Source: an uncultured Spirochaetota bacterium (GTDB lineage Bacteria; Spirochaetota; B62-G9; DRHN01). Taken from it: DNA of 64,000 bases. The notes under the pieces were generated by a model. That model made no database searches. It had not been told where the DNA came from and saw only the letters and a program-made list of their open reading frames with translations. The position numbers were made by a program, and so were the translations under genes. This document shows, in pieces, positions 1 through 64,000 of the stretch. Location of the stretch: the NCBI GenBank assembly GCA_964460545.1, contig CAYWUT010000003.1, forward strand, positions 1,271-65,270, in the 5' to 3' direction. The stretch's first letter is position 1; the number at the start of each line of letters is the position of its first letter.

Positions 1-225
1 ACACAGGAGGGCGCGCTGGCCAAATTCGATGTGGGGCTCTCCTATGACAAGAAGGACATACAGGGTTTCAAGGATTTCTTCAAGTTGGAGGGCGGCCTCT
101 TCCGTCTGCAGGTCGGTTACAAAATCAGCAGTTTCGCAAAGATAATATTCATACAGCAGAGGACGTTTACACCGTCCGGAACCTCGACAAATCAGACGCT
201 CGTTGAGACTCAGTTCTCATTCTGA
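1..225 (+). CDS. 3' end of a gene entering from outside the window; likely outer-membrane beta-barrel protein (partial)
   Basis: Frame 1 is open from nt 1 and the ORF ends ...VETQFSF*. The alternating hydrophobic pattern and terminal Phe are typical of OMP barrel C-termini. Confidence 0.4.
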   Translation, partial: TQEGALAKFDVGLSYDKKDIQGFKDFFKLEGGLFRLQVGYKISSFAKIIFIQQRTFTPSGTSTNQTLVETQFSF

Positions 226-241
226 GGCAAGGGAGGATACC

Positions 242-2314
242 ATGAAGCGGTGCATTCCCATAGCGGTCATTCTATTTCTCCTCTCTTTCGGGTTTGCGTT
301 CGGGGCTGAGGAGCTTGTTCCAGAACCGGCTTATATTTCCTATATCGTGGGCGGTGTGGACGTGGACCTTACGCCTGACAATAATATGGAGGATTTCACC
401 GAGGCGAAGATGGATATGAGCCTGCCGCTCGGATCGCTCGTTCGCACGGGCAAGGACGCGCTCTGTGAGCTGACATTACTCGACGGCAGCATGATAAGGA
501 TATCATCCGGTTCGGTTTTCCAGATTGAAACGGTGAGCTACGATTCGCAGACCACGAAGAAGAAGGGAAGGTTCAAGCTCGTATTCGGACGCGCACGGTC
601 TAAGGTGGAGAAGCTCACGACAAAGGATTCCGGGTTTGAGGTGGTGTCGGGTACGGCACTGGCGGGTGTCCGGGGTACTTCTTACGGAGTCGCATTCGAC
701 GGCGTCACCTCACAGGTGCTCGTGTTCGACGGCTCGGTGAGCTTTGAAAGTCTCGAGGGTCTCTTCGACCCGGTGCGTATAGAAGAGGGAATGATGAGCT
801 CCGTCCGCGAGGGCGGGGTTCCTGACACGCCGAGGGCCATACCACCTGAAGTGCTGGATGAGTGGGAAGCGGAGCTCAGACGGTTCGCGGGTGAACAGGC
901 GCCCGCGGCGGCGGAGGCCGCACCCGTTCAGGAGCCGCCGAAGCCGAAAGAGCAGCCGAAACCGAAGCAGAAGGAGGGCTTTCTTGCAAAGCACCTGAAG
1001 ATGAACGCCTATGTGGGAACGGTCACGATCGACGATCTCGTTTATGCCCGGTGGATTATTACGCCGGAGTTTTCAATAAGCAAGCTCGGGGTAGGGTTGT
1101 ACCTGCCCGCCATATTCTCGCCCAATGTGGGAATATTCGGTTTCAATGACTGGGAGAACCACGACGAGTGGGATTTCGTGGATCTGCGGGACGGGCTGCA
1201 CGACGCCCTTATCAAGATCTACTACATACGGTGGGGAGAGCGGGGAGACCCCCTCTACGTGAAGGTGGGAAACATAGACGATTTTTATCTCGGGCACGGG
1301 TTCATCATGGACAACTACTCCAACATGCTCTACTTTCCCGAGGAGCTCAACACGGGCATGCAGTTCAATGTCGACGGCAACAGGGGCGGAATAGAAACTG
1401 TCGTTTCACGCTTCGACCGGCTGGAGCTCTATGGCGGGAGGATCTACCTCCGGCCGCTCGGTCGTCGAATACCCTTCGCTTTCGGCGTAACCGCGGTTCA
1501 TGACAAGCCGGAGCCCGTGAGCAATTACTGGCCTATAGGGCCGGGAGGCGAGCTGACCCAAAACGAGGATCAGCTCCCGCGCATCCTTACGGTGGGCGGG
1601 GACGTGGAGCTTCCGATTATCAATCTTGATGTATTCAGCCTGATGCTCTATGCGGACGCGGCCAAGATGGGGTATATGTACAAGGAGCTCCATCCCGCGC
1701 TCGTGCAGTACGAATTACCGGAAGGGGCAGTTGGTTTGATAAAGGGGCTCGGAACGGGTGCGGGCGTCATGGGAAAGATAGCGAGGATTTTCAGTTACCG
1801 GGTCGAGTACCGCTACATCTTCGACTATTACGAACCGGGGTACATCAACTATCTGTGGGAAAACAGGAGGCTCAGCTATCAGCAGGAGCTCCTCGATGTT
1901 ATTATAGCGCAGCAGGATCCCAATTACGAGAGCTCGACCACGTCCGGGATTCTTATTAAGGGAGGACTGGTGCTCCTGAAAAAGCTCGAGTTCGGCCTCG
2001 GATATGAGAATTACGAAGTAACAACCGGTGCTTCCACGGAGAAGGTGCACAAGGGAAATGCGTACGTCAACCTTTCGGAAGGCCTTATACCCAAGGTATC
2101 CGGGGATATCACCTACAACCGGGGTGCAAACTTCAACAAGGTGTTCAGCGACCCCTTCGACGAGAGCACGCTCGTTGAGATAAACGGGTACTACGCACTC
2201 GCTCCCATGGTGTCTCTGGCAGGAGGGCTTAAAAGAACGTACCGGTACAACGACGCGACGGGTGAAAACGACCCCATAGACTCGTTAAGTATTACAACGA
2301 TCTTCACGTTCTGA
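242..2314 (+). CDS. Secreted FecR-domain protein with a large C-terminal beta-rich domain (hypothetical)
   Basis: The ATG at 242 is preceded by GGGAGG. The product starts with a signal peptide (MKRCIPIAVILFLLSFGFAFGAEE). A FecR-like segment follows (GSVFQIETVSYD...FEVVSGTALAGVRGTSYGV), then a Pro/Lys-rich linker (EPPKPKEQPKPKQKE), then a ~450-aa domain ending TIFTF*. I take the later start inside the listed 203..2314 ORF. Confidence 0.6.
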   Translation: MKRCIPIAVILFLLSFGFAFGAEELVPEPAYISYIVGGVDVDLTPDNNMEDFTEAKMDMSLPLGSLVRTGKDALCELTLLDGSMIRISSGSVFQIETVSYDSQTTKKKGRFKLVFGRARSKVEKLTTKDSGFEVVSGTALAGVRGTSYGVAFDGVTSQVLVFDGSVSFESLEGLFDPVRIEEGMMSSVREGGVPDTPRAIPPEVLDEWEAELRRFAGEQAPAAAEAAPVQEPPKPKEQPKPKQKEGFLAKHLKMNAYVGTVTIDDLVYARWIITPEFSISKLGVGLYLPAIFSPNVGIFGFNDWENHDEWDFVDLRDGLHDALIKIYYIRWGERGDPLYVKVGNIDDFYLGHGFIMDNYSNMLYFPEELNTGMQFNVDGNRGGIETVVSRFDRLELYGGRIYLRPLGRRIPFAFGVTAVHDKPEPVSNYWPIGPGGELTQNEDQLPRILTVGGDVELPIINLDVFSLMLYADAAKMGYMYKELHPALVQYELPEGAVGLIKGLGTGAGVMGKIARIFSYRVEYRYIFDYYEPGYINYLWENRRLSYQQELLDVIIAQQDPNYESSTTSGILIKGGLVLLKKLEFGLGYENYEVTTGASTEKVHKGNAYVNLSEGLIPKVSGDITYNRGANFNKVFSDPFDESTLVEINGYYALAPMVSLAGGLKRTYRYNDATGENDPIDSLSITTIFTF

Positions 2315-2476
2315 TCATATCATGATCACGTTCTGCTGCCGTATGTATGATGTCTCACGCATGGTGAGGAGGGGCTGAGCAGGGCCGGGCCCGCCGGAAG
2401 AACAAGGGGGCCGTTCGGGCTCGTTATAGGCACCCGGTGTGAGGAAGTACGCCAGGGCCGCGGGTACCGAATCAAG

Positions 2477-2653
2477 AGCGCTGTTTACACGCAGGGGGAA
2501 AGCTCCTGCCTTTTATCCGTTCCCTCTTTATCGAAGTCCTGCTCCTTAAGTGCGTTGAGCAGGTTAACCATCATTCGCCTTTCTACGTCCAGATTTCTCT
2601 CACGGTTTTTCCTTATGAAAACGCCGATGTTTTCTCCCGTGTAAGTTACCATG
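2477..2653 (-). CDS. Small hypothetical protein (58 aa) below the ORF-track cutoff
   Basis: The ATG at 2651-2653 (minus strand) sits 7 nt after GGAGGA. It translates as MVTYTGENIGVFIRKNRERNLDVERRMMVNLLNALKEQDFDKEGTDKRQELSPCV*. I recognise no homology. Confidence 0.25.
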
Positions 2654-2827
2654 CTTGAATCCTCCGATAAGATATCACTCTTTAATGGTCCGTATTAATG
2701 GGAACGATTTATTTCCCGGGAGAAAGATAGTTAATATTTTAACAATATTCAAGCAAAATAGTTTTTATAAATTAAAAGTGAGAGGAATGGTGCGGTCGGC
2801 CCTTGAAAAAGAGTCGTAAATGAAGAC

Positions 2828-2856
2828 GGTCCCGCACGAACCATGCATGCGGGACC
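2828..2856 (-). terminator. Candidate intrinsic terminator downstream of glnA
   Basis: A 9-bp perfect stem (GGTCCCGCA / TGCGGGACC) with an 11-nt loop lies 30 nt after the glnA stop. On the minus strand it is followed by a weak U tract (GTCTTCATTTAC). Confidence 0.35.
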
Positions 2857-2886
2857 ATGCTCCGTCGTATCATAAACGAGTGAATA

Positions 2887-4221
2887 TCATAGTATGGGGA
2901 GATACGTCTCGAGCTCGTATTCACTCACGTGAACCCTGTAGTTGTCCCATTCGATTTTCTTGTTCTCGATGAACTTATCGAATATATGATCGCCCAGTGC
3001 TTCGCGTACGAGCGCGCTGTTCTCGGCCGCCTCGATTGCCTCGCCCAGGCTTCCCGGCAGGGAGGTGATTCCTCTCTGCTTGCGCTCGGCGGGTGTCATG
3101 TGGAATATGTCCTCCTCAACGGGTTCGGGAAGCTCGTAGTTCTCCTTTATGCCCTTGAGACCGGCTGCGAGCATGACCGAGAAAGCGAGGTAGGGGTTGC
3201 ATGCCGGGTCGGGACAGCGGAACTCAGCGCGTGTCGCCTTTTCCTTGCCGACTTTGTACATGGGAACACGCACGAGCGCCGACCTGTTTCTTCGCGCCCA
3301 CGATACATACACGGGAGCTTCATAGCCCGGTACGAGCCGCTTGTAGGAGTTGACCCACTGAGCCACCACGATGCATACCTCACGGGCATGCTTGAGCAGG
3401 CCGGCGATATAGGAACGGGCTATGGATGACAGGTGGTACGGATCGTCCGCTTCGTAGAAGGCGTTCTTGTTTCCCTTGAAGAGCGACTGATGGGTATGCA
3501 TGCCGCTTCCGTTCTTTCCGAAGAGCGGTTTCGGCATGAAAGAGGCATAAACGCCGCGGTTCATCGCGATTTCCTTCACCATGAGCCGATAGGTCATGGC
3601 CCTGTCCGCCATCTCGAGTGCTTCCGCGTACTGCAGGTCGATTTCATGCTGGCTTGGCGCGACCTCGTGATGACTGAACTCGACCTTGATCCCCATGTTT
3701 TCCAGGGCGAGAATCGTGTCGTTTCGCAGGTTGTTCGCAACATCCAGCGGCGTCAGGTCGAAGTACCCGCCCGCGTCGATGACTTCCGGCTTAGGACCAT
3801 TGTCCTTGAAATAGAAGAATTCTAGCTCAGGACCGACGTAGAGGGTGTAGCCCATATCCCTGGCCTTTTTCAAATTCTTCTTCAGCGCCCATCTCGGATC
3901 ACCCTTGTAGGCTTCACCCGTCGGTTCCATGATATCACAGAACATGCGGGCTTCGACCGCGTTGTTGTCCGCCCCGAGCGGGAGCAGGGTAAACGTGGCG
4001 GGATCCGGTTTTGCCATCATGTCGCTTTCCTCGATCCTGGCATAACCCTCAATCGAGGATCCGTCAAAGCCCATGCCTTCGGCAAGCGCGCCCTCGAGCT
4101 CTTCCACCGTGATGGCAAAGCTCTTCAGTATGCCGAGTACGTCGGTAAACCAGAGCCGGATGAATCTTACATCATTGTCTTTGACTGTTTTCAATACATT
4201 TTCGATGTCTTTGTCTGACAT
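2887..4221 (-). CDS. glnA: Glutamine synthetase type I
   Basis: The 444-aa product has the GS-I N-terminal beta-grasp and catalytic domain motifs (MSDKDIENVLK...VRFIRLWFTDVLG; ...NGSGMHTHQSL...). It is the last gene of the amtB-glnK-glnA array. Confidence 0.95.
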   Translation of the reverse strand: MSDKDIENVLKTVKDNDVRFIRLWFTDVLGILKSFAITVEELEGALAEGMGFDGSSIEGYARIEESDMMAKPDPATFTLLPLGADNNAVEARMFCDIMEPTGEAYKGDPRWALKKNLKKARDMGYTLYVGPELEFFYFKDNGPKPEVIDAGGYFDLTPLDVANNLRNDTILALENMGIKVEFSHHEVAPSQHEIDLQYAEALEMADRAMTYRLMVKEIAMNRGVYASFMPKPLFGKNGSGMHTHQSLFKGNKNAFYEADDPYHLSSIARSYIAGLLKHAREVCIVVAQWVNSYKRLVPGYEAPVYVSWARRNRSALVRVPMYKVGKEKATRAEFRCPDPACNPYLAFSVMLAAGLKGIKENYELPEPVEEDIFHMTPAERKQRGITSLPGSLGEAIEAAENSALVREALGDHIFDKFIENKKIEWDNYRVHVSEYELETYLPIL

Positions 4222-4267
4222 TAAATCCCCTCCTGTTACTGTTTAAATTTATTTTCATTCCGATCCA

Positions 4268-4609
4268 CTATCCGATAGCAACGGAGCCGGTCTCCCCGCT
4301 CCTGATGCGAATGCACTCACCCAGGTCGACGATGAATATTTTGCCGTCGCCGATATCACCGGTTCTCGCTCCGCGAATCACGGCGTCAACGGTGCGGGAA
4401 ACGAAACCCTCGTTCACGGCGATCTCGAGCCGTATCTTCTTGAGGAGATTGACCTCCATGTTAACACCCCTGTAGTGCTCCGTGAAACCCTTTTGCTGGC
4501 CGCATCCGAGAGCGTTGGTAACGGACATCTTGAATACCTCTTCCTTGTACAGCTCCTGCTTCACGTCATTCAGCTTGTGCGGCTGTATATAAGCTATTAC
4601 CAGCTTCAT
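4268..4609 (-). CDS. glnK: Nitrogen regulatory protein P-II
   Basis: The 113-aa product has the P-II fold signature ([13 protein letters not shown]...GDGKIFI...RIRSGE). It lies 24 nt downstream of amtB, which is the classic amtB-glnK pairing. Confidence 0.9.
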
Positions 4610-4633
4610 TTTTCGTCCTCCGGTTTATGTCGT

Positions 4634-6004
4634 TTACTGCGTGGTAAAAACCTGAAAACCGCTGTATGATTCGATTCCATGCTCGCCGATGTCCAGGCCG
4701 CGAAGTTCCTCTTCCCGGTCAACGCGAAGACCCATGGTAACCTTTATAAACCCGAAGAGCCCGAGGCTTGACGCGGTAACCCACACGAATACGGCTGCAA
4801 CACCAAGGGCCTGTACGCCGAGAAGACTCCATCCACCCCCGTAGAAGAGTCCGTTCAGAGCGCCGACTCCCGATGAGGCACCGTAGGGAGCGCTTGCAAA
4901 GAGCCCGACGCACAGCGTTCCAAATGCTCCGCACACGCCGTGTACGGAAACGGCGCCGACCGGATCGTCAATCTTGAGCACCTTGTCGATAAACTCCACG
5001 GATGCTACGACAAGCACCCCGGCCAGGAGGCCGATTATAACCGCTCCAAACGGGGATACAACGGCACATCCGGCGGTAATCGCCACGAGGCCCGCGAGCG
5101 CGCCGTTAAGCGCCATGGTCGGGTCCGGTTTATGGAATCTGATCAATGAATAGAACATTGCTGAAGCCGCTGCCGCGGCAGCGGAGAGGTTGGTGGTAAC
5201 GGCAATAGTCGCGATACTGAGGTTCGTGCCCGCTGTGGTGCTTCCCGCATTGAAACCGAACCATCCGAACCAGAGAATGAAAACGCCGAGTGCGGCGAGC
5301 GGTATGCTGTGTCCGGGAATCGCATTGACATCCTTTTTGCCGTTCAGCCCGATGTACTTGCCCATCCGCGGGCCGAGAAGGAGCGCTCCGACGAGTCCTG
5401 CCCATCCTCCGACGGAGTGGACCGCGGTCGAGCCTGCAAAGTCGACCATGCCGAGATTGCTCAGCCAACCGCCGCCCCATATCCAGTGTCCCGCGACAGG
5501 ATAGATGACGGCTGAAATAACGAAGCTGAAAATGAGATATGCCGAGAACTTCGTTCGTTCGGCCATGGCGCCGGAAACGATGGTGGCCGCTGTAGCCGCG
5601 AATACGACCTGGAACATCCAGAACGCGAGCTTCCACAGCCCCTCCTGTGTTGAGGGATCGCCTCCAATAAGGAAGAAACCCGATGTACCGAAAATACCGC
5701 CCAAGTCATTCCCGAACATGATGGCGAAACCGAATGCCCAGTACGCGATGGAACCGAATGAGAAGTCCATAAGGTTCTTCATCATGATATTACCGACGTT
5801 CTTCGCCCTTGTGAAACCGCCCTCTACCATTGCGAATCCGGCCTGCATAAAGAATACGAGAAAGGCGGACAGAAGGATCCAGACGGTGTCAATGGCGGTT
5901 GCATTTTGATCCGTATTTATATCATCAGCGTAAACGGATACGCAGACAAGCACGAAAAAGAGAAGAAACGGAATGAGCCTTATTTTACGTAAAAAACCTT
6001 TCAT
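4634..6004 (-). CDS. amtB: Ammonium transporter (Amt family)
   Basis: The 456-aa product has a signal peptide, then the Amt signature (DTVWILLSAFLVFFMQAGFAMVEGG...) and multiple TM helices. Confidence 0.95.
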   Translation of the reverse strand: MKGFLRKIRLIPFLLFFVLVCVSVYADDINTDQNATAIDTVWILLSAFLVFFMQAGFAMVEGGFTRAKNVGNIMMKNLMDFSFGSIAYWAFGFAIMFGNDLGGIFGTSGFFLIGGDPSTQEGLWKLAFWMFQVVFAATAATIVSGAMAERTKFSAYLIFSFVISAVIYPVAGHWIWGGGWLSNLGMVDFAGSTAVHSVGGWAGLVGALLLGPRMGKYIGLNGKKDVNAIPGHSIPLAALGVFILWFGWFGFNAGSTTAGTNLSIATIAVTTNLSAAAAAASAMFYSLIRFHKPDPTMALNGALAGLVAITAGCAVVSPFGAVIIGLLAGVLVVASVEFIDKVLKIDDPVGAVSVHGVCGAFGTLCVGLFASAPYGASSGVGALNGLFYGGGWSLLGVQALGVAAVFVWVTASSLGLFGFIKVTMGLRVDREEELRGLDIGEHGIESYSGFQVFTTQ

Positions 6005-6073
6005 TAAAAAACCTCCGGAAGATTGTTACGGCTTCACACGTGCACGTATAATTAACGTCTTATGAAATATTTA

Positions 6074-6089
6074 AGCAAGAGGCATGCCA
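6074..6089 (-). promoter_or_regulatory. Sigma-54 (-24/-12) promoter upstream of amtB-glnK-glnA
   Basis: The minus strand reads TGGCATGCCTCTTGCT, which matches TGGCAC-N5-TTGCW including the GG/GC spacing. It lies about 70 nt upstream of the amtB start codon and is adjacent to a divergent sigma-54 activator gene. Confidence 0.5.
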
Positions 6090-6176
6090 AATTAATAAAA
6101 AGATACTAATTATTTATATAGTAATAAATTAAACTATTAAATCAAAAAATCGGAGAATATTCGGGGAAGGTTATGG

Positions 6177-6222
6177 CTACATAAATGTAGGTTATCGCCT
6201 ATTCAAACTACAAAAATGTAGG
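6177..6222. promoter_or_regulatory. Two copies of a palindromic 15-mer (CTACAwAAATGTAGG): candidate activator binding sites (UAS)
   Basis: CTACATAAATGTAGG at 6177-6191 and CTACAAAAATGTAGG at 6208-6222. Each is a CTACA-N4-TGTAG dyad. They lie about 90-135 bp upstream of the sigma-54 promoter, in the divergent intergenic region. Confidence 0.35.
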
Positions 6223-6235
6223 AAATGGTTTTTAT

Positions 6236-7789
6236 CTAGCTGCGAAACCTTTTCGGATCGATTTCGTACCGTTTGACGCGAAGCCCCATAATGCGCTCCG
6301 TCAGTCCGAGCGTACGAGCAGCCAGTGCCATGTTTCCACGGGAAGATTTAAGAGCGTCCATGATCATTTCCCTTTCAACGCGTTCGATTTCATCTGAAAG
6401 GGTCCCCTTCATGGCAGTCCCGCTCGCTTCGGCCGTCTGGAGTGTGGGAGGAAGATGATGACCGTGTATAACATCGTCGTTGCTCATAAGAACGGCTCTC
6501 TCGATGCAATTCTCGAGCTCTCGAACATTGCCGGGCCAGTGATAGGCCATGAGCATGTCTATGGCCGGAGTGGATATCCTCCTTATATTTTTATGGTTTT
6601 CCCCGCTGTACATCTCAACGAAGTGGTCCGCGAGCAGGAGTATATCGGTTTTTCTCTCCCGCAGGGGAGGGAGGTGTATGGGAAAGACGCTGAGCCTGTA
6701 GAAGAGGTCCTCGCGAAACACATTCTCCGTAATAAGCTGCTCGAGATTCCGGTTGGTCGCCGTCACAATACGTACATCGACCTTGATCGTTTCAGTACCG
6801 CCGACCCGCTCGAATTCCCTCTCCTGCAGAACGCGAAGCAGCTTGATCTGGGTAGCGGGACTCAGGTCGCCGATTTCGTCAAGGAAGAGCGTACCTCTGT
6901 GCGCGAGCTCGAATCGTCCCTTGCGCGAGTTCACGGCGCCGGTAAACGCCCCTTTTTCATGACCGAAGAGCTCGCTTTCCATAACGGTTTCAGGAAGAGC
7001 GGCGCAGTTTACCTTTATAAAGGGCTTGCCGGATCGGCGGCTGTTGTAGTGAATGGCCTGGGCCACGAGCTCTTTTCCCGTACCGCTCTCGCCTCTTATG
7101 ATAATGGAGGCATCGCTTCTTGAAACCTGCTGTATGAGCTGGTACACCTCCTGCATGCTGCTGGATCTGCCGATTATATTCGCGGGATGATATCTGTCCT
7201 TTAATTCAGCCTGAAGGCGGATGTTTTCCTCGAGCAGTTTCATCCGCTCCTCCTGTGCCTGCTGCCGCAATCTCACCGCCTGCGATATCATGGATCCGAT
7301 GATCGAGAGGAGCCTGACCGCGTCCTTCAACTGCGACTCGTCCATCAGGGGCCTGTCCGCGCTCAGGGTTCCGATTACCTCCTTACCGAGCTTTATCGGA
7401 ACACAGAAGAAGGAGAGTTCTTTCAGGTCGTCGTTTTTGCGTGCTTTCGTCTTGTCGAGAAAACCCGGCTCGTCCGCGATGCGCGGAAGAACGACCGGAT
7501 TGCCGGACTGGACAACCTTTCCGATCATGCCTTCACCGAGCCGGTAGCGGCCCTTTTGCTTCTGAACTTCCGAAAGTCCCACCGCGGATTCTATTGAAAT
7601 TTCACCCGTTTTCCTGTTGAGCAGCGTTATCATGCCGCGGACGATGCCCTTGCGTTCGGATAGTTTTTTCAGCACGGGACCGAGGGAATCGCGGAGGTCC
7701 ATGCTCGAATCAAGAATCTTGCTTATCTCGAAGAGGAGAGAAAGCTCATTGATCTCCTCCTTTACCTTCGGTTCCATCGGTCCGGCCAC
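6236..7789 (-). CDS. Sigma-54-dependent transcriptional activator with an N-terminal GAF domain (NifA-like architecture)
   Basis: GAF region at the N-terminus. AAA+ sigma-54 interaction domain (GESGTGKELVAQAIH...GAFTGA...ESELFGHEKGAFTGA...DVRIVTATN). C-terminal Fis-type HTH (MALAARTLGLTERIMGLRVKRYEI). Confidence 0.9.
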   Translation of the reverse strand: MAGPMEPKVKEEINELSLLFEISKILDSSMDLRDSLGPVLKKLSERKGIVRGMITLLNRKTGEISIESAVGLSEVQKQKGRYRLGEGMIGKVVQSGNPVVLPRIADEPGFLDKTKARKNDDLKELSFFCVPIKLGKEVIGTLSADRPLMDESQLKDAVRLLSIIGSMISQAVRLRQQAQEERMKLLEENIRLQAELKDRYHPANIIGRSSSMQEVYQLIQQVSRSDASIIIRGESGTGKELVAQAIHYNSRRSGKPFIKVNCAALPETVMESELFGHEKGAFTGAVNSRKGRFELAHRGTLFLDEIGDLSPATQIKLLRVLQEREFERVGGTETIKVDVRIVTATNRNLEQLITENVFREDLFYRLSVFPIHLPPLRERKTDILLLADHFVEMYSGENHKNIRRISTPAIDMLMAYHWPGNVRELENCIERAVLMSNDDVIHGHHLPPTLQTAEASGTAMKGTLSDEIERVEREMIMDALKSSRGNMALAARTLGLTERIMGLRVKRYEIDPKRFRS

Positions 7790-8019
7790 GGTCCTCTCCG
7801 GTTATGGTATAATGTTCATTGCGCCGTTATGTCGGCTCTTGTTAGGAGCGGCACGTATACTCTTGATCTTTCGTTAAAGTCCGAATAGACGCGTGCCTCA
7901 TGGTTTTACCGTAATTTATCAATGATAAAGATAATGACGAAATATTAAACCGCTGGATCGATAAATTAAATTTCAGTATAAAATATCGGATACTCCACAC
8001 TCTGCTCGAAAACAGGAAA

Positions 8020-9063
8020 TCAGGACTTCATGAGCTGCTCGAGGCGTGAAGTAAAACCCTCGATCTCCTCCATCTCAGTGTCGAAGGAGGTCATGAGACG
8101 GACTATCGATTTTTGTCCGTCCCACACGTAGAAGAAATAGTCTTTCAGGAGCTTATCAACGGTTTCAGGCGGTATATGAACAAAAACGCCGTTTGCCTCC
8201 ACCGGGTACATAATCCTGCACCCCGGTATGGAATCGATCCTGGACGCAAGCATACGCGCCATGGCATTCGCGTGTTCAGCGTTTTTCACCCAAAGATCAT
8301 CCGTGAAAAATGCATCGAACTGGGCCGATATGAAGCGCATTTTTGACGCGAGCTGCATTCCCTGCTTGCGTATGTATTTGAACCCTTCCGCGAGGTTTCT
8401 GTTGAAAAAGACGACCGCCTCTCCAGCCATCATGCCGTTTTTCGTTCCCCCGAACGCGAGAATATCCAGCCCCGTATCCGCGGTGATCTGTTTCAGTCCG
8501 GTCGAAAGCGTTGCAGCCGCGTTGCAAAGCCGGGCGCCGTCCATATGCGTAACCAGACCGCGGTCGTGGGCATAACCGAAGAGAGTGCTCAGCTCATCGG
8601 GTGTATACACGGTGCCGAGCTCGGTCGCCTGGGTAACTGACACCACCCTTGGCTGGGAATGATGCTCGTTTCCGCGTACTTCCAGCAGGGGCTCGATATC
8701 AGCCGGTTTCAGCTTGCCGTCGCTCGTGTGAACGGGGATGAGCTTGCATCCCGCGAAGTGTTCAGGCGCGCCGCACTCGTCCACGTTCAAATGGGAGGTT
8801 TCCGCACAGATAACCGCTTCATAGGACTGAGCGGCTCCTCTCAATCCGAGGGTGTTCGCGGCAGTACCCGTGAACACAAAAAAAACTTCGATTTGGCCGC
8901 CGAACTGTTCCTTGAAGCGGTCCATGGCTCTTGACGTGAAGGGATCGTCGCCGTAGCCGACACAGTGCCCCGTGTTTACTTCGGCAACGGCGTGCATGAT
9001 ATCCGGATGTATGCCTGCGTTGTTGTCGCTTGCGAATCCGCGGGAAAGAACCATAAAATGCAT
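8020..9063 (-). CDS. PLP-dependent threonine aldolase / beta-eliminating lyase family protein
   Basis: The 347-aa product has an N-terminus of the form FASDNNAGIHPDIM...GYGDDPFT...FVFTGTAANTLG, typical of low-specificity threonine aldolase (PF01212). Confidence 0.7.
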   Translation of the reverse strand: MHFMVLSRGFASDNNAGIHPDIMHAVAEVNTGHCVGYGDDPFTSRAMDRFKEQFGGQIEVFFVFTGTAANTLGLRGAAQSYEAVICAETSHLNVDECGAPEHFAGCKLIPVHTSDGKLKPADIEPLLEVRGNEHHSQPRVVSVTQATELGTVYTPDELSTLFGYAHDRGLVTHMDGARLCNAAATLSTGLKQITADTGLDILAFGGTKNGMMAGEAVVFFNRNLAEGFKYIRKQGMQLASKMRFISAQFDAFFTDDLWVKNAEHANAMARMLASRIDSIPGCRIMYPVEANGVFVHIPPETVDKLLKDYFFYVWDGQKSIVRLMTSFDTEMEEIEGFTSRLEQLMKS

Positions 9064-9104
9064 CCTCCTTTGCGATTTTTTACGGTTGAAAATGATGAAC
9101 CCGG

Positions 9105-10805
9105 TTACGCCGGCGCGGGATTCTCTTTCCCGGCCCCTTCGACAGTAAGGCCGCTTCCGGTCAGCTCTCCATAGTTCAGGAGAAAGGAAAAAGTGGAGGT
9201 GAAGAGAAATGTCTCGACAACGGCTTCGATGATTTTTTTATTGTCCATCTTTTTCACGCCGTCGATTTTTTCATTGAAGGTGAGCCGTTCATCGGGGTTC
9301 AGCAGGAGCCGCCTGGATTCCTTGTAATCATCGATTACGGTGGAAAGAATCTGACTCGTCGTTTTCATGATATCGGCGGTCCTTTTTCGAGAGCTCCTGC
9401 TCAGCAGGGCCCTCTTCTTTTGGATGGAATCAAGCATGGATGACTTCTGATTAATCGTAAGTCTCGGGTTGTTTTCGGTTTTTCTCATCTCCTGCATTCG
9501 CTCGATGTAATCCGTGACCTCATGCCGCGCTTCACTCAACATTGAATATGCACGGCCCAGGTCCTCCTTGATGTCTATCTTCTTCTGCTCCCTGTATTCG
9601 ACATTGAATTCGATTTTACCGGTCGTCAGTATAAATGAATATTCCCTGTCGAAGACGTCAAGAAGCAGCGCGGTTTTATACATCTTGTCCGTACGGTCAA
9701 TCGGCTTGAGCGGGTCTTTTTCATCCATACCCCGTGTTTTCTCATACCGCTCAATGGCTTCGTTTAAAATGGGGAGGCCCCTCTGAACGTGACGGGGTAT
9801 CTTTACGTCCTCGGACTGTATTGCGCCGGGGGTCTGCTCTTTTTGCAGATACTCCTTCATTTTTTTAAGCTGTTCCAACCGTCGCTTCTTCTCCTCCCTC
9901 GTTATAGAGCCAATTCTGTCCAGCTCCGTCATGCCTATGAAATCGTCGAGCTTCTGTGTATAGAGGGGGAGGTAATCACCGGCGAGCCTGCAGATGACGA
10001 TGTGCAGTTTGTTTAGAAAGTCGATAAGTATGAGGTCGATGTACTCCCGCAACTCGTTATAGACCGCTTCGGCGTTCGTCTCCTTCATCCTGCCTTTTTT
10101 GTCCTGTATCTCGGCGGCTTTCCGTATCGAGAGCTTGCACAGCTCTTTGAATTGACCGAGAACGTATATCTTCCTGAACAGGTTCTTGAAAGGGTCCATG
10201 TGATCTCCGGTCGGGAGTGCTTTACGGGCCAGGGCTTTTTCTATCTGAGCAAATTCCTTCTCATTGTAGAGTGCGTGAAGACGGAATATGAGCTCATAGA
10301 GCGGTAACTCCTTCTTCGAGTGCTGTATGAGGTCCTTTTTAATGGAACCCGCACCCTTGATAAATGAACCCGCGCCTGATTTGAGCCTGATGAAGTCGGT
10401 TTTTATTATGCCCTTCAGCAGAGCGATGAATTTATCGGAGACTCCGCCGCTTAAGGTCAGGGTCTTGAGGACCATTCCCTTCATATTTACCTTGAGTACG
10501 GCAAAGGGCTTCTTCTTCTTTTTCGGGGTCTTGGAGACACTCTTCGGCGTCGGTTTTCCACCCGCGGGTCTTTTAGACGGCTCTCCTTCCTTCGAGCGTG
10601 CGGACGGCCCGGGGCCCCCGGCCGTTCGTGCCGGTTTTCTCCGGTCTTCAGGAGGCAGCGGGGGGGTGTCTTCCCTGGACTTGGGTTTTTGTTTTACCAC
10701 TTCTCCGCCGGAGTCCACGAATTTCTTGAAGAGCTGGTCCCTCTGCGATTCATCGAGCTTGTCGATGCCCACCCTGTCCCGTACATGATCGAAATCAGAA
10801 GCCAT
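9105..10805 (-). CDS. Hypothetical protein with a basic, disordered Lys/Pro-rich N-terminus
   Basis: 566-aa ORF with protein-like composition; N-terminal ~110 aa are K/P/R-rich (TPKKKKKP); I recognise no domain. Confidence 0.5.
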   Translation of the reverse strand: MASDFDHVRDRVGIDKLDESQRDQLFKKFVDSGGEVVKQKPKSREDTPPLPPEDRRKPARTAGGPGPSARSKEGEPSKRPAGGKPTPKSVSKTPKKKKKPFAVLKVNMKGMVLKTLTLSGGVSDKFIALLKGIIKTDFIRLKSGAGSFIKGAGSIKKDLIQHSKKELPLYELIFRLHALYNEKEFAQIEKALARKALPTGDHMDPFKNLFRKIYVLGQFKELCKLSIRKAAEIQDKKGRMKETNAEAVYNELREYIDLILIDFLNKLHIVICRLAGDYLPLYTQKLDDFIGMTELDRIGSITREEKKRRLEQLKKMKEYLQKEQTPGAIQSEDVKIPRHVQRGLPILNEAIERYEKTRGMDEKDPLKPIDRTDKMYKTALLLDVFDREYSFILTTGKIEFNVEYREQKKIDIKEDLGRAYSMLSEARHEVTDYIERMQEMRKTENNPRLTINQKSSMLDSIQKKRALLSRSSRKRTADIMKTTSQILSTVIDDYKESRRLLLNPDERLTFNEKIDGVKKMDNKKIIEAVVETFLFTSTFSFLLNYGELTGSGLTVEGAGKENPAPA

Positions 10806-10907
10806 ATATACGCGTCCGTGGTCGTGGATTATTCAGTGCCTTGTGAATACCAAAAATCTCAATAGATAACACTTTTATGTCGAAAAATAATTTGAACGGA
10901 TTGCCCA

Positions 10908-12047
10908 ATGAAAAACACCATTTTCTTCGAAAGCCGAGGGGTTGAAGTACCCGTTAAAAAGAAAACAATTAACCGTATTCCCAGGGCCCTCTCCTCCCAA
11001 TATGTTACTCCAAAGAAGAAGATCAGTAAACAGCCGGATGAAGCCGTTTCCCATCACTCTAATGATACACTATTTCGTAAAATATTCAAAATAAAGAAAG
11101 GGAGGTTTATCCTCCTCGGAAGTTTCGCGGCTTTCTGTATTTTTTTACCCGTCTATACGAATATTCAGTCATATATCTGGGAAAAGACGCGTGTATTGAG
11201 CGTTGAAGGGATCGTCCTGTACGACCTTTTCCTTACGGAGAGAAGAGCACCCCTCTACTCCGCGTATTCGTCCGGAGAGGGAACGGCTGAGAATACGGGC
11301 AGTGGATTCGTGCTGCCGTCATTCAAGCTCATGCCCTACAAGGTGAAGAAGGGAGACTCGCTCTTCAGTATATCGCATCGATTCAACGTGTCCCTCGACA
11401 CTATTTTGACGGCGAACGAGCTTACGGATGCGTACCATCTCCAGATCGGCTCCACGCTTCAAATCCCGAGCTCGAGCGGTATTTTTTATACGGTCAAAAG
11501 GGGAGACAGCCTGTCCTCGATCATCGGGCGCTACGGCGGCAGTCTGAACGATATCGCGGATGTAAACGACCTGGAAAGCGCAACCATTCGAGTCGGGCAG
11601 ATACTTTTTGTCCCCGGAGGAAAACTTACGGAGTGGGAGCGGGCCGAGGCACTCGGTACGCTCTTCAAATACCCCACGAGCGGAAGGCTTACATCGAGGA
11701 TGGGTTTCCGGAAAGACCCGTTTACCGGACGAAAAGTCTATCATTCCGGAATCGATCTGGCCAATAAGAGCGGGACGGGAGTTTACGCTTCCCAGTACGG
11801 AAGGGTGACCTATGCGGGATACAAGGGCAATTACGGAAAGATGGTCGAGATCGTGCATCCGAACGGGTATTCCACGCTGTACGCTCATCTGAGCAGGGTG
11901 GTCGTCAAGCGCGGTCAGGCGGTGCGTCAGGGAGAGGAAATCGGGCTCATGGGAAATACCGGAAGGTCGACCGGCCCCCATCTTCACTTCGAAGTCCATC
12001 AGAACAAGAAACTCCTCGATCCGCTGAAGGTATTGAGCAGCCGTTAG
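10908..12047 (+). CDS. LysM-domain M23 family metallopeptidase
   Basis: A TM segment, two LysM-like repeats (YKVKKGDSLFSIS..., YTVKRGDSLSSII...) and the M23 catalytic motifs (HSGIDLA...; GNTGRSTGPHLHFEV). Confidence 0.85.
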   Translation: MKNTIFFESRGVEVPVKKKTINRIPRALSSQYVTPKKKISKQPDEAVSHHSNDTLFRKIFKIKKGRFILLGSFAAFCIFLPVYTNIQSYIWEKTRVLSVEGIVLYDLFLTERRAPLYSAYSSGEGTAENTGSGFVLPSFKLMPYKVKKGDSLFSISHRFNVSLDTILTANELTDAYHLQIGSTLQIPSSSGIFYTVKRGDSLSSIIGRYGGSLNDIADVNDLESATIRVGQILFVPGGKLTEWERAEALGTLFKYPTSGRLTSRMGFRKDPFTGRKVYHSGIDLANKSGTGVYASQYGRVTYAGYKGNYGKMVEIVHPNGYSTLYAHLSRVVVKRGQAVRQGEEIGLMGNTGRSTGPHLHFEVHQNKKLLDPLKVLSSR

Positions 12048-12083
12048 CATCAAACGTACAGAGAGCGGAATAAGGAAAATGAC

Positions 12084-12111
12084 TTGTAAAAAATGTTATT
12101 TTTACTATAAT
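12084..12111 (+). promoter_or_regulatory. Candidate sigma-70 promoter for the second M23 peptidase gene
   Basis: TTGTAA-N16-TATAAT in the intergenic region upstream of 12296. Confidence 0.35.
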
Positions 12112-12295
12112 GGGCTATTGATCGTGTAAAAACTTCCATATATTCGGCGGATTACTGCGCACCAGGGATAAGATGAACAATTTCTACAGATCATTTCATA
12201 TCATACGTATTCGATGCAGGTCCCGGCTCACCCGTTTATTATTATCGTTAAAAGGCATTCGTTCCCACCCTGTCGGGCAAAGCAAAATCGCGGGT

Positions 12296-13315
12296 ATGAA
12301 GAAGGCCCCTACCTATCGTGACCTCTGGAAACGGCTGAACAGGGACGGGCATGCAAGCCGGAGCCCTCTCAGGCATACCATGGTACTTCGAGCTGTAAAA
12401 CTTATCTTTGCCTGTGCCGCCTGTATCGGATTTATCGCCCTTTTTCCCGCGCCTTTCTGGCCCGAGGAGAGGGAGCTTCCCTATTACGGCGATTTCTCAT
12501 GGCATGCGGAAGACCCTGTACGCCTCTCGGACGGAGACTGTCGCGAGCTCGGCCGTGGAGGAGCTGAGGATTATATTCCAAACCTGCACCTTTCGGAGTA
12601 TATCATCCGGAAGGGCGATACGCTCTGGAACATATCGAAGGATTTCGATGTTTATCCGGATACCATTATCAGCTGTAATGTATTCACCAACGTGCATTCA
12701 ATTCACGAGGGTGATGCGATACTGGTTCCGAACATCTCAGGCATATTCGTTAACATCGGGGAGGGAGACACCATATACCAGTATTCCTCCAAGTACAAGA
12801 TCGCCCCTGATTTCATAATGGAGATGAACAACCTGAAATCCAACGAGCTGACCCCGGGGATGAAGCTCTTCCTTCCGGGTGTCAAGTTCAGCACCATGGA
12901 GAGGGCATACGCCCTCGGTGAAGCATTCAGCAAGCCGGTACGCGGCAGATTGACCTCACGTTTCGGGTACAGAAGAGATCCCTTTACCGGAAAGCGTGCT
13001 TTCCATCGGGGAATCGATATTGCGAACAAAGTGGGTTCAAAGGTTTATGCCGCTCAGGAGGGCAGGGTTACCTTCGCGGATGCGAGGAGCGGATACGGGA
13101 AGATCGTAATCATCGAGCATCGATTCGGATATAAGACCATATACGGCCATCTGTCCGACACAGCGGTCACCAGGGGGCAGAGGGTCGGGAGCGGTCAGGT
13201 TATCGGTTTTGTCGGCAATACGGGAAGATCCACAGGTCCGCATCTGCATTTCGAGATATGGCATAAGAACAGGGTAATCGATCCGCTGACACAGACGAAT
13301 ATGGCGGTAAGATAG
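12296..13315 (+). CDS. LysM-domain M23 family metallopeptidase (tandem paralog)
   Basis: Same architecture as the upstream gene (HRGIDIA...; GNTGRSTGPHLHFEI). I take the ATG at 12296 (MKKAPTYRD...) inside the listed 12173..13315 ORF, because it places a short cytoplasmic tail before the TM helix. The start is uncertain. Confidence 0.8.
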   Translation: MKKAPTYRDLWKRLNRDGHASRSPLRHTMVLRAVKLIFACAACIGFIALFPAPFWPEERELPYYGDFSWHAEDPVRLSDGDCRELGRGGAEDYIPNLHLSEYIIRKGDTLWNISKDFDVYPDTIISCNVFTNVHSIHEGDAILVPNISGIFVNIGEGDTIYQYSSKYKIAPDFIMEMNNLKSNELTPGMKLFLPGVKFSTMERAYALGEAFSKPVRGRLTSRFGYRRDPFTGKRAFHRGIDIANKVGSKVYAAQEGRVTFADARSGYGKIVIIEHRFGYKTIYGHLSDTAVTRGQRVGSGQVIGFVGNTGRSTGPHLHFEIWHKNRVIDPLTQTNMAVR

Positions 13316-13440
13316 AAGGAAGCGGTACGGCTCAAAAGAGTAGAACGCACCTGGTACAAGGCAGTTCACACAGCGCGAACCTCAAAGTCCGGATTCCCGA
13401 AAATACCAACGTTTAATCATCAAGCTTCTTGTAAGCGGGA

Positions 13441-14898
13441 ATGGAAAAAATGATCGCTAAATCCACCAAGATCGTATGCACGGTCGGCCCGAGCTGCCAT
13501 GATGCGGACAGCTTGAGACAGATGGCCTCGAGCGGCATGAATGTCGTAAGACTGAACTTTTCACACGGGAGCTATGATTTCCATGGAGAAACGATACGTT
13601 TAACGAGGGCCGTTGCAAGGGAACTTGGCCTTTTCATCGGAATACTGCAGGACCTCCAGGGACCGAAGATACGAACAGGAAAATTGAAAAAGTCGACGGT
13701 CACGCTGAAAGCGGATGACAGCCTCATCCTGACCGGAGAAGAGATCGAAGGGGACTGGGAGCGGATCCCGGTCAACTATGAAAAACTGTCCATGGAGGTG
13801 AAGACCGGGGATAAAATACTCCTCGACGACGGGAATATAGAGCTCAGAGTGCTGGATTGTGTTGGAAAAAACGTTCGATGCAGAATAATAAACGGCGGAA
13901 CCATACGTGGGTTTCGCGGCGTTAACCTTCCGGACAGCGACATCAGCGTGACCGCTTTGACGGAAAAAGACGTCAGCGACCTTGAATTCGGTATCGAAAA
14001 CGGGGTGGATTTCGTGGCCCTTTCGTTCGTCAGGTCCGCCGGAGATATAGAAAAACTGAGGGGCCTGATGGAGGAGCGGGGCAGGGTGGTCCCCATTATC
14101 GCAAAGATTGAGAAACCTGAAGCCGTAAGGAACATAGATGAAATCATTCGAAGGTCCGATGGAATAATGATAGCACGGGGCGACCTCGGAGCTGAAACCT
14201 CTCCGCAGGAGGTGCCCGTACTTCAGAAAATGATAATAAAAAAATGCAACACCGCCGGCAAGCCTGTCATAACGGCCACGCAGATGCTCGAGTCCATGAT
14301 CCATCATCCCAGGCCGACCAGGGCGGAAGCCGCGGACGTCGCGAACGCCATTTTCGACGGAACGGACGCCGTCATGCTCTCAGGGGAGACCGCGATGGGG
14401 GAAAATCCGGCAGCGGCAGTCAGGGTTATGGCTGATATCGCGGCTCGGGCCGAACGGGAGATGGGAAGGGAATCCATTATCGCGTATGAAAGGGCCGCGC
14501 ATACTCCGGAGGATGGTAATATCGCTGAATCCGTGTCGTACTCCGCGTGCCGAATGAGCGAGATGGTCGATGCTCGATGTATTGTGAGCTTCACGAAAAC
14601 GGGAAGGACCGCACATCTGCTCAGCAAGCACAGGCCCCTGATACCCATTATAGCACTCTCTTCGAGCGACGAGGTGCTTCGAAGGCTTTCCGTGTACTGG
14701 GGCGTGCACGGCTGTTTAATAGAGCATGTTCAGACGACCGAGCGCCTCTTCGACCGGGCTGAGGAGATACTGATTCAGGAAAACTTCTGCAAAGAGGATG
14801 AGACGGTTATAATGACCGGCGGAGTACCGGTTCTTGAAGGCGGACCCACCAACCTTCTCAAGGTTCACACGGTCAACCTGAGCAGGAAGAATCTCTGA
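13441..14898 (+). CDS. pyk: Pyruvate kinase
   Basis: The 485-aa product matches the pyruvate kinase barrel and C-terminal domains (KIVCTVGPS...MNVVRLNFSHG...GPKIRTG...MIARGDLG). Confidence 0.95.
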   Translation: MEKMIAKSTKIVCTVGPSCHDADSLRQMASSGMNVVRLNFSHGSYDFHGETIRLTRAVARELGLFIGILQDLQGPKIRTGKLKKSTVTLKADDSLILTGEEIEGDWERIPVNYEKLSMEVKTGDKILLDDGNIELRVLDCVGKNVRCRIINGGTIRGFRGVNLPDSDISVTALTEKDVSDLEFGIENGVDFVALSFVRSAGDIEKLRGLMEERGRVVPIIAKIEKPEAVRNIDEIIRRSDGIMIARGDLGAETSPQEVPVLQKMIIKKCNTAGKPVITATQMLESMIHHPRPTRAEAADVANAIFDGTDAVMLSGETAMGENPAAAVRVMADIAARAEREMGRESIIAYERAAHTPEDGNIAESVSYSACRMSEMVDARCIVSFTKTGRTAHLLSKHRPLIPIIALSSSDEVLRRLSVYWGVHGCLIEHVQTTERLFDRAEEILIQENFCKEDETVIMTGGVPVLEGGPTNLLKVHTVNLSRKNL

Positions 14899-14961
14899 CT
14901 TTCTACTTCTTTCTCAATTTCCTCGAAGATTTTTAGCTTATCAGTTAAGAGTACCTCTTTT

Positions 14962-14988
14962 TTACTGACAATGGTTGCCATTTTCAGT
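14962..14988. promoter_or_regulatory. Near-perfect 12-3-12 palindrome; candidate Fur-family operator
   Basis: TACTGACAATGG-TTG-CCATTTTCAGTA with one mismatch, ending 39 nt upstream of the Fur-family gene start at 15027. Confidence 0.4.
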
Positions 14989-15026
14989 ATTTTGTACAAC
15001 AGGGGATCCCTATCGCGGAGAATAAT

Positions 15027-15482
15027 ATGGAAAAGAGAGATCTTTTCCTCCAGAAGAAGCTCACCGATTCCGGTTTCAGGCTGACGAAGCCGAGACGTTC
15101 CATCCTGAAAACACTGAGCCGAACGCGTGAGCATCTCAGTGCAGAGGATATCTACAGGGAGGTTTCCCGGGATTATCCTGCCATAGGGCTCACGACCGTT
15201 TACAGAACACTCGAGCTCTTTGTGCGTATGGGCATGGTACAGAAGTACGAATTCGGAGACGGCCGTTCGCGGTACGAGATTGTCGTTGATACTCCCAGGG
15301 TTGATGAGCATCACCATCACCTGATATGTACGAAATGTCATCGAGTCATCGATTATACCGATTTTATAGAACAGGAAAAAGATCTCCTGAAAGAGACCGA
15401 AGAGGGGCTCAGCAGGCTCTATAATTTTGAGATCAGGAGCCATACCATCGCGTTCTACGGTCTCTGTGAAAACTGCCGATAA
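15027..15482 (+). CDS. Fur family transcriptional regulator (Fur/Zur/PerR type)
   Basis: A 151-aa winged-helix N-terminus, an HHHH-x-C-x2-C metal site and a C-terminal CENC motif. Confidence 0.9.
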   Translation: MEKRDLFLQKKLTDSGFRLTKPRRSILKTLSRTREHLSAEDIYREVSRDYPAIGLTTVYRTLELFVRMGMVQKYEFGDGRSRYEIVVDTPRVDEHHHHLICTKCHRVIDYTDFIEQEKDLLKETEEGLSRLYNFEIRSHTIAFYGLCENCR

Positions 15483-15500
15483 GACGGAGGATACAAACGA

Positions 15501-15869
15501 ATGAAGATCTGTGTGAGTTCCAGAGGCGAGAACCTCGAATCTCAGGTTGATCCGAGATTCGGGCGCTGCGGGTATTTTATTTTCGTTGATACCGAGAGCA
15601 TGAAGTTCGAGGCCGTGCGGAACGAGTTTGCGGCGGCGGGCGGAGGCGCGGGTATTCAGTCCGCGCGGCTCGTTGCAGACAGGGAGGCCGAGGCGGTATT
15701 GACCGGCAATTGCGGTCCCAATGCGTACAACACGCTTCAAGCCGCGAATATTACCGTTTATCCGGGTGCGACAGGCTCAATCAGAGAGGCGGTCAACCTC
15801 TTCATTTCAGGCAAGATGGAATCAACTGACGGGGCGAATGTAGACTCGCACTTCGGCATGCGGGGCTGA
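15501..15869 (+). CDS. Dinitrogenase FeMo-cofactor biosynthesis (NifX/NifB-like) domain protein
   Basis: The 122-aa product (MKICVSS...VDPRFGRCGYFIF...LTGNCGPNA) fits the NifB/NifX/NafY small-domain family. It starts 19 nt after the Fur gene. Confidence 0.75.
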   Translation: MKICVSSRGENLESQVDPRFGRCGYFIFVDTESMKFEAVRNEFAAAGGGAGIQSARLVADREAEAVLTGNCGPNAYNTLQAANITVYPGATGSIREAVNLFISGKMESTDGANVDSHFGMRG

Positions 15870-15945
15870 TCTGCCGAGCCTGTTTCACGATACACGTTTA
15901 TATTCTATTATTCCCACACCATTTAATACAGAGGGAGCTCAGAGC

Positions 15946-16767
15946 ATGGAGGAACACATGACCGATGACGAGAGGAAGAAAGAACAGGAACTTCAGGACG
16001 AGCGGATGAAGTCCAACCTCTCGAGAATTAAGAAATCCATACTCGTCATGAGCGGCAAGGGGGGAGTGGGAAAGACGACGGTTGCCGTTAATATCGCGTG
16101 CGGACTCGCACTCGCCGGGCGGGAAACGGGCATCATGGACGTGGATATTCACGGTCCGAACATAGCCAAGATGCTCGGCATCGAGGACAAGCGCCTCATG
16201 GGTTCGGAACAGGGAATTGAACCGGTTGTTCCGAGACCGAACCTGCACGCGGTCAGTCTCGCACTCTTCGGCAACGACAGGGACCAGCCCGTTATCTGGC
16301 GGGGACCGCTCAAGATGTCCGTTATCAAGCAGTTTATCAGCGACGTCAACTGGGGTGACCTGGACTTTCTCATCATCGATTCACCGCCCGGTACCGGGGA
16401 CGAACCGCTCAGCGTGTGCCAGCTCATACCGGGCATTACCGGGGCGATAGTGGTGACCACTCCCCAGGACGTGGCCATACTTGACGCGCGTAAAAGTATA
16501 CAGTTCGCGCGGGAGCTGAACATACCCGTTATCGGCGTGATCGAGAACATGAGCGGATTTGTCTGTCCCCATTGCGGCAAGCCCGTGGATATATTCAAGC
16601 AGGGCGGAGGAAGAAGGGCTGCCGAGGATATGGGCGTCCCCTTCCTCGGAGCCATACCGCTCGATCCCGATTTTGTGGGACGCGGAGACGACGGAATGCC
16701 CGCGGTCTGTGCAGAGGGAGACGCGGCCAAACACTTCGACACCATACTCAAGGCCATTGCCGATTGA
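15946..16767 (+). CDS. Mrp/NBP35/ApbC family iron-sulfur cluster carrier ATPase
   Basis: A deviant Walker A (SGKGGVGKTT) and the family CPHCGK motif. Confidence 0.9.
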   Translation: MEEHMTDDERKKEQELQDERMKSNLSRIKKSILVMSGKGGVGKTTVAVNIACGLALAGRETGIMDVDIHGPNIAKMLGIEDKRLMGSEQGIEPVVPRPNLHAVSLALFGNDRDQPVIWRGPLKMSVIKQFISDVNWGDLDFLIIDSPPGTGDEPLSVCQLIPGITGAIVVTTPQDVAILDARKSIQFARELNIPVIGVIENMSGFVCPHCGKPVDIFKQGGGRRAAEDMGVPFLGAIPLDPDFVGRGDDGMPAVCAEGDAAKHFDTILKAIAD

Positions 16768-16821
16768 TACCGGAATTCAGGGGCTCAGTTGAGGTTTTCA
16801 GCGGTCTTTCAGGAATGAAAG

Positions 16822-17052
16822 TTACCAGGAACGTATCTTCGCGTCGTACCCTATCTTTCTGACTATTTCCACGATCTTTTCAAGGAGCCGCTTCTCCCCG
16901 TTCGATCTTATATGTATCTCGGCATTCCGGGTATCCACCCTGATTTCATCAATGCCGTCGATCTTGCGCGCGAGATGCTCTATGGTGTATGCACACGAGG
17001 CGCAGGTTGCTCCTTCTATATCGATCACTCCGTTTTTCATTTTTTTCCTCAA
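16822..17052 (-). CDS. Heavy-metal-associated (HMA) domain protein, CopZ-like
   Basis: A 76-aa product with a GATCASC metal-binding motif and a ferredoxin-like fold pattern. Confidence 0.7.
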   Translation of the reverse strand: MRKKMKNGVIDIEGATCASCAYTIEHLARKIDGIDEIRVDTRNAEIHIRSNGEKRLLEKIVEIVRKIGYDAKIRSW

Positions 17053-17142
17053 TCAAAGCTTTCATGCTAGACAATAGGCCGTTTTGGACCCGCGGGCAAG
17101 GCGCTATCTTTCAGTATTATCAAAAACGTGCGGGGTTGGTTG

Positions 17143-17433
17143 TCAGTAGGTGATTGAGAAATCTTTATAACGGGGAGCGGCTATCTCGTGCCACTCCTCA
17201 AGAACGTTCGACACGTGCGACATTGAGGGACCGGATTTCATATCCTTGAGGAAGATGTGAAGGTTCGGCACCCTGCCCTCGGCCTCGATCTCGACCCTGC
17301 CGTCATGGAGATTCTTGACCCATCCCGTGATCCCGTACCGCTGAGCCCTGTTCAGGACGAAAAACCGGAAACCCACCCCCTGGACCCTTCCGGACACATA
17401 GAGATGCATGACGGCATACCGTTGATTATCCAT
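17143..17433 (-). CDS. Acylphosphatase
   Basis: A 96-aa product with the VxGRVQGVGFR signature. Confidence 0.85.
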   Translation of the reverse strand: MDNQRYAVMHLYVSGRVQGVGFRFFVLNRAQRYGITGWVKNLHDGRVEIEAEGRVPNLHIFLKDMKSGPSMSHVSNVLEEWHEIAAPRYKDFSITY

Positions 17434-17465
17434 TTTCCTTCACATTTTTTTCGATATTTGAGGAA

Positions 17466-19373
17466 TCACGCTCCGGCGGACGCCTCGAGCTGGTCTATTA
17501 TCTTCTGAATCCTCTCCCTGTCCGGATAGTCCGGTGCAAGAACCAGGAGCGTCTTGAAAATGGTCAAAGCTTCGTTCTTTTTCCCCTGTGTAAGAAACAG
17601 GTTTCCGAGCGGCTCATAGGCCGGTATGAAGTTCTTGTCCGTTTTTATCGTTCTGAGATACTCCGTTATCGCCTCGGAGTTCCTGCTTAGGCGCAGGTAC
17701 GCGGTTGCGAGCCCGTAATGGGCGTCCGGGTAGAGGGGATCTAATTCCAGGGCCTTCTTGAACTGCTCCTCGGCCTCAGAGTAGAGCTCGGTCTTGAGCA
17801 GGGCGTTTCCCAGGTTGATACGTGCCGCCAGGGAATTCGGGTTGAGGGATATGGCCTTGCGAAGCGTTGAAAGCGCCTTGTCATAGAGGTTGCTCTTAAT
17901 GTAAATATCGCTGATATTGTTGTACGCCTCCATGTACCGCGGGTCGTACTCGATGGCCTTCTCGTACGCGGTTATGGCATCACTGTACTTTTTTATCTTC
18001 GCGTAGTTGTTACCCAGGTTGTAGTAGTAGCGTTTGTCCGTGGGCTTCAGGGAAATGGCACGTTTGAGCGCTTCAACCGCCTCGTTGTACTTGCCCTCCA
18101 TCTCGTAGAGTATGGAGAGATTGTAATAGGTAAGGTCGTTTTCAGGGTCCTGTTCCAGCACGCGCTCATACTCCGTCCTGGCCGCGCTGAAATTCCCCTT
18201 TGCCCTGTACGCGTCCCCGAGCTTGATGCGCGCGCTGAGGTTATTCGAATCGTGCGAGAGCGCTTTCATGTAATTGTCGATCGCGCGGTCATGGAATCCG
18301 TTTTCATAGTAGATGAGCCCGAGGTTTATGTAGGCCTTGACATAGTCCGGCTTGAGCCTGATTGCCATGTCATAGGCCTTTGTCGCGATGTTGCTCTTTC
18401 CGAGTTTCTGGGCGCTCAATCCCTGGTTGTAGGAAGCCTGCGGGTTATCGGGCATGAGTCTGACCGCCTTGGTGAACGAGCTCAGGGCTTCCTCGTATTC
18501 TCTGCGCAGGTACTGAATTATACCGAGCTTGTAGTAGGCCATTCCGTTGTTCGGATCGAGCTCCAGGGTTTTCTTGTATTCCTCGACCGCGCTCGGGTAG
18601 AGCTCCTGACGGTCGTACACCTGTCCGAGCGTGAAGTGCGGAAGGGGGAGCGTCGAATCCCTCTGAAGCGCCTTTTTGCTGTACTCTATCGCCTTCCTGG
18701 TGTTCTCCTGTGACGTGTTCTCCTCGAAATAGGCGGCACCGAGGTAGGCGAGGGTGCGCGCGTCGTCTGTCTTGAACTTGATGGATTCCTCCAAAGACAT
18801 GATCGCATCGGTAAATTTTCCCGAATCGTACAGGTCTTTACCCTGCTTGAAGAGCTTCGCGGCTTCGGCCTCGCGGGCCTGCTTCTCCTTTTCGAGATCG
18901 ACCGGTTCGGGCTCCTTTTTAGGCTCCTCTTTTGGAAGGGAATCCTTGATCGTCGTCGCGATCTTGTCCAGCTCTTCCTGCTGGCGCCTCTCCTCTCTTT
19001 TTGCCTCTTCCTTCTTCCCCTGAATGATTATATCGAGCAGGCTCCGCGCCTCGATGTTCTGCGGGTCTCGAATGAGGATCTGTTCGATCCGGCCGCGGGC
19101 GAGATCATGTTCCCCCTTGTCGAGATAATAGCGGGCGAGCTGCATCATATTCTCGATTTCGGCGGCCTTCAATTTATCCTCGTCCGCCTCTTTCCCGGTT
19201 TCCTCGGCAAGGGGCTGTTCGATTATGTCGGAAACCTCGGCAGGTCCCGGCGCGATCGTCTCTTCCCGGCCTTTGCCGGCCCGGTCTTGACCGGCCCTTA
19301 ACAGGAAGAAAGCGGCGCCTGCTGCAACCAGAACCGCGACTGCTGCTATGAGAAGCACCCTTCGGTCTATCAT
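17466..19373 (-). CDS. TPR-repeat protein with an N-terminal membrane anchor and a charged coiled linker
   Basis: An N-terminal TM segment (LLIAAVAVLVAAGAAFFLL) followed by many 34-aa TPR units (AYYNLG..., AYINLG..., etc.). Confidence 0.8.
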   Translation of the reverse strand: MIDRRVLLIAAVAVLVAAGAAFFLLRAGQDRAGKGREETIAPGPAEVSDIIEQPLAEETGKEADEDKLKAAEIENMMQLARYYLDKGEHDLARGRIEQILIRDPQNIEARSLLDIIIQGKKEEAKREERRQQEELDKIATTIKDSLPKEEPKKEPEPVDLEKEKQAREAEAAKLFKQGKDLYDSGKFTDAIMSLEESIKFKTDDARTLAYLGAAYFEENTSQENTRKAIEYSKKALQRDSTLPLPHFTLGQVYDRQELYPSAVEEYKKTLELDPNNGMAYYKLGIIQYLRREYEEALSSFTKAVRLMPDNPQASYNQGLSAQKLGKSNIATKAYDMAIRLKPDYVKAYINLGLIYYENGFHDRAIDNYMKALSHDSNNLSARIKLGDAYRAKGNFSAARTEYERVLEQDPENDLTYYNLSILYEMEGKYNEAVEALKRAISLKPTDKRYYYNLGNNYAKIKKYSDAITAYEKAIEYDPRYMEAYNNISDIYIKSNLYDKALSTLRKAISLNPNSLAARINLGNALLKTELYSEAEEQFKKALELDPLYPDAHYGLATAYLRLSRNSEAITEYLRTIKTDKNFIPAYEPLGNLFLTQGKKNEALTIFKTLLVLAPDYPDRERIQKIIDQLEASAGA

Positions 19374-19379
19374 ATGTCG

Positions 19380-20066
19380 TTACCTCTCTATTCCCTCGAT
19401 TGTCAAGTCGTCCACTGCTTTTTCACTCTGTTCCATGATGTTTGCGGTATTGTTCACCATACTACCGAGGTCTCCGATTACCTCATTCAGCAGATCGAGA
19501 TCAAGACCGGTTTTCTCGTCGATATTTCTTTCAATGGGTTCCGGTTTGGCCAGCTCTTCCCTGAGATATGCCAGGGCGCGCTGTATCTTTTCATTCTGGG
19601 GAGTTTCAGGGTAGGCCTCCAGGTATGTTTCCCACTGGATGATGGTTCCCCGGTAATTGCCGCTCTGAAAATGGGCCATACCCGCATTGAGATAGGCGTC
19701 GTGGAGCGCGGGGTCGTTCAGTACCGCCCTTCCGTACATCTCGGAGGAGAAGTCATAATTCCCCTTGAGGTAGTAGCAGTTCCCCAAATTGTAGAAGAGG
19801 AGGCCCTTTTCATCGGTGTAGTTCAAACCGTCCGTATAGTTCAGTATGGCGTTATCGATGTCGTCCATCTCGAAATATGCATTGGCAAGGTAGAAATACA
19901 GAAGGTGGTTTCCGGGTTCCGCGTTTTTTGCCTCTTCCAGGTGGGCGGCCGCCAGCTCGAACTGGCTTTTCCGGTAGAATTCCATCCCCTTCTTGTAGAA
20001 CTCCGTCTCTGAAAAGCAGGGGAGGGGCAGTAAAACAATGATAAATAATAAGCAGAGCCATTTCAT
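19380..20066 (-). CDS. Secreted TPR-repeat protein
   Basis: A signal peptide (MKWLCLLFIIVLLPLPCFS) followed by TPR-like repeats (YFYLANAYFEMDD..., FYNLGNCYYLKGN...). Confidence 0.75.
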   Translation of the reverse strand: MKWLCLLFIIVLLPLPCFSETEFYKKGMEFYRKSQFELAAAHLEEAKNAEPGNHLLYFYLANAYFEMDDIDNAILNYTDGLNYTDEKGLLFYNLGNCYYLKGNYDFSSEMYGRAVLNDPALHDAYLNAGMAHFQSGNYRGTIIQWETYLEAYPETPQNEKIQRALAYLREELAKPEPIERNIDEKTGLDLDLLNEVIGDLGSMVNNTANIMEQSEKAVDDLTIEGIER

Positions 20067-20241
20067 GGCATTACTCCAGTATACATCTTATTGTACCACA
20101 ACGGTGTATATATTCATTTCACGCGCGCGGATACGGGTGACAAGTACGTTTGACAAAGATTTACACTTTTAATATCGTTATGTTGTGTAAAAGGGATTAG
20201 TCCTCCTGCTGACGAAGAGGGTAATATAACCGGTAATCCAT

Positions 20242-21138
20242 ATGCCGAAAAATTACGAAGAGATCCGGGATGAACATTCCGCATTAATAAACCTTCTTTT
20301 CACACCGTCCTATATCTCCCGGGTGCTCAGCCGGAACGGTCTTACGCTGAAAAAATCCTTCGGACAGAATTTTCTCATAAGCCGTTCGGTCGCGGAAAAG
20401 GTCCTCGGGTCTGCCGGGCTGGCCTCGGACGACCGGGTACTCGAAATCGGGCCCGGACTTGGAACGCTCACCTTCATGATGGCGCCCATAGTCGAGCACG
20501 TGATCGCGGTTGAAATCGACGGGGGGATCTCCCGGGTGCTCAGCCGCTTTATTGAGGAGAGCGGGACTGGGAACATCACCGTGATAAACGCGGATTTCCT
20601 CCGCTCCGGACACAGGGAAGCGCTGGAGAGACGACCCACAAAAGCGGTCAGCAATTTTCCCTACTCGTCCGGAATAAGGTCCATAGCGGTTCTGCTTGAG
20701 CGCTTCCCGGGCATTGACTCCATTACGGGCACCGTACAGCGGGAACTCGCCCTCAGAATTACCGCCGCGCCCGGAGACCGTGATTACGCGGCAATATCCG
20801 CCTACCTTCAGTTTCTCGCGCATATCGACATCATAAACAGGAGCATAGGACCGGGCTGCTTCTTCCCAGCGCCCGGCGTGGAGAGCTCGATTATCAGCAT
20901 ACAGAGGAAGAAAGACCCGCCCGTTGACGCCGTGCTTTTTAAAAAGGTCGTACAGGCGAGTTTCAGAAGCCGGCGTCAAACGCTCGTCAACAACCTCATG
21001 GCCCTTGAAGGCCCTTTAAAGAAAGATATCGAGGAGCTCGTATTCGGGCTCTTCGGGGACAGGCGCATAAGGGCCGAGGCCGTATCCGTTCAGGGGTTCG
21101 TGGAGCTCTCTTCGGGATTTCAGCGTCTTATACCCTGA
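20242..21138 (+). CDS. rsmA: 16S rRNA (adenine1518/1519-N6)-dimethyltransferase
   Basis: KsgA motifs (KKSFGQNFL...VLEIGPGLGTLT...). Confidence 0.9.
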   Translation: MPKNYEEIRDEHSALINLLFTPSYISRVLSRNGLTLKKSFGQNFLISRSVAEKVLGSAGLASDDRVLEIGPGLGTLTFMMAPIVEHVIAVEIDGGISRVLSRFIEESGTGNITVINADFLRSGHREALERRPTKAVSNFPYSSGIRSIAVLLERFPGIDSITGTVQRELALRITAAPGDRDYAAISAYLQFLAHIDIINRSIGPGCFFPAPGVESSIISIQRKKDPPVDAVLFKKVVQASFRSRRQTLVNNLMALEGPLKKDIEELVFGLFGDRRIRAEAVSVQGFVELSSGFQRLIP

Positions 21139-21190
21139 CTGTGGTCTTCTCTTCGGGATTGCAGCGTCTTATACCCTGACTGTGGTACTT
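21109..21190. repeat. Tandem duplication (2 x 41 bp, 3 mismatches) spanning the rsmA stop codon
   Basis: TCTTCGGGATTKCAGCGTCTTATACCCTGACTGTGGT occurs at 21109 and again at 21150. It sits exactly between the convergent rsmA and EamA genes. Confidence 0.6.
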
Positions 21191-22123
21191 CTACGAATCA
21201 TTATCCCTCCTGCCGGAACTCCATTTCATCCACTTCAGCAATTTCGTGTGAGAGAGCGAATAGATTCCGAGCGCGATCCAGATGAGGCCGAAGCTCAACA
21301 GGTGCGCCGGTGTAAAGGGCTCGTGAAATACGAAAACGCCGAGCACGAGAAACATGGAGGGCGCGAGGTACTGAATGAACCCGACCGTGGCGAGCGGTAT
21401 TCGGCGCGCTGCGTGGGCAAAGCAGATGAGGGGGGCCGCCGTAACCACGCTTGAAAACAGGAGAAGAACGTGGATCAGTATGCCGGCACTGCCGAAAACT
21501 CCGCTTTCACCCTGAAGAATGAGGTAGAGGAGTGCGGCGGGAGAGAGTACCGCTGTCTCGAACGCGAGGCCCGACATCGAATCCGCGTACGATGTTTTAC
21601 GCAGTAACCCGTATATGGCGAAGGTAAAAGCGAGCGAGAGCGCTATCCAGGGAATCTGTCCGTAACGCAGGGCCATGCTGATAACACCGCAGAAGGCGAG
21701 ACCCACGGAAACGGTCTGCGGAGGAGTGAGGCGTTCCTTCAGGAATACGACCCCGAGGAGTACGCTGACGAGCGGATTTATGAAGTACCCCATGCTCGAT
21801 TCGACCACGTGATTCGCGTTTACCGCCCAGATGTAAATAAACCAGTTCGCACCTATAAAGACCGCGCTGAGCATGGAGTAGAGCCTGTTCCTCCAAGACG
21901 CATAGGTGGAACGGAAGTTTGAGAGCCGTTTCTGTAACGTAAGGATGGTGAAGATCAATACACAGGACCAGATTATACGGTGACCCATTATCTCGGTGGA
22001 GGGGACCGCCTTGAGCGCCTTCCAGTAGAGGGGGAGCAGGCCCCATGAGCCGAATGCGCTTACCGCGTACCACACCCCGATCCGTTTTTCCCTGTCTTTA
22101 TCGGTTTTCGGGTGCATGTCCAT
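21191..22123 (-). CDS. EamA/DMT-superfamily transporter, RarD-like
   Basis: A 310-aa product with about 10 TM helices and an N-terminus typical of RarD (GVWYAVSAFGSWGLLPLYWKAL). Confidence 0.8.
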   Translation of the reverse strand: MDMHPKTDKDREKRIGVWYAVSAFGSWGLLPLYWKALKAVPSTEIMGHRIIWSCVLIFTILTLQKRLSNFRSTYASWRNRLYSMLSAVFIGANWFIYIWAVNANHVVESSMGYFINPLVSVLLGVVFLKERLTPPQTVSVGLAFCGVISMALRYGQIPWIALSLAFTFAIYGLLRKTSYADSMSGLAFETAVLSPAALLYLILQGESGVFGSAGILIHVLLLFSSVVTAAPLICFAHAARRIPLATVGFIQYLAPSMFLVLGVFVFHEPFTPAHLLSFGLIWIALGIYSLSHTKLLKWMKWSSGRRDNDS

Positions 22124-22156
22124 TATCTCCGTGGATGGAAGTGCGTTGACGGGGGT

Positions 22157-22873
22157 TCATTTTAACGTTTCGGCCCCTTTTTGAAGTGAAGAAACGACGA
22201 CGTCGGCCCTGCTGAAATCCTGCCCGGCCGTGTAGCGGTTGGGAAACGCGATACACCGCATGCCGGCATTGAATGCCGCGGCAACGCCTGTGCCGCTGTC
22301 TTCTATGACGAGGCAGTACCGCGGTTCAATTCCCGAGATCCTCGATATTTTCGTATAAACCTCGGGGTCGGGCTTGCCCTTTGCCACCTGGTCTCCGGAC
22401 ACGATGTATTTGAACCCGTGAAGCAGGTTCAACCCCCCGGCTCCGAGTACGGTTTCGATCTCCGCCGGATGGGCCGATGTTCCGAGGGCGGGTTCCTGAT
22501 CACTGCTTCGGGAAACGTGGTCAAAGAGGTCCATGACACCGGGGCGGACGATATTCCTCACGCGTTTTGAAACGAGCGTATGATAGAACGCGTTTTTCTC
22601 CTGAACGAGTTTCGGCACCGAGTACTCAGCCTCAATGTTTTCCTCATCCCTGATCCAGGCGAAGTAATCGGTGGCTCTGTTCCCGACACAGCGGGCCATC
22701 CAAAGGTCTTCCGAGATCGTTACGCCGTAGGCCTTCAGCGCGCGGTTCACGGACTCGAGCTGCAGAGGCTCGTCATCGATAATGAGCCCGTTCATGTCGA
22801 AAACAACGATACTGGCTGTGCTGAGAAGAGTATGCAGGCGGTCATCCTGGAAATATCTGCGGTTCTTATTCAT
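22157..22873 (-). CDS. HAD-superfamily hydrolase (subfamily IA, phosphatase/beta-PGM-like)
   Basis: Motif I (VVFDMNGLIID) and later HAD motifs. Confidence 0.8.
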   Translation of the reverse strand: MNKNRRYFQDDRLHTLLSTASIVVFDMNGLIIDDEPLQLESVNRALKAYGVTISEDLWMARCVGNRATDYFAWIRDEENIEAEYSVPKLVQEKNAFYHTLVSKRVRNIVRPGVMDLFDHVSRSSDQEPALGTSAHPAEIETVLGAGGLNLLHGFKYIVSGDQVAKGKPDPEVYTKISRISGIEPRYCLVIEDSGTGVAAAFNAGMRCIAFPNRYTAGQDFSRADVVVSSLQKGAETLK

Positions 22874-23885
22874 AGAGGTGCGGGGAGTCCATCAGCTCAC
22901 GAATGTTCTCGGGGGCCTGGGCGCCGATCTTTTCGATGGTTTTGGATGCAACGAATGCCGCTATGCGGCCGCACTCCGAAAGCGGGAGGTCCCGGATCAT
23001 CCCGTAGAGAAAACCCGCCGCGAAGTTGTCGCCCGCCCCGGTCGTATCTTTCACATCGCTCTGAAAGCTGGGTACCCGCACGGTTTCGGAGCCGGTCCGG
23101 ATGATGAGGGTATCTTCCGACCCGTTTTTAATTACAGCGAGCGGGCAGAGCTTCCCGAGGAATACCGCGTCCGCCCCGATATCGTCATCCTCCGGTGATC
23201 CGCGCAGGAGGCACGCTTCACGGGCATTCGCGAACACGATATCCGCCTTGTCCGAGACTATGGAGAGAAAATCGCCCCTGTGCCGGTCGACACAGAAGGG
23301 GTCCGCTATGTCGAAGGCGACCAGGACTCCGTTCGTCTTTGCGATATCGATCGCGCGGGTGACCGCCGCTTTCTGGCATTCCGTGTCCCACATGTAGCCC
23401 GTGAAGTAGAATATCTTCGAGCGGGCTACCATGTCCTCCGGGATATTCTCCGCCCCGTATTCGCGGCATGCCCCCAGATAGGTGTTCATGGTTCTTTCCT
23501 TGTCCGGAGTGATGAGTATCGTGCAAATTCCCGTGTCACACTCGACCCTGTTCAGGTATGAGTCGACGTTTTTCTCTTTGATCTTCTGCTCGAAGATGTC
23601 GCCGTAGAGGTCGTTTCCCGTGTTGCCCGTCAATGCCGTGGAGAGGCCGAGCAGCGCAAGCGTAACGATTGTATTGGGACATGAACCGCCCGCTTCTGTT
23701 ACGAGCTCCCGGTCCCTGAGGAGGTCGAGGAGCTCTTCTTTCCTCTGCCTGTCAATGAGGTGCATGATGCCCTTGTTCAGGCCGTTCCGCACAATGAAAC
23801 CGTCGTCCACCTCTGCGAGCACGTCCACGAGCGGATTTCCGAGCCCGCTCACGTCGTACTGTTTTTCACTGCCCTCTGAGTGCAT
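22866..23885 (-). CDS. PfkB-family carbohydrate/nucleoside kinase (possibly adenosine kinase)
   Basis: The ribokinase-family GG motif and the C-terminal DTTGAGD motif. It lies adjacent to an adenosine deaminase gene. Confidence 0.75.
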   Translation of the reverse strand: MHSEGSEKQYDVSGLGNPLVDVLAEVDDGFIVRNGLNKGIMHLIDRQRKEELLDLLRDRELVTEAGGSCPNTIVTLALLGLSTALTGNTGNDLYGDIFEQKIKEKNVDSYLNRVECDTGICTILITPDKERTMNTYLGACREYGAENIPEDMVARSKIFYFTGYMWDTECQKAAVTRAIDIAKTNGVLVAFDIADPFCVDRHRGDFLSIVSDKADIVFANAREACLLRGSPEDDDIGADAVFLGKLCPLAVIKNGSEDTLIIRTGSETVRVPSFQSDVKDTTGAGDNFAAGFLYGMIRDLPLSECGRIAAFVASKTIEKIGAQAPENIRELMDSPHLYE

Positions 23886-23927
23886 GTTTGATTTATCTCC
23901 CGCTCTGCATTGGATAAGTTGACCGGT

Positions 23928-25091
23928 TCAGACATTCGCCTCGGCTTTGATTTCAGCGAATCCCGGCTTGATGGCGTTGTATATGATGTCGAGACGAATG
24001 GGAAACGCGATGAAGGCGCTCTTCATCGCGTTGATGGTGAGCTTTTCGATGTCCTTGAGCGTAAGTCCGTATTGGCGAACGGCCGTATCGAACTCCTTCG
24101 TCAAGGTGGTTTTACTCATGAGACGGTTGTCCGTGTTGATGGTGACCCTGAAGCCGTTTTTATAGAGCATTTGAAAGGGGTGGTAGTGGAGGTCGCGAAG
24201 CGCGCCCGTATGGAGGTTGCTCGATAGGCACACCTCCAGTGGAATCCTCCGGTCCAGCACGTACTGTGCGAGGTTGCCGATCTCGAGAATCTTGTCGTCC
24301 TCCACCATAATATCGTCCTTCAGGTGCATCCCGTGGCCGATCCTGTGCGTTCCGCAGTACTGAAGGGCCTGCCATATCGATTCCTTGCCGAAAGCCTCGC
24401 CTGCATGTATGGTTATATAGAAATTATTCCGCTGTATATAGTGAAACGCCTCGAGGTGATCTTTCGGCGGATATCCGAGCTCGTCTCCGGCGAGGTCGAA
24501 GCCCACGACCCCCTGGTTCCGGTAGCGTACCGCGCATTCAGCCATGTTCAGGGATGTCGCGGGGTCCATGTTCCGCATCCCGCATATTATGAGGCCGAAA
24601 CGCACTCCGAAGGCCCGCGTTCCCTCCTTCAGTCCGTGGAGAACGGCTTCGATGACCTGGTCGTGGGTGAGACCTTTGCCGGTGTGATAGAGGGGGGAGA
24701 AACGCGTTTCAACGTATACGACGCCGTCCTTTGCCATGTCCTCCATCATCTCGTAGGCGATCCTGTTGAGCGCCTCGTCCGTCTGCATAACGCCCGTGGT
24801 GTACTTAAACCCCTTGAGATACTCGGTCAGGCTTCCCTTTACGCCCCCGGCGAAAAACCATTCCTGGAGGTCTTCGGGAGCGGACGCGGGCAGCTCGAGC
24901 TTGTGGGATTTCGCAAGGTCGAGTACCGTTTCAGGGCGCAGGCCGCCGTCGAGATGGTCGTGCAGAAGGACCTTCGGAGCCCTTCGGATGAGCTCCTCGG
25001 TCGGGACAATGGATTCCGATGTATTCATGTCGTGCGTCCCCTTCGATTTCGTACGGATCGGTATGGCTGCAAGAAGGCGGTTAAGCGTCAT
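23928..25091 (-). CDS. add: Adenosine deaminase
   Basis: The metal-site motif (LLHDHLDGG) and the SLNTDDP-like region (TINTDNRLM). The true start may be the internal Met (MNTSESIV). Confidence 0.9.
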   Translation of the reverse strand: MTLNRLLAAIPIRTKSKGTHDMNTSESIVPTEELIRRAPKVLLHDHLDGGLRPETVLDLAKSHKLELPASAPEDLQEWFFAGGVKGSLTEYLKGFKYTTGVMQTDEALNRIAYEMMEDMAKDGVVYVETRFSPLYHTGKGLTHDQVIEAVLHGLKEGTRAFGVRFGLIICGMRNMDPATSLNMAECAVRYRNQGVVGFDLAGDELGYPPKDHLEAFHYIQRNNFYITIHAGEAFGKESIWQALQYCGTHRIGHGMHLKDDIMVEDDKILEIGNLAQYVLDRRIPLEVCLSSNLHTGALRDLHYHPFQMLYKNGFRVTINTDNRLMSKTTLTKEFDTAVRQYGLTLKDIEKLTINAMKSAFIAFPIRLDIIYNAIKPGFAEIKAEANV

Positions 25092-25312
25092 TCCCGGCTG
25101 CTATTACTTTAACGGGAAAAGGGGAAAAAGGCAATTATGGAATAATTCGCACGTGCGATTTTGGCTCGGACGGAGCGTTCGCCGGATTTCATTTACAAGA
25201 ATTTACCGACGGGGTATATTGAGTTAATTCTGAAACGGCTGCCCGCGTTGTGCGCGGCCGAGTTGCACGCGGCCTGTACCGGTTACGACCGGGACAGCCT
25301 GAGAGGGATAAA

Positions 25313-26077
25313 ATGCTGCTCTGCATAGACATCGGCAATACGAACCTCGTTTTCGGGGTGTGGCATGGCGGGACATGGCAGGCCCGATACCGCGTGAGGA
25401 CCGTTCAGGACAAGATGGAGGACGAGTACGCGATGCTGCTTAACAACCTCCTGAAGGATTCGGGGCTGAGCCTTTCGAAGGTCGACAGGGCGGTGATTTC
25501 GAGCGTTGTGCCCGAGCTGCGGCCGGTGTTCAGGAAGCTTTTTAAAAAGTACTGCGACATCTCGCCCCTCGTGCTCGGACCGGGTGTTAAGACCGGGCTC
25601 ACGATCAATATCGATAACCCCTCCGAGCTCGGCGCAGATCTCGTTGCGGACGCCGTCGCGGCACGCGAGCGGTGCACGGGAGCGTGCATCGTGGTCGATT
25701 TCGGTACCGCAACGACGTTCAGCGGGATTTCGGAGAAGGGCGAGTACATGGGCGTGGCGATCGCACCGGGCATAGAGGTGGCTGCCAAGGCCCTGTCCCT
25801 GCGCGCGGCCCAGCTTCCCCGCATCAGCCTCGTGCCGCCCCCGAGCGCCCTGGGAAAGAACACGATCAGCTCCATGCAGGCCGGCCTCATATTCGGGTAT
25901 ATCGGACTCGTGGAGAACCTCATCGCCACGATTAAGGAGGAGCTCGGCGGACGGGCAACGGTCATTGCAACGGGAGGATCAAGCTCCGTCATAGCGCCCC
26001 ATGCCTCCTCCATAGACATTATAGACCCGCACCTCACGCTCGAGGGCCTTCGCATTATAAATGATAAAAATACCTGA
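25313..26077 (+). CDS. coaX: Type III pantothenate kinase
   Basis: The product begins MLLCIDIGNTN, with later acetate/sugar-kinase fold motifs. I take the start inside the listed 25250 ORF. Confidence 0.9.
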   Translation: MLLCIDIGNTNLVFGVWHGGTWQARYRVRTVQDKMEDEYAMLLNNLLKDSGLSLSKVDRAVISSVVPELRPVFRKLFKKYCDISPLVLGPGVKTGLTINIDNPSELGADLVADAVAARERCTGACIVVDFGTATTFSGISEKGEYMGVAIAPGIEVAAKALSLRAAQLPRISLVPPPSALGKNTISSMQAGLIFGYIGLVENLIATIKEELGGRATVIATGGSSSVIAPHASSIDIIDPHLTLEGLRIINDKNT

Positions 26078-26169
26078 AATGATCGATGTAACTTGTAGGG
26101 GAAGGGTCGGTCGGTCTTCAATTACCGATTGACGAAAAAACGTATTTATAATAACTTCAACTTGCTTCA

Positions 26170-26242
26170 GGGCGATTAGCTCAGCTGGGAGAGCGCCTGC
26201 CTTACAAGCAGGAAGTCGGTGGTTCAAGCCCGCCATCGCCCA
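26170..26242 (+). tRNA. tRNA-Val (anticodon TAC)
   Basis: A 73-nt cloverleaf: acceptor GGGCGAT/ATCGCCC, D arm GCTC...GAGC, anticodon stem CCTGC/GCAGG with loop CTTACAA, T arm GGTGG-TTCAAGC-CCGCC, discriminator A. No encoded CCA. Confidence 0.9.
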
Positions 26243-26656
26243 AAAAGAAATGCTTTAAGTCATTTTAATTAAAGAATTAGTATATTACGATCACCGGTTT
26301 TTTTACCACAATTATTGCGCATCGCCGTTTGCACCCTGGGACAAGAGGAAGACCGCTCTTCTATCTCCTTCCATACGTAATTGGGGTTTCATGCACTTCG
26401 AGTTTTAATTCATAACATGCGACAGTTATTCAACATGGTTATCATTTCTATTTTATTCGAAAAATCCATGAAGTCCAAAGGAACCGGAAATAGTGTGTTT
26501 TAAGTATGTGAAAGCTCTCCATCCTACGTATTTCTTGAAACTCGCAATTGGCTCTCATTATTATACAGGTATCGCATGGCGGCACCCGGCACAGCGCGGC
26601 GGGTTATGTATAAAGCGGTGCAGCGGGTGGATAAAAGATCGCGGGGAGGAACGGGT

Positions 26657-28192
26657 ATGAGTGCATCGATTGTAAAGCTGGATGGTAGAAACCTTTCGCT
26701 GGAGGACGTGGAGGCGGTAGCGGTACATGGCGTTAAAGCGGAATTGACGGAGGACGTAAAAGCGCGTATCACGGATTCAAGGCGGTGTATAGAGGGCACG
26801 ATGGGGAAAGGGAGGCCGATATACGGTGTCAACACCGGGTTCGGCGCGCTTTCGAACGTCATCATCGACGAGTCGCAGACCGAAGCGCTCCAGGCGAACC
26901 TCATCCGAAGCCATTGCGCCGGGGTCGGAGACCCGTTCGAGGAACGAGAGGTCAGGGCGATGCTACTCCTGCGGGCGAATACATTCGCCCTCGGAAACTC
27001 GGGAGTGCGGCTCGCGCTCGTCCGGCACCTGCTGGACTGTCTCAACAGTGGGATCCACCCGGTGGTCCCGCAGAAAGGCTCGGTCGGTGCATCCGGCGAT
27101 CTCGCACCCGCCGCACACCTCACCGCGGCTCTGCTCGGGGAGGGCGAAGCTTTTTTCAAGGGGAGACGTATAAAGGCGGCCGAAGCGCTGAAACAGGCCG
27201 GAATAAAGCCCGTGAGGCTGTCCGCCAAGGAGGGACTCGCGATGATCAACGGTACGCAGGCCATGACCGCGTCGGGCACGCTTTCTCTTATCCGTGCCCA
27301 GCGGCTAGCAAAGGTGGCGGACATCGCGGGAGCGGCCACGCTCGACGCGCTCAGGGGGACGCTCACCGCGTTCGACCCGGCCATCCAGGCGGCGAGGCCG
27401 CACCCCGGACAGATGGAAGTGTCGCGAAATTTTTTCCGCCTCATGAAAGGCAGCGAGATAACGGTATCGCACAAAGACTGCCCGAGGGTTCAGGACGCCT
27501 ATTCTCTGCGCTGCATCCCGCAGGTCCACGGAGCGGTACGTGACGTGTTTCGCTATGTACGGAACGTACTCGCGACGGAGGTCAATTCGGCGACCGACAA
27601 CCCGCTTGTGTTCCCGGAGAAGGACAGCGTGGAGTCAGGCGGTAACTTCCACGGCGAGCCCGTCGCGTTCGCACTCGATTTCCTGGGGATAGCAGCGAGC
27701 GAGCTCGGGTCTATCTCGGAACGGAGACTCGAAAAACTCCTGAACCCGGTATTCAGCCGGCTTCCGCCGTTTCTGACGGACAAGGGAGGGCTCCACTCCG
27801 GGCTCATGATGATACAGGTCTCGGCAGCGGCCCTCGCGTCGGAAAACAAGCTGCTCGCGTCGCCGTCGAGCGTGGATTCCATACCCACCTCGTCCGACAA
27901 GGAGGACCATGTAAGCATGGGGGCGACCTCTTCAAGAAAGGTGAAAGAGATCCTGTCGAACGTGACGAACATCCTCGCTATGGAGATTCTGGCTTCCACC
28001 CAGGGACTTTACTTCCTGAAACCGCTCGAACCGGGGGATGGCATTAAAAGACTTTACGAAATCGTCCGCGACCGTGTTCCGCCGATACTGGAGGACAGGT
28101 GCTTTCACAACGATATCGTTGAGATATACGATCTTATCGAGAGCGGGAAAATCCTCGAAGAAGTCGAGCGAGCGGTGGAAGCGCTCCGATAG
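26657..28192 (+). CDS. hutH: Histidine ammonia-lyase
   Basis: The MIO-forming ASG triad (GSVGASGDLAPAAHL) and the HAL N-terminus. The ATG at 26657 follows GGGGAGGAA, inside the listed 26576 ORF. Confidence 0.95.
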   Translation: MSASIVKLDGRNLSLEDVEAVAVHGVKAELTEDVKARITDSRRCIEGTMGKGRPIYGVNTGFGALSNVIIDESQTEALQANLIRSHCAGVGDPFEEREVRAMLLLRANTFALGNSGVRLALVRHLLDCLNSGIHPVVPQKGSVGASGDLAPAAHLTAALLGEGEAFFKGRRIKAAEALKQAGIKPVRLSAKEGLAMINGTQAMTASGTLSLIRAQRLAKVADIAGAATLDALRGTLTAFDPAIQAARPHPGQMEVSRNFFRLMKGSEITVSHKDCPRVQDAYSLRCIPQVHGAVRDVFRYVRNVLATEVNSATDNPLVFPEKDSVESGGNFHGEPVAFALDFLGIAASELGSISERRLEKLLNPVFSRLPPFLTDKGGLHSGLMMIQVSAAALASENKLLASPSSVDSIPTSSDKEDHVSMGATSSRKVKEILSNVTNILAMEILASTQGLYFLKPLEPGDGIKRLYEIVRDRVPPILEDRCFHNDIVEIYDLIESGKILEEVERAVEALR

Positions 28193-28231
28193 ACAGCCGG
28201 TGTATGTGAACGGGAAACGGCCGAAAATCCA

Positions 28232-29887
28232 TTACCGGCCGGGCCGTGTGAAGACAGGACGGTCCACCGTCTTTTCAAACCTGTGCTCGAGGTCGGATTG
28301 CAGACGTGCGAGTGTCTTCCGGGTTTTTGCCAGTATGCGTTCCGCGTCCTGAAGTATATCATCCGTATACTCCCGGTCGGTGATCCCGCCGATGTTCAGG
28401 AGAATGTTGTAGAGCGCCCCGTTGACGGCGGTGCGCAGCAGATGTACGGCGACCGCCATCTCGGATACTGTGTTCGGATTCCCGATCCGGCAGGCCTGTT
28501 CCAGTTTCCCGCAGAGCGAGTCTGTGAGCTGCATCATGCGGTACGGCGTTTCGATCGCCTGCTTCGTCGCCTCTTCAATACCATCTTTCGCCCGCACGGC
28601 GGCCATCACCCTGTTGAAGGCCTCCGCATCCTCATCGATGAGCCGCAGGAACCGTTCCATGTGGCTCTTTGCAGTGGAGACGATCCCAGACGCTTCAGGT
28701 TCTACCTCGCTGTACTTCTTTTTTCCAGCGGTGAGCGACCCTACCATGGAGACGAGCGAGGCGGCGATAGCCCCGGCGGCTGCGGAGGCCGAACCGCCGC
28801 CCGGTGCCGGCGTATCGGACGCGAGTTCGCCGACGAATGCGTCGAACCCCATGCCGGCAAGAGTCGGTTTCCGGCCTGTCCTGTACTCGACGATCTTGGC
28901 AGTCGGATCGAACGGTCCGAGGTCATCGAGGCCGAGCGATTCAACCGCGGTATCTATCGCGCGTTTCTCCGGCGGAGACGATATACCCTGTGCGGAAAGG
29001 TAGTGCGCTCCGGATTCGACGATCGCCTCTTTCGGGACGAGCCCCACTATCTCGGAACCGGTGACGTCGGACCCTCTCTTTTTCGCCTCTACGCGTACCG
29101 CGTCGAAGACATGATGGAGGCCGGTTACACGGTAGTTAGTGAGGTTGATCGATACCTGTGCCCGTTTATAGTCGTCGACGTACCATCCGATCGCCTTGCA
29201 CTCGGGGAACATACCCGCTGTTTTTATTTTTCTCCCGTTCTTTTCTGTGACGGTGCCGCCCTTTGTACGGATTGTCTTCGCAATCGTATCCGCGAGGTCT
29301 TTGTCGCGGGAGTCGAGATTGACGTTATACGCAATGAGAAACTCTCTCGCGCCGATTACTGAAGCGCCGCTCTTTTTTACCCGGTCGTCGAACGACGCGG
29401 GTCCGAAATCGGGACGCCACGCGGCGTCCTGCAGCTTTCGTTCGAGCCCCTCATACTCGCCTGACCTGACGTACGAGAGCTCGGCGCGTTCCGGCGTGCT
29501 CGCCGCAGCGCCGTAGAGGTATACCGGGATACCGAGCTCCTCGCCTACCCGTTTTCCGAGCGCGCGGGCGATCTGCACGCAATCCTCCATGCTGGCATTT
29601 GCAACAGGTATGAACGGGCAGACGTCGCACGCCCCCATCCTCGGATGAGCACCCCGGTGGGTGGACATGTCGATGAAGGCCGTACCTGTCCGTATCGCCC
29701 GGAGAGAGGCCTCGAGCACCGCCTCCGGCGGCCCGACAAAGGTGAACACGGTCCTGTTTGTATCCATGCCCTGGTCGACGTCGAGCAGGGTGACGTTCGA
29801 CGTGGAACGAATCGCGTACGATATCATGTCGATTGTAAAGTTATCCCGGCCTTCGGAGAAGTTCGGGACGCATTCGATAATGCTCAT
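28232..29887 (-). CDS. ftcD: Bifunctional glutamate formiminotransferase / formimino-THF cyclodeaminase
   Basis: The formiminotransferase N-terminus (MSIIECVPNFSEGRD) plus a ~200-aa C-terminal cyclodeaminase-like helical domain. Total 551 aa. Confidence 0.85.
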   Translation of the reverse strand: MSIIECVPNFSEGRDNFTIDMISYAIRSTSNVTLLDVDQGMDTNRTVFTFVGPPEAVLEASLRAIRTGTAFIDMSTHRGAHPRMGACDVCPFIPVANASMEDCVQIARALGKRVGEELGIPVYLYGAAASTPERAELSYVRSGEYEGLERKLQDAAWRPDFGPASFDDRVKKSGASVIGAREFLIAYNVNLDSRDKDLADTIAKTIRTKGGTVTEKNGRKIKTAGMFPECKAIGWYVDDYKRAQVSINLTNYRVTGLHHVFDAVRVEAKKRGSDVTGSEIVGLVPKEAIVESGAHYLSAQGISSPPEKRAIDTAVESLGLDDLGPFDPTAKIVEYRTGRKPTLAGMGFDAFVGELASDTPAPGGGSASAAAGAIAASLVSMVGSLTAGKKKYSEVEPEASGIVSTAKSHMERFLRLIDEDAEAFNRVMAAVRAKDGIEEATKQAIETPYRMMQLTDSLCGKLEQACRIGNPNTVSEMAVAVHLLRTAVNGALYNILLNIGGITDREYTDDILQDAERILAKTRKTLARLQSDLEHRFEKTVDRPVFTRPGR

Positions 29888-30015
29888 GGCTGCTTCCCCT
29901 GTCTGATGTACCCATGAACGGGCGTGTCATGGTTATGGTATGGGACGCCGTAACGGGTCTGCCCTCCGTCATTTTTTACATTTTAACGGGGGATGAGCTG
30001 GCCCGCATTTTATAT

Positions 30016-30693
30016 TTAACGCCGTACCGTTATATCGCAGAAAACACTCGAACCGTCCACCTCGATGATTTCGAATTCGAGGCCGAGACTTTCGGCGAGT
30101 GAGGAAAACTCCTCCGGAGTCTGGGTGGTCACCTCGAACCCGTCCTCGCACACGATCACCCCGTTTTTCGTTTTTTCTTCGTCTATCCGGCCGAGGAGAT
30201 TCTCTTCCGCCTGCAGGTAGAACCATTCGAGACGCTCTTCCCAGAAATTATACGAGTAGCTCGAGAACAGCACACGGCCGCCGTTTCGAGTAACACGGAC
30301 GGCCTCGCGCATGAGCGTTTCCTTGTCTTCATGAAACGCGCATATGCCGTTCTGGATACAGATCACTGTGTCGAAGAGCCCGTCGGGAAAGGCGGGTTGA
30401 GAGGCGTTCATCTGTAACAGACGTGTGTTCCGGAATTCTTTCAGGAACTTCCGGCCGTACTCGATGTTCTGCGGCGCCGTGTCCACCCCGACGACGAATC
30501 CCGCCTTGCCGCACAGAGGCTTCATCGCCCTGCCGTACCCGCACCCGAGCTCCAGCACGAGGTCCTGTTCCGAGATTTTATCGACCACGTACGCGATTTC
30601 CTCTTGAAGATACCGTATGACGGCCGGAGTCGCGATCTCGTAGCAGCGTTCGAGCCTCTCGGCGGCCAGCTTCTTTGTGTAGTATCCTTGCAT
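30016..30693 (-). CDS. Class I SAM-dependent methyltransferase
   Basis: Motif I (VLELGCGYGR) and the following Rossmann elements. Confidence 0.75.
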   Translation of the reverse strand: MQGYYTKKLAAERLERCYEIATPAVIRYLQEEIAYVVDKISEQDLVLELGCGYGRAMKPLCGKAGFVVGVDTAPQNIEYGRKFLKEFRNTRLLQMNASQPAFPDGLFDTVICIQNGICAFHEDKETLMREAVRVTRNGGRVLFSSYSYNFWEERLEWFYLQAEENLLGRIDEEKTKNGVIVCEDGFEVTTQTPEEFSSLAESLGLEFEIIEVDGSSVFCDITVRR

Positions 30694-30990
30694 GGGCGTT
30701 CTCCCTCATTGTATCCTGGCTTCTTCAGGCGGTGTATACCCCCGCATCACGTTCCGTGACCGGTGCCGCGTCGCTTTTGCAGGATTGTGCATAATATATA
30801 AAAAATATAATAATATTTAACAGAATATTCTTTCATTTTAACAAAATCAGTATTATAAATACAAGATTACAAGGATTAATTGTGTTTTCCAATAAATTCA
30901 ATAAAAATAAGGAGACATGAAGCATCGTGAGAGGGAGGGCCGGAACGGACCTCATGCAGTACGAGTAAAAAATAAAAACGGAGGATATGT

Positions 30991-32481
30991 ATGAGTAAAT
31001 CGATCTTCATTATCGTTGCCGCCGTCTACTCGGTGATCATGCTGGCGATCGGCGTATATTTCTCGAGAAGGCAGAAATCGTCTCTTACCTATTTCCTCGG
31101 CGGACGGAACATCCCGGCGTGGATAATCGCCTTAACCTTCACGGCGTCATGGTTTGGCCCCACTGCGGCGGTGGTGGCGACTGGAAGGGCATTCCACGGA
31201 GGAATAAGCGCGATCTGGCTGATCGCCGGTCCCACGTGGATGGCGATCGCGATCATTACCGCGCTCTTCTCGAAAAAGATGAGAACGGTCTCGGCAAGCA
31301 GCAATATCTATACGCTGGCGGACGTGTTCCGGCTCCGGTATGGTAAGTTCTCGGCGTTTCTGATGTTTCTCTGCGTGCTTGGATACCTCTGGGGACTCAC
31401 GGCTGCCTGTTTTCTCGGTATGGCCAAGGCGCTGCACTCCCTGGTCGGTATGAACTTCATGCTGGGCCTCGTCATCGCCGCGGTTGTTGCGATCATCTAT
31501 ACGACTCTCGGCGGGTACGAGTCGGTGATCTTTACCGACGTCATCCAGGCGGTGCTGCTCGGTGCCGGTATGATCGCCTTCGCGGCCATATCGCTCAGCC
31601 GCGCCGGCGGGTGGGTGAACATCAAGGAGGTTGCCATTGCAAAGGAGGGGTACCTCAACGTGTTCCATGATTTCGGTAACTACCTCCCGATAATCATCGC
31701 TTTCGGCCTCGGGTGGGTCGCCTCGCAGGAGATTTTCCAGCGGTTCGCCTCGGCCAAGGATGAGAAGCACGCGGCACGCGGCGGCTGGTGGGCGCTGGTA
31801 ATCAACGTACCGCTGTTTATCGTACCGGTACTGGCAGGCATCGGCGCTGCGGTATGGCTTCCCGGACTCATCGAGAAGGCGGGAGTGGCGGTACCCGAGG
31901 CGGAAAAGATCACTTTCTGGGCCTCGACGAACGTGCTCGGGGGCTTCGGCGTATTCCTGTTCGTCGCGATACTCGCGGCCATCATGTCCTCCGCGGACAC
32001 GTTCATCAACGCCGCGGGAATGACTGTATCCAAGGACATATTTGGGCAGTACTTACACAAGGGGGGCGATATCCCGGAAAAACGAATGCTCACCATAAGC
32101 CGGCTCAGCACGCTGATAGTCTGCGTACTTGCGCTGTTAGTGTCGCTTGCGTTTACGTCGATACTCGATGCGCTCTTCCTCGGTGCCGACATACTCGTAT
32201 GCGGGATGCTCGTGCCGCTCATCGGCGCGTTCTGGTGGAAGCGCGCGACGAAGGTCGGAGCAACGCTCTCGACGCTCGTGGGATTCGCCTTCGTGATCAT
32301 CGACTTCATACTCCACAAGGCGGGAGTCAATGTCCCGTATCCCGGGTACCCGAAGTCGCTGTACGTGGGGTTCGCACTGAGTATCATTCTTTTCATCGTG
32401 GGGAGCCTGCTCAGCCAGCCCGAGGAGGAGTCAAAGATAGCGCCGTTTTTTCCCAATGCTTCAAAAGAGAAGGCGGCATGA
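30991..32481 (+). CDS. Sodium:solute symporter (SSS) family transporter
   Basis: A 496-aa product with 13 predicted TM helices and an N-terminal FLGGRN motif typical of SSS/PutP/PanF carriers. Confidence 0.85.
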   Translation: MSKSIFIIVAAVYSVIMLAIGVYFSRRQKSSLTYFLGGRNIPAWIIALTFTASWFGPTAAVVATGRAFHGGISAIWLIAGPTWMAIAIITALFSKKMRTVSASSNIYTLADVFRLRYGKFSAFLMFLCVLGYLWGLTAACFLGMAKALHSLVGMNFMLGLVIAAVVAIIYTTLGGYESVIFTDVIQAVLLGAGMIAFAAISLSRAGGWVNIKEVAIAKEGYLNVFHDFGNYLPIIIAFGLGWVASQEIFQRFASAKDEKHAARGGWWALVINVPLFIVPVLAGIGAAVWLPGLIEKAGVAVPEAEKITFWASTNVLGGFGVFLFVAILAAIMSSADTFINAAGMTVSKDIFGQYLHKGGDIPEKRMLTISRLSTLIVCVLALLVSLAFTSILDALFLGADILVCGMLVPLIGAFWWKRATKVGATLSTLVGFAFVIIDFILHKAGVNVPYPGYPKSLYVGFALSIILFIVGSLLSQPEEESKIAPFFPNASKEKAA

Positions 32482-32523
32482 GACTGTGTATTCAGATAGT
32501 CATGCCTGTTAAGGGTTGAATGT

Positions 32524-32913
32524 ATGGCGGAAAAAACACCTGATTTTATCGGTAATTACCCTGACCCTCCCGGCGAAAAGTCGGTGAGGGTCATACCGAA
32601 GGACAAGAGGATTCCCTTTGTTCACGGGGAGGCGCATAAGATACTCGTCGATTACATGGTCTCAACAGACCGGATGCATGGCGGTATTTTCGAGATAGGT
32701 CCTCACTCGCGAGGTGAGGAAACGCCGCCTCACAAGGGGGACGAGTTTTACTATGTGCTGCAGGGTGAAGGGCTGCTCTGCGTGGAGAACGAGAGGTACT
32801 ACCGGATTCGCGAGGAGGAGGCGGGATACCTTCCCGCAGGGTACATGCACTACTGGCTCAACCTCTCCGATACGACACTGAGAGTGCTTTTCGTAATTGC
32901 CCCGGACCTTTGA
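32524..32913 (+). CDS. Cupin-domain protein
   Basis: A 129-aa product with conserved cupin beta-strand motifs (GEAHKILVDYM...; EFYYVLQGEG). Confidence 0.65.
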   Translation: MAEKTPDFIGNYPDPPGEKSVRVIPKDKRIPFVHGEAHKILVDYMVSTDRMHGGIFEIGPHSRGEETPPHKGDEFYYVLQGEGLLCVENERYYRIREEEAGYLPAGYMHYWLNLSDTTLRVLFVIAPDL

Positions 32914-33240
32914 AGTACAGGTATCCTTTCGGGCCCCTGCACTTTTGCAGTAACCTCCTTTATTGTGTCTGGTATTGGCCTGAGAGGTGGAAGCGATTTT
33001 TCGTTTCCCCTCGCTTATTAAACGACCGCAATAAAGTGAAGCCGGCACGTCCGGTATGCCCGGTAGGCGCTTCTTCAGAAGGTATACCGGCAAAACCTGA
33101 GCTCTGGAAACATTTGCAGCCCAATAACGGGGAGACTGGATACGATACGCTCCGCAACAGAGAGACTAGTCGAATTTATTCTGAGTACCGGTTATGAAGA
33201 TATCCCGGGGCCTGTCGTTCGGACGGCGAAGTACGCGGTA

Positions 33241-34527
33241 ATGGATATAATCGGCCAGGCATGCGCGGCCACCGGTACGGCGGCGGGTCGGATGCTCCTC
33301 GGCTGTATACCCGATACCGGAAAGGCGCCATGCAGTATCTTCGGAACCGGGCGGCGCGCATCGCTCATGGAGGCCTGCTGGTTGAATGCCTCCCTCGCCC
33401 AGGTCCTCGATTACGACGATACCTACGAGATCGCCTCACTTGGTGTTTCCCATCCCGGACCTGCGGTCGTTCCCTCGGCGCTTGCGGTATGCGAAAGCGA
33501 GGGGTGTGATGGAAAAGCGCTCATCCGTGCGGTCGTTCTCGGGTATGAAGCGGCATGCAGGACGGCTGATGCGATAGAACCGAGAGAGTACGAGTTCTGG
33601 GGATTCGCAAATACGCAGATCATGGGCGCGGTCACCGCGTCCTCCATACTGCTCGGAGTCGACGTCGACCGTTTCGTGAACGCAATCGGCATCGCGGCAT
33701 CCTCTTCTCCGGTACCGAATACGAACATGATGTGGTCTCTGACTAAGAGGCCCATGTCGTGGGTGAAGGACGCGGTGGGGTGTGCGGCCTCCTCCGGCGT
33801 CATGAGCGCGCTCATGGCGAGCCGGGGATTTATCGGAACACGCAACGGGCTCGATGAGCAGGACGGCTACTACCTGCTGTGCGGAAGCAGGGCCTATGAC
33901 GAAAAAAAACTCGTCGAAGCACTGGGAAAACGGTACAGGCTGTCGAACCTCAGCTTCAAGCCGTATCCCACCTGCAGGTTCATGCAGTCAACCCTCGATT
34001 CGGTATCGATCCTCATGGAGAAACACGGCCTCGGTGAGGAACAGATAGAGGAGGTCGTGGTGTTCGTGACACCGTTCCTCGCGGAAGCATTCAGTGTATA
34101 CGAGCCCGCTTCCATGATCGACGCGCAGTTTTCCATGCCGTATGCGATCTCCAGGATAATCTGTAGGGACGACCCCTCGCCCGCATGGTACGGCGAGGGA
34201 TGCATGAACGACCCGCAGACGCGGGCCGCGATGAAGAAGGTCAGGCTCGTGCCCGACGAGGAGGTGGAGCGAAAGCGGGCGGAACAAAGCATACTGAGCC
34301 CTAAAGTCCGTATCAGGACGAAGAACGGCGATGAGTTCGAGAGGCAGGAGTACTGTGCAAAAGGCCATCCGGACAAGCCGTTTGCACCGGAGGACTTCAC
34401 CGGGAAATTCACCCGCTGTCTCGAAGCTGTAGAAATGGGCGACCGGGCAGGTCGCGCAATAACGATGATAGAAAATCTCGAGGAATACGGGGACATACGG
34501 GAGCTCCTCGCTCTTTTCATTCCATAA
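33241..34527 (+). CDS. MmgE/PrpD family protein (paralog 1); the N-terminus probably extends upstream with a non-ATG start
   Basis: PrpD-family N-terminal helix and downstream regions. The same frame continues upstream without stops to 33067 and encodes the conserved start of the family (TERLVEFILSTGYEDIP). Confidence 0.8.
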   Translation: MDIIGQACAATGTAAGRMLLGCIPDTGKAPCSIFGTGRRASLMEACWLNASLAQVLDYDDTYEIASLGVSHPGPAVVPSALAVCESEGCDGKALIRAVVLGYEAACRTADAIEPREYEFWGFANTQIMGAVTASSILLGVDVDRFVNAIGIAASSSPVPNTNMMWSLTKRPMSWVKDAVGCAASSGVMSALMASRGFIGTRNGLDEQDGYYLLCGSRAYDEKKLVEALGKRYRLSNLSFKPYPTCRFMQSTLDSVSILMEKHGLGEEQIEEVVVFVTPFLAEAFSVYEPASMIDAQFSMPYAISRIICRDDPSPAWYGEGCMNDPQTRAAMKKVRLVPDEEVERKRAEQSILSPKVRIRTKNGDEFERQEYCAKGHPDKPFAPEDFTGKFTRCLEAVEMGDRAGRAITMIENLEEYGDIRELLALFIP

Positions 34528-34550
34528 TACATCACAGGGGGAGAGGGTAC

Positions 34551-35945
34551 ATGACGAACATTACGAAACGGTATGTGAAGCAGGTAATCGATATGAAGAT
34601 CGAAGACCTTGGCGACAAGGTCATATCGGAGACGAGACGTGCGCTGCTCGACACGCTCGGGTGCATGGTCGCGGGGGTGAGGTCTCCTATAGGAATGAGT
34701 GCGCTGCAGTCCCTGGGGGAATCAGGCGGAGCGCAGGAGGCCACCGTGATCGGCGATGGAAGAAGGATGTCCGCGCCGATAGCCGCCTACATCAACGGGC
34801 AGTGCTGCGTGGGTCCGGACCTGAGCGACAATTACAAAAAGGAAAGCATCATCATATCACACCCCGGCGAAGGGGTCATACCGCCGGTGCTCGCTCTTGC
34901 GGAAAAGACCGACGCCACGGTGGAGGATCTCATTCTCGCCACCGTCGCCGGCTACGAGACCGCCGGACGGTACGCGCACGCCATAGAGCCGAGGAGGCCC
35001 GAAGTCTACAGCTTCTCCACGCATTACGGCGTGGCGGGCGGTATTGCGTGCGCCAAGCTTCTCGGGCTCGGCGAGGATGAGTCGGCGAACCTTCTCGGCA
35101 TCGCGGGAACGCTTTCGCCGCTTCCCGTAACCATGCCGATGTGGGGCTTCCGCGAGAACGATCGGCCGGCGTCGTGGCACAGGGACATGCCGGGTCACGC
35201 GGGATTCGCGTCGGTGACGGCCGCGCTCTTTTCCGGCACGGACTTCAGGGCGACGAACAGCCTGCTGGACGAGCATATCGAATTCTACAAGATCGCGGGA
35301 TCGGACAACTACAATCCCGAGCTTCTCTTCGAGGGCTGGGGTGAACATTTCGTGGTCGAGAAGCTGTCCTACAAATCGATACCGAGCTGCTACTTCAACC
35401 AGCCCTGTATCGAGGCGGTCCGGCTGTGCTTCGAGGAGAACGGTATATCGCTCGATGATGCAGAAAAGATCGACCTGTACGCGCCCACGCAGCTCGCAAA
35501 GAACTTCAAGTATTACCCGCCGCGTACGCCCGTGGATACCGCGTCGAGTGTCAGGTACCTTACCGCGATGTACCTGCTCACCGGAAAGCCCGGGACCGAC
35601 TGGTATCTCGAGTACGAGCGTTACCTCAAAAAAGAGGAGTATAAAAAGATCGCCGGCATGATAGACGTGTACGAGGACGAGGAACTGCAGAAGATACTTC
35701 AGGAGGAAGAGGTCATTTTCGGAAAGGCGGTGGTGAAAGCCGGGGGGAAAACGTACGAAAAGCGGGTCGATGCGGTACGCGGCGCGGACAAGAACCCCTT
35801 CACCGTAAAAGAGATCGAGGACAAGTTCCTTACGCTCTCAGGTCCGGTAATCGGAGAAGACAGGGCAAAGGCGGCCCTCCGCGCCGTGCGCGATTCCGAC
35901 CTCAAAAGCGGGGTGCGGGAAATCGTATCACTGCTCTGCCCGTAA
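34551..35945 (+). CDS. MmgE/PrpD family protein (paralog 2)
   Basis: A 464-aa product whose N-terminus (MTNITKRYVKQVIDMKIEDLGDKVISETRRALLDTLGC) aligns residue-for-residue with paralog 1. Confidence 0.85.
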   Translation: MTNITKRYVKQVIDMKIEDLGDKVISETRRALLDTLGCMVAGVRSPIGMSALQSLGESGGAQEATVIGDGRRMSAPIAAYINGQCCVGPDLSDNYKKESIIISHPGEGVIPPVLALAEKTDATVEDLILATVAGYETAGRYAHAIEPRRPEVYSFSTHYGVAGGIACAKLLGLGEDESANLLGIAGTLSPLPVTMPMWGFRENDRPASWHRDMPGHAGFASVTAALFSGTDFRATNSLLDEHIEFYKIAGSDNYNPELLFEGWGEHFVVEKLSYKSIPSCYFNQPCIEAVRLCFEENGISLDDAEKIDLYAPTQLAKNFKYYPPRTPVDTASSVRYLTAMYLLTGKPGTDWYLEYERYLKKEEYKKIAGMIDVYEDEELQKILQEEEVIFGKAVVKAGGKTYEKRVDAVRGADKNPFTVKEIEDKFLTLSGPVIGEDRAKAALRAVRDSDLKSGVREIVSLLCP

Positions 35946-35959
35946 GGGGTGCGTGAGTT

Positions 35960-36973
35960 ATGAACTCCTACGAACGTTTCAGGTGCGTAATGGAAGGTAC
36001 GCTCCCGGACAGAGTCCCGTGCATACCGATGATACGTGAATGGGCCGTGGTGCAGGAAGGGTACGGACTCTTCGATGTGATGGACGATCCGGAGCGGTAC
36101 ACGGCCTGCCAGCATGAATGCTCCAATACCGTCGGGTACGATTCCGTGTCCGATCTCAACGCGATAAACGCCGAAGCCGAGGCCATGGGCTGCGTGCTGA
36201 AAGAGGGAGACATCAGCGTCAGGACCCCGGCGATAGAGGACTACGGCTCGGATCTCGATAGGATAGTGGGTGTGGACCCCTCGAAAGACGGAAGGCTGCC
36301 GGTCATTCTAGAGGGGGTTAGGATTCTGCGGCGTCGCTGCTGGAAAGAGAAGGTGATCTTCTGTTATGTACAGGCGCCTTTCAGGGCGGCGGCCATGCTC
36401 AGGGGAGTGGAGCGGTTTCTCAAGGACTGCCTGAAGACCCCGGAATCCGTCAGGGACCTGCTCGTGAAGGTGACCGAGAACCAGATACGCTTCGGGACTG
36501 CGCTTGCGGAAGCCGGGGCCGACCTGATCGAGGTTTCGGATCCCATGTCGTCAGGCGATATCGTGACGCGCAAACAGTACGAAAAACTGGGATTTTCATT
36601 TTCGAAGCGGCTGATAGCAAGCCTGAAAAAAACGGGTGTCCGTATCGTACACCACGCGTGCGGCGATACCACCGACCGTCTCGACATGTTCGATGCACTC
36701 GGCGCAGACATGCTGAGCCTGGACCAGGTGGTGGACCTGGGCGAGGCCAGAAGCATCCTGGGAGAACGGAGCGTTCTTTTCGGAAATATCGACCCATTGC
36801 TCCTCAGGGAAGGCACCCCTTCCGAGGTCGGGGACGCCGCGCGTCGCTGTATCGAAAAGGGTGGAAAAAACGGCGCGTTTGTCCTGAGCTCGGGCTGCCT
36901 GATCGCGGCGGACACTCCGCTTATGAACATGCAGGCCATGGTTGATGCGGCCTGTGAGCATCGCTACGGATGA
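35960..36973 (+). CDS. Uroporphyrinogen-decarboxylase (URO-D) family protein, HemE/MtaA-like
   Basis: A 337-aa product with the URO-D fold pattern (DRVPCIPM...; C-terminal GG.NGAFVLSSGC). Confidence 0.75.
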   Translation: MNSYERFRCVMEGTLPDRVPCIPMIREWAVVQEGYGLFDVMDDPERYTACQHECSNTVGYDSVSDLNAINAEAEAMGCVLKEGDISVRTPAIEDYGSDLDRIVGVDPSKDGRLPVILEGVRILRRRCWKEKVIFCYVQAPFRAAAMLRGVERFLKDCLKTPESVRDLLVKVTENQIRFGTALAEAGADLIEVSDPMSSGDIVTRKQYEKLGFSFSKRLIASLKKTGVRIVHHACGDTTDRLDMFDALGADMLSLDQVVDLGEARSILGERSVLFGNIDPLLLREGTPSEVGDAARRCIEKGGKNGAFVLSSGCLIAADTPLMNMQAMVDAACEHRYG

Positions 36974-37133
36974 TGAAGCCGGCCCGGATCGTATCACGCA
37001 TGAAGCGGTTCGTATTTCTGCCTGGAGGCCTGCAGGCCCAAAGATAAAAGGGGGCCTTCCGACCGCGGGCGTCCCGCCCGCACGGCATATTAAGACGACG
37101 AATAAGATTGAAAAACGAATGAGGAGGTTTTCC

Positions 37134-39173
37134 ATGAAAACCTATGAGGGAAAAGTTTCGGACGCAATGACGATCAAAATCGACGACGAGCTCCCGGATA
37201 TGCCCGGTTTCGTGCCGGGGATACGCAGGGCCCCTGACCGGGGGTTCAGGCTGAACCGCGGGCAGACGGAGACAGCGCTTATGAATGCGCTGCGGTACGT
37301 TCCGGAACAACACCATGAAACGCTCGCGCCCGAGTTCCTGGAGGAGCTCATGACGAGGGGGAGGATATACGGGTACCGTTTCCGTCCCGAGGGGCATATA
37401 AAGGGCCAGTCGATCGACCGGTACGAAGGCAGGAGCATGACGGGCAAGGCGTTTCAGGTCATGATAGACAACAACCTTGATTTCGATGTAGCGCTCTACC
37501 CATACGAACTCGTTACCTACGGAGAAACGGGAAGCGTGTGCCAGAACTGGATGCAGTACAGGCTGATCAAGAAATATCTCTCCCGGCTCACCGACCGGCA
37601 GACGCTCGTCGTGGAGTCCGGGCACCCGCTCGGATTGTTCAGGTCACAGCCGACGAGCCCCAGGGTGGTCGTCACGAACGCCCTCATGGTCGGCATGTTC
37701 GACAACGAGAATGACTGGGAGATCGCGGAGGAGATGGGGGTCGCGAACTACGGGCAGATGACCGCCGGCGGCTGGATGTATATCGGTCCCCAGGGAATCG
37801 TTCACGGCACCTACAGCACCCTGCTCAACGCCGGAAGACTGAAACTGGGTATGAACAAGGATGAAAACCTCTCCGGTAAACTTTTCGTATCCTCGGGACT
37901 CGGGGGAATGAGCGGCGCGCAGGCGAAAGCGGTAGAGATTGCGGGCGGTGTCGGCGTCATCGCGGAAGTCGACGCGTCGAGGATCGAAACCAGGAAGAAG
38001 CAGGGGTGGGTAAGTGAAGTTTCGTCCGATCTCGACGAGGTTTTCGGAATCGCGGCAAAGGCACAGTCGGCGGGCACGCCGGTTTCCGTCGCCTATCACG
38101 GAAACATCGTGGACCTTCTTGAGCACGTGAATAAAAAGAACGTACACGTGGATCTCCTCTCGGATCAGACGTCATGTCACGCGGTGTATAACGGCGGATA
38201 CTGTCCGCAGGGCGTGACGTTCGACGAGAGGACGAAGATGCTCGAATCGAACCGTGAAGCGTTCGGAAATCTGGTCGACAAGAGCCTGAAACGGCATTAC
38301 GAGGCGATCAAATCCCTCGTTGATCGCGGCGCCTATTTCTTCGATTATGGAAACTCGTTCATGAAGGCGGTGTTCGATGCAGGCGTGAAGGAGATATCGA
38401 AGAACGGGAAAGACGTGAAAGATGGATTCATATTCCCTTCATACGTTGAGGATATGATGGGTCCGATGCTGTTCGATTACGGCTACGGCCCGTTCCGTTG
38501 GGTCTGCCTCAGCGGAAAGGACGACGACCTCGCAAAGACGGACAGGGCGGCGATGGAATGCATAGATCCCGACCGGCGGTACCAGGACAGGGATAACTGG
38601 GTGTGGATACGGGACGCGCAGAAACACAATCTCGTCGTGGGTACCAGGGCGAGGATCCTCTACCAGGATGCGGAGGGGAGGGTTAAGATCGCGCTCAGGT
38701 TCAACGAGATGGTGAGAAACGGTGAGGTCGGCCCGATAATGCTCGGCAGGGACCATCACGACGCGGGCGGCACGGACTCTCCCTTCAGGGAAACGGCGAA
38801 TATCAAGGACGGAAGCAACGTGATGGCCGATATGGCGACACAGTGTTTCGCGGGCAACGCGGGAAGGGGGATGTCGATGATTTCCCTCCACAACGGCGGT
38901 GGCGTAGGCGTCGGGAAGGCCATCAACGGCGGCTTCGGACTGGCCCTCGACGGGAAACCGGCTACGGACGAGATTATCCGCAACGCGATGAGATGGGATG
39001 TCATGGGCGGGGTCGCGCGCCGTGCCTGGGCGAGAAACGATGCGTCGATCGCGACCTGCAGCGAGTACAACACCGAAAACACAGATACGGACCATATTAC
39101 GCTGCCCTATGTGGCGGACGAATCCCTCGTCGACGCCGTGGTGAAAGAAGCGTTTGAACGGAGCGGACGGTGA
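37134..39173 (+). CDS. hutU: Urocanate hydratase (long form)
   Basis: The ATG at 37134 follows AGGAGG. Urocanase core motifs (QTETALMN...YGETGSVCQNW...GGWMYIGPQGIVHGTY...) in a ~679-aa form. Confidence 0.95.
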   Translation: MKTYEGKVSDAMTIKIDDELPDMPGFVPGIRRAPDRGFRLNRGQTETALMNALRYVPEQHHETLAPEFLEELMTRGRIYGYRFRPEGHIKGQSIDRYEGRSMTGKAFQVMIDNNLDFDVALYPYELVTYGETGSVCQNWMQYRLIKKYLSRLTDRQTLVVESGHPLGLFRSQPTSPRVVVTNALMVGMFDNENDWEIAEEMGVANYGQMTAGGWMYIGPQGIVHGTYSTLLNAGRLKLGMNKDENLSGKLFVSSGLGGMSGAQAKAVEIAGGVGVIAEVDASRIETRKKQGWVSEVSSDLDEVFGIAAKAQSAGTPVSVAYHGNIVDLLEHVNKKNVHVDLLSDQTSCHAVYNGGYCPQGVTFDERTKMLESNREAFGNLVDKSLKRHYEAIKSLVDRGAYFFDYGNSFMKAVFDAGVKEISKNGKDVKDGFIFPSYVEDMMGPMLFDYGYGPFRWVCLSGKDDDLAKTDRAAMECIDPDRRYQDRDNWVWIRDAQKHNLVVGTRARILYQDAEGRVKIALRFNEMVRNGEVGPIMLGRDHHDAGGTDSPFRETANIKDGSNVMADMATQCFAGNAGRGMSMISLHNGGGVGVGKAINGGFGLALDGKPATDEIIRNAMRWDVMGGVARRAWARNDASIATCSEYNTENTDTDHITLPYVADESLVDAVVKEAFERSGR

Positions 39174-40429
39174 AGCGTACAGGCCTTCTGATCGAAAATA
39201 TCGGCGAACTCGTTACATGCAGCGGAACGGACGCGAAGCGGGGTGCGGCGATGTCGGATCTCGGCGTTATACGAGACGGCGCGGTTCTGGTCGAGGACGG
39301 AACCATACGGGCGGTCGGTAAAACAGGCGGGATAAAGAATAACGGGTTTCCGGTACTCGACGCCGCCGGAAGGGCCGTCCTGCCGGGGTTCGTGGACGCG
39401 CACACCCATTTTCTGTTCGGCGGGTACCGCGAGGAGGAGTTCGCCTGGAGGCTTGCCGGTGAAAGCTACCTCGATATGCTGAAAAAGGGCGGCGGTATCC
39501 TGAGTACCGTCAGGACGACGAGAACCTTCTCGAAAATTCGGCTGGAAGAGGAGGGGCGCGGGCGTCTCGACAGCATGCTGTCGTTCGGGGTGACGACGGT
39601 GGAGGGAAAAAGCGGGTACGGGCTCGATCACGACACTGAGATCAGGCAGCTCGAGGTGATGAAGAACCTGGACGAGATTCACCCGGTCGATGTCGTTCCC
39701 ACCTATCTCGGGGCCCATGCGGTGCCGGAAGAATACAAGGGAAAAAGCGACGAATACCTGGATTTCATACTCGAAAAGGTCCTTCCGGAAGTCTCGGAAA
39801 AGAAACTTGCTCGGTTCTGCGATGTATTCTGCGAGAAGGGCGTATTTTCGCGCCTTCAGAGCGAACGGCTTCTTCGCGGGGCGAAGGAGCTCGGGATGGG
39901 GATCAAGGTCCACGCCGACGAGATACACGATACCGGAGGGGCTGCCCTTGCGGCGCAGTTGCAGGCGGTATCAGCGGATCACCTTCTGCATGCATCGGAC
40001 AGCGGGCTGGATGAGATGGCGCGTGCGGGAACCGTCGCGGTGCTGCTTCCATGTACCGCGTTTTGCCTCGGAGAGCCCTATGCACGGGCGCGGGAAATGA
40101 TAGACCGCGGTATCGGGGTCGCGATGGCCACGGATATGAATCCCGGAAGCTGTTTTTCAGAATCCATCCCTCTCCTGTTCGCGCTCGCGACGATACAGAT
40201 GAAGATGTCGGCGGAAGAAGCGGTGACCGCCTGTACGATAAACGGCGCAGCGGCGCTTGACCTTGCGGAGCGAATCGGGAGTATCGATGTGGGGAAACGG
40301 GCGGATATGGTCGTGCTGCAGTATCCGTCATACCGGTTTCTGCCCTATCATACCGGTGTCAGCTGTGTGGAAAAGGTCATCAAGAGCGGTAAAACGGTAT
40401 ACGACCGTTCACAGGCGCTCGTGTATTGA
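39170..40429 (+). CDS. hutI: Imidazolonepropionase
   Basis: A GTG start overlapping the hutU stop. Amidohydrolase metal motif (PGFVDAHTHF) and the HutI body. Confidence 0.95.
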   Translation: MKRTGLLIENIGELVTCSGTDAKRGAAMSDLGVIRDGAVLVEDGTIRAVGKTGGIKNNGFPVLDAAGRAVLPGFVDAHTHFLFGGYREEEFAWRLAGESYLDMLKKGGGILSTVRTTRTFSKIRLEEEGRGRLDSMLSFGVTTVEGKSGYGLDHDTEIRQLEVMKNLDEIHPVDVVPTYLGAHAVPEEYKGKSDEYLDFILEKVLPEVSEKKLARFCDVFCEKGVFSRLQSERLLRGAKELGMGIKVHADEIHDTGGAALAAQLQAVSADHLLHASDSGLDEMARAGTVAVLLPCTAFCLGEPYARAREMIDRGIGVAMATDMNPGSCFSESIPLLFALATIQMKMSAEEAVTACTINGAAALDLAERIGSIDVGKRADMVVLQYPSYRFLPYHTGVSCVEKVIKSGKTVYDRSQALVY

Positions 40430-40535
40430 AAGAGCTTGACGTACTGAACGGCCCCCATACTTTGATCCACTTCCAGTGTCGGTATTCGAATCGTAGGTGT
40501 GAGGTGTAGCGAAGCGGAATCGAACATCCTAAATA

Positions 40536-41399
40536 TTAAACTAACGTCCAGTTTTTATGACTGGAGCCGAACATCCGGAACAGTTTTTTCAGCTCTTCGG
40601 AAACCTTTAAGCCGGTTTGTTCGATTATTTTGTGAGCCTCCGTTTCATCGGCACGAAGGTCCTTGATTCGACGTGTCCCTGCCGTAAATATTTCTTTTAT
40701 GACCGTGCCGATGTTGATCTTTCGCACGCCCATCCGCCTGACTTTATCAATCACCTCAGGCCCCAGACCCGACCCGCCGTGTAAAACAAGGGGTATTCCC
40801 ACTGCCCGGTATATACTTTCCAACCGGTTATAATCAATCCTCGGTTCACCTTTATAATGCCCGTGTACCGTTCCCACGGAAACCGCAAGGCAATCCACGC
40901 CCGTTTTTTCGACGAATTCTATCGCCAGATTTGGATCGGTATAGACCGCATCCCGTTCCTCTACCGAAACCTCCTCCTCGGTTCCGACAACTCTCCCCAG
41001 CTCGGCCTCGACCGTGACATCCCGTTCATGTGCCCGTTCGGCGACCTTTCTTGTCAATTCGATATTTTTTTCAAAGGGCAGGAGAGAACCGTCGAACATA
41101 ACCGACGTGAATCCTTTTCGTATACATTCATATATCGTTTCGATACTCGTGGCATGATCGAGGTGGATCGATACAGGCACGGTGCACCGCTGTATCAGGG
41201 CCCTGGCCGTATCAACGAACCTGTCTATACCAATCCGCTCGAGTACAAACGTGCCGGTTTGAAAAATGAGCGGGGATTGTTCTTCCTCGGCCGTCGTGAT
41301 GTTTATGGGTATAATCTCAAAGCAGCAGGTATCCAATCCCATGACTATGTAGCTTTTCTCTTCTGCATGTGCCAATAACGCGGCGGTATTTACCAGCAA
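40536..41399 (-). CDS. Class II fructose/tagatose-bisphosphate aldolase family protein
   Basis: A 287-aa product with an FbaA/GatY-like TIM-barrel pattern (DHATS...; LHGGSG). Confidence 0.85.
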   Translation of the reverse strand: MLVNTAALLAHAEEKSYIVMGLDTCCFEIIPINITTAEEEQSPLIFQTGTFVLERIGIDRFVDTARALIQRCTVPVSIHLDHATSIETIYECIRKGFTSVMFDGSLLPFEKNIELTRKVAERAHERDVTVEAELGRVVGTEEEVSVEERDAVYTDPNLAIEFVEKTGVDCLAVSVGTVHGHYKGEPRIDYNRLESIYRAVGIPLVLHGGSGLGPEVIDKVRRMGVRKINIGTVIKEIFTAGTRRIKDLRADETEAHKIIEQTGLKVSEELKKLFRMFGSSHKNWTLV

Positions 41400-41976
41400 T
41401 GTTTAACCTCCCGATCATGAATGAAATCTAATTACGATGCTCAGTTGAAACCGTAAAGAGTCCTGTTCAGGACCGGTACTTTCAATGACTTCGCAGGTCT
41501 ACGATAAGCTGTTACGTGAACGTCATCAGGAGTCTCCCGAGACGCCGCCGGTAACGAAACATGGTGACCGCTACCAATATACATGATTTTCCCCTCATTT
41601 TCCAATCCGGGATTGTGGAATGGATCTGGTGAAATTTATTACAATGGACGATATAAACGGGGCGAACTGGGAAACCTACGGTGAATTCGGTATCGTTGTG
41701 GGGCAGTTCCGGTTTTATTAAAATAACGGGTCACGTCGGGTTATTTTTTCAGCTCGATTTTTTACGGATTAATTACATGGTTTTCTCAAAATCTCTATAA
41801 TGGCATTTCACCAAGTTCCGGAATGGAAAGTGAGCAGCTGGGAGTGCGGTGACACTCCCAGCAATCCAAATGGAGGGAAATGAATTGCAGTTAAACTGCT
41901 GCTCCACTCAATTATGCAGATAATTTTAATCTTGTAAAGTAGAAAAACGCTCATTTTGAACTGTCCGTGTGCATAT

Positions 41977-42160
41977 ATGAGTGGAAAGAGCGGGTTGCCG
42001 CAGAAGATAATCGACCTGATCCCGGAGCACAAGACCTCTGTGAGTTGCACTTGCATTTTTATCAGGTAATGATCGAAAATTTTCCCTGAGAGGACTGCCT
42101 GTCACAATACGACAAACCGGAAACCTTATTCTACCTCGACCCTCCCTTTTACATAAAATA
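41977..42160 (+). pseudogene. Decayed D12-class (Dam-like) N6-adenine DNA methyltransferase
   Basis: Fragment 1 reads MSGKSGLPQKIIDLIPEHKT...*, matching the GGK..LLP.I..LIP N-terminal motif. Fragment 2, in another frame, reads YDKPETLFYLDPPFYIK*, carrying motif IV (DPPY/F). The fragments are interrupted by stops and frame changes inside a ~40% GC tract. Confidence 0.4.
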
Positions 42161-42428
42161 AACCCTGCTCTTTTCAAGGGTGACCGAAGATCATACCGCC
42201 CTGAGAGCGGTACCGCGTACTGCACGAGTAACCTACTCGACAGTATTACTTCCGTTGAGGCACGTGTAGCAAGAAAAAAATAATTTATAAAACACTTTTA
42301 AAGATGACGGCTGAACAACTTCGCAAGAGCACCTTAGAATATTTGTATTTGCCATTGAAACCGGATTTACATTAGTAAATGATTTATATATATTCTAATT
42401 AAAATTATTATAGATCTAAGCGATATCA

Positions 42429-43166
42429 GTGCGGAGTAATACAATGCTCGGGAATATGAACTTTCTTCACATGATACCAGATTATTTAATAATCAGGTTA
42501 CTCTTTGCCAGTGTATTGGGTGCATTAATAGGAATTGAACGAGATTTTCATGGAAGATCAGCAGGTCTGAGAACCAATCTCCTTGTTAGTTTAGGTGCCG
42601 CAGTATTCATGATTGTTTCTGAAATGATCCCAACTTCGTATTTATCAGGTTATGATAGCAATTCAATACTTCGATCCGATCCTAGTAGGATAGCAGCAAA
42701 TATCATAACAGGAATAGGCTTTTTAGGTGCTGGAGTGATTATTAAATCAGGTTTTTCAGTTAAGGGCATGACAACAGCAGCTTGTTTATGGCTATCAGCA
42801 GGTATAGGAATAAGTGCCGGAGCCGGATTCTATGAAATTGCACTCATTACTACAATAATTGGACTGATAAGTCTGATCCTTCTAAATCCTTTAGAGAAAG
42901 TATATGCGAAGGATTCCTACAGATCACTCCAGATCGTAACGTCAAACGATACAGATTTAGGGCGAATAATTTCAATTATTAAACGTGAAGGGCTGAAAAT
43001 ATTATACCTGGATAAAGAAAGAAATTATGAGACGGATAAAATGAAAATAATTTTTACTCTACGATTGCACTATAAAGGAGCTACAGATAAATTATCACAC
43101 GTTATAGTACAGGATATAGAAAGGTCGGGTATTGATGTTTATAAGATTAGATGGTTCCATCAATAG
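42429..43166 (+). CDS. mgtC: MgtC/SapB family membrane protein
   Basis: MgtC N-terminal signature (RLLFASVLGALIGIERDFHGRSAGLRTN). The gene is markedly AT-rich compared with its flanks. Confidence 0.85.
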   Translation: MRSNTMLGNMNFLHMIPDYLIIRLLFASVLGALIGIERDFHGRSAGLRTNLLVSLGAAVFMIVSEMIPTSYLSGYDSNSILRSDPSRIAANIITGIGFLGAGVIIKSGFSVKGMTTAACLWLSAGIGISAGAGFYEIALITTIIGLISLILLNPLEKVYAKDSYRSLQIVTSNDTDLGRIISIIKREGLKILYLDKERNYETDKMKIIFTLRLHYKGATDKLSHVIVQDIERSGIDVYKIRWFHQ

Positions 43167-43503
43167 CACATGATTTTCAACTGTTTCTTATTAATGATAA
43201 TTTCCTAATACGCACATTTTTTCTTCACATTTGTTCCTCATAAATATTCTTCACAAATGTTTTTTGATTTAACAGACCACCTACCCGTATCCTTGTAGTA
43301 ATCCATGCCGCACAAACTGCACAAGCCCTGTTCTTTCGATGATTTCCGGATATCCGACATCGGACAATGTGACGCTGGGATCGAATACCACGTCAGTGAA
43401 GCCGCCGCATGCCCGGCATGAAATACCTGTAGACCTCAGCTTCTTTTTAAACTAGATTCCTGTTGTACCAGGCGTTCCATTCTCCACCAACACGGGAGAG
43501 GTT

Positions 43504-44535
43504 ATGATATCGGACGAGCAGCTGCGCAAGGTCGGTTTTTTCACCATGGTTCTGGTTTCGAGCGTTTTCATCGTACAGATACTCAGGACCCTGAAGGGGG
43601 TGTTCCTGCCCCTGGTCATAGCAATATTCCTCGCCTATCTCCTGTCGCCTCCCATCGAGTTCTTCGCCCGGTACAAGGTGCCGCGTGTGGTTACGCTCAT
43701 CGTACTCGTCGTCATCCTCTGCTTCGCGGGCTATTTCGGGGTACAGGTCCTCATTCTCAACGTGAGCACCCTCACCGAGCGGCTGCCCGAGCTGAGAGGA
43801 CAATTCCTCAACACGGTCGGTCCTGTTCTCGCGCGCATAAGCGCCCTGGCGCCCGAACGAATGTTAGAGATTATACAGTCGTCGGGAGTTACAAAATTCG
43901 CAAGGAGCTTCTTTCAAAAGTCCTTCTCCATACTGGGAATGGTTCTTCTCACCCTCCTCATACTCGTATTCATCGGCTCCACCTATTCGAGGTATCCCCG
44001 GATCCTCAGGAAGGCGTTGAGCGGCAAGGGAGGGGACGACGTCATCAAGCTCGTCAAGCGGATCAACGGGCAGATCGTCCAGTACGTGCTCGTGAAATCG
44101 TTCGTCAGCGTGGGCACGGGTGTGCTGACCGGGCTCGCTTGCTTCCTGCTCGGCATAGAGTTCGCCCTCCTGTGGGGATTTTTGACCTTCCTGTTCAATT
44201 TCATACCCTACGTGGGGTCCCTTGTGGCCGTGCTGTTTCCCATCGGACTCGCGATCCTCCAGTTCCAGCAGCCCCTCATACCTCTGGTGGCACTCGTGAT
44301 TCTCGTTCCCATTCAGGTCGTTATGGGCAGCATTCTCGAGCCCTATTTAATGGGAAACCGGTTCAACCTGTCGCCGATCGTGATCCTCGTGTCCCTGTTC
44401 TTCTGGTCCTACGTGTGGGGACTGGCGGGGGCCTTTCTGGCCGTTCCGCTCACGGCCATCATCAGAACTGTTTTCATGAATATCGAGTCCCTGCGCCCGG
44501 TTGCCCAGCTCATCAGCAGGACCGGTGATAATTAA
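43504..44535 (+). CDS. AI-2E family transporter (PerM/UPF0118)
   Basis: A 343-aa product with 8 TM helices and the conserved LLWGFLTFLFNFIPYVGS block. Confidence 0.85.
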   Translation: MISDEQLRKVGFFTMVLVSSVFIVQILRTLKGVFLPLVIAIFLAYLLSPPIEFFARYKVPRVVTLIVLVVILCFAGYFGVQVLILNVSTLTERLPELRGQFLNTVGPVLARISALAPERMLEIIQSSGVTKFARSFFQKSFSILGMVLLTLLILVFIGSTYSRYPRILRKALSGKGGDDVIKLVKRINGQIVQYVLVKSFVSVGTGVLTGLACFLLGIEFALLWGFLTFLFNFIPYVGSLVAVLFPIGLAILQFQQPLIPLVALVILVPIQVVMGSILEPYLMGNRFNLSPIVILVSLFFWSYVWGLAGAFLAVPLTAIIRTVFMNIESLRPVAQLISRTGDN

Positions 44536-44915
44536 CGAGCGTGCGTCGGTAAAAATGAACAGTAAACAGGGACGCGAGAATATTATATTTTTTTAATATG
44601 AATCCCGCTTCATAACTGGGCTTAATCTCTTTCAGAAACCTTACTTATTCAGAATCGTATTCAATTAATTATTTGGAAACAAGGGAGATGATGCAGCAGC
44701 CCGGGCTTACGCTCATTATCCGGGCCGTATCTTCGTCTCGGTTTCTCAGCGAAGAAACGTGACCGGGAAACCCGGAGGGAAACCGCAGTGGGTTTACCTT
44801 ATTATAAGGTAAAACGGTTCGATAATTGATAGGTAAGAGAGAATAAAAGAGATAAATGCAAAATGTTTAGTGATATATAACGGTTCGACCGAATCGATGA
44901 AAGGTATGAACGGCA

Positions 44916-47039
44916 ATGAGAAAAACGATCGTACAAGAATGCGGAACATGCCCGCGAGTAGTGAAAGGGGCATTTTTATTCACGGTGTTTATGATCCTGG
45001 GAGGATTGACTCTCATATTACTGCCCCGTTCCGCACTGGCCCAGGACGAACACGGCCTGAGTATACAGTCACATGCTTCCATCGTGCCAGCCTCCATACC
45101 GGTGGGAACGAGCGGGGTCGGTATAACGCGGCTGCAGTTTCGAAGCGGGGACAACGACGATACCACGAGCATATCGCATATAGAGATTACGCTTACCGGC
45201 ACTTTGAGCGACTCAGACGACATCGCGGCCGTCAATGTCTATTTCGAGGACAGCGGCGGCAACCTTCTTTTCGACAACGGCACTGTCGATGATGTGGATG
45301 CCGTATTAGGAGGAGGTCCCGTCACATTCGGTGGCGGCACAACTCTCGATATAGACCTGGATCCGAATACCGTGGCGTTCGGCTGGGGCGGGTCCAGATA
45401 TCTCTACATTGTCTTCGATTTCGCGTCTGACGCCAATTCAGCAGAAACCGTGGGGTGTGTGATCACGAAGGTTACCTACGGTGCGCAGTTCACCGGTACG
45501 GGCGGACCGGGCTCCCCTGCAGTCCCACCCGCTCATTCCGGGACCGGCAATGTGGACGATTACGAGGTAACCCTGACGGCGACCGGCATCGCGCCCGCAG
45601 AGGCGGCCCAGGGCGATGAGAACGTGGAAATTCTCAAGCTGGTATTCACCGCCGTGGACGGAAGCGTTACTGCGAATATCGATTCGATAGAGCTCCGACG
45701 TGCAGGTACCGGAACCGACGGCGATGTGGCGGCTTCCGGTGTGACACTCTATGATGATACGGGGGACACTTCCGGGAGTTATGACAGCGGAGATACGGCG
45801 ATCGGCGGGGGATCGGGTTCACTGAGCGGGGGGTATGTGTTATTGAATCCCACGTCGAACCTCCAGGTGGCCTCGGCGGGCAAAACCTTTTTCGTAACGG
45901 TAAATATCGCGGCTACGGCGGCAGTTACAAAAACCGTGGGAATTGATGTTGAGGATCCGTCGAGCGACGTGGTTTTCGTCGATGTTGAAACAGACCCCGA
46001 TATCACAACACAGTATACCCAGAAGGGTTTCATTACCTCTTCATCCGCAACTCCGGAAAGCGGGAACACCGTCGCCATCGAGGAAATTGTAACCGAGGAT
46101 GTTACTCCGCCTACCGTTACTTTTACCGATCCGGCGGACGGGGAGACGGATGTACTTATTACAAAGGATATCGATCTCATCTTTTCCGAGGACATGGACG
46201 CGTCTACGGTAAATACCAGCAGCTTTCTCCTCAAGGACAGCCTGAACAGCGCTGTTTCAGGTACCGTGAATATCTCGGGATCGAACGCCACATTTGTTCC
46301 GACTTCGAATCTTGAATATCAGGAGACCTATACGGCAATGGTTACGACCGCAGTGCAGGACCTGGCGGGGAATCCGATGGCAGAGAATTATACGTGGAGC
46401 TTTACAGTACAGGACCCTCCGCTTCCACCGGCAGTCACCTTTACCGATCCTGTAGACGAAGAGCGTAACGTGCCCACTGCCACGGATATAGATGTCATAT
46501 TCTCAAAGGACATGGACGCGTCTACGGTAAATACCAGCAGCTTTCTCCTCAGGGACAGCCTGGACAACGCCGTCTCGGGCACGGTGTCCGTTTCCGGAAG
46601 GAACGCGACCTTTACACCCCTGTCAACCCTCGCGTATGAAACCACGTATATCGTGACTATTAACACGGATGCGCTGGACCTGGATGGGTATTCACTGACT
46701 GAAGACTACGTGTGGAGCTTTACGACCATCGAATACGTGCCCGAGCCCATTGCCGCGAACAACCGGATTCTTCCCGGATCGACCGATCCCGTCAAGATCT
46801 ACATACCCGAACCTCCGGGCGGACCGGATGAAAGAGTGACGGTACAGATCTTCACCGTTACGGGAGAGAGAATCGCGACGCTGGTAAATAATACTCCCTA
46901 CAGTCAGATAGTGAGTTCTCTTCCACTGCTCTGGTACGGGAAGAATCAGCGGCAGAAAAACCTGGGCCCGGGCCTGTACTTTATTCAGATAAGGACATCG
47001 AGTTACAAGAGGGTTCTCAAAGTATTGATCGTTCGGTGA
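44916..47039 (+). CDS. Secreted Ig-like (SbsA/Big_5-type) tandem-repeat protein with a T9SS-type C-terminal sorting domain
   Basis: A signal peptide, then a Thr/Gly/Asp-rich region. Two ~105-aa Ig-like repeats follow (TFTDPADGETDV... and TFTDPVDEERNV...). The C-terminal ~80 aa (VTVQIFTVTGERIATLV...GPGLYFIQIRTSSYKRVLKVLIVR*) fit the Por_Secre_tail pattern; FlgD-Ig is the alternative. Confidence 0.7.
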   Translation: MRKTIVQECGTCPRVVKGAFLFTVFMILGGLTLILLPRSALAQDEHGLSIQSHASIVPASIPVGTSGVGITRLQFRSGDNDDTTSISHIEITLTGTLSDSDDIAAVNVYFEDSGGNLLFDNGTVDDVDAVLGGGPVTFGGGTTLDIDLDPNTVAFGWGGSRYLYIVFDFASDANSAETVGCVITKVTYGAQFTGTGGPGSPAVPPAHSGTGNVDDYEVTLTATGIAPAEAAQGDENVEILKLVFTAVDGSVTANIDSIELRRAGTGTDGDVAASGVTLYDDTGDTSGSYDSGDTAIGGGSGSLSGGYVLLNPTSNLQVASAGKTFFVTVNIAATAAVTKTVGIDVEDPSSDVVFVDVETDPDITTQYTQKGFITSSSATPESGNTVAIEEIVTEDVTPPTVTFTDPADGETDVLITKDIDLIFSEDMDASTVNTSSFLLKDSLNSAVSGTVNISGSNATFVPTSNLEYQETYTAMVTTAVQDLAGNPMAENYTWSFTVQDPPLPPAVTFTDPVDEERNVPTATDIDVIFSKDMDASTVNTSSFLLRDSLDNAVSGTVSVSGRNATFTPLSTLAYETTYIVTINTDALDLDGYSLTEDYVWSFTTIEYVPEPIAANNRILPGSTDPVKIYIPEPPGGPDERVTVQIFTVTGERIATLVNNTPYSQIVSSLPLLWYGKNQRQKNLGPGLYFIQIRTSSYKRVLKVLIVR

Positions 47040-47060
47040 CATTTATTCGAGGGAATTTAT

Positions 47061-49502
47061 ATGCGTAGAATCAGCGACGGAATTTTATTTAAAATCATAC
47101 TTATAATGCCGGTTCTTTTCATCGCGTACGCCGCAGCGCCTTTCGGTGCTTCAGGGGCGGAGCAGGGGGGGGTGACGGGAGCGGAGTTTCTGAATGTACC
47201 ACCGACCTCTAGGTATAACGCGATGGGAGGAGTGATGGACGGACTGGGATCGGACCTCGAGGGGATACATTACAATCCCGCGCTGCTCTCGACACTCCCG
47301 GGACTGGGTCTTTCGCTCAATATCAACCCTTATCCGAACGAAGTTTCTCACGACCAACTGACCGTGGGCCTTCCGATATTCGGCGGTGTAGGAGCCGCCT
47401 CCGCACAGCTGTTTAATACCGGAGGTTTCACCTATATAAACGAAGATCTCCAGCCTGAAGAAACGGTAAGCGTATACGATGCGGCCGTATCGCTGGGGTA
47501 TTCCCGCTTTGTATGGAAATCACTATCCGTGGGCGCGACTGCGAAGGTGATTCACCGTACGCTGGGCGAGTACCATGCAAACGCGCTCGGTGCCGATATA
47601 GGAGGGGCCTACTGGTTCGAAACTCCCCATTTCGGAAAACGGCCCAAGCCTCCGACCGACAGGCAGCTCGATAAGGAGATTGAAAACAGCGAGAAGAAGC
47701 TCTCCGATGAGCGGCATAAGCGGATCAAAGAGGCGACAAAGGAGGTGGAGGAGCTCAAGGACCGCATCTCGGGCCTGGAAAAGGAGCGGAAGGACGTATC
47801 GGCCAAGATCGCGGAGGCCGAGGATGAAAAAAAAGCACCGCTCCTCGAAAAACAGCAGAAGATCGATGACGCGCTCTCCTCTAACCGTGAGAGACTGAAA
47901 GAGGAGGAGGAAAAAGCACAGGGAACACTTGGAGCGATTGAAGAGTGGTACGAAAAGGCCCTGCAGGAGGTTCGTGATGACCATAATGAAAAGTTATCGG
48001 ATTTGAAAGGGGTGGAACTGGAACGAGCACGGCTCTATGACGTGATCGCTGACCCGAAGCGGGAGCTGACTGAAGACGATATTAATTATTCGGTCGATGA
48101 AACCATTGAAAAGACCGTTGCTTTTCTTGAGGACCGTAAGAGAGAACTGGGTGAAGTTCGGACTCTTTATATTGAGAGGCGGAAAAGACGCATTAATGAG
48201 ATGCAAAATGATAGTGCCGCTTATAGAGAAATGATCGAATCGGAGTTCGGACCTGAATTGAAGAGATTGAATGAAGAGCTTGAATCCCTGAATGCGGAAA
48301 AGCAGTCCCTGGAAGGGAGAGGGGATGCGGTCGAGAAAACGGAGCTTCAGGAAGCACAAAAGCGCGTGAGCGCGAAGGAGAAAGAAATCCAGGCTCTTCA
48401 AAACGACCCGTGGCTGAAGCGTCTGGAGAGCAGGATCGAGGTCAAGGAAGAGCAGATCGAAGAAACCGGGGAAGATATCACAAAGATGGAGGAGGAAACG
48501 GAAAAGTCGATGGGTGCGGTCGAGCAGAGGGTAGAGAGAGACATAGAGACCTTCAATACCCTCCGAACCTGGCTCATTCGCGAGCTGAAAAAGGCGAAGC
48601 TCAGGAGAGAGCTCGATCTTCTGAAATCGCGAAATGATAAACAGAAAGAGAAGGCTGTTCAGGACTACAGGAACAAAGAGGAGAGCCTGTACCTCAGGCT
48701 TTTATCCATGAAGTTCAAACATGAGGAAAAAATCCTGGAGTCCAAGGACTATGCCCTCAAATCGGACTTTGACAGCCGAACGTATGATATAAGAACGGGG
48801 TTGGAGAAGGAGCTGGAGAGACTGGAGGACGATCGGGCCTTCAAGGAGCGTTTCATCTACGGACAGATAGCCGAGATCGAAAAGGACCTCGAAACAGCCG
48901 GACCTGAAGGTTCTGAAGACGGAGAGGGGCGGATCGAGGCTCTGAAAGCGGAATTGGAGGAGATGGAAGAGACCGTTAAGAGGGAAACCGCGCGGCTGAA
49001 GGGCATTGCGAAAAAATCGCTGGCTGAAGAGCAGGCTGATTATGAGGTCGAACGTTCGGACCTGAAATGGCGGATGAAAACGACCCGGCTCGTTTACCTG
49101 CAGAGCGATACACCCTACCTCAATACATCGGTGCATTTCTCCGTCCAGAACTTCGGAACACAGGTCAAATTCGTCGAGGAGGGCTACCCGCTGCCCACCA
49201 CGTTCAATATCGGGGCCGGATACGCGGTCCTGAATACGGACCTCCACGCGGTCAAGCTCGGCGTACAGGCCCGTCTTCCGGTTTACAACAAGGCAACGCT
49301 GGGAATCGGAGCGGAATACGGATTTCTCAACACGCTTTTTCTGAGAACAGGCTACACCTTCGGCGCCCTGAACCGGAAGTTTTCCGCGGGCATGGGAGCA
49401 CGGGTTACCATGGGCTTCACGGAGTATTCAGTGGATTATACGTTTCAACCGATCCCTGACTACGGCATTGTCCATAGTTTCGGTGTGTCCGCCTATTTCT
49501 AG
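47061..49502 (+). CDS. FadL/PorV-like outer-membrane beta-barrel protein with a ~470-aa coiled-coil insertion
   Basis: A signal peptide. An N-terminal barrel segment (RYNAMGGVMDGLGSDLEGIHYNPALL). Residues ~200-670 are E/K/R-rich with a heptad periodicity. The C-terminal ~140 aa show an amphipathic beta pattern and end in Phe (VSAYF*). Confidence 0.65.
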   Translation: MRRISDGILFKIILIMPVLFIAYAAAPFGASGAEQGGVTGAEFLNVPPTSRYNAMGGVMDGLGSDLEGIHYNPALLSTLPGLGLSLNINPYPNEVSHDQLTVGLPIFGGVGAASAQLFNTGGFTYINEDLQPEETVSVYDAAVSLGYSRFVWKSLSVGATAKVIHRTLGEYHANALGADIGGAYWFETPHFGKRPKPPTDRQLDKEIENSEKKLSDERHKRIKEATKEVEELKDRISGLEKERKDVSAKIAEAEDEKKAPLLEKQQKIDDALSSNRERLKEEEEKAQGTLGAIEEWYEKALQEVRDDHNEKLSDLKGVELERARLYDVIADPKRELTEDDINYSVDETIEKTVAFLEDRKRELGEVRTLYIERRKRRINEMQNDSAAYREMIESEFGPELKRLNEELESLNAEKQSLEGRGDAVEKTELQEAQKRVSAKEKEIQALQNDPWLKRLESRIEVKEEQIEETGEDITKMEEETEKSMGAVEQRVERDIETFNTLRTWLIRELKKAKLRRELDLLKSRNDKQKEKAVQDYRNKEESLYLRLLSMKFKHEEKILESKDYALKSDFDSRTYDIRTGLEKELERLEDDRAFKERFIYGQIAEIEKDLETAGPEGSEDGEGRIEALKAELEEMEETVKRETARLKGIAKKSLAEEQADYEVERSDLKWRMKTTRLVYLQSDTPYLNTSVHFSVQNFGTQVKFVEEGYPLPTTFNIGAGYAVLNTDLHAVKLGVQARLPVYNKATLGIGAEYGFLNTLFLRTGYTFGALNRKFSAGMGARVTMGFTEYSVDYTFQPIPDYGIVHSFGVSAYF

Positions 49503-49647
49503 TCACCTGCTTCGTTCCATCCATACAACTAAACGATAATCGTCATCGCTTCCGGTCTTGAAAAGGCAGATACGCGCGCGTTCCGGTCTGAAGAGCTGAC
49601 AGACGTTTCTTCACGATTCAGCGCGGCTATCGAAGAAACGGTCCCGT

Positions 49648-51951
49648 TTACGGGTTGGTATTAAAGCGCACTGCTTCATCCTCCAGACGGAAAACATCGG
49701 CGACCCTGCGGGGATAGTAAAACGCCTGGCTTCCCGTCGCATTTTCCACACCCTGCGTGTAATAGTCGCCCGCCGCGGTGGCTCCCTTTTCCAGGTTGGC
49801 GGTATGGATTTCTATCAGGTTGCTCGTCTCATAGAGTATGAGCTGCGCGGTAACGGTGCCGTAACCATAGCGGGTGGAAACCCTGTCGAAATTGACGATC
49901 AGCCTCCTGTTGGGAGCCGATCCTCTCGTCTCCCAGGAAATCGTTCCTCCCTGGGCGACGTCCAGCCTTCTCCAGTCGATGGCTATCATATTGTCATAGG
50001 CGTCGTCGAGGGGAATGGATTTCCCGAATCCGGAGCTGCCTCCGCCGAAGGCCAGATCGAAGGTGATCATGCAGTAAGACGAAATTTTAAACTGCGTGTA
50101 TGAGGTCCCGAAAAAGGTGAAGGTGAACCCGATATCGAGCGCGTCGGTTACGGATCCTGACCCGGTAAGCGCGGAGGTCACGTCGTTGTCGAAGGGTCCG
50201 GATGCGGGATTAAAAGCGATGCCTGACGCTCCGATCGTTCCGGACGTAGCCGACGCCTCGGTCGAAGGCGCGCTCTCCCCGATTTCGTTGACAGCCGTGA
50301 CGACGCAGTAGATGGTGGTGCCGGGAGAAGCCGGAAAAGAGTAGAAGGTGGAAGTGATGTCCGAGATAAGGTTGCCGGTTGACGGAGTTACGCCGGAGGA
50401 GGTGGACCAGTACAGATTGTACGATTCAGCCGTAAAGGAGTCGCTCCAGCCCATCAGAACGCACTGGTTTCCCGCCAGTGCCTGCAGACCCTTGGGTGAT
50501 GCGGGCTCGAACGCTGGAGGCCTTTTATCCGCGGGGATCATCACCAGCCCGCCCAGCTTGTTTCCCGTCCTCCCGACGAGTTCTGCTTCCGGCCCGGATT
50601 TATCGACCTTGACGAGATAGGTATAGGGCTCGTCCACGAGCAATCCGAAAATCTGCCCGTCGAAACGGGTCGTCATGCAGTTGATCCGCGAATAAACGGG
50701 AAACTGCGGGTCAATGTCCTGAAAATCGTCCAGATTCGGATAGTACAGATCTCCGACCGTGGTTTCCGCACCCGTATTGTCGTTGCGCGAGTAAAGCGTG
50801 ATCGTATCACCCCCGTCACCGTTGGCAATATACAGTGTGCCGTTCGGTCCGTACGTCATCCCGGCGCCCGTGCTTTACGAAACATCGTCATTCAGTATCA
50901 CTGGTGATGCAACATTATCGGGATCTATCCTGTAAAAGAAGGTGCTGTAGGATGTGAAGATTGATCCGTCGGACTCGCGTACTGCCATTCCGGGAAGCGC
51001 GTAAATCCTGGTACTTCCGAGCAGGGTTGCCTTGCCCGTTGAAAGATTGATGGTGTAAAGCGCTCCGTTTTCGGGTGCCGACCCGCCCGTGCCCCCGTAG
51101 AGCGTTCCGTTCGCGGAATTGTAGACCATGGAGGTCATAAAACCCACATTGGTTCCGGATACATTGGTATATATATCGAGGAGAGGAGAGGCCTCGCCCG
51201 TGATTTGATTGAGAAGAAAAAGATCGCCCAGACGACCGGTCGCCAACAGCAGCGGTGTGGTATCGACATTGACGGCTGAAACATCGTCGGGGTTGAAACT
51301 GCTGTATTGACTCCCGGCACCGGTCAGGGTTGTTGAAATCGTATAGGTCCTGTCACCGTCGTTCAGCATGTCGCCGACCCCGGTCACAGTCACTGTCTGA
51401 ACCGAGGACCAGTTGCCTGGGGTAAAGGTAAGCCTGGACGGACTTACCGTTCCTTCAGTCGTATCGCTGCTTACCAGGTCGATCACGACGTCGGTATCGG
51501 GCATCGTGTTCTAGACAACGGTGAAGGAGTCCTGTCCCTCGTCTTCCGTGGTAACCAGGATGCTCGGAGCGGTAACGGTGATCCCGGGTGTATCGTCATC
51601 GACAACGGTTATTGATACGTCCGCCACCTGTTCGGGTGTGAGGTCCGCGTAGTCCGTGGTATCAGTTGTGGAAGCGGCATTGACATCGACGGTAATACTG
51701 AAGCTCTGATTCCCGTCCGCGCTGTCGTCGTCCTGGCCGGTGATGATTACTGTTTGAGCGGTGCTCCAGTCGCCCGGTCCGAAAAGGAGGTCCAATGATT
51801 CCACCGGGCTCCTGCCCGGCAGTGTACGCTCTTCTTCATCCGAAGAGAGCAGGGCCTTGCCGATATCGGGACTCTCAATCCCGATCGCCACGGTTCCATC
51901 GGGCTCCGAGGCGAGCACCACGGAAAATGAGCCGGTGCCCCCCTTTTGCCT
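49648..51951 (-). pseudogene. Disrupted large surface/adhesin-like gene (FN3/Ig-like repeats); N-terminus missing and two in-frame stops
   Basis: A single reading frame is open from 51951 to 49651. It is interrupted by TAG (51511-51513) and TAA (50875-50877), so the three track ORFs are collinear. There is no start codon or signal peptide at the 5' end. FN3-like segment: YNLYWSTSSGVTPS. Confidence 0.6.
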
Positions 51952-52248
51952 TTACCCGGCTGATACCAGTTAATTAATAGCGTTATCAACAAGTTGACAC
52001 TTTATTCAAAGGAACTGCTTACTATTATATTCCAATGAAAAAAGCTATCAATAATTAAATTGATTATTGGGATGGACAACTGAAACGGGAGACGCCGCCT
52101 GCTGCGACCGATATGGTATGGAACAAACGGTTTACTGAAATAAAGGAGTTCGTTTTTTATAATATTTACAGTATATTCCATCAGGAAGACAGCGGTTAAC
52201 CCTCTCTTTCAGAGAGGGAAAAAAATCAGTACAGTGAGGTGGGTTTTC

Positions 52249-53274
52249 ATGCAGGTAGGCATCATGGGTCTGGAACGGTCGGGAAAGACCACGCTCTTTC
52301 GCGCGCTCTCTTCGTCACGGGAAGCGGCCGAGGGCATAGCGACCGTGAAGGTACCGGACGAACGGGTATCGATCCTGTCCGAGATGTTCAGGCCGAAGAA
52401 AACGACCTATCCGACGGTCGTGTTCAGAGACGTGGATATATCGCTCGATGACGACGGCTCCTTTTCTGCGAAAACGGTGCAGGCGATACGGGAGGCTGAA
52501 GCCCTCACCGTTGTACTGAGAAACTTCCGGAACGATGCTGTCGCCCATCCCGGAATAACCGTAGATCCGGTCCGCGACCTGAAGGAGATCGAGGACACGC
52601 TCTTTCTCACCGACCTCATGCAGATAGAACGGCGGATGGACCGTCTGGAGCGGGAACAGAAGAAAGACCGGGAATACCTCCTGCTCAGGCGCCTTTTCGG
52701 AGACCTCGAAAAAGGCGTCCCAATTATCAGGCAGGGCCTTACCGGAGATGAGAAAAAGGCGGTTGCGGGATTTCGTTTCCTGAGCCTGAAACCCCTGCTC
52801 GTTGCGGTGAACAAGGACGAGGACGACGGCTTTGAGAATAATTCGATAATACGGTACTGCGAGGAACGCGGCTATAATCACGTCACCTTCTACGGCAAGA
52901 TCGAGGAGGAGATCGGCATGCTTCCCTTCGAGGAACAGAAGGCGTTTATCGACGACATCGGCCTTGGTGAGTCGGCCATGGTCAGGTTCGTGAACAGCTG
53001 CTACTCGATGCTCGATCTCATATCGTTCTTCACTGTGGGTGAGGACGAGGTCAGGGCGTGGAACATCAGAAGGGGGAGTACGGCGGTCGAGGCGGCGGGC
53101 CGTATACACTCGGACATCGCGAAAGGATTCATCCGTGCCGAGACGGTGTACTACCAGGATCTCCTGGACGCGGGGTCTTTCAAGGTCCTGAAAAACCAGG
53201 GCAGGCTCAGGCTCGAATCAAAGGAGTACGAAGTCCTGGACGGCGAGATCATGCATTTTCGATTCAACCTGTAA
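52249..53274 (+). CDS. ychF: Ribosome-binding ATPase YchF (Obg-family GTPase)
   Basis: G1 motif (GLERSGKTT) and a C-terminal TGS domain. The ATG at 52249 follows AGGTGG. Confidence 0.9.
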   Translation: MQVGIMGLERSGKTTLFRALSSSREAAEGIATVKVPDERVSILSEMFRPKKTTYPTVVFRDVDISLDDDGSFSAKTVQAIREAEALTVVLRNFRNDAVAHPGITVDPVRDLKEIEDTLFLTDLMQIERRMDRLEREQKKDREYLLLRRLFGDLEKGVPIIRQGLTGDEKKAVAGFRFLSLKPLLVAVNKDEDDGFENNSIIRYCEERGYNHVTFYGKIEEEIGMLPFEEQKAFIDDIGLGESAMVRFVNSCYSMLDLISFFTVGEDEVRAWNIRRGSTAVEAAGRIHSDIAKGFIRAETVYYQDLLDAGSFKVLKNQGRLRLESKEYEVLDGEIMHFRFNL

Positions 53275-53350
53275 AGGGCGGGGGGAATACTCCCTGTCTT
53301 CCCTCATCCAATTACATCATGATGGCAGCAAATAAACGGGAACACGGAAA

Positions 53351-55180
53351 ATGACGAATAAGAATGGAAACAACGATTCTCTGAGAAACATAGCGATTAT
53401 CGCGCATGTCGATCACGGAAAAACGACGCTCGTTGATGCGATGTTCAGGCAGAGCGGCCTGTTCAGAAAGGGACAGCAGGTCTCGGAGCGGCTGATGGAC
53501 AGCTTGGACCTTGAAAGGGAGCGGGGGATCACGATCGCGGCAAAGAACTGCTCGGTCATATGGAAGGGGGTCAGGATCAACATCATCGACACCCCGGGAC
53601 ATGCCGATTTCGGCGGCGAGGTGGAACGCGGGCTCTTCATGGCTGACGGGGCCCTGCTTCTGGTCGACGCATCCGAAGGGCCGCTTCCGCAGACGAGGTT
53701 CGTCCTTGAAAAGGCACTGCAGGCGAATCTCAAGATCATTGTGGTCATAAACAAGATCGACCGGCAGGACGCGCGCCCGGCACAGGTTCTGGACGAGATA
53801 TACGATCTTCTCATAGAACTCGGCGCGGACGAGGAACAGCTCGACTTTCCCCTGTTGTACGCGAACGGAAAGGCGGGTGTGGCCGCGGCTGCGCTCGATG
53901 AGGATGCGCGCGACCTTCACCTCCTCCTGGACACCATAGTGAAGGAGGTGCCCGCTCCCGATTATACGGCTGAAGGGCACTTCCAGATGCTGGTGGCGGA
54001 CCTCTCCTACTCCGATTATCTCGGCAGGCTGGCAATAGGAAAGGTCATGAACGGTAGGGTCCGGTCGAAGGAGGATCTCATCCGCATCGGAGAGGACGGA
54101 AGCCGTATCCCGCTCAATGTGTCAAAGCTGCAGGTATATGAAGGACCCTTCCTGAAGGAGACGGAGATGGCGGGACCGGGCGATATCGTCGTGGTCTCCG
54201 GTATCGACGACGTTCACATCGGCGATACTATCTGCACGAAGGGGGCTTTAAAGCCCCTGAAGCGTATATCCGTGGACGAGCCAACGGTGTCCATGCGGTT
54301 CAGTGCAAACAACTCTCCCATATCAGGCAGGGAGGGCGTTTACGTCCAGTCGAGCAGGATACGTGAGCGGCTCAGGAAGGAGGCCCTGAAGAACGTGTCC
54401 ATCATCGTGGAGGAGAACGATGACCGGGAGGGATTCACGGTAAAGGGGAGGGGTGAGTTTCAGCTCGTCATTCTTGTGGAGACCATGCGCAGGGAGGGTT
54501 TCGAGCTCTGCGTGGGCCGTCCAAAAGTCATATTCCGACACGAGAAGGGTAAGAAACTCGAACCCGTGGAACACCTGCTCGTGGAATGCGGTGAAGGTTT
54601 CACCGGAACGGTGACCGAAAAGCTCACTCGAAGAAAGGGACGGATGCTTGCGTTTTCGAACCAGGAAAACGGCCGTATCAGAATCGAGTTCAGCATTCCG
54701 TCCAGGGGCCTCATAGGATACCGGGATGAATTTCTCACGGACACGAAGGGCACGGGTATCATGTATTCGAATTTCTCTGGATACGAGGAATACAGGGGCG
54801 ATTTCCCGGACCGGTATACCGGCTCCCTTGTATCGGACAGGAACGGCGAGGCGGTTGCCTATGCTCTTTCAAACCTCGAAGCACGGGGCCGCATATTCAT
54901 CGTGCCCGGGGACCCGGTTTACGAGGGGATGATAATCGGAGGACACAGCAGGGAGAACGACCTCTTCGTCAACCCGTGCAGAACAAAGAAACTCACGAAC
55001 ATGCGGGCCGCAGGGAAGGACGATGCCGTTACCATCACGGCTGTTTCACCCATGACGCTCGAGAAGGCTGTCCAGTTCATCCGGGAGGACGAGCTGGTCG
55101 AGGTCACCCCGAAATCGATACGGCTGAGAAAGACCGTGCTCACGGCAGGGGAGAGAAAGGCCATGATTCGGGGCGCATAG
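53351..55180 (+). CDS. typA: Translational GTPase TypA/BipA
   Basis: [10 protein letters not shown] and DTPGHADF motifs, plus EF-G-like domains. 609 aa. Confidence 0.95.
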
Positions 55181-55253
55181 GCCCGTATCATCGTATGCAG
55201 TCATTCCGAATAAACCGCGGCCGAACGGGATGACCGCGGGAACCGTTGAAGGC

Positions 55254-55805
55254 TCAGGGAACGAGCATGGGGCCCGATACCTCTCGGACCTTTTTACTTC
55301 CGTACAGAAGCTCGACGAGCTTCAGAGCGAACTCGATGGCGGTTCCGGGTCCGCGGCTTGTCACCAGGTTTCCGTCCACAACAACCCGGTCATTAACCCT
55401 TTCCTGGTTCTCCAGCCTATCGCTGAATGCGGGATGTGCCGTCGCATTACGCCCGCCGATAAGCCCGTGATGGAGGAGAACGACCGCAGGAGACGCACAT
55501 ATGGCCCCGTACAGCCTGTTTTCGCCCTGCTGCCGCCGCAGTAACAGAACGAGTGCGTCCGAGTCTCTCAGGTGCTCGGCTCCGGGCATACCCCCCGGGA
55601 GTGCGATGAGATCGTAAGTTTTTCCCGTGCACGCGGAGATCGGGGCGTCCGCGGTTATTTTCACCCCCCGAGACGCCGTAAAAGTCAGGTCGTTCACGGA
55701 TGCGACCGTTACCTCGGCACCGGCTCTGCGCAGGACATCGATGATGCATACTGTTTCGATCTCCTCGCTTCCGTCTGCAACGGGCACCAATACCTTTTTC
55801 GACAT
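55254..55805 (-). CDS. DJ-1/PfpI family protein
   Basis: A nucleophile-elbow Cys (AICASP) and an N-terminus MSKKVLVPVADGSEEIE. Confidence 0.85.
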   Translation of the reverse strand: MSKKVLVPVADGSEEIETVCIIDVLRRAGAEVTVASVNDLTFTASRGVKITADAPISACTGKTYDLIALPGGMPGAEHLRDSDALVLLLRRQQGENRLYGAICASPAVVLLHHGLIGGRNATAHPAFSDRLENQERVNDRVVVDGNLVTSRGPGTAIEFALKLVELLYGSKKVREVSGPMLVP

Positions 55806-56106
55806 GGTTATACTCCTTTCGGGCAATTGAAAATCTGCGACAGTGTGTATTTTTTACGTTCTACCGGTATTCAACTTATTACATTACGGCGGTTGGGGTA
55901 CAGTGTAAATTCGGGCCTGCCACCTTTCGCCCTACAATACCGGTGGACACATCGTTTTCCGGCGGCTAAAGTATAATTAATATCTCAAAACGATCCCTTT
56001 TCAGTATATAAGTTGCAAACTGTATAGAATATTATACAGTTTAAATAAGATTATAGCAAAAACCTCCTGTACAAAACGCCTTGTTTTGGATGTGAAGGGG
56101 TGATTG

Positions 56107-57825
56107 ATGAAAACGAGTTCCGAGCTGCGCGAAGTTCTGAACCGTATAGACGGCAGGGGTTACAAGGCCTACCGTGATATTAAGGGCAGGTACGGCTTCG
56201 ATGGATACGACGTCATCATCGATCACGTGCAGGGAGACCCCTTTGCAGCGCCGAGCAGTATGCGTGTCACGGTGGACCAGCGGACAGCGGGATTTCCGGA
56301 TGAGACTTATTCCACAAAAAGCCGTGAAACAGCGCTTCGGGACTACCTGACAAGGCGTTTTTCTGATGCCACCCGGCGTTTTTCAAAGGGACCACGCGGC
56401 ACGGGCAAGGGCGGGCTCATTCTGATTGATACCCCGGGACAGGAGATACTCGATCGATCGTCAGCATTTATCAATGAAAGCGGCGTGGAAATACGTTTCA
56501 GAATGGGACTCCCCGGGTTCGGACGGCGTGTTGCGGGCAGGCACGCCGTATCGATGTTTTTTGAAGAGCTTCCACGCATCGTAAAATCCTCTCTCTATTA
56601 CAGGAGCCTCGATCCCCAGCCGCTCTTCACGCATATCACGACTGCTGAAGACGCGGATACGCTCAGGGATATGCTGGATTCCTTGGGCCTCATCGCGTTT
56701 GTGGCGGACGGGTCCGTACTCCCTCGGGCGAGCGGTATAGACCCGGGTCCACTCAAAACCGGACATATCGTACCCTTTAAATCTCCGCCCTCACTCAGGG
56801 TCGAGGCGGACCTGCCGAACAGGGGCAAAACCTCCGGGATGGGCATTCCAAGGGGCGTAACGCTCATCGTGGGAGGAGGGTATCACGGGAAATCGACCCT
56901 GCTCAAGGCAATCGAGCTCGGTATATACAACCACGTGCCCGGTGACGGACGGGAGTACGTGATTTCGGATCCGCTCACCGTCAAGATCAGGGCGGAGGAC
57001 GGGAGGCGCATAGAGCGCGTCGACATATCGCCCTTTATATCCAATCTTCCCTTCGGAAAGGATACGAGGGCATTTCAGACCGAAGACGCGAGCGGATCCA
57101 CTTCCCAGGCCGCGAATATCATGGAAATGCTCGAGGCGGGGGCACGCGTTCTCGTTATGGACGAGGATACATCGGCAACGAATTTCATGATACGGGACAG
57201 GCGAATGCAGGAGCTCGTATCAAAGGAACGCGAGCCGATAACGCCCTTCATAGACAAGGTACGGCAGCTCTATGAGGGTCACGGCGTTTCCACGCTGCTT
57301 GCACTGGGAGGGTCGGGGGATTATTTCGAGGTTGCGGACCGTGTCATCTGCCTCGTCCAGTACGAGCCTTTTAATATGACCGATGCGGCCCGTGCCGTTG
57401 CGCGTAAGCACAGCGGAGAGAGAAAATCCGAGGGAGGGGACTATTTCGGGGAGGTGACCGAACGGGTTCCCCTTGCCGGGAGCTTCGATCCGAGCAGGGG
57501 AAAGCGCGAGGTCAGGATCAGCGCCAGAGGGCTCAGGTCGATTGATTTCGGGACGCACAGGATAGACCTCGGCGCGGTCGAGCAGCTCGTGGATACGAGC
57601 CAGACACGAGCCGTGGGCGATGCGATTTTTTACGCGACACGGTACATGGACGGAAAGAGGAGCATGCGGGCGGTCATGGATTCGGTCATGGAAGACATCG
57701 ATGAACGGGGGTTCGATCTTCTGAGCTCCAGGCCTGAGCCCGACTACGCGTATTTCAGGGGACCGGAGCTGGCCGCTGCCATTAACAGGCTGAGAACACT
57801 TCACGTACGTGAAAGCCGCGTGTAA
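56107..57825 (+). CDS. ABC-ATPase domain protein (predicted ATPase of the ABC class, PF09818-like)
   Basis: A 572-aa product with N-terminal and central regions of the family (GRGYKAYRDIKGRYGFDGYDVIIDHVQGDPFAAPS...GGGYHGKSTLL). Confidence 0.7.
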   Translation: MKTSSELREVLNRIDGRGYKAYRDIKGRYGFDGYDVIIDHVQGDPFAAPSSMRVTVDQRTAGFPDETYSTKSRETALRDYLTRRFSDATRRFSKGPRGTGKGGLILIDTPGQEILDRSSAFINESGVEIRFRMGLPGFGRRVAGRHAVSMFFEELPRIVKSSLYYRSLDPQPLFTHITTAEDADTLRDMLDSLGLIAFVADGSVLPRASGIDPGPLKTGHIVPFKSPPSLRVEADLPNRGKTSGMGIPRGVTLIVGGGYHGKSTLLKAIELGIYNHVPGDGREYVISDPLTVKIRAEDGRRIERVDISPFISNLPFGKDTRAFQTEDASGSTSQAANIMEMLEAGARVLVMDEDTSATNFMIRDRRMQELVSKEREPITPFIDKVRQLYEGHGVSTLLALGGSGDYFEVADRVICLVQYEPFNMTDAARAVARKHSGERKSEGGDYFGEVTERVPLAGSFDPSRGKREVRISARGLRSIDFGTHRIDLGAVEQLVDTSQTRAVGDAIFYATRYMDGKRSMRAVMDSVMEDIDERGFDLLSSRPEPDYAYFRGPELAAAINRLRTLHVRESRV

Positions 57826-57879
57826 TAAAAAAACATCGGCCTGTAAAAAAAATATTACGGCCGGAACGGGACCGAAAGG

Positions 57880-58779
57880 ATGGGTTTCATACCGTCATAC
57901 AGTGCGCTTTACAAGAACGGAAAACTGGCGGCTGTCGCCGAGGAGCTGGAAGCCCGAATGCAGGACTGCAGTCTCTGCCCCCGTTCATGCTCCGTGGACA
58001 GAAGAACGGGTCGGGGCTCGTGCGGGAGCGGCCTGCTGCCGGTCGTGTCTTCGGCCGGTCCGCATTTCGGGGAAGAACGGTGCCTCGTGGGACGGGGCGG
58101 GGCGGGCACCATCTTCTTTACGCACTGCAACATGGCATGCGTTTTCTGCCAGAACTACGATATATCGCAGCTCGGGCAGGGGAGGGAGATCGGTTACGGA
58201 GAGCTCGCCTCCATGATGCTTTCACTGCAGGCGGCAGGGTGCCACAACATAAACTTCGTGACCCCAACACACATGGTCTACGCAATCGTCAGGGCCCTGA
58301 TCATAGCCGCGGGCCGGGGGCTTTCAGTACCGCTCGTTTACAATTCCGGCGGATACGATTCGGTGGATACGCTCAAGCTGCTCGAGGGCGTTTTCGACAT
58401 TTACATGCCGGACTTCAAGTACTGGGACGTGGATACGGCACGCCGTTTCAGCGGGGTCGAACATTATCCGGAAACGGCGCGAGCGGCACTGCGGGAGATG
58501 CACGGCCAGGTCGGGGACCTGCAAATCGATTCGACCGGGATTGCCCGCCGCGGTCTCCTGGTACGACACCTCGTTCTGCCGGGAAATCTTGCCGGTACCA
58601 CGGATATTATAGATTTTGTACGGGGTCTCTCTTCCCGTACCTTTCTCAACATCATGGATCAGTACAGGCCGGCTTTTCGGGCAGATACGTATAACGAGCT
58701 GAAACGCAGGCCCACGCTCGAAGAGGTGGATGAGGCGATACGCTACGCCCGCGGATCGGGGCTGACACGCCTGGGGTGA
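57880..58779 (+). CDS. Radical SAM protein, PflX family (COG1313)
   Basis: An upstream Cys cluster (CSLCPRSCSVDRRTGRGSCG), then the radical SAM CNMACVFC (CxxxCxxC) motif. Confidence 0.8.
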   Translation: MGFIPSYSALYKNGKLAAVAEELEARMQDCSLCPRSCSVDRRTGRGSCGSGLLPVVSSAGPHFGEERCLVGRGGAGTIFFTHCNMACVFCQNYDISQLGQGREIGYGELASMMLSLQAAGCHNINFVTPTHMVYAIVRALIIAAGRGLSVPLVYNSGGYDSVDTLKLLEGVFDIYMPDFKYWDVDTARRFSGVEHYPETARAALREMHGQVGDLQIDSTGIARRGLLVRHLVLPGNLAGTTDIIDFVRGLSSRTFLNIMDQYRPAFRADTYNELKRRPTLEEVDEAIRYARGSGLTRLG

Positions 58780-58889
58780 ACCGGTAAAAATCGGCGGCCG
58801 CCGGCGTGAATTACTGGTGGAAGACTGTTTTTTGTGATATGGTCGAAAAATCCTCATGCGTAACGACGTTCGGAGGGGGCGCTTAAAGC

Positions 58890-60236
58890 ATGAAAAATAT
58901 CATGGTTGTGGATGATGAGGCGGTCATTGTATCACAGCTCGAGGAAGAGCTGACCCGCATGAACTACCATGTGACGGCAACCGCCTTCAACGGTCCGGAT
59001 GCCGTTGACAGGGCACGCTCCACAAGGCCCGACCTCATACTGATCGACGTCGTCATGCAGGGAGAAATGAGCGGGATCGATGCAGCGTGCAAAATAAGGA
59101 GGGAGCTCGATATTCCCATTGTGTTCATTACCGCCTACCCGGATGACATGTTAATCGACAAGGTAAAAGATGCCGAACCTCAGGGGTTCATTATAAAGCC
59201 TTTCAGCAGCAACCTGCTCAAGGTCGTGGTCGAGTTGGCCCTTCACAGGCGGGATGTGGAGATGAAACTGAGGGATTCAGAGGAACGTTACAGAAACTTG
59301 TTCGAAAACCTCTCCGACGTTTACTTAGAAACGAACATTGACGGGACCATACTCGAGGCAAGCCCGTCCGTGAAGGCCTGCCTCGGATACGGGAGGGAGG
59401 AGGTCCTGGGGAAGTCGATCAAGCCGTTCTACACGGACCTGTCCCGGCGGGATGAGCTGCTCGAGGAGCTTAAGAAAAAGGGGGAAGTTTTCGACTTTGA
59501 GATCGAGTTAAAGGGCAGGTCAGGTAAGGTGCCAATATCCGCGAGCATGCGCCTGCTAAACGGAAGAGGGGAGCCCGATCGGATCATCGGTTCGTTTCGC
59601 GAGATAACAGAAAGGAAGGCGATGGAGGTTGAGCTGGCCCATTTCAAGGACTACCTGATCTCCGTTATCAACTGCATAACCGACCCCATCATCGTCAAGG
59701 ACAGCGGCCATCGATGGCTTCTCGTAAACGACGGGTTCTGCACATTCGCAGGGAGAACACGTGAGGAGCTCCTTGGAAAAACGGACCATGATTTCTTTCC
59801 GAAGCATGAAGCGGATATTTTCTGGGAGAAGGACAGCGAGGTCCTGAAAACCGGCAAAGAGGTGATAAACGACGAAACCATCACGGATTCACACGGGAAC
59901 ACGAGGAACATCATAACGAACAAGACCCTCTATACGACCCCCTCGGGGGAAAAGTACGTCATTGCCATCGGACATGACGTAACGGAGCGCAAAAAGCTCG
60001 AGCAGGAACGGGAAGAGCTCATTGGAAACCTGCGTGAAGCCCTCTCAAAGGTGAAAACCCTGAGCGGCCTTATCCCCATTTGCTCGGTATGCAAGAAGAT
60101 AAGAGACGACGAGGGTTACTGGACGCAGGTCGATGAATATATAAGGGAACACTCCCCGGTCGAGTTCAGCCACGGCATATGCCCCGACTGTGCACGAAAG
60201 CTCTATCCCGACGTGTTCGGAACCGATACTCAATAA
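58890..60236 (+). CDS. Response-regulator receiver / tandem PAS protein with a C-terminal Cys4 tail domain
   Basis: REC (phospho-acceptor D in DLILIDVVM), two PAS regions, then a conserved tail (LIPICSVCKKIRDDEGYW...FSHGICPDC). Confidence 0.85.
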   Translation: MKNIMVVDDEAVIVSQLEEELTRMNYHVTATAFNGPDAVDRARSTRPDLILIDVVMQGEMSGIDAACKIRRELDIPIVFITAYPDDMLIDKVKDAEPQGFIIKPFSSNLLKVVVELALHRRDVEMKLRDSEERYRNLFENLSDVYLETNIDGTILEASPSVKACLGYGREEVLGKSIKPFYTDLSRRDELLEELKKKGEVFDFEIELKGRSGKVPISASMRLLNGRGEPDRIIGSFREITERKAMEVELAHFKDYLISVINCITDPIIVKDSGHRWLLVNDGFCTFAGRTREELLGKTDHDFFPKHEADIFWEKDSEVLKTGKEVINDETITDSHGNTRNIITNKTLYTTPSGEKYVIAIGHDVTERKKLEQEREELIGNLREALSKVKTLSGLIPICSVCKKIRDDEGYWTQVDEYIREHSPVEFSHGICPDCARKLYPDVFGTDTQ

Positions 60237-60276
60237 ACCGCCCCACCGTCTCTGCAAGCATATAAAAAATACGAAG

Positions 60277-61008
60277 TTACACGCCCGTAAAGGGAGTGCC
60301 TGTCCGCCTCCTGACGTATACCTGGTCCACCATCGCCCGGTCCGAAAGAGAGAGGAGGTACAGGACCGTATTTGCGATGTCCTCGGGCAGGATGAGAATG
60401 GAGGTATCGAGGTCGGGACGCGCGGAGGTTGCGAAACCGGTGTCGACGCCTCCGGGCTGTATCGCGGAAACCTGAATGTTGTGTTCCTGCGCTTCCACGG
60501 CGAGGGACTTGGTTATACCCATGACCCCGTGCTTGCTCGCAGTGTACGCGGACTGGTTCGGATAGCCCTTGAATCCCACGACGCTCGAGATATTGATGAT
60601 AAAGCCCTTTCGTACGGGTACCATCATCCGCATCGCCTGCTGGCAGCACAGATACAGGCCGCGAAGATTGACGCTCATGATGCGGTCAAAATCCTCTATG
60701 GGAAAATCGACCAGCTTTCCCCATGTACCTGTAGCGGCATTGTTGACGAGGATATCCAGCTTCCCGGGCCCGGATTTCACCTTTTCGAAGAGGCGTTCGA
60801 TGTCCTCTTCTTTACTGATATCCGTTTCAACGGGCAGGGACCGGCCGCCGCCGCCGGTGATTTCTTTCTGTACTTGATAAAGCGCGTCCCTGTTTCGGGC
60901 CGCCAGCACGACCTCGGCCCCCTTTTTTGCGAGCTCGATGCTGATAGTCCTTCCTATTCCCCTGCTGGCACCCGTAACGAGCGCAACCTGACCTGTCAGA
61001 TCCGTCAT
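60277..61008 (-). CDS. SDR-family oxidoreductase (FabG-like)
   Basis: TGASRGIG and YxxxK motifs. 243 aa. Confidence 0.85.
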   Translation of the reverse strand: MTDLTGQVALVTGASRGIGRTISIELAKKGAEVVLAARNRDALYQVQKEITGGGGRSLPVETDISKEEDIERLFEKVKSGPGKLDILVNNAATGTWGKLVDFPIEDFDRIMSVNLRGLYLCCQQAMRMMVPVRKGFIINISSVVGFKGYPNQSAYTASKHGVMGITKSLAVEAQEHNIQVSAIQPGGVDTGFATSARPDLDTSILILPEDIANTVLYLLSLSDRAMVDQVYVRRRTGTPFTGV

Positions 61009-61077
61009 ATTTCAAACCTCCGCCTGAATATGCTTTTTTGCACCGTACCGTATATGTGCTTCCCCCGCGCGCCACAT

Positions 61078-62265
61078 CTACTTGAAGAGAGAGGCCACGA
61101 GGGGTATTCCGCCGATAAAGGTCCCGATAGACGACCCGAGGTTCGAGAGTACGAAAACGAGGAGCACGTGCGTGAAGCGGTTTCGGTAAAAACCCTTGAG
61201 GGTCGTTATATCGTCGAGCAGGTTCTCGAAATCGCCCACCCTGGGTTTTTTGAGCGTTCCCTCGAGTATGCCGGTTAGAATGCCGACCCCTATAACGGGA
61301 ACGAGCGATGTGAACGGGGCGGCCGCGAACGCCAGTACAATGGTGAGAGGATGCGCCAGGGCTACTGCAGCTCCCACAGCCGACAGCGAGCCGTTGATGA
61401 GTATCCATTTGAACATGTGGCTGATCGTGGTTGCGGAACCCCTCAGTATGAATCCCGCCCCGATAAGGCCCAGGATAACGACCGGAACCGCCCAGGGAAG
61501 GACCTTGCGGAGCAGGGTCTTGTCCGGAACCTCCTCGAGCGCGGAAACGTCGGTATCCGCTTCCCCTGCCTCGATCCTGTGCAGCCTGTCGATGATGCCG
61601 GGAACATGCCCGGCCCCGACCACGGCAACGATCTTTTCACCCTCGGACTCATATATCTTTGCCGCAAGGTAGGTGTCGCGTTCGTCGATGAGGACCTCTT
61701 TCACGCGCGGCAGAAAGTTCGCGATCTCGTCGAGCATGGACTCCAGCGCGCTCTTCTTTTTCAGCTCCTCGATCTCCTGTTCGGTCAGCTTCTGACCGGA
61801 AAAGAGGGAGCCCACCATGACGGCGAGCATCTTGTTCTTGGCCCAGAAACCGGACCGTGACCACGCGCGCTTGAGCGTTATCTGTATTTCCCTGTCGCAG
61901 AGCGAGAAGGGCTTGTTCAGCTCCTCCGCCTTTTCAATGGCAGCCACCATCTCCGCGCCCGGCTTGATGCCGAGATCGAGGCCGAGCCGTCTCTGGAAAG
62001 ACGCGAGCACGAGGTTCGCCATGAGCAGGAAGCCCTTTCGCTCGCGGATCACGCGGGTGATGTTCAGGTTTTTCCACGCCGACTCCTGTGTGATGGAGCG
62101 GTAGCGGGACGCATCGATCTCGACGCAGACCCTGTCCGGGTTCTCATCGGCTATGGTTTTTTTTACCTCTTCCACGCTCGTGCTCGAAACGTGGGCAGTT
62201 CCGACGATAATGACCGTCCTTTTTCCGATAGTGAGGCGCGTGATGTTCTGTTCGGACACGTTCAT
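61078..62265 (-). CDS. TraB/GumN family protein
   Basis: The N-terminal TraB-family region (VIIVGTAHVSSTSVEEV) plus C-terminal TM helices. Confidence 0.75.
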   Translation of the reverse strand: MNVSEQNITRLTIGKRTVIIVGTAHVSSTSVEEVKKTIADENPDRVCVEIDASRYRSITQESAWKNLNITRVIRERKGFLLMANLVLASFQRRLGLDLGIKPGAEMVAAIEKAEELNKPFSLCDREIQITLKRAWSRSGFWAKNKMLAVMVGSLFSGQKLTEQEIEELKKKSALESMLDEIANFLPRVKEVLIDERDTYLAAKIYESEGEKIVAVVGAGHVPGIIDRLHRIEAGEADTDVSALEEVPDKTLLRKVLPWAVPVVILGLIGAGFILRGSATTISHMFKWILINGSLSAVGAAVALAHPLTIVLAFAAAPFTSLVPVIGVGILTGILEGTLKKPRVGDFENLLDDITTLKGFYRNRFTHVLLVFVLSNLGSSIGTFIGGIPLVASLFK

Positions 62266-62375
62266 CTTCTCCTGTTCCGCGCTGATGGCAAAAGGTACTA
62301 CCGATGGAACCCGTTGTAAAGGAATGGCTGCTCGGGCCTGGAGACGGTGCCTGAGGGCAGAAGCCTGTACGTAAA

Positions 62376-62402
62376 ATACCCGGCCCTCCCGAAGGAGAGC
62401 CG
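62376..62402 (-). terminator. Candidate intrinsic terminator downstream of the lipoprotein gene (T-rich on both sides)
   Basis: A GC-rich hairpin (CCCGGCcCTCC-cgaa-GGAGaGCCGGG) flanked by TTTATTTTT on the plus strand and TATTTTAC on the minus strand. Confidence 0.35.
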
Positions 62403-62466
62403 GGTTTATTTTTCATAGTACTTCCCTGCGTAATAATCTTTTACAGGGTATCGGGATCAACCGTCA

Positions 62467-63708
62467 TTAATCGTAATCGTAATAGTAATCGTAATACGTG
62501 AGAAAATCCGATCCCGAGATATCTGATACGCTGTAGTCCGAAACCGTGTTGACCGGGGTGATGACCCCTCCCGACATCTTGAACACGTACCAGGCCGTGC
62601 CCGCGCTGTTCGGAACGTTGAACGTTGCCGCAAGTCCGGTGGAATCGTACACGTTCACCTGTGCGCTCGACGACGCGAGTACCATACTCGAAGATCCCGA
62701 ATAGGATGAAAAATCGTGCACGTAATACCGGTACTCGCCCGTTACCTGCTCGTAGACCGTGATCGTCTCCGGGCCGTAGCTTGAGACGTCGTCCCAGTCC
62801 AGCTCGCAGTAGGGCACGTCGTCGTCCACACCCTGGGCGCCGTAGTACACGTGGAACAGTTCGGTCTCGCCCTCCACCGGTCCGGTCATGTGGCTGTCCA
62901 GGTCCGAGGGAGTCGCGCCCCAGGTGAGGACCACGCGCACCTGCCCTGCTTCGAGCGTCTTGGTCACGGAGTAGTTCTGTTCGTTGATCTCGATGTCCCC
63001 GATCACGACCACGGTGAAATACCCCGTGATGTACCCGGAAGCACTCACCTGCGCAGTGTACACGCCCGCGTCAACGCCGGTAAATTCATAATCCCCGTAA
63101 TATTCGTCCGTGGTGGCGGTGTCCACCGTGGAACCGCTCGTGGCGTTCATGCCCGCACGCAGTGTTATCGAAGCACTCGCAACACCGTCGCCGGAAAAGG
63201 CGTCCTTTATCCTTCCGCTCGCGTCACCCTCTCCCGCGTGGTCAGAATCGATGAGGTTGACGAGCTCGAGAATGGTGGTCTCGTCTGCCACCACGTCGAT
63301 GCCGTAAACGGTCACGGATATGTAGTCCGTTTTCGAAACCACGACCGTATAGCCCGTGCCGGCCGTAACCTCGGTGAGCGAAAAGGTGCCGCTCGACCCG
63401 GTCGTGCCCGTGGCAATTTCCGTGGAGCCGCTCTTCACCGTTATGGTGGCTCCGGAAAGTCCGGAGTCCCTGGAACCGTCAGCGGCAAGCGACTCGGAGC
63501 TTCCACCGTAGAAGGCAACGGCGTCCTGTACGAATCCTGAAATACTGCCCGTAGCCCCTGGTTCTACCTGATCCCCGTCCTGCGTGGTATCGTCGGTGGT
63601 TCCCTCGTCCTCGGTGGCGCAGCCGGTCGCGAAGATGATGAAGAGCGCGAGAAAGGAAACGAAGAGCAGCAGTAGAATGCGGTATTTTTTCAGCATTGCG
63701 ATGTTCAT
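62467..63708 (-). CDS. Lipoprotein with carboxypeptidase-regulatory-like beta-sandwich repeats and a Tyr/Asp-rich C-terminal tail
   Basis: Lipobox (LFIIFATGC), a Thr/Asp/Gly-rich linker, beta-rich repeats, and a tail ending YYDYYYDYD*. Confidence 0.55.
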   Translation of the reverse strand: MNIAMLKKYRILLLLFVSFLALFIIFATGCATEDEGTTDDTTQDGDQVEPGATGSISGFVQDAVAFYGGSSESLAADGSRDSGLSGATITVKSGSTEIATGTTGSSGTFSLTEVTAGTGYTVVVSKTDYISVTVYGIDVVADETTILELVNLIDSDHAGEGDASGRIKDAFSGDGVASASITLRAGMNATSGSTVDTATTDEYYGDYEFTGVDAGVYTAQVSASGYITGYFTVVVIGDIEINEQNYSVTKTLEAGQVRVVLTWGATPSDLDSHMTGPVEGETELFHVYYGAQGVDDDVPYCELDWDDVSSYGPETITVYEQVTGEYRYYVHDFSSYSGSSSMVLASSSAQVNVYDSTGLAATFNVPNSAGTAWYVFKMSGGVITPVNTVSDYSVSDISGSDFLTYYDYYYDYD

Positions 63709-63895
63709 GTAATGAACCTCCTTAATTGAAATGTGGTTTATAAGCTTAATATAAGCTCGTTACCGGCGTTGTAAATATATTTCAATCGTCTTTGGAAAAA
63801 TTATCCTGTAACAACTGCCCTGTTGCTGGAAAGCCCCGGTTTCTCTATATTGTATACACGGTTATATCATAATACTGCAGGATGAGAGAAAATCA

Positions 63896-64000
63896 ATGAA
63901 AATAACGGCCGCCCAGCTCAATCCCGTTGTCGGCGATATAGAGGGGAACCTCGCCCGGGTGGTGGAATCCGTGACGTCCGCGCTTAAGTACGGGGCGGAC
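63896..64000 (+). CDS. Carbon-nitrogen hydrolase (nitrilase superfamily) N-terminus, partial
   Basis: MKITAAQLNPVVGDIEGNL... is typical of the CN-hydrolase domain of NadE/Nit proteins. It runs off the window end. Confidence 0.55.
   Translation, partial: MKITAAQLNPVVGDIEGNLARVVESVTSALKYGAD

Follow-up and report, generated by a model that had tools for sequence, protein, structure and literature searches.

The hut locus and the genes embedded in it

The window, the whole 64-kb stretch of DNA analysed from an uncultured Spirochaetota bacterium, contains a block of six genes situated between hutH/ftcD and hutU/hutI (Table 1). The families of its open reading frames were assigned from Pfam and NCBIfam profile matches far above chance, and they agree with the gene families and positions given in the preliminary description. 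All four steps of histidine utilisation (hutH, hutU, hutI and ftcD) are encoded in the window, each above its NCBIfam equivalog cut-off. HutH carries the MIO motif GASGDL; a further open ATG lies upstream of its gene, at 26576, and the hutH gene call on sister contigs is likewise 511 aa. The best solved relative of the window HutU is the Trypanosoma cruzi urocanate hydratase (6uek, 573 bits), and the protein shares 67–76% identity with the HutU encoded beside PrpD pairs in other phyla.

Table 1. Genes and intergenic features of the hut locus (window coordinates)
Feature	Position	Strand	Remarks
hutH, histidine ammonia-lyase	26657..28192	+	511-aa form; TIGR01225 691 bits vs cut-off 539
ftcD, glutamate formimidoyltransferase-cyclodeaminase fusion	28232..29887	-	FTCD_N, FTCD, FTCD_C; TIGR02024 373 bits vs 221
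Class I SAM-dependent methyltransferase	30016..30693	-	Methyltransf_25, E 5e-17; also Methyltransf_11; upstream of ftcD
Divergent intergenic region, AT-rich	30694..30990		G+C 0.38; presumed promoter region of methyltransferase-ftcD (-) and SSS (+)
Sodium:solute symporter (SSS)	30991..32481	+	Pfam SSF, E 7e-38
Cupin, single-domain, 129 aa	32524..32913	+	Cupin_2, E 1e-11
Intergenic three-hairpin element	32944..33025	+	conserved; last stem 32982-33013 terminator/attenuator-like
PrpD1, MmgE/PrpD paralog	33145..34527 (first ATG 33241)	+	MmgE_PrpD_N 2e-41, _C 1e-26
PrpD2, MmgE/PrpD paralog	34551..35945	+	MmgE_PrpD_N 1e-40, _C 4e-22; Cys280 codon 35388-35390
URO-D-family protein, MtaA/CmuA methyltransferase type	35960..36973	+	Pfam E 3e-65; zinc triad His-x-Cys...Cys
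hutU, long-form urocanate hydratase, 679 aa	37134..39173	+	TIGR01228 445 bits vs cut-off 375
hutI, imidazolonepropionase	39170..40429	+	TIGR01224 464 bits vs 298; 4-nt overlap with hutU

The six genes had been described as an insert forming one unit. However, the G+C content of the block (0.567) matches that of the hut flanks (0.58–0.60) and therefore does not suggest a recent insertion, and the unit conserved in related loci is smaller, consisting of PrpD1, PrpD2 and a transporter, with the long hutU. Nor does hutU follow with essentially no spacing, as had been claimed; it is separated from the URO-D gene by 160 nt. A promoter scan of the divergent region upstream of the SSS gene gave no signal above chance.

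The spacer between the cupin and PrpD1 genes is 231 nt long, measured to the PrpD1 start at 33145, and has a folding z of −2.8. Its three-hairpin element is kept in the window and in L042, L044 and L019, with a consensus fold of 23 pairs, two of them showing compensatory changes; an Rfam search of the element gave no match. The last hairpin combines a G+C-rich stem with a following U-rich tail and looks like a terminator or attenuator. Because this hairpin splits SSS-cupin from PrpD1, a single unbroken transcript of the block is not a given. The conserved, terminator-like hairpin is a new result.

The PrpD1/PrpD2 pair

PrpD1 and PrpD2 share about 28% identity (28.5%). Despite this low mutual identity, each is conserved at 40–81% among its own orthologs, so that both are under selection; on sequence grounds they are anciently diverged paralogs. 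Their genes are adjacent and in the same orientation in every locus with enough sequence, with a gap of 23 nt in the window and a 4-nt overlap of the frames in L042 and L044. PrpD1 has the canonical LDYDDT...SHPG motif, and its family-specific invariant motifs include SFKPYPTCRFMQS; the motifs of PrpD2 are GPDLSDNY, RPASWHRDMPGH and KSIPSCYFNQ. About 35 ortholog clusters were found for PrpD1, beyond which identity is at most 34%, and 38 for PrpD2. For the ortholog group with hut context, identity falls from at least 41% to at most 34% at the sister clades, which accompany TctABC transporters and isocitrate-dehydrogenase-like genes.

Starting PrpD1 at its listed ATG (33241) would cost the protein about 32 conserved residues at the N-terminus. 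From 33067 onwards the frame is open, with no ATG, GTG or TTG ahead of the listed codon. An ATA at 33145, 9 nt past GGGGAGA, aligns with the ATG of the homologs and is the likely start. The start-region sequence is identical in five independent metagenome contigs, and the frame is intact in all five.

PrpD1 and PrpD2 were considered as close orthologs of 2-methylcitrate or itaconate enzymes, and this assignment was rejected: they score 20–43 bits with the NCBIfam PrpD equivalog models (cut-offs 575–950), and the best solved structures share 17–21% identity with them. 2-Methylcitrate dehydratase PrpD/MmgE (PDB 1SZQ, 5MUX, 6S62) is of the same superfamily, with both Pfam domains, and provides a precedent for the elimination of water from a hydroxy acid, but its TM score is only 0.66–0.75 and the equivalog scores lie far under the cut-off. 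Neither the window nor the related loci examined showed prpB, prpC or acnD.

The AlphaFold model of PrpD2 has a pLDDT of 82.5, with values below 50 for the two most conserved motifs (residues 91–103 and 196–212). Its closest folds are those of IDS epimerase and cis-aconitate decarboxylase (CAD), with TM scores of 0.78–0.81; both enzymes act by carbon protonation/deprotonation (PMC6789909). IDS epimerase from Agrobacterium (PDB 2HP0/2HP3) shares the two-domain fold (best TM 0.81, profile E 8e-27) and the Asp...His-Pro motif, and its KSWPSCY resembles KSIPSCY of PrpD2. It works cofactor-free, by proton transfer at a carbon beside a carboxylate. In contrast, identity is about 20%, and the His at Cys+4 of the epimerase is an invariant Gln in both window paralogs. 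The epimerase is a homodimer acting on a tetracarboxylate, whereas the window, in an imidazole-catabolic setting, encodes two paralogs that are obligatorily paired. CAD (IRG1/ACOD1; PDB 6R6U, 6R6T, and 7BRA for B. subtilis IRG1) has the same fold (TM 0.78–0.79, E 4e-22) at 18–21% identity. Its Asp93, His103 and Lys272 are retained in PrpD2 as D90, H104 and K275, while His277 is changed to Cys/Sec, Lys207 to Arg205 and Thr97 to Asn94, and no itaconate or aconitate genes occur in the window context.

Within the motif K-x-x-P-x-[C/H], PrpD2 Cys280 occupies the position of CAD His277, one of eight residues at which alanine substitution removes most or all of the activity. Since the positions match, Cys280, or its selenocysteine counterpart, is probably catalytic. 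In at least five distinct Synergistales sequences this codon is an in-frame TGA (Sec). A SECIS-like hairpin at +24 to +40 is conserved in all of these, and a Sec-containing grdA is present on the same contig. No Sec variant has been reported for IDS epimerase, unlike the PrpD2 of Synergistales. The Sec/Cys equivalence at position 280, as read from these alignments, is a new result.

Distribution, transporters and corrinoid partners

The association with hut genes recurs in other genomes, where the cassette is syntenic with them in four phyla. The family is rare, occurring in 7 of 185,579 species representatives and in about 40 clusters among 5.8 billion proteins, and its carriers are uncultured anaerobes, represented by MAGs of Spirochaetota, Clostridia, Desulfobacterales and Synergistales. 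In 8 of 9 lineages the pair has a long hutU within 10 kb, often together with hutI, ftcD and FTHFS, and the position of hutU relative to the pair varies. That so rare a family should lie near hutU in four phyla by chance is implausible. Among the loci seen, hutH is present in the cluster only in spirochaetes, and in the Desulfobacterales locus L007 (GntR-PrpD1-PrpD2-hutU-ftcD-hutI) the pair stands at hutH's usual place. The canonical HutH-HutU-HutI-FtcD/HutG pathway thus resembles the window, where its four steps surround the PrpD module and the C1-THF output is shared, and differs from the non-spirochaete clusters, which have the pair and a transporter in place of hutH.

The transporter adjoins the pair in every lineage, but its family differs: spirochaetes and Clostridia have an SSS, with the cupin, Desulfobacterales an SBP_bac_3 ABC system and Synergistales TRAP DctPQM. 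The Desulfobacterales and Synergistales systems come with GntR/FCD regulators. The L041 locus comprises a regulator, an ABC system and the pair, with no hutU within 10 kb, and L008, L009 and L033 have no hutI nearby. The minimal operons L008 and L009 contain only the transporter, PrpD1, PrpD2 and hutU; genes for glutamate fermentation and for organic-acid CoA-transferases or lyases are absent from them. The pair has a closer link to the transporter than to hutU, which fits a module feeding the urocanate pathway. The L040 operon also encodes AcnX, a D-2-hydroxyacid dehydrogenase and a LarA-type 2-hydroxyacid racemase with malate racemases as its closest matches (296 bits).

Orthologs of the window SSS (62–84% identity) always precede the cupin and PrpD1, and the cupin always lies between the two. 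The SSS was rejected as a PutP ortholog (143 bits against a cut-off of 515). The candidate metal ligands of the cupin (PPH, GDE, HYW) are kept in seven orthologs. The cupin and URO-D genes accompany the SSS only in spirochaetes and Clostridia, and the SAM methyltransferase occurs only in spirochaetes, with 61–63% identity in the distant loci L016/L022 and, by Pfam, also in L042 and L044; no NCBIfam model reached its cut-off for this protein, the best being ArsM-like (48 bits) and CpaM (33 bits).

The URO-D-family protein had been described as either a decarboxylase or a corrinoid-dependent methyltransferase. We assign it to the second, zinc-type class, which is a new result, and reject the first. 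It scores 191 bits with PRK06252 and 180 bits with mtaA_cmuA, against 76 bits with hemE, and aligns to MtaA (4ay7) with vhHaCGd and sSGCli; the zinc triad is retained in all orthologs. The assignment also follows from the placement of orthologs elsewhere in full methyltransferase/corrinoid protein/methyltransferase/RACo sets. In L040, L025 and L027 an MtbC/MtgC-like corrinoid protein and another URO-D come after the ortholog, with a RACo activase after these in L025, and in L016 a corrinoid protein and a second URO-D lie upstream of hutH. The likeness to the corrinoid methyltransferase systems of anaerobes (MT-I/corrinoid protein/MT-II/activating enzyme; MtaA PDB 4AY7; MtsA/MtpA thiol systems; O-demethylases) therefore includes the MtaA alignment and the zinc site, although the MtaA/CmuA subfamily score lies under the cut-off of 235 bits. 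As noted in the preliminary description, no corrinoid protein is encoded with it; the 64-kb window contains a single URO-D and lacks any corrinoid protein, RACo or MttB.

Our literature search found no described hut operon with PrpD-family genes, no paper linking the PrpD1/PrpD2 family to urocanate and no description of a corrinoid methyltransferase system embedded in a hut locus, in line with the earlier statement that no pathway with this gene set was known. The cross-phylum occurrence of the pair with a transporter and hut genes suggests an undescribed route for an imidazole compound into the urocanate pathway.

Possible roles of the PrpD pair

We tentatively propose that a PrpD1/PrpD2 heteromer turns an imidazole carboxylate, imported and in some cases methylated, into urocanate by a route that avoids HutH. 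A dedicated transporter would import a histidine-related imidazole carboxylate other than L-histidine. The two paralogs would form a hetero-oligomeric, cofactor-independent enzyme that adds or removes a proton at the carbon beside the carboxylate, as MmgE/PrpD-type enzymes do, with an active site using cysteine, or selenocysteine in Synergistales. It would convert the imported compound to trans-urocanate by elimination or isomerisation; we infer flux in this direction. HutU, HutI and FtcD, with formate-THF ligase in some lineages, would then yield glutamate and C1-tetrahydrofolate. For a methylated substrate pool, the MtaA-like zinc URO-D would act as a demethylase together with a corrinoid protein, a second URO-D and the RACo activase, and the methyl group removed would join the same C1-THF pool. 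In Clostridia and some spirochaetes the cluster itself encodes these partners; in the window's genome they are presumably encoded elsewhere. The cupin, AcnX and SAM methyltransferase lie outside these steps. Counted against the proposal are these three unplaced genes, the low model confidence (pLDDT below 50) at the two most conserved PrpD2 motifs, the single URO-D and missing corrinoid protein in the window and the terminator-like hairpin before PrpD1; the transporter may simply import urocanate or histidine. The earlier interpretation as a whole is partly supported: uptake and conversion of a histidine-related carboxylic acid is still the best reading, while substrate and reaction can be proposed only conditionally.

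Imidazole-lactate is the leading single guess for the substrate, and a doubtful one. Its direct dehydration is chemically hard, the β-proton not being activated, and we know of no PrpD-family enzyme acting on a monocarboxylate or an imidazole compound. FCD-type regulators are consistent with a hydroxy- or carboxy-acid substrate, and the L040 LarA, D-2-hydroxyacid dehydrogenase and AcnX were counted in the same direction. We consider three further candidates improbable. cis-Urocanate is typical of UV-exposed skin, a habitat different from sediments and digesters. The second comprises β-substituted imidazole-propionates, thiol adducts of urocanate being one example, and the third (S-methyl)thiourocanate or N-methyl-imidazole acids. 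A precedent for modified imidazole acids passing through HutH/HutU-like enzymes is offered by a known hut-like variant pathway, ergothioneine/thiourocanate catabolism (ergothionase, thiourocanate hydratase), and a zinc-thiolate-type methyltransferase with a Sec/Cys nucleophile would suit thio- or S-methylthio-imidazoles. However, the window HutU scores 304–344 bits against cut-offs of 880–930 for thiourocanate and S-methylthiourocanate hydratases, the window HutH contains MIO, and no ergothionase or desulfhydrase is present.

Somewhat unlikely, in our view, is an action after urocanase, with the pair serving as a 4-imidazolone-5-propionate racemase/tautomerase or as an epimerase of an N-substituted glutamate (formiminoglutamate). 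It would ready the labile HutU product for HutI, and the clusters would be urocanate/histidine operons with an optional helper. IDS epimerase, the nearest characterised relative in both profile and fold, epimerises an N-substituted α-carbon and has the similar cysteine motif; cofactor-free racemases, hydantoin racemase among them, typically employ thiol bases. Among the enzymatic neighbours hutU is the most constant, no exotic substrate is needed, and retention of the pair in a hutH-containing spirochaete locus is accounted for. Nevertheless, the linkage of the pair is stronger with transporters and regulators than with hutU/hutI, which are missing nearby in L041 (hutU) and in L008, L009 and L033 (hutI). 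The great majority of hut operons do without such a helper, as the rarity of the family shows, and the methyltransferase/corrinoid set, cupin and AcnX are left unexplained.

It is unlikely that the pair acts on an ordinary di-/tricarboxylic or hydroxy acid (citramalate, mesaconate, aconitate or malate type), glutamate-derived or imported, with only a shared regulon or C1/glutamate economy linking it to hut. All characterised MmgE/PrpD-family members use polycarboxylates, TRAP and FCD-GntR systems typically belong to organic-acid operons, and the L040 gene set and the neighbours of the sister clades point the same way. Against this stand the gene-poor operons L008 and L009, the sharp separation from those sister clades and the altered polycarboxylate-binding residues (CAD Lys207 to Arg, His277 to Cys, Thr97 to Asn).

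A MIO-independent substitute for histidine ammonia-lyase, releasing urocanate and ammonia or an amine from L-/D-histidine or N-α-substituted histidine, would explain why no hutH is seen in clusters outside spirochaetes that have hutU/hutI/ftcD, and the transporter of Desulfobacterales belongs to the HisJ-like SBP_bac_3 class. We regard it as decidedly improbable: spirochaetes retain a genuine MIO-containing hutH next to the pair, the TRAP systems and FCD regulators indicate carboxylates without an amino group, and we know of no chemical precedent for abstraction of the histidine β-proton without MIO.

A chance neighbourhood or decaying remnant, suggested by the non-canonical ATA start of PrpD1 where homologs have a canonical one (read as pseudogenisation) and by the fragmented URO-D gene in L045, is hardly credible given the synteny of so rare a family across four phyla, a PrpD1 frame intact and identical in five independent assemblies, and the strong conservation of both paralog families.

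The accessory block and its hut flanks

The six-gene content assigned to this region by the preliminary description was confirmed, each gene having a strong Pfam match (see table). The flanking hutH, ftcD, hutU and hutI all score above their NCBIfam equivalog cut-offs and are genuine hut genes. HutH reaches 691 bits (cut-off 539) and carries the MIO-forming Ala-Ser-Gly (GASGDL, residues 144-149); assignment as an ergothionase was rejected on account of this motif. HutU, a long form of 679 aa, gives 445 bits with TIGR01228 (cut-off 375), and its closest characterised enzyme is the T. cruzi urocanate hydratase (6uek, 573 bits). Assignment as a thiourocanate or S-methylthiourocanate hydratase was also rejected, the corresponding models scoring 304 (NF058530) and 344 bits (NF058531) against cut-offs of 930 and 880. 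The genes in the rest of the window are housekeeping ones (glnA, amt, pyruvate kinase, ksgA, coaX, fba, ychF, bipA). A recent horizontal insertion of the block is unsupported: its G+C equals that of the hut flanks, and spirochaete species with as little as 64% identity keep the arrangement. Overall, this is a hut cluster carrying an extra, conserved, undescribed branch.

Coordinates of the features discussed (L-numbers denote related loci in other genomes or metagenome contigs that hold the PrpD pair)
Locus	Feature	Position	Strand	Basis
Window	class I SAM methyltransferase	30016-30693	-	Pfam
Window	SSS transporter	30991-32481	+	Pfam
Window	cupin, 129 aa	32524-32913	+	Pfam
Window	three-hairpin spacer element	32944-33025	+	
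Window	stem of final hairpin	32982-33013	+	
Window	PrpD1 (MmgE/PrpD)	33241-34527 as listed; likely start 33145	+	Pfam
Window	PrpD2 (MmgE/PrpD)	34551-35945	+	Pfam
Window	PrpD2 residues 91-103	34821-34859	+	pLDDT
Window	PrpD2 residues 196-212	35136-35186	+	pLDDT
Window	URO-D-family protein	35960-36973	+	Pfam
Window	hutU, start	37134		
Window	nitrogen-assimilation cluster	2887-7789	-	
Window	beta-eliminating lyase	8020-9063		
Window	LysM + M23 peptidase genes	10908-13315		
Window	low-G+C segment	41400-43500		
Window	MgtC-family gene	42429-43166		
Window	large ORFs	44916-51504		
L025	RACo and small protein	9230-11846		
L040	two urocanases	2602-6476		
L009	AcnX	16830-18454		
L033	AcnX	15347-17055; second copy from 20930		
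L040	AcnX	16031-17649		
L009	TGA in PrpD2	10832		
L030	TGA in PrpD2	5197		
L017/L033	TGA in PrpD2	10832		
L028	TGA in PrpD2	6065		
L035	TGA in PrpD2	10832		

The preliminary description placed hutU directly behind the block with essentially no spacing. This was wrong, as hutU starts 160 nt past the URO-D gene. Co-transcription of the block with hutU as one unit is plausible, not established, because of this gap and of a terminator-like hairpin in the spacer between the cupin gene and PrpD1. The 231-nt spacer holds a three-hairpin element conserved among four spirochaete relatives, and its final hairpin, a G+C-rich stem followed by a U-rich tail, is terminator- or attenuator-like. The element could be a terminator of the SSS-cupin pair, or an attenuator or riboswitch-like leader of the genes from PrpD1 through hutI. 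The intergenic spacers matched no Rfam family at the gathering threshold, nor at E values up to 1. Promoter and terminator consensus scans of the window gave chance-level results; the conserved hairpin was missed by the consensus scan because its tail is too U-poor.

The PrpD1 frame stays open back to 33067, and ATG, GTG and TTG are all absent from the interval where homologs begin (33067-33241). An ATA at 33145 is preceded by a good Shine-Dalgarno sequence (GGGGAGA) and aligned with the ATG of homologs; judged by these features, it is most likely the start codon. The sequence of this region is identical in five independent metagenome assemblies.

The PrpD pair and its putative selenocysteine form

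Domain content and core residues, and for PrpD2 also the modelled fold, place PrpD1 and PrpD2 in the MmgE/PrpD superfamily. PrpD1 matches PF03972 with 142 and PF19305 with 94 bits, and PrpD2 with 140 and 79 bits (cut-off 32.1). The AlphaFold2 model of PrpD2 (pLDDT 82.5, pTM 0.86) was built from an alignment of 20 database rows, the Sec-form row being left out. In Foldseek it aligns to iminodisuccinate (IDS) epimerase with a TM of 0.81 and to cis-aconitate decarboxylase (CAD) with 0.79, at probability 1.00. Among solved structures, those of B. subtilis IRG1, IDS epimerase and CAD come nearest (profile E values 1e-27 to 1e-18; TM 0.78-0.81 at 17-21% identity). The two paralogs share 28.5% identity, and each has a separate set of invariant motifs. 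Residues D90, H104 and K275 of PrpD2 (CAD D93, H103 and K272) are invariant among 20 orthologs, and the core motifs of PrpD1 are LDYDDT, SHPG and FKPYPTC. Both paralogs keep K-x-x-P-x-C followed by Gln at +4, and PrpD1 retains the Cys at its own equivalent of PrpD2 Cys280 in all lineages.

The only segments of the PrpD2 model with pLDDT below 50 are its two most invariant motifs (LSDNY... and PMWGFR..RPASWHRD). Such low confidence would suit loops whose ordering depends on a heteromeric partner or on bound substrate. A putative PrpD1/PrpD2 heteromer has indirect support: the two genes are constant neighbours, their reading frames overlap by 4 nt in the spirochaete loci L042 and L044, and solved members of the family are dimers.

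The block was initially taken for a candidate undescribed system, and its members are indeed not close orthologs of 2-methylcitrate or itaconate enzymes, the PrpD models giving 20-43 bits against cut-offs of 575-950. Orthology to 2-methylcitrate dehydratase was rejected on NF042438 (43 and 31 bits against 950) and NF006943 (20 against 575), and membership of either pathway was rejected since the partner genes are also missing from the context. Three of the eight active-site residues of CAD are replaced in PrpD2 (Lys207 by Arg205, His277 by Cys280, Thr97 by Asn94), so that PrpD2 lacks the full CAD active-site set. The two paralogs qualify for none of the characterised activities of the superfamily.

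The PrpD2 gene of all Synergistales-type loci was called as two pieces, of 277 and 178 aa. The split point is an in-frame TGA exactly at the Cys280 column (...PS-U-YF... versus ...PS-C-YF...), beyond which the conserved C-terminal domain runs on in frame. All five distinct sequences of this form (types L009, L030, L017, L028 and L035) have a SECIS-like hairpin at +24 to +40 from the TGA, with a 6-bp stem, a CGUGC loop and one compensatory change, in which an A-U pair becomes G-C. In the Cys forms, no hairpin is consistently present at +24 to +40. A grdA gene with the canonical Sec codon (CFV-TGA-TAAGAMD) lies on the same contig as the L009 PrpD2, so the organism uses Sec. In NCBI records, the Synergistales PrpD2 appears as a truncated 'MmgE/PrpD family protein' and a separate 178-aa ORF, and the truncated entries recur in 91 and 55 contigs for two members of the cluster.

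The motif K275-S-I-P-S-C280 of PrpD2 matches K-S-F-P-A-H277 of CAD, placing Cys280 at the position of His277. His277 is among the eight CAD residues whose Ala mutants lose most or all activity. The Synergistales PrpD2 may represent a hitherto overlooked selenoprotein family and would be the first enzyme of the MmgE/PrpD fold to use Sec. We found no report of a Sec-containing member of this family in the literature or in preprints.

Distribution and methyltransferase partners

The pair is very rare. For PrpD2, only 38 related clusters exist among 5.8 billion proteins before identity drops to 25%, and PrpD1 occurs in the same lineages, after which its identity is ≤34%. A scan of 185,579 species genomes returned 7 loci, all from MAGs (Spirochaetota 2, Desulfobacterales 2, Clostridia 1, Synergistales 2), and a metagenome scan added 21. 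PrpD1 lies directly 5' of PrpD2 in every locus with enough sequence. The expectation that the cassette would be found next to hut genes elsewhere was borne out, as the pair accompanies hut genes in four phyla.

In spirochaetes (the window, L042, L044 and L016/L022) the order is hutH, ftcD (-), MTase (-), SSS, cupin, PrpD1, PrpD2, UROD, hutU and hutI, and in L016 genes for a corrinoid protein and another URO-D lie upstream of hutH. The Clostridia locus L040 begins with a short canonical hutU (-), followed by a long hutU, SSS, cupin, PrpD1, PrpD2, UROD, corrinoid protein, UROD, EamA, D-2-hydroxyacid dehydrogenase, AcnX large and small subunits, LarA, ftcD, hutI and FTHFS; L045 is similar. L025 has hutI, cyclodeaminase, SSS, cupin, PrpD1, PrpD2, UROD, corrinoid protein, UROD and RACo. 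Desulfobacterales have GntR(FCD), an SBP_bac_3 ABC transporter, PrpD1, PrpD2 and hutU, followed in some by ftcD and hutI, except that L041 has no hutU in the vicinity; Synergistales have GntR(FCD), PrpD1, PrpD2, optionally FTHFS, then TRAP, hutU and AcnX. Comparison of these arrangements across lineages leaves a conserved core of the two PrpD genes and a transporter gene; among enzymes, the long hutU is their most constant neighbour. Spirochaetes are the only lineage with hutH inside the cluster. The sister PrpD clades P0039 and P0220 (25-31% identity) gave no clue to function, lying in TctC, ornithine-cyclodeaminase or isocitrate-dehydrogenase contexts without hut genes. The tightest partners of the pair are a regulator and a transporter, the family differing between phyla.

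The two urocanases of L040 lie back to back. The short canonical form has 553 aa and a TIGR01228 score of 751 bits. The long form, with 675 aa and 443 bits, stands first in the PrpD operon and may have a specialised role or separate regulation there. The two-subunit AcnX recurs in Synergistales and Clostridia clusters that contain PrpD and hutU; among named families it comes closest to cis-3-hydroxy-L-proline dehydratase, though far below cut-off.

The families that best match the URO-D protein are TIGR01463 (180 bits, cut-off 235) and PRK06252 (191, cut-off 244), both below cut-off. Its HHACGD and SSGC motifs align with ligand positions of MtaA (4ay7), which we take to be the zinc ligands (His-x-Cys ... 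Cys), and the triad is kept in 7 URO-D orthologs and paralogs. A HemE-type decarboxylase was rejected on the TIGR01464 score (76 bits against 303), the retained MtaA zinc triad and the corrinoid partners in orthologs. The preliminary description had noted no corrinoid protein in the neighbourhood; this holds across the whole 64-kb window, in which RACo, MttB and prp genes were also not found. B12-binding proteins occur in the orthologous loci L040, L025, L027 and L016. In L025, RACo and a small protein with a weak match to the MetH activation domain follow 3' of UROD-corrinoid-UROD, and this RACo would complete a four-component methyltransferase system within a hut cluster. We know of no URO-D-type methyltransferase for which an imidazole compound serves as the methyl donor.

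Proposed function and rival readings

By gene order and content, the PrpD pair leads into hutU-hutI-ftcD(-FTHFS). The most economical reading, which we favour tentatively, is that the pair and its transporter form a feeder module for the hut pathway. The transporter would import an imidazole carboxylate other than L-histidine, which PrpD1/PrpD2 would turn into urocanate by the carbon-acid chemistry of MmgE/PrpD enzymes, with Cys or Sec as the catalytic residue. A methylated form of the substrate would be demethylated by the MtaA-like URO-D, its methyl group passing to the C1-tetrahydrofolate pool shared with the formimino group. Substrate demethylation is suggested by the complete sets of corrinoid partners that accompany this URO-D in three other lineages.

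Among possible substrates, imidazole-lactate would be in keeping with the FCD regulators, with transport by TRAP and SSS systems, and with the presence of LarA and a 2-hydroxyacid dehydrogenase in L040. To dehydrate it, however, is chemically demanding. cis-Urocanate fits in part, since it suits a nucleophilic Cys/Sec but is mismatched with the habitats. Thio- and S-methylthio-imidazoles also fit in part, suiting a zinc methyltransferase and Sec, but the other known pathway enzymes are missing. A more specific proposal, possible but somewhat unlikely, is that PrpD1/PrpD2 would be a new Cys/Sec-dependent, cofactor-free urocanate-forming enzyme, giving a HutH-independent entry into the hut pathway from a non-histidine imidazole, coupled in some lineages to corrinoid demethylation. 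Candidate substrates for such an entry include methylated or thiolated histidine derivatives, imidazole-lactate, and urocanate thiol adducts from sulfidic habitats. The cupin, AcnX and SAM methyltransferase are outside every model considered.

The main rival, which we consider unlikely, places the pair downstream of HutU, where, in the manner of IDS epimerase, it would racemise or tautomerise imidazolone-propionate. An organic-acid function unrelated to the hut pathway is quite improbable for the pair, and a MIO-free histidine lyase still less probable. That the PrpD-hut adjacency is meaningless is hardly credible.

Histidine catabolism is considered fully mapped, and the characterised activities of the MmgE/PrpD superfamily are few. 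In a corpus of 8 million papers and preprints we found nothing tying PrpD-family proteins to urocanate and no description of corrinoid-dependent demethylation in a hut context. The literature likewise yielded nothing relevant on a cis-urocanate isomerase, anaerobic thiourocanate metabolism, or methylhistidine together with corrinoid. Here, in uncultured anaerobes of four phyla, the hut genes are joined by a conserved and very rare enzyme pair that comes with a dedicated transporter. Should this pair form urocanate from a different imidazole, the MmgE/PrpD superfamily would gain a new reaction, and a new nutrient niche would come to light in digesters and sediments. The Sec/Cys switch singles out one residue open to mutation and assay, and the Sec form exposes a putative selenoprotein now split in public annotation. 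The corrinoid methyltransferase set would tie imidazole catabolism to C1-tetrahydrofolate metabolism, a link that bears on carbon flow in acetogenesis and syntrophy.

Several other features of the window were recorded. Downstream of fba, the segment holding the MgtC-family gene has a G+C of 0.38-0.41 against a window mean of 0.54, and could be either foreign DNA or an extended regulatory region. Elsewhere there is a run of large ORFs that give few Pfam matches or none, one of 707 aa with Big_5 domains and then matchless ones of 813, 403 and 209 aa. The LysM + M23 peptidase genes are tandem paralogs of 379 and 380 aa. The nitrogen-assimilation cluster comprises glutamine synthetase, an ammonium transporter and a GAF/sigma-54 activator, and sits upstream of the beta-eliminating lyase.

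Follow-up and report, generated by a model that had tools for sequence, protein, structure and literature searches.

A PorV/PorQ-family outer-membrane barrel with a conserved internal helical domain, encoded beside a putative type IX cargo protein in spirochaete-like genomes

The outer-membrane barrels PorV (F. johnsoniae, PDB 6H3I/8GL6 chain F) and PorQ are the type-A carriers and anchors of the T9SS (type IX secretion system). In the structure of the F. johnsoniae translocon, PorV Asn87 and Phe115 are located in extracellular loops that grip the C-terminal sorting domain (CTD) of the substrate (PMC10994853), and the loop between strands 3 and 4 (S3-S4) is the one that enters SprA. A second group of carriers, PorP/SprF, is encoded by genes that adjoin the gene of their own cargo. 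In the case of PorP-PorE-PG1035, the carrier anchors a non-mobile cargo at the cell surface, while PorE bridges the barrel to peptidoglycan (PMC9143113; PMC12618676). Finally, the 8-stranded PorG of the P. gingivalis T9SS contacts PorK via one long periplasmic loop, and this loop and a C-terminal extension reach the PorK ring (PMC12365241). Here we describe a barrel of the PorV/PorQ family which carries a helical domain of about 480 residues between its sixth and seventh strands, and which is encoded directly downstream of a CTD-bearing protein.

The window analysed here is a stretch of DNA of 64,000 nucleotides, and all features given below with coordinates are on its forward strand. The barrel gene occupies positions 47061..49502 and encodes 813 amino acids plus a stop codon, exactly as given in a preliminary description of this DNA. 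The NCBIfam model of the PorV/PorQ family, NF033709 (curated cut-off 90 bits), matches the protein with 139.5 bits (E 1.8e-40) in two stretches flanking an insert: residues 39-187 correspond to profile positions 2-161, and the C-terminal ~110 residues to positions 170-310. The preliminary description had proposed that the terminal segments are the two parts of one PorV-type barrel, and this was borne out in two ways. Each half taken alone matches NF033709 (E 1.3e-25 for the N-terminal half, 2.2e-15 for the C-terminal half), and the AF2 model of the full protein (pLDDT 85) contains a single 14-stranded FadL-type barrel, with six strands before the helical insert and eight after it. The protein is nevertheless an orthologue of neither PorV (NF033710, 52 bits versus at least 250 needed) nor PorQ (NF033711, 78.5 bits in the N-terminal half only, versus at least 220). 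No PorP-family model was present among the NCBIfam matches at E <= 1, placing it in a different barrel subfamily from PorP/SprF, and Toluene_X (PF03349; FadL/TodX) was not matched in the Pfam scan; the closest matches of the barrel, in sequence and in structure, are PorV/PorQ and not FadL. No Pfam family covers the whole protein or the insert, with only weak DUF5723 and Spectrin noise being returned. A precomputed PF28217 tag on one protein (P0015) was not reproduced.

The barrel shares with PorV and PorQ the N-terminal plug and the NPA motif. It starts with a signal-peptide-like segment without a lipobox Cys (MRRISDGILFKIILIMPVLFIAYAAAPFGASGA, residues ~1-33, 47061..47159), in line with the signal peptide proposed earlier; AF2 places a low-confidence helix at residues 2-30. 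The plug, or hatch (residues 37-82, 47169..47306), aligns with the N-terminal part of PorV from F. johnsoniae and is modelled as short helices at 42-78 that precede strand 1. Here the anticipated GxxxGxxxxxxxxYNPA-type motif takes the form G57-x3-G61-x9-Y71-N72-P73-A74, with N72 invariant among 71 family members. Strands S1-S6 (residues 83-186, 47307..47618, AF2 DSSP) include a long S3-S4 hairpin. In the S1-S2 link, N93 is invariant in the family and aligns to F. johnsoniae PorV N87, so that the Asn contacting the CTD lysine in PorV is kept; T120 aligns to PorV F115 (numbering checked). Strands S7-S14 (residues 689-813, 49125..49499), delimited by DSSP, alignment to the PorV strands and NF033709 positions 170-310, include L4, a conserved loop reading QNFGTQVKF...LP, as well as the terminal Phe noted earlier, the protein ending in ...GVSAYF.

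The insert (residues 200-680, 47658..49100) is modelled by AF2 as seven helices with a net acidic charge. The preliminary description saw here a highly charged helical segment of ~470 residues with a continuous heptad repeat. The charge and the helicity stand: residues 191-675 are 47% D/E/K/R, and AF2 renders the whole insert as helix. The continuous heptad does not, since hydrophobic residues recur with a period of 3.6, not 3.5, the heptad register shifts every 30-80 residues, and no uninterrupted 3.5-residue register was found over the ~470 residues. The helices (200-252, 255-325, 338-419, 424-447, 450-522, 526-612 and 615-680 in AF2 DSSP) are interrupted by three reversals of direction, at 326-337, 420-423 and 523-525, and the helix breaks coincide with conserved Pro/Gly positions. 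The successive runs measure 126 residues out, 82 back, 99 out and 155 back, closing within 12 residues. When modelled in isolation, the insert gave a pLDDT of 87.6 and a pTM of 0.68. By arithmetic on the DSSP segments of a monomer model, the insert would fold back on itself into a rod of ~143 residues, or ~21 nm, and not extend to ~70 nm as a single long stalk.

The points where the chain leaves and re-enters the barrel are strongly conserved. The outbound junction, E-T-P-H-x-G-x-x-P-K-P-P (residues 187-199, 47619..47657), is the top conserved stretch of the protein, with 81% mean identity across the family and invariant E187, T188, P189, H190, P195, K196 and P197; the return junction, Q-x-D-x-P-Y-x-N (residues 681-688, 49101..49124), has 70% mean identity and invariant Q681, P685, Y686 and N688. 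Within the insert, conserved turn motifs are found (ERxRLFxVIxDPxxELT, DPWxKRL and ELKKAKLKRELDLL), and conservation peaks at residues 501-520 (column value 0.83). This peak overlaps the putative distal tip of the rod, placed by the helix lengths at residues ~505-540 (...RELKKAKLRRELDLLKSRNDKQKEK..., 48573..48680). The tip is also the sole basic patch: averaged over the family, its net charge per 21 residues is +2.8 to +3.4, whereas the rest of the insert is mostly acidic to neutral. The insert had no fold match in the PDB, and Pfam and fold searches recognised no peptidoglycan-binding or other known domain in it. An internal duplication was considered and dropped, with hhalign probabilities of <= 70%. 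A profile search with the insert alone matched only this barrel family, indicating that relatives of the helical domain do not occur on their own or in other fusions.

The side of the membrane on which the rod emerges was read from strand counting and alignment to PorV. Both AF2 DSSP and the alignment place the insert after six strands and before eight. Asn87 of PorV belongs to the link between strands 1 and 2, and Phe115 sits at the apex of the hairpin of strands 3 and 4. Both of these connections are on the extracellular side in solved structures of PorV, so that the one between strands 6 and 7 should be periplasmic. F. johnsoniae PorV has a single large additional loop (~60 residues), which is at S9-S10, a position of extracellular parity. 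The orientation was anchored on N87 and F115 instead of on indels in 97 plain relatives; across these the indel pattern is too uniform to discriminate between the two orientations, and the S6-S7 link of plain relatives has only 2-5 residues. These data argue strongly that the insert replaces the S6-S7 turn, the third periplasmic turn, and that the rod is in the periplasm, contrary to the earlier view of a stalk projecting tens of nm from the cell surface.

This architecture is not peculiar to the window. Orthologues with the same insertion, which the preliminary description had proposed to look for, form 34 protein clusters of ~800 residues sharing 38-99% identity, and the insert is 465-493 residues long in 33 of the 34, though identity falls to just 38%. 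At the DNA level, 43 loci representing 28 distinct versions, from many samples, have it, which rules out a chance arrangement, a mis-assembly or a gene fusion. Compared with 20 long representatives outside the clade, only this clade is internally split, at HMM position 180/181; all 20 have an intact barrel followed by a C-terminal tail of 53-591 residues. Among ten tails scanned, OmpA was found in five and SPOR in one, and some sister-barrel tails have charged coiled-coil spacers. A scan of genome contigs returned one distant relative only, from WOR-3. The host genomes appear to be those of free-living spirochaetes, two family members being labelled 'Spirochaetia bacterium'. As a separate observation, the named-organism relatives of the TypA encoded in the window are spirochaetes in 17 of 18 cases.

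The gene immediately upstream (44916..47039, an open reading frame recognised by its Big_5 domains and synteny) encodes a protein of 707 residues that is secreted or located at the surface. Its N-terminus resembles a signal peptide and is followed by a variable N-domain, a pair of bacterial Ig-like Big_5 domains and a CTD. The Big_5 domains (residues ~395-600, 46098..46715) match Pfam PF13205 with E 2.9e-49 in two stretches, the best at residues 395-497. The CTD (residues 601-707, 46716..47036) matches the type-A sorting domain model TIGR04183 at residues 639-705 with a borderline 24.8 bits against a cut-off of 23, which agrees with the T9SS cargo-like neighbour proposed earlier; of six relatives of this protein that were scanned, one scored 31.1 and four scored 17.5-21.6, below the cut-off. 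The CTD is nonetheless the best-conserved region of the protein: identity to orthologues is 79/52/42%, versus 45/35/36% in the N-domain, and K702 and the ...VLKVLIVR end are invariant. A CTD-bearing orthologue lies immediately upstream of the barrel gene, on the same strand, in 22/22 distinct versions with upstream DNA, so that the specialised pair suggested in the preliminary description is strictly kept. The spacer between the two genes is 21 nt and contains a Shine-Dalgarno-like GAGGGA (47049..47054) 6 nt before the ATG. No terminator-like site above chance was detected between them, and a promoter and terminator scan likewise gave nothing above chance. As judged from this arrangement, the two genes are probably co-transcribed.

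On balance, we consider it probable that 44916-47039 and 47061-49502 encode a conserved cargo-carrier pair of type IX kind, in which the rod would act as a periplasmic strut or handle. The Big_5 protein would be exported to the periplasm via its signal peptide, and its CTD would mediate the transfer across the outer membrane or onto it. Like PorV, PorQ and PorP/SprF with their own clients, the 14-stranded barrel would grip this domain by extracellular loops, and hold or deliver the Big_5 protein at the cell surface. Such binding is suggested by the invariance of N93, the equivalent of PorV N87, and by the adjacency of the CTD gene in all 22 informative versions. A gene with weak SprA/Sov similarity, which directly follows the barrel gene in 11/19 versions, hints at a link to a translocon. 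The rod with its conserved basic tip would be a built-in element linking the carrier, and via the carrier the surface protein, to a partner deep in the periplasm, such as the cell wall, the inner-membrane surface or a force-delivering machine. Points that weigh against this reading are the borderline CTD scores, the weakness of the SprA similarity and the lack of a SprA-like gene in the window, the finding of no T9SS motor, ring or sortase gene among 20 large open reading frames of the window, and a rod in which no known domain was recognised. We infer this tether or handle function in analogy to the separate PorE that serves PorP in Bacteroidota, and to the C-terminal OmpA/SPOR tails of the sister barrels. 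PorP-PorE-cargo complexes, with porP-like genes beside their cognate cargo (PMC9143113; PMC12618676), and the PorG-PorK contact (PMC12365241) constitute precedents.

A periplasmic rod might instead act in the secretion step, as a holdase or docking platform, as a plug or gate, or as a substitute for a Skp/SprE-like 'dish' under a SprA-like translocon. The F. johnsoniae translocon needs Plug and the periplasmic accessory proteins SprE, PorD and a Skp homologue (PMC10994853), long amphipathic helices with 3.6 periodicity are typical of chaperone arms, and a SprA-like gene lies directly downstream of the barrel gene in 11/19 versions, the window not being among them. These SprA-like proteins are 1,448-1,702 residues long, and three of eight members match the SprA/Sov model TIGR04189. 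The similarity is weak and limited to their N-terminal ~120 residues (best E 1.3e-19, 61.9 bits, model positions 141-256 only), far from the equivalog level of at least 200 bits for a model of ~2,300 residues, and they had no sequence match in the PDB. Docking of the barrel on a SprA/Sov lateral opening is hinted at by the gene adjacency in these 11 versions. In the 64-kb window, tblastn with the SprA-like proteins found nothing. The minus-strand gene downstream of the barrel gene was compared with them and is unrelated. The eight versions in which the rod is present but no SprA-like gene adjoins, the window included, speak against a role in secretion itself, as do the packing of the helices against each other in AF2 (pTM 0.68), unlike free arms, and the fixed insert length and conserved basic tip, which better suit a ruler or contact role. 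We therefore regard this alternative as unlikely.

Also improbable is a further reading, in which the cargo, the rod-bearing carrier and a short SprA-like barrel would form a self-contained T9SS-derived export module in spirochaetes, operating without GldKLMN/PorKLMN. The ~21-nm rod would then reach the inner-membrane side and be the part by which force or anchorage acts to pull the carrier-cargo complex off the translocon. If this three-gene module were true, a single polypeptide, the rod, would stand in for both the motor arm and the hub of the classical machinery.

Two further alternatives question the location or the fold of the rod, and we give each of them only a slim chance. One is that the insert belongs to a loop on the extracellular side and stands as a stalk on the surface beside the displayed Big_5 protein, for example as a spacer or an adhesin stalk. 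Long charged helical stalks are known in trimeric autotransporters, and our orientation comes from strand counting and alignment. Moreover, DSSP contains mini-strands at 702-704 and 707-709, which would flip the parity if counted as one transmembrane strand. However, this would give an odd barrel of 6+9 strands, and the 700-713 segment aligns to a charged PorV loop (PKISYDHDDLSANFLP) and not to a membrane strand; the six strands before the insert, with the S1-S2 and S3-S4 connections extracellular in PorV complexes, also argue against a surface stalk. A 480-residue, 47%-charged domain would, in addition, have to pass the outer membrane as a loop. The C-terminus of outer-membrane barrels is periplasmic, and all the sister-barrel appendages examined are C-terminal, most of those scanned carrying cell-wall-binding domains. 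The other alternative is that rods self-associate, with barrels forming dimers or arrays via intermolecular coiled coils and thereby organising a patch of the surface protein. The composition is coiled-coil-like, and the intramolecular packing in what is a monomer model may be a prediction artefact; by contrast, the near cancellation of the out-and-back helix lengths within one chain and the conserved turn motifs point to a defined intramolecular fold.

That the protein is simply a channel for small molecules of the FadL-like type, with a domain in the periplasm, unrelated to secretion and linked to its neighbour in some other way, is hardly credible: no T9SS is known from spirochaetes (PMC11285876), and transport of hydrophobic molecules has been proposed for a PorV/PorQ-family protein of Brachyspira, but the preference for PorV/PorQ over FadL and the lack of Toluene_X in Pfam, the 22/22 synteny with a protein whose CTD is its most conserved part, and the SprA-like neighbour in 11/19 versions all argue otherwise.

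The favoured pairing of a carrier with its own cargo and a built-in rod shares features with several known systems. It resembles PorV/PorQ in having a partner with a type-A-like CTD, but differs from them in the ~480-residue helical domain in periplasmic turn 3, in being genetically dedicated to one client, and in its presence in spirochaete-like genomes rather than in Bacteroidota. With PorP/SprF it has in common the carrier gene adjoining its own cargo gene, whereas the cargo CTD is type-A-like and not type B, and, unlike in PorP-PorE, the periplasmic element is part of the barrel chain itself, and no cell-wall-binding domain can be recognised in it. The C-tailed barrels (P0048, P0077, P0089, P0115, P0122 and P0157, and the WOR-3 locus L001, whose barrel gene likewise follows a giant CTD-bearing gene) belong to the same family branch and also have a periplasmic appendage; theirs comes after strand 14 and ends in OmpA/SPOR, while here it consists of helices only and is located between strands 6 and 7. 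PorG is a small-scale precedent of a periplasmic loop as an interface, with 11 residues versus ~480 here, in a barrel of another type without a client protein. TolC also combines a beta-barrel with long helices, which are periplasmic. However, TolC and the trimeric autotransporter adhesins are trimers with four strands per chain. The helices of TolC are a continuation of the barrel wall, and those of the adhesins make up an extracellular stalk at the N-terminus; Pfam and fold searches revealed no sequence or fold match between either and our single-chain 14-stranded barrel.

A PorV/PorQ barrel and a CTD cargo are known elements; what is new here is the large domain in a periplasmic turn, with the putative function given above. 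Our literature searches (PorV with coiled coil; T9SS in Spirochaetota) retrieved no description of this architecture and no PorV/PorQ-type carrier in which a periplasmic turn holds a large domain, in agreement with the preliminary description, which knew of no such family. To our knowledge, this holds for outer-membrane barrel families in general. The ~480-residue insert thus indicates that periplasmic turns of barrels can host whole domains, and a carrier with its own long periplasmic rod and conserved tip offers a defined handle for mutation, shortening and cross-linking. The T9SS is said to be confined to the Fibrobacterota-Chlorobiota-Bacteroidota group (PMC11285876). The genomes with the strictly conserved cargo and carrier cassette, which a SprA-like barrel gene often follows, have spirochaetes as their named relatives and thus fall outside that group. 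If this taxonomy holds, the cassette would point to a minimal version of the type IX export route, perhaps an ancestral or a transferred one, and would hint at what the PorV/FadL-like barrels of spirochaetes, as yet uncharacterised, may do.

The product of the barrel gene (ORF 47061..49502, + strand, 813 aa) scored 139.5 bits against NF033709, the NCBIfam model of the PorV/PorQ family, for which the curated cut-off is 90 bits. The match came in two stretches: residues 39-187 corresponded to profile positions 2-161, and the C-terminal ~110 residues to positions 170-310. Both halves also matched when the terminal segments were scanned alone against this model (E 1.3e-25 and 2.2e-15), and a Pfam scan of the whole protein gave no significant match. 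A signal-peptide-like N-terminus, a G-x3-G-x9-YNPA motif and a terminal Phe were recognised by eye. Charged residues make up 47% of the segment 191-675 (E 19%, K 12%, R 9%, D 7%), whose hydrophobic periodicity is 3.6 residues; that of the termini is of the 2-residue, beta-strand type. The full protein was modelled with AlphaFold2 on the family alignment (mean pLDDT 85.1), giving plug-like short helices (aa 42-78), six strands (aa 83-91, 95-106, 109-126, 132-152, 155-168 and 171-186), an insert of seven helices (aa 200-252, 255-325, 338-419, 424-447, 450-522, 526-612 and 615-680) and further strands from aa 689 to 812. In this predicted structure the N- and C-terminal segments are one barrel. 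The split barrel with a charged middle, proposed in the preliminary description, is thus confirmed by the two-stretch profile match, the model and the 34 clusters of relatives described below. The middle segment is helical, as had been claimed, but with a periodicity of 3.6 and seven helices it departs from a single unbroken heptad coiled coil.

Orthologues with the same insertion were found in a search of 5.8 billion proteins, which returned 34 clusters (748-906 aa, 38-99% identity) matching over the full length. In the family alignment the insert measures 465-493 aa in 33 of them and 582 aa in the remaining one. A further search, of 1.84 billion representatives with an HMM of the N-terminal half, placed the insert-bearing proteins in a tight group at E <= 1e-51, with one distant member (P0047, 831 aa, E 2.9e-27); below this group came thousands of plain PorV-family barrels of ~300-350 aa. 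In every member of the insert-bearing clade a barrel profile breaks at HMM position 180/181, leaving a gap of 493-561 aa inside it. A mis-assembly as the origin of the split is excluded by this shared split point and by the architecture conserved across relatives. Within its known family, the split barrel with a helical insert is an authentic, conserved variant, hitherto undescribed.

On which side of the membrane does the insert lie? A profile of 70 plain relatives and the barrel-only query aligned to PorV across the whole barrel (E 1.1e-47), and this alignment provided the strand map. S6 (aa 171-186, ...GADIGGAYWF) precedes the insert and S7 (aa 689-699, TSVHFSVQNFG) follows it. After S7 comes a conserved stretch, TQVKFVEEGYPLP, which is a loop and not a membrane strand, since its PorV counterpart, PKISYDHDDLSANFLP, is charged; S8 to S14 come after it, ending with the final Phe. 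Six strands therefore precede the insert and eight follow. The map was anchored on Asn87 and Phe115 of PorV, extracellular-loop positions that hold the substrate C-terminal sorting domain (CTD) in the F. johnsoniae translocon (PMC10994853); the PorV sequence recovered from the alignment has N at residue 87 and F at residue 115. In the window protein, the counterpart of N87 is N93, which sits in the S1-S2 link and is invariant across the family; that of F115 is T120, close to the S3-S4 hairpin tip. In PorV it is the S3-S4 loop that extends into SprA. As S1-S2 and S3-S4 are connected on the outer side, the turn from S6 to S7 would be periplasmic. In agreement with this, the single large extra loop of PorV (~60 aa) is at S9-S10, which has outside parity, and the S6-S7 link is merely 2-5 residues long in plain relatives. 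Strand count and alignment to PorV thus argue strongly that the insert would leave the barrel on the periplasmic side, and the extracellular stalk put forward in the preliminary description most probably points in the wrong direction.

The insert modelled alone (pLDDT 87.6, pTM 0.68) has its helices as in the full-length model. A PDB structure search with it gave no match (best E 0.26, TM <= 0.25), and we found no internal repeat, no Pfam family and no homologue outside its own protein family. For the path of the rod, breaks of 1-2 residues (253-254, 448-449 and 613-614) were taken as kinks, and the longer ones (326-337, 420-423 and 523-525) as reversals. The path then has legs of 126 residues (outward), 82 (back), 99 (outward) and 155 (back), closing within 12 residues of its start, as it must because the insert sits in a tight turn. 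From the model we infer that the rod would extend ~143 residues away from the barrel at its farthest point; with 0.148 nm per residue this makes ~21 nm. Conservation peaks at the junctions (ETPHxGxxPKPP, 81%, and QxDxPYxN, 70% identity), and further conserved motifs are the turn ERxRLFxVIxDPxxELT and DPWxKRL. The strongest peak (0.83) is at residues 501-520 (RELKKAKLKRELDLL). Residues 505-540 are the sole basic patch of the insert (+2.8 to +3.4 per 21 residues, the rest being mostly acidic to neutral), and fall at the inferred distal tip. Its constant length at just 38% identity and its conserved charged tip suggest a spacer that makes contact at its far end. Less probably, the insert might act as a periplasmic chaperone or plug, or mediate self-association.

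Upstream lies the putative partner (44916..47039, + strand, 707 aa), with two Big_5 domains and a C-terminal match to TIGR04183 of borderline score (24.8 vs the cut-off of 23). The 21-nt intergenic spacer contains a GAGGGA ribosome-binding site. An HMM of the last 107 partner residues was run against all 43 loci collected. In every locus with upstream DNA, a partner orthologue ends immediately 5' of the barrel gene on the same strand, in 22/22 distinct versions (<=95% identity; one locus, L009, was counted from its called genes). The specialised pairing with a neighbouring CTD protein suspected earlier therefore holds in all of these versions. Across the family, the partner's passenger part ranges in length between about 220 and 1,983 aa, and its CTD is the best-conserved region (79/52/42% identity vs 45/35/36% in the N-domain). 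That the barrel is instead a non-secretory FadL-like channel is improbable, given the PorV/PorQ match and this constant neighbour. Just upstream of the pair and of an AI-2E-family transporter gene (43504-44535), G+C is 0.42 (42001-44000), vs about 0.52-0.58 in most other parts.

Appendages were surveyed in the 150 best representatives, among which an internal one occurs only in the clade of the window protein. In all 20 long proteins outside it the barrel is intact and continues into a C-terminal tail of 53-591 aa, which would be periplasmic, as C-termini of outer-membrane barrels are. Ten tails were scanned: five end in OmpA and one in SPOR, one is CsgG/LpoB/TolB_N-like, one has fn3 and two have no Pfam match; in several tailed barrels charged coiled-coil spacers precede the wall-binding domain. 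Periplasmic appendages are thus a habit of this family branch. The PorV-family barrels closest to the clade include P0048, P0059, P0061, P0077, P0089, P0115, P0122 and P0157, many with periplasmic C-terminal tails (OmpA, SPOR, TPR, FecR, fn3 or CsgG/LpoB-like); several tailed ones also score above cut-off for the Treponema family UPF0164 (PF03687). Locus L001, from a WOR-3 MAG (JAGMCL010000119.1), encodes a repetitive protein of 3,274 aa, of surface type and ending in a CTD-like tail (5-9829), and, directly after it, a 500-aa PorV-family barrel extended at its C-terminus by a helical linker and an OmpA-like domain (9896-11398), which is a second kind of pair of cargo and carrier with periplasmic appendage.

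Two family members come from NCBI MAGs labelled 'Spirochaetia bacterium'. The window TypA (53351-55180) has 18 organism-named relatives at 68-72% identity, 17 of them spirochaetes (Spirochaetales, Spirochaetaceae, Alkalispirochaeta, Oceanispirochaeta and Marispirochaeta). Judged from these sequences, the source of the window seems to be an uncultured bacterium of the Spirochaetia, outside the phyla where parts of the T9SS (type IX secretion system) are expected. The T9SS is described as restricted to the FCB superphylum (PMC11285876); in the literature searched, the sole mention of T9SS-type components in spirochaetes was a Brachyspira protein annotated as PorV/PorQ family.

For 19 versions, 1 kb or more of DNA 3' of the barrel gene was available. 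Directly next to it on that side, 11 of them (all <=45% identical to the window protein) encode mutually homologous proteins of 1,448-1,702 aa ending in Phe (among others, L009 9582-14687, L010 9515-13876, L012 9582-13961 and L043 4443-8789). The SprA/Sov model TIGR04189 was matched by 3/8 of them (best E 1.3e-19), over just ~120 N-terminal residues and with a score far below cut-off, and a profile of this family had no PDB sequence match. The similarity to SprA is weak and N-terminal and the proteins are much shorter, so they may with caution be called SprA-like. Such a gene is absent from the window and other close relatives, and no T9SS motor or ring component was matched among the 20 large window ORFs scanned. 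The remaining content is housekeeping (hut operon, glnA, amtB, pyk, typA, ychF). A 635-aa TPR protein (17466-19373, - strand) matches the 'magnetosome protein MamA' model in five stretches (256.8 vs the curated cut-off of 200 bits), probably a repeated-TPR artefact and not a magnetosome gene. Downstream of the barrel gene, three ORFs (403, 209 and 136 aa; 49648-51921, - strand) make up a single 757-aa gene that encodes an unannotated, repeat-rich protein and is broken by two nonsense codons (TAG 51511-51513 and TAA 50875-50877). It is intact in L008, a contig 99.8% identical, and L007 carries the first stop only; within the population, the gene appears to be turning into a pseudogene.

Barrels of the PorV, PorQ and PorP/SprF types bind client CTDs at the surface. 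porP-like genes adjoin their cognate cargo genes, and PorE links PorP to peptidoglycan for non-mobile cargo (PMC9143113; PMC12618676). The step that needs energy comes when the carrier-substrate complex leaves SprA, and its drive acts from the periplasmic side (PMC10994853); the PorK ring is reached by PorG through one long periplasmic loop (PMC12365241). By analogy with these T9SS templates, the best-supported reading is that the window barrel would serve specifically to carry or anchor the Big_5 protein encoded upstream. Through its built-in periplasmic rod it would be tethered to, or might be engaged by, the cell wall, the surface of the inner membrane or a partner that delivers force.
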